From an uncultured virus (IMG/VR IMGVR_UViG_3300042868_009486) (lineage: Duplodnaviria; Heunggongvirae; Uroviricota; Caudoviricetes), in IMG/VR virus record IMGVR_UViG_3300042868_009486, positions 58,577 to 78,576 of that record: 20,000 nucleotides of DNA. One strand, 5' to 3'. The position numbers were made by a program, and so were the translations under genes. Each line of letters opens with the position of its first letter. Within the stretch, counting starts at the first letter, position 1. Positions 1 through 20,000 of the stretch are shown in pieces. Below the pieces are notes generated by a model. That model ran no database searches and was not told the origin of the DNA. It saw nothing but the letters and a program-made list of their open reading frames with translations.

Positions 1-2
1 CT

Positions 3-242
3 AACGCAAATTTAGTTGTGACATCTGGAAATGATAAATTCCATCATGGATTAAATTATACTAGTCTACACTCTATGGGTAAGGCTTTAGATGTTACTTT
101 GGATGGGGGTTATCATCGCCAATTTATAAATCTATTGAATAATTATAAAGGTCAATATTCTGGATTCGGTTATATTGACGAATATAATGACCCCTCGGAT
201 GCTTCCACAGGTCCTCACTTCCATTTACAATACAAAGGATAA
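3..242 (+). CDS. 3' end (5'-truncated) of an M15/Hedgehog-DD-peptidase-fold Zn peptidase, likely a peptidoglycan hydrolase domain
   Basis: The frame is open from the window edge (NANLVVTSGND...), so GTG at 18 is probably not the real start. It contains S-L-H-S-M-G-K-A-L-D (SxHxxGxAxD) and a C-terminal H-F-H, the Zn-ligand pattern of M15 peptidases. Stop TAA at 240-242. Confidence 0.75.
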   Translation, partial: NANLVVTSGNDKFHHGLNYTSLHSMGKALDVTLDGGYHRQFINLLNNYKGQYSGFGYIDEYNDPSDASTGPHFHLQYKG

Positions 243-266
243 ATCTTATTTTTCTTATTGTTAAAG

Positions 267-273
267 TATTTAT
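267..273 (+). promoter_or_regulatory. TATTTAT motif, putative phage late promoter
   Basis: Lies 6 nt upstream of ATG 280. The 15-mer AAAGTATTTATTAGT (263-277) is repeated exactly at 6445-6459. Confidence 0.6.
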
Positions 274-279
274 TAGTAA

Positions 280-729
280 ATGAAAAATTTACAAGAGAGC
301 ATATCACGCATCAAAAATTTGATGAATATCTTAGAAGGATCAACGGAGTTTACAAAAGATCCGTATGGTGACTATGCGGACGACCAAGACCCAAGACAAA
401 CAGGACCATCACAATATGGTGTAAATCCAGAAATGGACAAAGAAATGGATAGTTATGATTCTGATGGGATGGGTGAAGGTGAAATCAAAGAAGAGGGTGA
501 AGAAACTGCAACTACAACAGATACTACCACAGATACCACTACTGATACCGCATCTTCAGGGGGAGGTACTGTAAGTAAGTGGGAAAGTGGAGTCAATAGA
601 TCTAAGGGAAACCCTGTCGGGAACACTGTTTGGGATAGTGGGAGAACTAAAGGTCCGACTTACCAAGGTACGGGTTATAAATGGACTTCAGGAAGAGGTT
701 ACGGACCAACAGGAAAATACGCATCATGA
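280..729 (+). CDS. Hypothetical 149-aa acidic, low-complexity protein with leader motif and three 17-aa W-x-S-G repeats; putative virion/internal head protein
   Basis: N-terminus MKNLQESISRIKNLMNILE, acidic middle with TTTD repeats, Trp codons at 580, 631 and 682 spaced exactly 51 nt. Preceded by TATTTAT. Confidence 0.8.
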   Translation: MKNLQESISRIKNLMNILEGSTEFTKDPYGDYADDQDPRQTGPSQYGVNPEMDKEMDSYDSDGMGEGEIKEEGEETATTTDTTTDTTTDTASSGGGTVSKWESGVNRSKGNPVGNTVWDSGRTKGPTYQGTGYKWTSGRGYGPTGKYAS

Positions 730-2852
730 TGGACAAAGATTTATCACTAAATATTGAACTACTTAGACAATTATCATTAATCAATTTTGATAGATCTAAG
801 ACTTTAATGGAACAAACCGTTAAAAGTGATAGATTAGGTTCAGAAGGGCAGTTCCAACCATTAATTGATACTAACAGACCATCTAAAGACACGACAGTTG
901 CATATAGAGTTTTTGAAAAAATTAAAAAAGAAATAAACAAAGATTCATACTGGGTTGAGTTTTGGAAATGGGGTACAGATGAGGACGGATTACTAGAATC
1001 ATTAAAAACCTTAAAAAACAAAAATCAGTATGACATACTTTTAAAATTAATACACAAAAATTTTCCCGAATCGGTAGGGTTAACAATAATTCAGTTTTTA
1101 CAACAACAAGAGTTTAGTGTTGCCCAAGACCCATTTTTTCAAGAACTTAATAGGGATGTTAATATGGCTTCTGAAATACAATATCAGAAAAATGACAAAT
1201 GGTTAATACAATATCAAAATATTCTTCAAAAATTTAATCCATATGAAAAATATTCTTATGAATCAGTTTTTGACCCATCCACAACAATAGCCAAACAAAT
1301 GATACCTCCATATACAAGAGAACTTTTACATGTTGTGTTACCCGTATCTGCGGTATTAGTTGCAATAGCGACGGGTGGTATTGGAACTAGTTTAGGTTAT
1401 GGATTAGTAGAGTTTTCACTCGAATTATTAGATGCTGCTATTTATGCCACGGTAGATGGTGATATATATATGGCAGGATTAGGTATGGTATTTGCTTTAG
1501 TGCCTGGTTTTACTCTTTTGGCAAAATACCTAAAGAATATGGGCATACCTAAGTTCAAAAAGTTTTTAGAAAAGTTAGGTTTATGGAAAGCAGGAAAGAT
1601 CGGTTCCGAATCGTTAAGTTCACAAGAAAGACAAGCTTTAAATGAATTTATTGAGAATCAAGACTATTATGTAAAATTGGCACTTAAAACTGCCATGAAA
1701 AATGTAGTAACCAAAACACTAATGACTCTAACTAAAAATGTAGAAAAGTTTTTAGAATTTTTACTATACTTAGTAAAAAAATCTTTGTTACCTGCAAATT
1801 TTTTAACACAAGCAGGTCTTGTAATGGGAGGTGGTTTTATGACATGGGACGCAATCGCAAGTGGTCTTGGAGTTTGTAGGTCGTTTAGTCTACAAGACCT
1901 TGAAGGTTCAGAAAATAAAATATTATCTCTCTTAGGTAAAATTGGCGGAGCAACACAAAGATTTGCTGAAAGATGCGATACAGAAGAGAAAGAAAAACTA
2001 ATTGATGACATAGAGAAACAACTTAGTACTTTAAAGGATATTGTTGTCATGTCATTGGAACAAATAATAAAATCTAATCTTACATTTAGTGAGAAAAATT
2101 TTAAGAATACTTTTATGTATGAAGTTGTTTTTATTCAGTATGTTCTAAAAAAACTAGGTATTAAAAGTGATCAAAAAGTTGCTAGCTATAGCTACGATAG
2201 TAAAAATATGATTTTGAACTTTCAGAATGCTGAAGAAATAAGTAGTGTCAAAGTGTATAGTGTTTACGGTAGAGAAATGGCATCAAAAAATAATGATGAA
2301 AAAACTAACATACTTGTTGACATGTCTAAATTACAAGAAGGGGTATATATAGTTAATATTACATTATCGGACGATACAAAACGAAACTTCAAAATATTTT
2401 CTTTGAAAAAGTCGTCTCCCGCATATAATTTGGGTGCCGTTAATTCATCATTCAAATGGGGATATTATGATAAATACACTGAAAATGTAATTAAAAAATA
2501 TCAAAAAAATAGAGGATTGAATCCTGACGGTGTTTGTGGAAATGATACATTAGAATCATTATTGGAAGACTCCAAAAAATTTGACAAAATAAATAATTAC
2601 GGTAATATTTCTTTAGATTCAAAATCAATAAAATTAGCTATAGAACAAGCGAGTTCTCAAATCGAAAAAAATCAACTTGAGTGGGAAAAGAAGAATGAAA
2701 GTCAAGTCACTAAAGAAGAAGTACAGGAGGAATTAAACAAACAAAAAGGAAAAAAAATAAAAGAAATTACCGATGATTTAAATGACCTCGAGTTTGATGA
2801 AAATATGTTAAATATGGTAAGTAAAAAATCAGACACCTTGATAAAGAACTGA
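726..2852 (+). CDS. Multidomain hypothetical protein: leader, annexin-like GTDE repeat, hydrophobic helices, peptidoglycan-binding domain with inserted T9SS-CTD-like domain
   Basis: Start probably ATG 726 or 729, overlapping the upstream TGA (ATGATG, 726-731), rather than 681. Motifs: WGTDEDGLLESL (GTDE 972-983); hydrophobic 1323-1523; YEVVFIQYVLKKLG (2118-2159) plus GYYDKYTENVIKKYQKNRGLNPDGVCGNDTL (2460-2552) as PG_binding_1 pattern; VKVYSVYG...VDMSKLQEGVYIVNI...FKI (2187-2411). Confidence 0.8.
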   Translation: MMDKDLSLNIELLRQLSLINFDRSKTLMEQTVKSDRLGSEGQFQPLIDTNRPSKDTTVAYRVFEKIKKEINKDSYWVEFWKWGTDEDGLLESLKTLKNKNQYDILLKLIHKNFPESVGLTIIQFLQQQEFSVAQDPFFQELNRDVNMASEIQYQKNDKWLIQYQNILQKFNPYEKYSYESVFDPSTTIAKQMIPPYTRELLHVVLPVSAVLVAIATGGIGTSLGYGLVEFSLELLDAAIYATVDGDIYMAGLGMVFALVPGFTLLAKYLKNMGIPKFKKFLEKLGLWKAGKIGSESLSSQERQALNEFIENQDYYVKLALKTAMKNVVTKTLMTLTKNVEKFLEFLLYLVKKSLLPANFLTQAGLVMGGGFMTWDAIASGLGVCRSFSLQDLEGSENKILSLLGKIGGATQRFAERCDTEEKEKLIDDIEKQLSTLKDIVVMSLEQIIKSNLTFSEKNFKNTFMYEVVFIQYVLKKLGIKSDQKVASYSYDSKNMILNFQNAEEISSVKVYSVYGREMASKNNDEKTNILVDMSKLQEGVYIVNITLSDDTKRNFKIFSLKKSSPAYNLGAVNSSFKWGYYDKYTENVIKKYQKNRGLNPDGVCGNDTLESLLEDSKKFDKINNYGNISLDSKSIKLAIEQASSQIEKNQLEWEKKNESQVTKEEVQEELNKQKGKKIKEITDDLNDLEFDENMLNMVSKKSDTLIKN

Positions 2853-2881
2853 TAAACTATATTATTTAAATAATTAGGGTA

Positions 2882-2888
2882 TATTTAT
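2882..2888 (+). promoter_or_regulatory. TATTTAT motif, putative late promoter
   Basis: ATATTTATAT in the intergenic gap, 5 nt before ATG 2894. Confidence 0.6.
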
Positions 2889-2893
2889 ATAAA

Positions 2894-5566
2894 ATGAAAA
2901 AAGAACTCATATCTGAAATATCGAGAATACAGGAACTCATGGGTGTTCAAAAACTAATTGTTGAACAAGGAACTTGGTTAAAAACTTTAGCAATCAAAGC
3001 ACCTAGATCGTTTGATAGTTTTATGACAATATTAAAGTCTGTAAGACAAAAGGGCGTTAAAATAACTGATTCGGAATTAGATGAAATACAACTCAAACTA
3101 ATTGAAGCTGGTGGTCTTACTGATGATGAAATTGAAAATCTGATGAAAGTTTTAAGAAATGACATCGAAGTGAGAAAAATACTTTCTACTACAGATGATT
3201 TTTTATCTGATTTGGCAAATAAATTCCCTGACGATGCCGTTCCGAATACATCATTGGCGGGACTTTCCAAAATTAAACTTAATCCCGATCAAATAAAGAA
3301 AATATCAGAAGATGCCGTAAAAGCATTACTTCGTAACAGAAACCATCCAATGAATCGTTTATATACGCTATTAGATGAAACTTTTTACGAGGCGATATAT
3401 GGAATATCCACATCAGGACAAAAGTTAAATAATGTTGACGAAGTATTTGATTTGATCGACGATAACATTAATTACATAATTAAACACAATGTAAAAACGG
3501 GAAAAATTGACCCGTCGATAGTGGATCCAAACTTGCTTTTTCAACAAACATCAGAATTCTTAAGAAATTTTTCAAAAACAAAACAGTTACTAGATGATAT
3601 GGTTGAAAACAAACAAGTATTCAACTATCCAAAAAGAACAAAAACTGTAAAATATGGGGACGCCCCTTTAGGTTTAAACGCTGATGAGGTTATTAAAAGC
3701 ATTGGTGGACAAGGAGTTGATGCAAAGTTTTTAAGCAAATACGAAGAATTATTACAAAAAAATCAGGATGAATTAAACGACCAACAAAAACAATTTATAA
3801 AAGATGTTGATGATTTCAAAAAGGGGATTGATGTAAATCTTGATGACTCCCTTGAATTTGTAATTAGATCAGAAAGATTGGAAGAATTAGGAAACACATT
3901 TAAAATTTTGAGTGCGAAAAATGTAAATTTTGATTCATGGTATGTTAAATATTTTAGACCATTATTTAGATGGTGGGTTGCAAATTTTGAAGTATTAGTT
4001 GATGCAGTAATCAATAGTACCTTGAAACCTAAATTTGAAACATATGCTAAAGAATTTGAAAAGGCGTTCGGAGAGGGATTGGCAGCATATAGAAATGTTA
4101 GTGAAAACCCAACAAAGTTAGATCCATATTATCTTTTTAAAATAAAAGATAGATTACTAAAACTACGATCTGAAATTATTTTGGATCCGGCAAAATATAG
4201 TCGAGAACTTTTTGTAGAAGATTTGTGGAAGGCTTTCAAAGAAAACGCGGTTAAGAAACTTACAACCCAACAAGATATAGAGTCATTCCAAAGTTTTTGT
4301 AAAGTGGTTGATGAACAACCTCCGGGTTTTAGATCAGCATCTATTAGAGACCTTTTTAATAAAGCATCTGTCGATGAGGGTGGTATGGACTTTAAAAAAA
4401 TGTCAGAAGAAACTAGTAAAAAATTCGAAGACATGTCCAAAACCGTAAAAAATAATGAAGTTACCACAGTTATTAAGGACAAAATGGGTGAGTTTATTAT
4501 GAACAGTAAAGTACTGTCATGGTTTACGACAGGATCTTGGAAGACACCTAGAGAGGTTGAGAGATTATTGGCAACAAAGGGATATAGAGGAAGGACGATT
4601 TATTACAACACATTAAAAACTATTGGTTTAAGATATATTTTAGTTCCGTTTGTTGCCGGATTACTCTCTGCTATTTTTGACGCATTCCAAAAGGCGAGAA
4701 ATGTAGTTGGGATGGACACCAAGGATAAAAATTTATTTGAGGCTTACTGGTTACCCGAATATATCGATTTTATATCAGGTAAGTCAATTGTAGAATTTGG
4801 GTTTGAGCAATATATGGGTAAAATACCTGGAGGTAATGAATGGACCGACGTACTACAAATCGCAGTTCCAGGATTTGCGGACAACACGATAATTCAACTT
4901 TATAACAGGCTTAGTTATTATAAAGACAACCCTGGTGAGTATGACAATATTGTGGATGCAACTAAAGCGGCAGTAGGAGAGAAATCTAATCAAGAAATAA
5001 TTAAGAAAAATGATAAGATAATTGAAAAGACTAACAATCGTTTGGAGGAGAGAGTTGAAGAAGTTGGTTATGATCAAATAATTAAGACTCAACAAATTGC
5101 TCTACCGATTTTTAAAAATCGAGTAGACGACTTAGTAAAAGAGGGAATTATCGATAAAGAACAAGGAGAATTTGTAAAAAACAATATGAAATATGTTCCA
5201 AAGTTACCCAAGGATTACTTAAATATGGTAAAACAAAAACAAAAAGAAATGGTTGCCGCTGGTAATGCGGGTGAATTGTTGACAAAAATGAACACAATAT
5301 TTGGTGTGTCAAATATTGATATAACATCAGTATCAATCCCACGAGGGGTGGATTTAGGGTCTATAGTCTTAAATGGTGATAATGTACAATACTTAGTAGT
5401 TCTACAAAAAAGAGATATCTACTCATTACCAGAAAGTGTTTATAATAGTTTCCCTAAAGGACAAGAAATTATGTGGGTTACTCCTGAATTTAATAATTTA
5501 GACTTGAATACGGAAAGAACTTACAACACAATAAAAGACTTTATAGATACATATTACAAAAAATAA
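2894..5566 (+). CDS. Large (890 aa) likely alpha-helical hypothetical protein with leader motif and one hydrophobic segment; putative internal virion/ejection protein
   Basis: Long ORF. N-terminus MKKELISEISRIQELMGVQKLIVEQ resembles that of ORF 280. Hydrophobic stretch IGLRYILVPFVAGLLSAIFDAF near 4622-4687. No recognisable catalytic motif. Confidence 0.8.
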   Translation: MKKELISEISRIQELMGVQKLIVEQGTWLKTLAIKAPRSFDSFMTILKSVRQKGVKITDSELDEIQLKLIEAGGLTDDEIENLMKVLRNDIEVRKILSTTDDFLSDLANKFPDDAVPNTSLAGLSKIKLNPDQIKKISEDAVKALLRNRNHPMNRLYTLLDETFYEAIYGISTSGQKLNNVDEVFDLIDDNINYIIKHNVKTGKIDPSIVDPNLLFQQTSEFLRNFSKTKQLLDDMVENKQVFNYPKRTKTVKYGDAPLGLNADEVIKSIGGQGVDAKFLSKYEELLQKNQDELNDQQKQFIKDVDDFKKGIDVNLDDSLEFVIRSERLEELGNTFKILSAKNVNFDSWYVKYFRPLFRWWVANFEVLVDAVINSTLKPKFETYAKEFEKAFGEGLAAYRNVSENPTKLDPYYLFKIKDRLLKLRSEIILDPAKYSRELFVEDLWKAFKENAVKKLTTQQDIESFQSFCKVVDEQPPGFRSASIRDLFNKASVDEGGMDFKKMSEETSKKFEDMSKTVKNNEVTTVIKDKMGEFIMNSKVLSWFTTGSWKTPREVERLLATKGYRGRTIYYNTLKTIGLRYILVPFVAGLLSAIFDAFQKARNVVGMDTKDKNLFEAYWLPEYIDFISGKSIVEFGFEQYMGKIPGGNEWTDVLQIAVPGFADNTIIQLYNRLSYYKDNPGEYDNIVDATKAAVGEKSNQEIIKKNDKIIEKTNNRLEERVEEVGYDQIIKTQQIALPIFKNRVDDLVKEGIIDKEQGEFVKNNMKYVPKLPKDYLNMVKQKQKEMVAAGNAGELLTKMNTIFGVSNIDITSVSIPRGVDLGSIVLNGDNVQYLVVLQKRDIYSLPESVYNSFPKGQEIMWVTPEFNNLDLNTERTYNTIKDFIDTYYKK

Positions 5567-5570
5567 TAAC

Positions 5571-6440
5571 ATGGAAACAGGAAAAAGATTCGACGAAGAT
5601 AATTTTAAACACTGGAAGGACACTTTCAAATTTAAATCGTATGATGAAGAAAAAGGTGAATACAAAGATGTGAAAATTAACATGGAAGATGTGATGGATA
5701 GAATAAACCATTACAGAAAAAAATATGATGAGGACGACTCATTTGTAAGAGCAGTGGTTGACACGCATGAAGATGTTGTTAAAATTATGTTTACAAAGGA
5801 TTTAGCACATTTGACCGAATCTGTCGAACTTGTTGGTTTAGTTAAGGTTTTACAATCTTTAAGAGAATCAAGAGGAGAAATGGAAATTTGGTCTGTTTCA
5901 AGACCTGCCGACGGTAACTGGTTTTTAGTAAAAGGATCATTTAACAAAAAAGAACTTTCAAATATGGATTTAAAAAAAATCGAGAGAAAGTCAAAAGAGG
6001 AAGATGAACCAAGAGAAAAACCTGAAGACGGTTTAAAAAAAAAAGAACAAAAAGCAATAGAAACACTAAAAGTGAATGAACTTAATGGTGTTAATAGGTT
6101 ACCGATTAAAATCAAAGGTAAGGTAAAAGAAAAAATGGAAAATGGGTGGACTACAATACCCCCATTTCAGTTCTTTAAAGACTTTTATACTGAAAGTGAA
6201 ATAAACTCAGCTTTCAATGACAAAATCAAAATTTACAAACTGAAACCAACCTCTTTATTTTTTGATGAATTGAAATCTAATTCCCCAAAAATTAGAGTTA
6301 ATAGAGGTTTTTGTCGATCATTATACTTGGTTAAAAATGACAATAGTATACAAGAGGACCACCAAAAAGTAGTAGACCATATTCTATCTGAGTGTGACAG
6401 AAAATTTGACGGTAAGTTCGGAATTCGTTACAAGTTTTAA
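5571..6440 (+). CDS. Hypothetical 289-aa charged (Lys/Glu-rich) protein
   Basis: ORF starts 4 nt after the previous stop, on the same strand. No family recognised. Confidence 0.75.
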   Translation: METGKRFDEDNFKHWKDTFKFKSYDEEKGEYKDVKINMEDVMDRINHYRKKYDEDDSFVRAVVDTHEDVVKIMFTKDLAHLTESVELVGLVKVLQSLRESRGEMEIWSVSRPADGNWFLVKGSFNKKELSNMDLKKIERKSKEEDEPREKPEDGLKKKEQKAIETLKVNELNGVNRLPIKIKGKVKEKMENGWTTIPPFQFFKDFYTESEINSAFNDKIKIYKLKPTSLFFDELKSNSPKIRVNRGFCRSLYLVKNDNSIQEDHQKVVDHILSECDRKFDGKFGIRYKF

Positions 6441-6448
6441 TTTCAAAG

Positions 6449-6455
6449 TATTTAT
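6449..6455 (+). promoter_or_regulatory. TATTTAT motif, putative late promoter
   Basis: Within AAAGTATTTATTAGT (identical to 263-277), 8 nt before ATG 6464. Confidence 0.6.
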
Positions 6456-6463
6456 TAGTTGAT

Positions 6464-8164
6464 ATGGATTTTGAAACCGTCATAATTAAAAGAACATTAG
6501 ATCAGAACAGATCCAAATGGAAAGGATGTGGAGACCCAAGTCCTTTTGTAAATTTATATTCTTTAGGTCCACTATCAACACCTCCCGAATTTGGTTATGC
6601 AGAATTTGATGGTGTAATTGATGGTAAAAATATTAAGGTAAAGGCTTGTTTCGATAGTTATAAATTGATTCGTACAATGGAATCGGAAACTGGGGACAGA
6701 GGAACCTTCAATGGAGAATATTACAGTGACTCTACACCACTATCGACGCCAAGACCATTTAAAGGAGACAACTCAAAAGCAAATAAATTTCAGTATGGAA
6801 CTTTAACGGATTCAAAAGATTATAATTTTTTTACTAATAATTGGAAATACGCTGGTGAATTTATAGATGGTAAAATAGGTGGTAAAGGTACGATCATATT
6901 TTTAGACAGTAAAGACACCTATAAGGGCGAGTTCAAAAACGGAATGATTGATGGCGTCGGGACATATAAATCACTATCTACAGGTAAAGAAATAAAAGGA
7001 ACATTTAAACAAAATGATATTGTAATAGGTGTTACCCTATCTGATGGAACCGTAATTAAAAATATTTTTGATTCTGAAATAAGTGTAAATCCTGTAAAAA
7101 ACGATAGTTTGACTTTTAATGTAAGAAAGTCCGCAAATTTAAAAGGAGTAACAAATTTCAAATCCACAATTGTTTATAAAGAAAAACCCGAGGATAGGAA
7201 GTCAAATAACCTTTCGAGAACATTTGAAGGAACACTACCAAATGTAAGTGTGAAATTAGTTAGAAAAGATAATAAAGACGATGTTAAAATAGGTAAAAGT
7301 GACAAAAATGGTGATTTTTTAATTGAGGATATAAATTATGGTGTTTATGTTTTAACGGCAACTCTATCTCATGGTGATAGTCGTTACTTTTTTTTAAAAA
7401 TAGATGAATTAGATATTGATGAAGATAACGAAATAGTTAATTTGATTTTATCACCTAATAAGCAACTCAAAAAGTCAGAAACTGAAACTGTAGAATTTAA
7501 TAAATCTGATCTTTCTAAAAAATCATTCAATACTGATTGGTATCGTAATATGTTTGTACCATCCGATAATAGAGGAGGGTATAAAGATAAATCCACACCA
7601 AAAACTTTAGAAGAAGATTGCCTTCAAAAACTTTCAGAATATGGCGAAGATTTGAAAGTGATGCACCAAACTGGTAAATTCCCAACAAACCTTAGTTTAT
7701 TAGATACTGAAAAAGAAATAAATTTTTCAGATCTAAAAAATAATGAACAATTAAAATCTGTTAAAAATCAATTACAATTTTGTTGGAACAAATATAAGGA
7801 TGTGAAAGGTTTTAGAAGGAAAATCGGCGAAAAAAACATACTACTAATGAGAAATCCTGTAGGACAATTTTTAGATTTCCAATTAATTTTACCTGAACAT
7901 TACAATAAAGAAGATATTTATAATAAAAAAGTTATGGAACTTTCTAAAACCATTTCTAAAGTTGTGTTAGAGCACAAACAAAGAAAACAAGATTCATCGA
8001 ATGAATCAAAAATCATTCGCAATCGTTTGAGTTTTATTGTTGAAAATAGTCACTCAAAAACAATCAAAAAATCACTTATTGAAGAAAAGAGTAAATTGAT
8101 CGATTTTGGTTATAATAAAACTATAGTTAATGAAGAATTTCACGAAATTATGACAAGACTATAA
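6464..8164 (+). CDS. MORN-repeat and CarboxypepD_reg-like (prealbumin-like fold) domain protein with a C-terminal helical module
   Basis: YAGEFIDGKIGGKGTIIF / YKGEFKNGMIDGVGTYKS / IKGTFKQND (about 6845-7018) fit the MORN YxGxFxxGxxxGxG pattern. LPNVSVKL...KSDKNGDFLIEDINYGVYVLTAT (about 7229-7370) fits the CarboxypepD_reg pattern. Confidence 0.75.
   Translation: MDFETVIIKRTLDQNRSKWKGCGDPSPFVNLYSLGPLSTPPEFGYAEFDGVIDGKNIKVKACFDSYKLIRTMESETGDRGTFNGEYYSDSTPLSTPRPFKGDNSKANKFQYGTLTDSKDYNFFTNNWKYAGEFIDGKIGGKGTIIFLDSKDTYKGEFKNGMIDGVGTYKSLSTGKEIKGTFKQNDIVIGVTLSDGTVIKNIFDSEISVNPVKNDSLTFNVRKSANLKGVTNFKSTIVYKEKPEDRKSNNLSRTFEGTLPNVSVKLVRKDNKDDVKIGKSDKNGDFLIEDINYGVYVLTATLSHGDSRYFFLKIDELDIDEDNEIVNLILSPNKQLKKSETETVEFNKSDLSKKSFNTDWYRNMFVPSDNRGGYKDKSTPKTLEEDCLQKLSEYGEDLKVMHQTGKFPTNLSLLDTEKEINFSDLKNNEQLKSVKNQLQFCWNKYKDVKGFRRKIGEKNILLMRNPVGQFLDFQLILPEHYNKEDIYNKKVMELSKTISKVVLEHKQRKQDSSNESKIIRNRLSFIVENSHSKTIKKSLIEEKSKLIDFGYNKTIVNEEFHEIMTRL
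7915..7921 (+). promoter_or_regulatory. Intragenic TATTTAT motif upstream of in-frame ATG 7934
   Basis: GATATTTATAATAAAAAAGTTATG. ATG 7934 is codon 491 of ORF 6464..8164. Confidence 0.5.
7934..8164 (+). CDS. Possible nested in-frame 76-aa product (MELSKTISKVVLEH...IMTRL)
   Basis: Has its own TATTTAT motif and an A-rich spacer, as at bona fide gene starts. The sequence is rich in (V/I/L)xE motifs like the neighbouring leaders. Confidence 0.45.
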   Translation: MELSKTISKVVLEHKQRKQDSSNESKIIRNRLSFIVENSHSKTIKKSLIEEKSKLIDFGYNKTIVNEEFHEIMTRL

Positions 8165-8167
8165 GAC

Positions 8168-8248
8168 ATACCGAAGTTGTTGGCGGTATATCCAACAAAA
8201 TCTGAAAACACAAGTAGTTTGAGTTTTCATAAACCTTTAAAGAAAAGG
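8168..8248 (+). ncRNA. Candidate structured RNA element (H-type pseudoknot plus two hairpins), family unknown
   Basis: ATACCG 8168-8173 pairs with CGGTAT 8184-8189. TTGTTGG 8177-8183 pairs with CCAACAA 8192-8198. TGAAAAC 8203-8209 pairs with GTTTTCA 8223-8229. CCTTT 8234-8238 pairs with AAAGG 8244-8248. Confidence 0.4.
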
Positions 8249-8267
8249 GGGGTGTTCTAAATCTAAG

Positions 8268-8300
8268 AAAGGTGTTCGTAGAGAACACCTTTTCTTTTTT
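8268..8300 (+). terminator. Rho-independent terminator
   Basis: Stem AAAGGTGTTC (8268-8277) / GAACACCTTT (8283-8292), loop GTAGA, followed by a T-rich tail TCTTTTTT. Confidence 0.75.
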
Positions 8301-8304
8301 GAGG

Positions 8305-8311
8305 TATTTAT
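8305..8311 (+). promoter_or_regulatory. TATTTAT motif, putative late promoter
   Basis: GAGGTATTTATCTGTATG, immediately after the terminator and 4 nt before ATG 8316. Confidence 0.6.
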
Positions 8312-8315
8312 CTGT

Positions 8316-9479
8316 ATGGAATTTTTTATTCGCAAAAAGAGCACTCTACCATACCTTGAAATAGACCTCATCAAAGACGGAAAATTAGATTATAACTACC
8401 CTTATAATAACTTAACGGGGAGTACCATCTATTTTTCCATGATAGATGTTGACACAGGTGTATATCGTATTGCAAATGCTTTGTGTTCTTACTCATCTGA
8501 AAGAAATTCTATATATTATCAATTCACAGAAAAAAATACAAGTAAAATAGGTAGGTTTAAAGGAGAATTTAGTATCCAAACAACTCAAGGAACTGTAATT
8601 CTACCTTTAAGAGATGTTTTATTTATATCTATTTTGGAATCAATTGTGGATAGTGATTTTTGTTGTTTTCCGGCACCTCCACCTGTTACATTGGATCCAA
8701 CTCCTACACCAACTCCGACACCAACAATGTCACCAACACCGACTGCAACGCCAACCGCAACTCCGACATCAACACCAACTGCAACACCAACACCAACTAT
8801 AACACCGACACCAACCGTAACCCCAACACCGACAACAACGCCGACTGCAACACCAACAGAAACACCTACACCAACACCAACTGCAACACCTACTCCAACA
8901 CCTACTCCGTTCTTGAATACATTTGCATACTTATTCATAGAACCTATAGATGGATCAGAAGACATTGGTACATGGATGTATAACAGCGGATCTAACTTCT
9001 TTGGATTCTCTAACTCTTCGCAACCAACACAAAATCAAGCTCAATTCGATATCGATATGAACTTATATGTTGATTACGCAGGGTGGACTAACTCTCAATT
9101 CCCATCAATAATTACTCAAACTGTACCACAAGTAAGTGGAGGTTTGGATAGTTTTGGTAACCCTATATACGCTTACAACTTCTTAACAACAGAAGTACCT
9201 GCCGGGACAGTGAACGGACAGGCTTGGTATACATGGTTGATACCATTTAGTGCAACTAACGACGAATACCAAGTTAAAATTGACATAAACACTACGGGTG
9301 ATGCTAATTTATTTACAGGAGTTAATACTGAACCAACGATTTACCAATATGACTTGGTGTATACTGGTTCGACAATTCCTGCAGATACGTATAAAGTATA
9401 TACCACATTCCCTTACCAAATATTCAAAATACTTGATTCAACAAATATTTATTTTAGAGGGAACGACACCCAACCATAA
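8316..9479 (+). CDS. Putative virion structural protein: BppU-N-like beta domain, Pro-Thr linker, beta-rich C-terminal domain
   Basis: N-terminal [10 protein letters not shown]...[22 protein letters not shown] resembles the pattern of baseplate-upper (BppU N-terminal) domains. A (PT/TP)n linker spans 8697-8909, and the C-terminal domain is aromatic/Thr/Gly-rich. Confidence 0.7.
8697..8909 (+). repeat. Pro-Thr-rich coding repeat (about 71 aa extended linker)
   Basis: [32 protein letters not shown]...PTP, a degenerate 6/12-nt DNA periodicity. Confidence 0.95.
9446..9452 (+). promoter_or_regulatory. TATTTAT motif in the 3' end of the upstream gene; possible promoter of the giant fibre gene
   Basis: AAATATTTATTTT, 45 nt upstream of ATG 9498. 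Confidence 0.4.
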
Positions 9480-9497
9480 TTTTAATGTTTACAATTA

Positions 9498-12400
9498 ATG
9501 TCTGGATTATATAAAAACCCAATAACCCCAATAAATGTACTAGGTGCAAGTTCAGTATCTAGAACAAGTACCTATGGAACAAACTTCAGTATTTTAGGAG
9601 TTGGTGGGTACATGGAGGTATACAATATAAGTGACTTATTTTTCACCGTACCATCAGGTTCAACAGGATATATAGAAATATCAGGTAATACTATCCCTAT
9701 TCAATTACAAAAAGGAACAGGGTCTATATTTTCACCTGATGTATTAACACTTGGATCAGATAACATCTCTTCAGGAAGAAGAAGATTAGGTATGTTGGCT
9801 TATGTTCAAGAAACACAAGAAGTATATCAATTTCAAATTCCAAACTACCAAACATTATGGAATAATGCCACAGGGGCAACAGGTCCTGGTGGATCCACTG
9901 TAGTTGTTTCAGAATTTGGTACAACTGTAAAATCTAATAGTGCCGCGGGTATTGCTTTTATAAATGCTTGGACAGGAAATACTGTTGAAGGTTATAATGG
10001 TGGAGGTAGTAATTCGACATGGAGAAAATTTACAACAGGTGGTCAAGGAAGTGGTATTTCTGCTTTTACATATGGTAATAATACATTTACGATATTTGAT
10101 GTGACAGGCGGGACTTACTCTACAACTGTAAATGATTTTACAGGTTTGACTGTTAATGGTAGTTTTTCTGCAACAACTTATTTAGGTTTACCTCCTGAAA
10201 TAGTTGTCACAGGTGGTACCTATGACCCAAATAATGGTACTGCGACTTTTACAAATAATACGGGAGGAACATTCAATGTAACAGGGTTTTTAACTGGTTT
10301 TACAGACATATATGTGACCGGAGGAACATACTATTCAGCGTCAAGTACAATTGAATTATTTAGAACTGACAATGGAGTTGTTTCTATTACAGGAATAACT
10401 GCTAACGGGTCAAGTGGGACATCAGGAACAAATGGTACTGATGGTACTAGTGGTATTTCGGGAGTTAATGGTACGAGTGGAACTTCGGGGACTAATGGGT
10501 CTTCGGGGTCCGATGGTACATCAGGTACAAATGGGACTTCAGGAAGTAGTGGTACCAATGGTACTAACGGGTCTTCAGGTACAAATGGAACAAGTGGTGT
10601 TGATGGGTCTAGTGGTACAGACGGATCATCAGGAACTAACGGCACAAATGGGTCTTCAGGAACAAATGGAACGAATGGTACTAGCGGTACTAATGGAACT
10701 AACGGAACATCTGGAACAAATGGTACTTCAGGATCTGATGGTACTTCCGGTACAAACGGTACATCTGGTACTAATGGGACTAGTGGTACTGACGGTACCT
10801 CAGGTACAAACGGAACTAACGGATCTAACGGATCTTCAGGAACAAACGGTACTGATGGTACTTCAGGTACAAACGGAACAAGCGGAAGTAGCGGAACAAA
10901 CGGTACTGATGGTACTAGTGGAACAGATGGGTCTAGTGGTACAGATGGTACGAGTGGTAATGATGGAACTAATGGGACTTCAGGAACAAACGGAACCAAT
11001 GGTACAAGCGGCACTGATGGAACTAACGGATCATCGGGCACAAATGGAACTAATGGTTCATCAGGAACTAACGGTACAAATGGGTCTTCAGGTACGAATG
11101 GAACTAGCGGAACTAGCGGAACAAACGGTACCGATGGATCGTCAGGTACAAACGGAACTAGTGGTTTATCGGGTGTAGATGGTACAGACGGAACTTCGGG
11201 AACAAATGGTACAGATGGTTCTAGTGGAACAAATGGTACTAGCGGAAGCTCAGGCACAAATGGAACTAACGGTACATCAGGAACAAATGGTTCAAGTGGT
11301 ACAAACGGAACTTCGGGAACTAATGGTACAAACGGAACATCAGGTACAAACGGAACGAATGGTACTAGCGGAACGAATGGAACAAATGGTTCAAGTGGAA
11401 CTAACGGAACAGATGGAACTTCAGGGACTAGCGGAACATCAGGCACTAATGGTACAGATGGAACTTCAGGGACTAGCGGAACAGATGGGTCTAGCGGATC
11501 TTCAGGTACGGATGGAACTAGCGGAACTTCAGGTACGGATGGAACTAGCGGAACTTCAGGTTCTTCAGGGACAGACGGAACATCAGGTTCTAGCGGTACC
11601 GATGGAACGAGCGGTACAGACGGGACTAGCGGATCTTCAGGAACTAATGGAACTAACGGTACATCAGGTTCAAGTGGTACGAATGGCACTAGTGGGTCAA
11701 GTGGAACCTCAGGTACTGATGGGACAAATGGGTCTTCAGGCACAGATGGAACATCTGGTTCTAGCGGAACAGATGGGACTAGTGGAACAAGCGGTACGGA
11801 TGGTACTAACGGAACTTCGGGTTCAAGCGGAACTGATGGAACTAGTGGTTCATCAGGAACAAATGGTACGGATGGCACTAGTGGTTCTTCAGGTACTAAC
11901 GGAACAGACGGGACAAGTGGAACAGATGGTACTTCAGGAACAGATGGTACTTCAGGTACGGATGGAACTTCAGGAACAGATGGTACTAATGGGACGAGCG
12001 GATCTTCAGGTACAGATGGTACTAGTGGAACAAGTGGATCTTCAGGAACTGACGGAACTAGCGGGACATCAGGTTCTAGCGGGACATCAGGTTCTAGCGG
12101 AACAAGTGGGTCCTCAGGAACAGACGGCACATCAGGAACTTCAGGGTCGAGCGGTACTGACGGTACAAGTGGAACTTCAGGTTCTAGCGGAACAGACGGT
12201 ACATCAGGGACATCTGGTTCAAGCGGCACAAGCGGTTCTTCAGGTACTGACGGAACAAGTGGAACATCAGGTTCTTCAGGATCAAGCGGTACCGATGGCA
12301 CAAGTGGAACATCAGGTTCTAGTGGTACGGATGGTACTAGCGGAACAAGTGGATCCTCAGGAACAGACGGCACATCAGGAACTTCAGGGTCGAGCGGTAC

Positions 12401-15400
12401 CGACGGAACTTCTGGAACTAATGGTACTAGCGGGACCGATGGAACATCGGGAAGTAATGGTACAAATGGGACATCAGGGACTAATGGTACTAGCGGAACT
12501 AATGGAACTAACGGAACTTCAGGTACAAACGGTACTAGTGGTACAAATGGAACATCAGGTACAAATGGGACAAACGGGACATCAGGTACTAACGGAACGA
12601 ATGGTACTAGCGGAACAAACGGAACATCCGGAACCAATGGAACCTCAGGAACAAATGGTACTAACGGTACATCAGGAACCAATGGAACATCAGGAACAAA
12701 TGGTACTTCAGGTACTAACGGTACGAATGGAACATCAGGTACAAACGGTACTAATGGAACTTCAGGTACGAACGGCACAAGTGGAACTAACGGTACAAAC
12801 GGTACTTCAGGGACTAATGGTACTAGTGGAACAAATGGGACTTCTGGTACAAATGGAACCAATGGTACAAGTGGCACCAACGGAACTTCGGGTACTAACG
12901 GAACAAATGGAACTAACGGTACTTCAGGTACAAACGGAACATCAGGTACAAATGGTACAAGCGGGACTAATGGTACAAATGGTACAAGCGGGACTAATGG
13001 TACAAATGGGACTAATGGTGCGAATGGAACTTCAGGAACTAATGGTACGGATGGTACTAGCGGAACAGATGGAACTAGCGGAACAAATGGTACGGATGGT
13101 ACGGATGGTACTTCAGGTACAAATGGTACAGATGGAACTTCAGGAACCAACGGTACAGACGGAACATCAGGTACTAATGGAACGGATGGTTCAAGCGGAA
13201 CAGATGGTACTTCAGGTACTAACGGAACGGATGGTACAAGTGGAACAAACGGAACGGATGGAACTTCAGGGACAGATGGAACTTCAGGTACGGATGGAAC
13301 GTCAGGAACGGATGGAACGTCAGGAACGAATGGTACAAACGGAACTAATGGTACCGATGGAACTAGCGGTACGGATGGAAGTAGTGGTACAAATGGTACG
13401 AATGGAACTAGCGGTACGAATGGTACCAACGGAACTTCAGGTACAAATGGGACTAATGGAACTTCAGGAACTAACGGAACAGATGGTACTAGCGGTACTG
13501 ACGGAACTAATGGAACGTCGGGAACTGACGGAACTTCAGGAACAAACGGAACAGATGGTACTAGTGGTAGCGACGGAACCAGCGGAACTAATGGTACGGA
13601 TGGGTCAAGTGGAACAAATGGTACTTCAGGGACTAATGGTACAGACGGAACATCAGGAACTAATGGAACAGATGGGTCAAGTGGTACTAATGGAACTTCA
13701 GGAACCAACGGAACAGATGGAACTTCAGGTACTAACGGTACGAGCGGAACCAATGGAACAAATGGTACTTCGGGTACTAACGGTACGAGTGGAACGAATG
13801 GTACAAATGGAACTAGTGGAACGAACGGAACTTCAGGTACTAACGGAACAAATGGTACAAGTGGTACTAACGGAACGAACGGAACCTCAGGAACTAATGG
13901 TACTAGCGGAACAAATGGAACCAATGGTTCAAGTGGAACAAATGGTACGAGCGGAACGAACGGAACCAATGGAACATCGGGTACTAATGGATCAAGCGGT
14001 ACAAATGGGACTTCAGGAACGAATGGAACTAACGGTACTAGCGGAACAAATGGAACTAGCGGTACTAGCGGAACAAATGGAACTAGCGGAACAAATGGAA
14101 CATCAGGTACGAACGGGACCAATGGTACAAATGGAACTAGCGGAACTAACGGTACAAATGGTACTTCAGGGACTAATGGAACTTCAGGGACTAATGGTAC
14201 AAACGGAACTTCAGGGACTAATGGTACGAACGGAACTAGCGGGACAAATGGGACTTCAGGAAGTAGTGGTGCGGGGGTTGCTAACTATTATGCCCAATAT
14301 AGTAGTAGTTTAACACAACAAGTTTCAGGGGCAAATACCCCTACGGTTGTAACATACAATACGGTTGAAATTGAGAATGGTATTTCGGTTGTGAGCGGAA
14401 GTAGGGTAACTGTACAATACTCAGGTATATATGAATTCAGTTTTTCCCCCCAAGTTGAAAAAAATCAAGGGGGTGCTGCTGTAGATGTGGATTTCTTTGT
14501 TAGAAAAAATGGTACTAATATAATAAGAACTGATAGTATTTTAGGATTAGTGTCTAATAGCGTCAAACAATTACCATTTGTTTCGATCGTGGCTGATTTA
14601 CAACAAAATGATTACTTGGAATTAGTTTTTGCTAGTACTTCAGAAGATGTCCAATTGACAGCGGAGGCGGCTCAAACATCACCTTACATAGCACCTGCGG
14701 CACCATCAATTATAGTAACTATCAAGAACATCGGAGTTGCTGCGGTTGCTTACACATCAACTTCAGGTACTAATGGTACAAATGGATCTTCAGGAACTAG
14801 TGGAACTAATGGAACTAATGGAACTAGTGGAACTAATGGAACTAGTGGTACAAACGGAACTTCTGGTACTAACGGGACTAATGGTACTTCAGGTACTAAC
14901 GGGACTTCTGGAACAAATGGTACTAACGGCACATCAGGTACAAATGGAACTAACGGAACTAGTGGAACGAATGGGACTAACGGCACCAATGGAACATCGG
15001 GAACTAATGGTACGAGTGGAACTAATGGTACTTCAGGTACAAACGGAACTTCAGGAACAAATGGTACCAATGGGACAAACGGAACTTCAGGAACCAACGG
15101 AACAAACGGCACTTCAGGTACAAATGGAACAAATGGTACAAGTGGAACAAATGGTACCTCAGGTACGAATGGGACAAATGGAACTAGCGGTACAAATGGT
15201 ACAAATGGAACTTCAGGAACTAACGGAACTTCAGGTACAAACGGCACTAGCGGAACAAATGGAACAAATGGAACCTCAGGTACAAATGGAACATCAGGAA
15301 CTAATGGTACTAATGGTACTTCGGGAACTAATGGTACTAGTGGAACGAATGGAACATCGGGAACAAACGGAACTAATGGTACTAGTGGAACGAATGGTAC

Positions 15401-17594
15401 TAACGGAACTAGCGGAACAAATGGTACTTCAGGAACTAACGGTACTAACGGCACAAGTGGAACAAATGGTACTAATGGAACATCGGGAACAAACGGAACT
15501 AACGGAACGTCAGGAACTAACGGTACTAATGGAACTTCAGGAACAAACGGAACTTCAGGTACTAATGGAACTAGCGGGACAAATGGTACAAACGGTACAA
15601 GTGGGACTAATGGTACAAATGGAACATCAGGTACAAACGGAACATCAGGTACTAATGGAACATCAGGTACTAATGGAACCAATGGAACTTCGGGGACTAA
15701 CGGAACAAGCGGTACGAATGGTACTAGCGGAACTAACGGTACGAATGGAACTTCAGGAACTAATGGTACATCAGGAACGAACGGAACGTCAGGAACTAAC
15801 GGAACTAATGGTACTTCAGGTACTAACGGAACTTCAGGAACAAATGGTACTAATGGAACTTCAGGAACAAATGGTACTAATGGAACATCAGGTACTAATG
15901 GAACTTCAGGTACAAATGGAACTAATGGTACTTCAGGTACAAATGGAACATCAGGAACAAACGGAACATCGGGTACTAACGGTACTTCAGGAACTAATGG
16001 AACAAACGGAACATCAGGTACAAACGGAACGAATGGGACTTCAGGAACTAATGGTACTAGTGGAACAAACGGAACATCGGGAACGAACGGTACTAACGGT
16101 ACTTCAGGAACTAACGGAACAAATGGTTCAAGTGGAACCAATGGAACTTCAGGGACGAATGGTACAAACGGTACATCAGGTACAAACGGAACTTCAGGGA
16201 CTAATGGATCGTCAGGTACAAATGGTACAAACGGAACGTCAGGGACTAATGGAACAAATGGTACATCAGGAACGAATGGAACTAACGGAACATCAGGAAC
16301 TAATGGTACTAGCGGAACGAATGGGACAAACGGTACCTCAGGTACCAATGGAACTTCAGGGACGAATGGTACAAACGGAACTAGCGGAACGAATGGAACT
16401 TCAGGAACTAATGGAACAAACGGAACATCAGGTACAAACGGAACTAGCGGAACGAATGGAACTAGCGGAACGAATGGAACTAACGGAACCTCAGGGACTA
16501 ATGGAACTAGTGGTACCAACGGTACTAACGGAACATCAGGAACAAACGGTACTAATGGTACTTCGGGAACAAATGGTACATCAGGTACAAACGGTACTTC
16601 TGGAACAAATGGTACAAATGGAACCTCAGGGACTAATGGGACAAGTGGAACCAACGGTACAAACGGTACTTCAGGAACAAACGGAACAAATGGAACCAAC
16701 GGAACATCAGGTACAAACGGTACTTCTGGAACAAATGGTACAAATGGTACTTCAGGTACTAACGGGACTAATGGGACGAACGGAACTAGTGGGACAAATG
16801 GGACTAGCGGTACCAATGGTACGAATGGTACGAGTGGAACTAACGGAACAAATGGAACTAGCGGTACGAATGGTACGAGTGGAACTAACGGAACAAATGG
16901 AACTAGCGGTACGAATGGTACGAGTGGAACTAACGGAACTAGCGGTACGAATGGTACTTCGGGAACAAACGGGACTAACGGGACATCGGGAACTAATGGT
17001 ACATCAGGTACTAACGGTACGAATGGTACTTCAGGTACAAACGGAACTTCAGGGACTAATGGAACATCAGGAACTAATGGTACTTCTGGAACAAATGGAA
17101 CTAGCGGGACTAACGGTACATCAGGAACTAACGGAACGAATGGAACAAGTGGTACTACACCTATAGTTCCTGGGGCTGACAACGAGGTACTAACTTCGGA
17201 TGGGTCTGGTAATATTGTTGCTGAATCTGGATTTACATATAACGGATCTGATGGTACTTTAACTCTTAATTCTACACACAGTTTAGTTAATACAACAAGT
17301 TTGACGAATATCTCTTCTGGACAAGTTGTTGAATCTTACGGTACTGATATTGGGTGTGGTGCTATATTTGAATATTGTGTTACTGAAAATGGTGGAGCAA
17401 AAAGGATAGGTCAAGTGTACGCAGTATGGAATAACACGAATGGGGATGGTACCGATGTATCAAGTCCTGATTTGGGTGGTTCCACGGCAAATTTTGTTTG
17501 GAAAGTTCAGGTTTCTGGTGGTAGTGTCGAATTAGCTTGCGCTATAGGTGGAGGAACATGGACTATACTTGTTTCAACAAGAATTATATTCTAA
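9498..17594 (+). CDS. Giant (2698 aa) collagen-like Gly-X-Y fibre protein with internal C1q/BclA-CTD-like domain; putative phage tail/head fibre
   Basis: N-terminal globular region (RRLGMLAYV...YQ) and VTGGTY beta-repeats (about 10050-10400), Gly-X-Y block 10407-14270, C1q-like domain about 14280-14733, Gly-X-Y block 14766-17159, then a C-terminal beta domain (FEYCV...RIGQVYAVW...WTILVSTRIIF). Confidence 0.9.
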   Translation: MSGLYKNPITPINVLGASSVSRTSTYGTNFSILGVGGYMEVYNISDLFFTVPSGSTGYIEISGNTIPIQLQKGTGSIFSPDVLTLGSDNISSGRRRLGMLAYVQETQEVYQFQIPNYQTLWNNATGATGPGGSTVVVSEFGTTVKSNSAAGIAFINAWTGNTVEGYNGGGSNSTWRKFTTGGQGSGISAFTYGNNTFTIFDVTGGTYSTTVNDFTGLTVNGSFSATTYLGLPPEIVVTGGTYDPNNGTATFTNNTGGTFNVTGFLTGFTDIYVTGGTYYSASSTIELFRTDNGVVSITGITANGSSGTSGTNGTDGTSGISGVNGTSGTSGTNGSSGSDGTSGTNGTSGSSGTNGTNGSSGTNGTSGVDGSSGTDGSSGTNGTNGSSGTNGTNGTSGTNGTNGTSGTNGTSGSDGTSGTNGTSGTNGTSGTDGTSGTNGTNGSNGSSGTNGTDGTSGTNGTSGSSGTNGTDGTSGTDGSSGTDGTSGNDGTNGTSGTNGTNGTSGTDGTNGSSGTNGTNGSSGTNGTNGSSGTNGTSGTSGTNGTDGSSGTNGTSGLSGVDGTDGTSGTNGTDGSSGTNGTSGSSGTNGTNGTSGTNGSSGTNGTSGTNGTNGTSGTNGTNGTSGTNGTNGSSGTNGTDGTSGTSGTSGTNGTDGTSGTSGTDGSSGSSGTDGTSGTSGTDGTSGTSGSSGTDGTSGSSGTDGTSGTDGTSGSSGTNGTNGTSGSSGTNGTSGSSGTSGTDGTNGSSGTDGTSGSSGTDGTSGTSGTDGTNGTSGSSGTDGTSGSSGTNGTDGTSGSSGTNGTDGTSGTDGTSGTDGTSGTDGTSGTDGTNGTSGSSGTDGTSGTSGSSGTDGTSGTSGSSGTSGSSGTSGSSGTDGTSGTSGSSGTDGTSGTSGSSGTDGTSGTSGSSGTSGSSGTDGTSGTSGSSGSSGTDGTSGTSGSSGTDGTSGTSGSSGTDGTSGTSGSSGTDGTSGTNGTSGTDGTSGSNGTNGTSGTNGTSGTNGTNGTSGTNGTSGTNGTSGTNGTNGTSGTNGTNGTSGTNGTSGTNGTSGTNGTNGTSGTNGTSGTNGTSGTNGTNGTSGTNGTNGTSGTNGTSGTNGTNGTSGTNGTSGTNGTSGTNGTNGTSGTNGTSGTNGTNGTNGTSGTNGTSGTNGTSGTNGTNGTSGTNGTNGTNGANGTSGTNGTDGTSGTDGTSGTNGTDGTDGTSGTNGTDGTSGTNGTDGTSGTNGTDGSSGTDGTSGTNGTDGTSGTNGTDGTSGTDGTSGTDGTSGTDGTSGTNGTNGTNGTDGTSGTDGSSGTNGTNGTSGTNGTNGTSGTNGTNGTSGTNGTDGTSGTDGTNGTSGTDGTSGTNGTDGTSGSDGTSGTNGTDGSSGTNGTSGTNGTDGTSGTNGTDGSSGTNGTSGTNGTDGTSGTNGTSGTNGTNGTSGTNGTSGTNGTNGTSGTNGTSGTNGTNGTSGTNGTNGTSGTNGTSGTNGTNGSSGTNGTSGTNGTNGTSGTNGSSGTNGTSGTNGTNGTSGTNGTSGTSGTNGTSGTNGTSGTNGTNGTNGTSGTNGTNGTSGTNGTSGTNGTNGTSGTNGTNGTSGTNGTSGSSGAGVANYYAQYSSSLTQQVSGANTPTVVTYNTVEIENGISVVSGSRVTVQYSGIYEFSFSPQVEKNQGGAAVDVDFFVRKNGTNIIRTDSILGLVSNSVKQLPFVSIVADLQQNDYLELVFASTSEDVQLTAEAAQTSPYIAPAAPSIIVTIKNIGVAAVAYTSTSGTNGTNGSSGTSGTNGTNGTSGTNGTSGTNGTSGTNGTNGTSGTNGTSGTNGTNGTSGTNGTNGTSGTNGTNGTNGTSGTNGTSGTNGTSGTNGTSGTNGTNGTNGTSGTNGTNGTSGTNGTNGTSGTNGTSGTNGTNGTSGTNGTNGTSGTNGTSGTNGTSGTNGTNGTSGTNGTSGTNGTNGTSGTNGTSGTNGTSGTNGTNGTSGTNGTNGTSGTNGTSGTNGTNGTSGTNGTNGTSGTNGTNGTSGTNGTNGTSGTNGTSGTNGTSGTNGTNGTSGTNGTNGTSGTNGTSGTNGTSGTNGTNGTSGTNGTSGTNGTSGTNGTNGTSGTNGTSGTNGTSGTNGTNGTSGTNGTSGTNGTNGTSGTNGTNGTSGTNGTSGTNGTNGTSGTNGTSGTNGTSGTNGTSGTNGTNGTSGTNGTNGTSGTNGTSGTNGTSGTNGTNGTSGTNGTNGSSGTNGTSGTNGTNGTSGTNGTSGTNGSSGTNGTNGTSGTNGTNGTSGTNGTNGTSGTNGTSGTNGTNGTSGTNGTSGTNGTNGTSGTNGTSGTNGTNGTSGTNGTSGTNGTSGTNGTNGTSGTNGTSGTNGTNGTSGTNGTNGTSGTNGTSGTNGTSGTNGTNGTSGTNGTSGTNGTNGTSGTNGTNGTNGTSGTNGTSGTNGTNGTSGTNGTNGTNGTSGTNGTSGTNGTNGTSGTNGTNGTSGTNGTSGTNGTNGTSGTNGTSGTNGTSGTNGTSGTNGTNGTSGTNGTSGTNGTNGTSGTNGTSGTNGTSGTNGTSGTNGTSGTNGTSGTNGTNGTSGTTPIVPGADNEVLTSDGSGNIVAESGFTYNGSDGTLTLNSTHSLVNTTSLTNISSGQVVESYGTDIGCGAIFEYCVTENGGAKRIGQVYAVWNNTNGDGTDVSSPDLGGSTANFVWKVQVSGGSVELACAIGGGTWTILVSTRIIF
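10407..14270 (+). repeat. Gly-X-Y block 1 (about 429 triplets: GTN, GTS, GTD, GSS)
   Basis: First Gly codon at 10407 and last at 14268, 3861 nt apart = 429 x 9. No Pro in the translation. Confidence 0.97.
14280..14733 (+). other. C1q/TNF-like (BclA C-terminal-like) trimerisation domain inside the fibre CDS
   Basis: TVVTYNTVEIENGI...RVTVQYSGIYEFSFSPQV...VDFFVRKNG...IVADLQQNDYLELVF matches the gC1q pattern (F...GxYxFxx...LxKNG...LxLxxGDxVxL). Confidence 0.7.
14766..17159 (+). repeat. Gly-X-Y block 2 (about 266 triplets, almost only GTN/GTS)
   Basis: First Gly codon at 14766 and last at 17151, 2385 nt apart = 265 x 9. Confidence 0.97.
16818..16939 (+). repeat. Perfect 45-bp tandem repeat, about 2.7 copies
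   Basis: GGTACGAATGGTACGAGTGGAACTAACGGAACAAATGGAACTAGC at 16818 and 16863, with a partial copy at 16908. Confidence 0.9.
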
Positions 17595-17641
17595 ATAATT
17601 ATTTAATTTTTCTTTTTGGTGGATAAACTTTACTCAGGTAA

Positions 17642-17648
17642 TATTTAT
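17642..17648 (+). promoter_or_regulatory. TATTTAT motif, putative late promoter
   Basis: GGTAATATTTATCTAT in the intergenic gap, 55 nt upstream of ATG 17704. Confidence 0.55.
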
Positions 17649-17670
17649 CTATAAAACATAAATCAAAGGG

Positions 17671-17698
17671 TTTTCTTTTGGAGAGGGAAAAAAGAAAA
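17671..17698 (+). promoter_or_regulatory. 5' leader hairpin with purine-rich GGAGAGGGAA loop
   Basis: TTTTCTTTT (17671-17679) pairs with AAAAGAAAA (17690-17698). The hairpin ends 5 nt before ATG 17704. Confidence 0.45.
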
Positions 17699-17703
17699 AA
17701 TAG

Positions 17704-20000
17704 ATGTCAAATGAATTCGTAGCCCGTAATGGGGTCAAATCTTTAGGTGGGGTATTATTTCCGTATAGTGCGGTTACCACGACATACACAATTAATCGAA
17801 GTAATTATCTTGTAGATTGTACCACAGGTACATTTACGGTCACCTTACCGACATCTGTTGGTATTGCGGGACAAATTTTTGTCATCAAAAATAGTGGATC
17901 AGGAACAATTACTCTTGCAACAACAGGAGGTCAAACTATAGATGGTAGCTCAACAAAAACTTTAACACAATATGGCTCAATAACCGTACAAAGTGATGGA
18001 TCAAATTGGGACATTGCGGGTGCCGATGGGACTTCGGGTACAAATGGTACCAATGGTACCAGTGGTACAAACGGAACCTCAGGCACAAATGGTACTAGCG
18101 GAACTAATGGGACATCAGGAACAAGAGGTACTTCAGGCACTAATGGTACCAACGGTACAAATGGAACATCAGGGACCAATGGTACGAATGGTACTTCAGG
18201 AACTAATGGAACATCAGGCACCAACGGTACAAATGGTACTAGCGGAACGAATGGGACTTCAGGGACGAATGGTACAAATGGAACCTCAGGAACTAATGGA
18301 ACAAACGGTACTTCAGGAACCAACGGGACTAATGGAACTTCAGGCACAAATGGGACATCTGGTACGAACGGAACATCAGGCACTAATGGTACAAACGGGA
18401 CTTCAGGAACTAGAGGTACTTCAGGTACTGATGGTACATCAGGAACCAATGGATCTAGCGGTACAAATGGTACATCAGGAACAAATGGAACCAATGGTAC
18501 ATCAGGAACAAATGGAACTAGCGGAACGAATGGTACCAACGGGACATCAGGAACAAATGGAACTAGTGGAACAAATGGAACTAATGGTACAAACGGGACT
18601 AGCGGGACTAATGGAACAAACGGAACGAATGGTACATCAGGCACGAACGGTACTAATGGAACTTCAGGAACAAATGGTACTAACGGTACAAATGGTACAT
18701 CGGGAACAAATGGAACTAATGGTACTAATGGTACTTCAGGTACCAATGGAACAAATGGTACTAACGGAACATCCGGAACTAATGGGACGAATGGAACATC
18801 AGGTACAAATGGTACGAATGGTACATCAGGAACGAATGGTACTAGCGGCACAAACGGAACTTCAGGTACGAACGGTACTAATGGAACTTCAGGTACGAAC
18901 GGTACTAATGGAACAAGTGGGACTAATGGTACTTCGGGGACTAATGGGACTTCAGGTACTCGTGGAACTTCAGGTACAAACGGAACAAACGGTACCTCAG
19001 GAACGAATGGGACTAATGGAACATCGGGCACCAACGGAACTTCAGGAACTAATGGAACCAGTGGAACAAACGGTACTTCAGGAACAAATGGCACATCAGG
19101 AACGAATGGTACTAATGGCACATCAGGAACGAATGGTACTAATGGTACGAGCGGAACAAACGGTACTTCAGGTACTAACGGCACAAATGGATCGTCAGGA
19201 ACTAACGGAACTTCGGGAACAAACGGTACGAATGGAACTAATGGGACAAGTGGCACTAATGGAACTAACGGAACATCGGGTACAAACGGAACCAATGGGA
19301 CTTCAGGCACAAATGGTACCTCAGGAACAAACGGAACTTCAGGAACAAACGGCACATCAGGTACTAATGGTACAAACGGAACTTCAGGTACGAATGGTAC
19401 AAATGGAACTTCGGGAACCAACGGTACGAGCGGGACCAATGGTACATCAGGAACTAACGGAACGAATGGTACTAGCGGTACTAATGGAACCTCAGGAACA
19501 AATGGTACAAACGGAACTAATGGAACTAGTGGAACTAATGGAACTTCGGGAACAAATGGAACGAACGGTACAAGTGGAACAAATGGTACGAATGGTACAT
19601 CAGGAACTAACGGTACATCGGGAACTAACGGTACTTCAGGTACGAATGGAACAAATGGATCAAGCGGTACTAATGGTACTAATGGATCATCAGGAACGAA
19701 TGGAACTTCAGGTACCAACGGAACTAATGGAACATCAGGAACTAATGGTACGAGCGGGACCAATGGTACTAATGGGACTAGCGGTACGAATGGTACCAAC
19801 GGTACATCAGGTACTAACGGTACAAATGGAACTTCAGGAACGAACGGAACCAACGGAACTAACGGTACGTCAGGCACTAATGGAACTAACGGAACATCGG
19901 GTACAAACGGTACTTCGGGTACAAACGGAACAAATGGTACTTCCGGAACTAACGGAACATCAGGGACAAGAGGAACTTCAGGAACAAATGGTACGAATGG
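17704..20000 (+). CDS. Second collagen-like Gly-X-Y fibre protein, 3'-truncated by the window (not in the ORF track)
   Basis: Own translation: MSNEFVARNGVKSLGGVLFPYSAVTTTYTINRSNYLVDCTTGTFTVTLPTSVGIAGQIFVIKNSGSGTITLATTGGQTIDGSSTKTLTQYGSITVQSDGSNWDIA, then GADGTSGTNG... with no stop seen to the window end. The VD...FTVTLP...IKN...IDG...SDGSNW pattern is typical of phage fibre beta modules. Confidence 0.9.
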   Translation, partial: MSNEFVARNGVKSLGGVLFPYSAVTTTYTINRSNYLVDCTTGTFTVTLPTSVGIAGQIFVIKNSGSGTITLATTGGQTIDGSSTKTLTQYGSITVQSDGSNWDIAGADGTSGTNGTNGTSGTNGTSGTNGTSGTNGTSGTRGTSGTNGTNGTNGTSGTNGTNGTSGTNGTSGTNGTNGTSGTNGTSGTNGTNGTSGTNGTNGTSGTNGTNGTSGTNGTSGTNGTSGTNGTNGTSGTRGTSGTDGTSGTNGSSGTNGTSGTNGTNGTSGTNGTSGTNGTNGTSGTNGTSGTNGTNGTNGTSGTNGTNGTNGTSGTNGTNGTSGTNGTNGTNGTSGTNGTNGTNGTSGTNGTNGTNGTSGTNGTNGTSGTNGTNGTSGTNGTSGTNGTSGTNGTNGTSGTNGTNGTSGTNGTSGTNGTSGTRGTSGTNGTNGTSGTNGTNGTSGTNGTSGTNGTSGTNGTSGTNGTSGTNGTNGTSGTNGTNGTSGTNGTSGTNGTNGSSGTNGTSGTNGTNGTNGTSGTNGTNGTSGTNGTNGTSGTNGTSGTNGTSGTNGTSGTNGTNGTSGTNGTNGTSGTNGTSGTNGTSGTNGTNGTSGTNGTSGTNGTNGTNGTSGTNGTSGTNGTNGTSGTNGTNGTSGTNGTSGTNGTSGTNGTNGSSGTNGTNGSSGTNGTSGTNGTNGTSGTNGTSGTNGTNGTSGTNGTNGTSGTNGTNGTSGTNGTNGTNGTSGTNGTNGTSGTNGTSGTNGTNGTSGTNGTSGTRGTSGTNGTN
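18019..20000 (+). repeat. Gly-X-Y block 3 (at least 220 triplets, GTN/GTS with rare GTR, GSS, GTD)
   Basis: Continuous 9-nt periodicity GGN-ACN-(AAY/TCN/AGY) to the end of the window. Confidence 0.97.

Follow-up and report, generated by a model that had tools for sequence, protein, structure and literature searches.

A T9SS type A CTD-like domain nested in the predicted peptidoglycan-binding domain of a putative jumbo phage membrane protein

In Bacteroidota, T9SS sorting domains are by definition export tags at the C-terminus. A type A C-terminal domain (CTD) normally has this position, begins with YPNP and is paired with a Sec signal peptide; it directs T9SS-dependent export, and PorU removes it. 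The passages on CTD motifs in PMC10994853 describe the conserved motifs as specifying the fold, with the exception of an almost invariant, functionally important lysine that contacts PorV. A second group of described domains, the peptidoglycan-binding domains (PGBDs) of phage endolysins and spore lytic enzymes (phiKZ gp144, AP3 endolysin, SleB, and SleC), forms a three-helix bundle with a DG..G..T motif. Here, we describe a phage protein that has the same bundle and motif but in whose PGBD a complete folded domain follows helix 1 and interrupts the bundle. This domain shares with the type A CTDs of RemA, RemZ, NucA, RgpB, and mirolase a profile score, seven matching strands, a motif B/D/E-like pattern, and a near-invariant lysine. 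Unlike the endolysins and spore lytic enzymes, the phage protein is a predicted 700-aa membrane protein with no catalytic domain recognisable by Pfam or PDB profile searches.

The window is a 20,000-nucleotide stretch of an uncultured virus record (IMGVR_UViG_3300042868_009486) that is 27% complete. The open reading frame as listed (681..2852, + strand; 723-aa frame) holds the whole 2118-2564 stretch, the translation of which begins with YEVVFIQYVLKKLGI and ends with WGYYDKYTENVIKKYQKNRGLNPDGVCGNDTLESLL. The peptide strings quoted from this stretch in a first-pass annotation were found on the translation where that annotation had placed them. Judged from the sequence, the true start is probably ATG 726 or ATG 729, because ATG 726 overlaps the upstream stop as ATGA and the homologues are 707 or 708 aa long. 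The features of the gene are as follows:

726..2852, + strand: the gene, encoding a 708-aa protein (ORF list)
729..815, + strand: conserved N-terminal leader helix, ending with an invariant L-x-E-Q (residues 42-45 of the 723-aa frame)
876..1328, + strand: all-helical N-terminal domain, confidently modelled (pLDDT 80-96 in most blocks, 43 in one)
1317..1394, + strand: hydrophobic segment 1, a predicted transmembrane helix (Kyte-Doolittle 2.09)
1464..1526, + strand: hydrophobic segment 2, a predicted transmembrane helix (Kyte-Doolittle 1.91), with an acidic loop before it and a Lys-rich stretch after it
1782..1880, + strand: conserved segment, Gly-rich and moderately hydrophobic, with the family consensus GGxFxTWDxIA (family alignment, hydropathy)
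2052..2159, + strand: N-terminal part of PG_binding_1, including helix 1 (2118-2159), with solved PGBD chains aligned from residue 19 of the model onwards
2160..2450, + strand: 97-residue insert in the loop from helix 1 to helix 2 (Pfam, NCBIfam, family alignment, model, fold matches)
2181-2435, + strand: beta-sandwich core of the insert, with eight predicted strands, the first seven matching T9SS type A CTDs
2391..2393, + strand: Lys571, codon AAA (insert alignment, PorV co-fold, the motif passages of PMC10994853)
2451..2564, + strand: C-terminal part of PG_binding_1, with helices 2-3 and the DG..G..T motif (Pfam, model)
2619..2846, + strand: charged C-terminal helices, predicted to be coiled-coil-like (model of low to moderate confidence)

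When the whole protein was scanned, PF01471 (PG_binding_1) scored 44 bits (cut-off 23) on residues 594-627, which correspond to profile positions 24-57 of 57, and the match covered helices 2-3 only. The 149-aa piece encoded by 2118-2564 gave two PF01471 stretches in HMMER, at 47.7 bits. For PF18962 (Por_Secre_tail), which has a cut-off of 27, the whole protein scored 27.3 bits and the stretch 2187-2411 by itself 32.3 bits (E 1.3e-7), and NCBIfam TIGR04183 scored 27.2 to 32.5 bits (cut-off 23), with an E-value of 6.2e-8 for the insert alone. The scores for 2187-2411 (32.3 and 32.5 bits) exceed the curated cut-offs of both profiles and, together with the fold, bear out the first-pass claim that a PG_binding_1 domain is split by a T9SS type A CTD-like domain. 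The insert is larger than the roughly 75 aa proposed there; alignment to an insert-free homologue gave 97 residues, from G493 to F591 of the 723-aa frame.

An AlphaFold2 model of residues 440-650 (mean pLDDT 90.5, pTM 0.71) showed the flanking helices assembled into a three-helix PGBD from which the insert protrudes as a beta-sandwich, the arrangement that had been anticipated. The SleB PGBD (6tci_A) aligned with the predicted model over 73/73 residues (Z 10.0, rmsd 1.6 Å), in a model range of 19-193 that spans the insert; the PGBD of phiKZ gp144 matched with Z 8.8 and that of the AP3 endolysin with an rmsd of 1.6 Å. Peptidoglycan binding is predicted from the profile and this fold. For the insert, the first-ranked Foldseek match was 8gl6_D (E 3.8e-4, TM by target 0.75), and further solved CTDs (8gl8_D, 8qb1, 8glk_D, 7pq4, and 5ag8) were among the top matches. 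VIA aligned 8gl6_D with the predicted insert over 75/76 residues (Z 9.0, rmsd 2.3) and also matched the CTDs 8gl8_D, 8glj_D, 8glk_D, 8qb1_A, and 5ag9_B. By sequence profile and predicted fold, the insert is a type A CTD homologue. A chance similarity or an annotation artefact would be in keeping with the whole-protein PF18962 score, which is only 0.3 bits over its cut-off, but the insert alone was significant in two libraries, 14 of 24 independent representatives of the family had the same top match, and solved CTDs were the top structural matches. Because of these E-values and fold results, we reject chance, to which we give next to no probability.

DUF3244 folds fit the insert equally well (4g5a_B, Z 9.8; 3sd2_A, Z 9.0). 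The DUF3244 proteins of Bacteroides (BT_1867, BT_3571, and BVU_0276) are as close in fold as the CTDs (Z 9.8, 9.0, and 8.7), but their sequence match is not significant: PF11589 scored 12.8 bits, below its cut-off of 25, with an E-value of 0.12 compared with 1.3e-7 for PF18962. DUF3244 proteins are not known to be T9SS signals. Their fit favors the main rival to the reading that we develop below, namely that the CTD-derived sandwich is now a mere spacer or adhesion domain on a PGBD loop, with no T9SS partner. We regard this as quite possible, if short of probable. Ig-like decorations are common on phage proteins, and such a generic module would resemble these. That CTD motifs mainly specify the fold, as the motif passages of PMC10994853 have it, is a further point in its favor.

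The insert also departs from type A CTDs in ways that bear on its function. It lies inside the protein (the CTD-like domain spans approximately residues 501-585 of 723 and is followed by about 140-150 residues), is nested in another domain, and has an eighth strand that returns the chain. It has neither the YPNP start nor a free C-terminus, and the protein that carries it is predicted to be membrane anchored and has no Sec signal peptide; the missing YPNP and signal peptide, like the internal position, had been noted from the first reading and held on the sequence and the hydropathy scan. Being internal and lacking both a signal peptide and YPNP, the domain is not a sorting signal. A genuine export signal, in which the CTD-like domain would drive T9SS export of the C-terminal part, is highly improbable. 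Profile scores over the cut-offs and the CTD fold would fit such a role, but the domain is followed by ~150 residues, is nested in another folded domain, and belongs to a protein that has hydrophobic anchor helices and lacks a signal peptide. An internal, membrane-tethered position without a signal peptide thus argues against any export-signal role for the sandwich.

We examined the membrane topology with a simple hydropathy scan; the membrane region itself is poorly modelled. Strong hydrophobicity was confined to stretches within residues 197-266 of the 707-aa form. The scan detected no N-terminal hydrophobic segment or Sec signal peptide, and the N-terminus is hydrophilic. The segment at 1782..1880 is a possible third membrane helix, and if it is one, the C-terminal module would be periplasmic. 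EpsAB/GspAB of the type II secretion system (4g54) is a weak match (Z 7.0-7.4) with a similar layout, an inner-membrane protein with a periplasmic PG_binding_1 beside a beta-rich domain, but its domains are arranged in series rather than nested, and outside the PGBD there is no sequence relation. The all-helical N-terminal domain showed a weak giardin/annexin-like fold match (2ii2_A, Z 7.6; 3chj_A, Z 6.9). Because a Pfam search with the N-terminal 200 residues returned no match, the annexin idea depends on these two Z scores.

A tblastn search of the 708-aa protein against 50,697 GenBank phage records gave no match, and no relative was detected when viral contigs were scanned with P0011, P0038, and P0014, each a single relative of the protein. 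Fold searches with the full-length model returned nothing at E <= 0.001 in BFVD, and the ESM Atlas fold search returned matches of TM 0.20-0.25 only, too low to be of use. A PDB profile search with the family alignment yielded PGBD matches only, and PHROGs yielded only PGBD-level endolysin matches.

The family comprises about 75 representatives at 50% identity, and the loop between helices 1 and 2 is an insertion hot spot. Among 75 aligned members, 5 have a short loop, 30-35 a CTD-like insert, 10 a 'YDPTGGIG' type, 13 a Cys-rich insert, and 12 another insert. The comparison of homologues with and without the insert that had been proposed can draw on both CTD-like inserts and five members with almost none; P0016, P0025, and P0041 are among the nearly insert-free homologues. 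These homologues, like the structural alignment across the split, address what the proposed PF01471 scan of an insert-free sequence was meant to show. When 24 CTD-like inserts were scanned alone, PF18962 was the top Pfam match in 14 (E <= 0.1) and above its cut-off in three, whereas the other 10 had no PF18962 match at E <= 0.1; it was found in none of seven inserts of other classes. The CTD-like inserts (n = 26) have a median pairwise identity of 22% and are spread over the family members. Searching longer proteins by a word-based method with just the insert gave six matches, all six to family members and none to a cellular CTD. An HMM of the 26 inserts was searched against the ORFs of all six frames of the record and did not detect the canonical CTD that the phage itself encodes (1.9 bits, E 4.7); to this extent the insert has diverged from type A CTDs. 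The same HMM gave one short unexplained match at C1:9726-9896 (E 5.9e-4).

These results qualify the proposal that a host secretion signal was captured. Any capture must be ancient, given the lack of a close cellular relative, the failure of the insert profile to find the phage's own CTD, and the 22% median identity of the inserts. The family alignment shows no one-off capture: the site is a hot spot for insertions in general, and in other members it is occupied by unrelated inserts. A loop that accepts unrelated inserts or none, the 10 of 24 inserts without a PF18962 match, and the missed CTD are all what a generic spacer or adhesion module would predict. Our genome comparison covered one other phage (G001), a related jumbo phage that has a non-CTD insert in the same loop yet encodes a type B cargo and probably also infects a T9SS host. 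The core function of the family thus does not need the CTD-like module.

Lys571 points the other way. Among the 26 CTD-like inserts, just two residues, N538 and K571, show conservation of 90% or higher; Lys571 is kept in its column in 25 of them, and the 26th has a lysine one column away. By range arithmetic on the structural alignment, K571 precedes by four residues the point that corresponds structurally to the end of a CTD, as Lys1110 of RemZ does, and its position suggests that it is the counterpart of the near-invariant type A CTD lysine. A generic module would not be expected to keep, in 25-26 of 26 inserts, a residue that is not part of a fold-specifying motif.

A co-fold of the PGBD plus insert with PorV from a Crocinitomicaceae MAG scored 0.81, compared with 0.00 for the best of three controls, none of them CTD-like. 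Of solved complexes, 116 of 157 reached the mark that it passed, as did 2 of 215 mismatched pairs. Agreement between runs covered at least 86% of contacts, the pLDDT of the partner was at least 79, and all confident partner contacts fell within the insert, K571 included. The phage insert is thus predicted, like type A CTDs, to sit on PorV. This pass, with an interface confined to the insert, and the likely periplasmic placement, where CTDs are read, also argue against a generic module. CTD-PorV complexes have been solved (8gl6, 8gl8, 8glj, and 8glk), and the pass may come from likeness to, or memory of, these complexes. The docking on T9SS components that the first-pass annotation proposed is therefore predicted for PorV, in silico, with that caution.

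The genes around the locus provided further context:

3..242, + strand: 3' end of a 445-aa gene (G000 C1:57481-58818) with a contiguous PGBD, syntenic in a second jumbo phage
280..729, + strand: 149-aa ORF with the same kind of leader, translationally coupled to the gene (ATGA)
2894..5566, + strand: 890-aa gene, syntenic in the second jumbo phage with 31% identity over the N-terminal 254 residues
5571..6440, + strand: 289-aa gene of the same conserved block, 73% identical in the second jumbo phage

Canonical T9SS cargos of both types, A and B, are encoded by the phage, and the type A cargo shares 63-72% identity with proteins from Crocinitomicaceae/Flavobacteriales MAGs, which substantiates the Bacteroidota host suggested from the insert. 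The phage is a jumbo phage whose hosts are freshwater Flavobacteriales, probably of the family Crocinitomicaceae.

The leader raises another explanation, in which the protein would be packed in the head via its leader, cut after L-x-E, and injected, to settle in the inner membrane and murein with the CTD-like domain on PorV/SprA as an entry path. T4-type prohead proteases cut leaders after (L/I)-x-E. In the family alignment, Q30, L31, L33, E44, and Q45 (723-aa frame) are invariant, as is the L-x-E-Q, and within the leader L17 and E28 are nearly invariant among 56 sequences. Similar N-terminal leaders occur in at least 21 of the 95 ORFs of the record, and [LI]xE within residues 4-30 is found in 59 of 95 ORFs compared with 176 of 700 interior windows. 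The gene block adjoins collagen-like tail-fibre genes in two jumbo phages, an upstream neighbour has a PGBD, and a separate PGBD-GH19 endolysin is encoded elsewhere in the phage. T4 internal proteins, in the relevant passages of PMC3012670, share only a capsid targeting sequence. All of this would suit an ejection protein, but PHROGs gave endolysin matches at the PGBD level only, and with the leader in so many small ORFs, head-targeting of all of them seems unlikely. We consider an ejection protein improbable.

In our best reading, which we hold tentatively, the domain mimics a CTD and, tethered to the wall in the periplasm, engages the T9SS. The protein would be a membrane-anchored envelope protein of a jumbo phage; its hydrophobic helices, two or three in number, would lie in the inner membrane, and its PGBD would fix the C-terminal module to murein in the periplasm. 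The sandwich would therefore be displayed in the compartment where real CTDs are recognised and, most likely, would act as a pseudo-substrate at the CTD-binding site of PorV and the SprA translocon. Such engagement would tie the inner membrane, wall, and outer-membrane T9SS together, with the possible outcome that secretion or gliding is jammed, that other phages are excluded, or that the site is used for envelope crossing or lysis. Passages in two sources link Flavobacterium phage resistance to gliding/T9SS genes (10.1101/2020.10.02.323337; PMC9804748).

A more specific form of the CTD mimic, which we find rather doubtful, is a non-secretable decoy of the host's T9SS sorting domain in a family of jumbo-phage envelope proteins, fixed to the wall by the PGBD in which it is nested. 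From the periplasmic side, the decoy would enter the SprA-PorV translocon and either stall it or take it over. If so, the decoy could shut down secretion and gliding or exclude rival phages that use T9SS or gliding proteins as receptors, and, if the protein is injected, it could offer the largest known outer-membrane pore as an entry or exit route. In that case, inserts of the other types in this loop would serve as alternative 'hooks' for the host envelope.

Our full-text literature search turned up no description of a CTD within a PGBD, nor of a CTD mimic from a phage. An internal, membrane-tethered copy of a CTD in a phage wall-binding domain would be the first candidate viral mimic of this signal and might serve as a natural inhibitor of the SprA-PorV translocon or as a probe of it. 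Function aside, the small three-helix PGBD tolerates whole-domain insertions at one loop, with at least four unrelated insert types, and this loop may be useful for domain-insertion engineering and for the annotation of jumbo phages of aquatic Flavobacteriales.

The peptides cited in the first-pass annotation were found at their coordinates, within ORF 681..2852. The start codon is likely ATG 726 or 729; ATG 726 overlaps the stop of an upstream 149-aa ORF as ATGA, and homologues are 707/708 aa long. The Pfam profile PG_binding_1 matched the window protein at 44 bits (cut-off 23), with the match limited to profile positions 24-57, and gave two separate stretches when the 149-aa piece encoded by 2118-2564 was searched. 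The 97-residue insert (2160-2450) that splits this peptidoglycan-binding domain (PGBD) had been likened to a type A T9SS C-terminal sorting domain (CTD). The profiles agree: Por_Secre_tail (PF18962) scored 27.3 bits on the entire protein, rising to 32.3 bits (E 1.3e-7) when only the insert was searched, and TIGR04183 scored 27.2 to 32.5 bits (cut-off 23), the upper value on the insert alone. As the annotation had also stated, the domain is internal, and neither a YPNP motif nor an N-terminal hydrophobic segment was found in the window protein by sequence or hydropathy scan. Tests for two defining features of a sorting signal, location at the C-terminus and a signal peptide, were both negative, so the domain is not one in the strict sense.

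We modeled residues 440-650 using AlphaFold2, supplied with 45 aligned family sequences. The model (mean pLDDT 90.5, pTM 0.71) consists of a helix, eight β-strands, and two helices, in that order. Upon structural alignment with 48,161 PDB representatives, the SleB N-domain (6tci_A) matched across the split (Z 10.0, rmsd 1.6 Å, 73/73 residues, model range 19-193), as did the PGBDs of CtpB, SleC, phiKZ gp144, and AP3 endolysin. The insert (model residues 60-136) aligned with 8gl6_D, the RemA CTD within a translocon complex (Z 9.0, 75/76 residues), which was also ranked first for the model by Foldseek (E 3.8e-4). Other CTDs aligning to the insert were 8gl8_D, 8glj_D, 8glk_D, and those of mirolase, RgpB, and PorZ. 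In the model, the flanking helices assemble into a PGBD, and the insert is CTD-like by both profile and modeled fold, which removes both grounds that the annotation had named for rejecting its proposal. Collectively, these results confirm the proposed architecture, a CTD homologue nested in a PGBD; a full-text literature search found no description of this arrangement. DUF3244 proteins match the insert fold equally well (Z 9.8, 9.0, and 8.7). CTD and DUF3244 are indistinguishable by fold alone; sequence profiles separate them (E 1.3e-7 vs 0.12). That the insert is a generic β-sandwich module is a possible, if somewhat doubtful, reading, ranked only slightly below that of a CTD mimic.

A word-based search found 13 relatives. 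Searching 1.84 billion representatives with a profile yielded 132 proteins at E ≤ 1e-30, about half of them full-length family members and the others multi-PGBD proteins. PF01471 was detected in 63 of 65 members scanned, and its match begins at profile position 20-24 in 51 of the 63, so the PGBD is split at the same place. From 75 aligned members we excised the segment corresponding to G493-F591 in the window protein, with G493 and F591 as its flanks (inserts of 7 to 157 residues), and sorted the inserts by eye.

Insert classes among 75 aligned family members
Short, contiguous PGBD: 7-22 residues, 5 members (P0016, P0025, P0041, P0043, P0062)
CTD-like sandwich: 87-107 residues, 30 members
Longer variants, possibly including the CTD-like sandwich: 5 members
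'YDPTGGIG...LPATGN' class: 10 members
Cys-rich '...HPEC.QY' class (also written '...KC...HPEC.QY'): 13 members
Other inserts: 12 members

We checked these classes by Pfam scan of the inserts alone. At E ≤ 0.1, PF18962 was the top match in 14 of 24 CTD-like inserts (3/24 above the cut-off), was absent from the other 10, and matched 0 of 7 inserts of other classes; the non-CTD inserts scanned had no Pfam match at this threshold. Insertions thus concentrate in the loop that follows helix 1, a hot spot most often occupied by the CTD-like sandwich. Non-CTD inserts, some of 130-157 residues, occupy the same loop in, e.g., P0012-P0015, P0018-P0022, and P0014/P0019/P0026.

The annotation had also proposed that a host secretion signal was captured. 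The homology to CTDs stands, but no close cellular relative of the insert was found (6/6 matches among longer proteins were family members), and the median identity among 26 aligned CTD-like inserts is 22%. A profile of these 26 inserts did not recognize the canonical CTD that the phage itself encodes (1.9 bits), and BLASTP aligned that CTD to the insert at only 28% identity over 40 residues. If a host signal was captured, this divergence points to a capture long ago. A 57-aa open frame at C1:9726-9896 of the same record matched the 26-insert profile (E 5.9e-4, 14.4 bits), probably by chance.

The IMG/VR record is 78,576 bases long and 27% complete (CheckV), and the window is its final 20 kb. 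Identical proteins are encoded on contigs up to 241 kb, and a relative is encoded on a 281-kb record (96% complete); this is therefore a jumbo phage. G+C is 29-36% over the window's initial 10 kb and 42-48% in the remainder, which is occupied by collagen-like fibre genes. Two canonical T9SS cargos are present in the record:

C1:15566-17131, type A, 521 aa, signal-peptide-like N-terminus, C-terminal YPNP-type CTD (46.5 bits)
C1:50521-52755, type B, 744 aa, hydrophobic N-terminus, PKD-like domain, CHU_C CTD (47.4 bits)

Of 231 candidate stretches from GTDB genomes, 189 were relatives of the 521-aa cargo. The best are 63-72% identical, and their titles are nearly all Crocinitomicaceae, Lishizhenia, Flavobacteriales, or Bacteroidota MAGs, with a few naming other taxa. 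The two cargos and these relatives support the Bacteroidota host suggested earlier. The related jumbo phage G001 encodes a CHU_C cargo (52 bits) and probably infects a T9SS host as well. Its family member, 31% identical to the window protein, carries a 'YDPTGGIG' insert and was not matched by PF18962; a probable T9SS-host phage therefore manages without a CTD-like insert.

The family N-terminus contains an invariant L-x-E-Q, and similar amphipathic leaders ('MK.LIR.ILKE', 'MKIIITE', 'MNLQE.I.RIK.LM') open at least 21 of the 95 ORFs in the record (e.g., C1 10257, 11218, 19856-23349, 26372, 30766; window 280-340, 2894-2970). Residues 4-30 contain the pattern [LI]xE in 59/95 ORFs, vs 176/700 interior windows. 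T4-type capsid targeting sequences (CTS) follow an (L/I)xE cleavage rule, and the leaders recall the CTS of T4 internal proteins. PMC3012670 describes the CTS as the sole conserved part of those proteins. The shared leader may serve for head targeting and carry a protease site, or it may be a paralogous module at the N-terminus. The CTS-like leader counts as a lead for an injected (ejection) protein variant, a reading we consider unlikely.

The two jumbo phages share a gene order: a PGBD-bearing upstream protein (39% identity), the window family, a ~900-aa protein (31%), and a 289-aa protein (73%). Downstream of this block lie collagen-like fibre genes, and a PGBD-GH19 endolysin is encoded elsewhere in the record. 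The conserved order, fibre genes, and separate endolysin favour an envelope-directed, possibly virion-associated gene block. The upstream 445-aa protein (window 3-242; C1:57481-58818) has a contiguous PGBD (52.4 bits); by eye, its sequence reads like a LAS-type metallopeptidase at the C-terminal end and an SGNH hydrolase at the N-terminus. The 289-aa protein (window 5571-6440 vs L006:12799-13659) is unusually constrained relative to its 31-39% neighbours. A 566-aa protein (window 6464-8164) has a MORN repeat match (32 bits) and a weak C-terminal head-tail adaptor PHROG match. A 2698-aa collagen-repeat ORF (9498-17594; PF01391, 912 bits) is followed by a second (17704-20000) continuing beyond the window, and this region has long open frames in other frames on both strands.

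The full-length model (mean pLDDT 70.5) comprises, in order:

N-terminal helix, conserved
Helical domain, residues 50-200 of the 707-aa form (window 876-1328), confidently modeled
Hydrophobic region, poorly modeled
PGBD with insert
C-terminal helices, charged

The helical domain contains a 'WGTDE' motif and weakly resembles alpha-giardin (annexin type) in fold (Z 7.6 and 6.9), and Pfam gave no match. The hydropathy scan identified two strong hydrophobic segments (~residues 197-222 and 246-266), separated by an acidic loop and followed by a Lys-rich stretch, and a third, Gly-rich and conserved (~352-384). We infer that the protein is N-in with three membrane helices; the PGBD module would then lie in the periplasm, the compartment in which such a domain has to act.

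Only N538 (24/26) and K571 (25/26) are conserved in at least 90% of the inserts; the 26th has a lysine one column from K571. In the structural alignment to the RemZ CTD chain, model residue 136 is the last to align and is matched with residue 1114, so that K571 (model residue 132) is predicted to pair with RemZ Lys1110, assuming a gap-free final strand. According to Lauber et al. 2024 (PMC10994853), conserved type A CTD motifs specify the fold and not translocon contacts, with a single exception: a near-invariant lysine close to the C-terminus (RemZ Lys1110), which is functionally important and touches PorV. Retention of K571 in such diverged inserts is the best sequence argument for retained CTD-type function beyond ancestry.

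PorV was above its family cut-off in 3/3 Crocinitomicaceae MAGs. We co-folded PorV residues 23-427 from one of these with the PGBD and insert (residues 38-197 of the modeled piece, with its alignment). The score was 0.81, compared with 0.00 for the best of three controls, none a DUF3244 or other-class insert. The mark is reached by 116/157 solved complexes and 2/215 mismatched pairs, figures that are approximate here, where our own alignment was used. Contact agreement between runs was at least 86%, and the partner pLDDT did not fall below 79. Confident partner contacts were confined to the insert (YSVYGREMAS hairpin, KLQEGV, N569, K571, F573, and the eighth strand); the PGBD made no confident contact with PorV. 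K571 contacts PorV residue 130 and N569 contacts residue 100, a predicted pair whose spacing, by residue number, resembles that of Asn87/Phe115 in PMC10994853. Because CTD-PorV complexes are already solved, the pass may reflect likeness instead of real binding. As the best, still tentative, mechanistic reading, the CTD-like insert on a wall-tethered PGBD would mimic a CTD in the periplasm and engage PorV/SprA.
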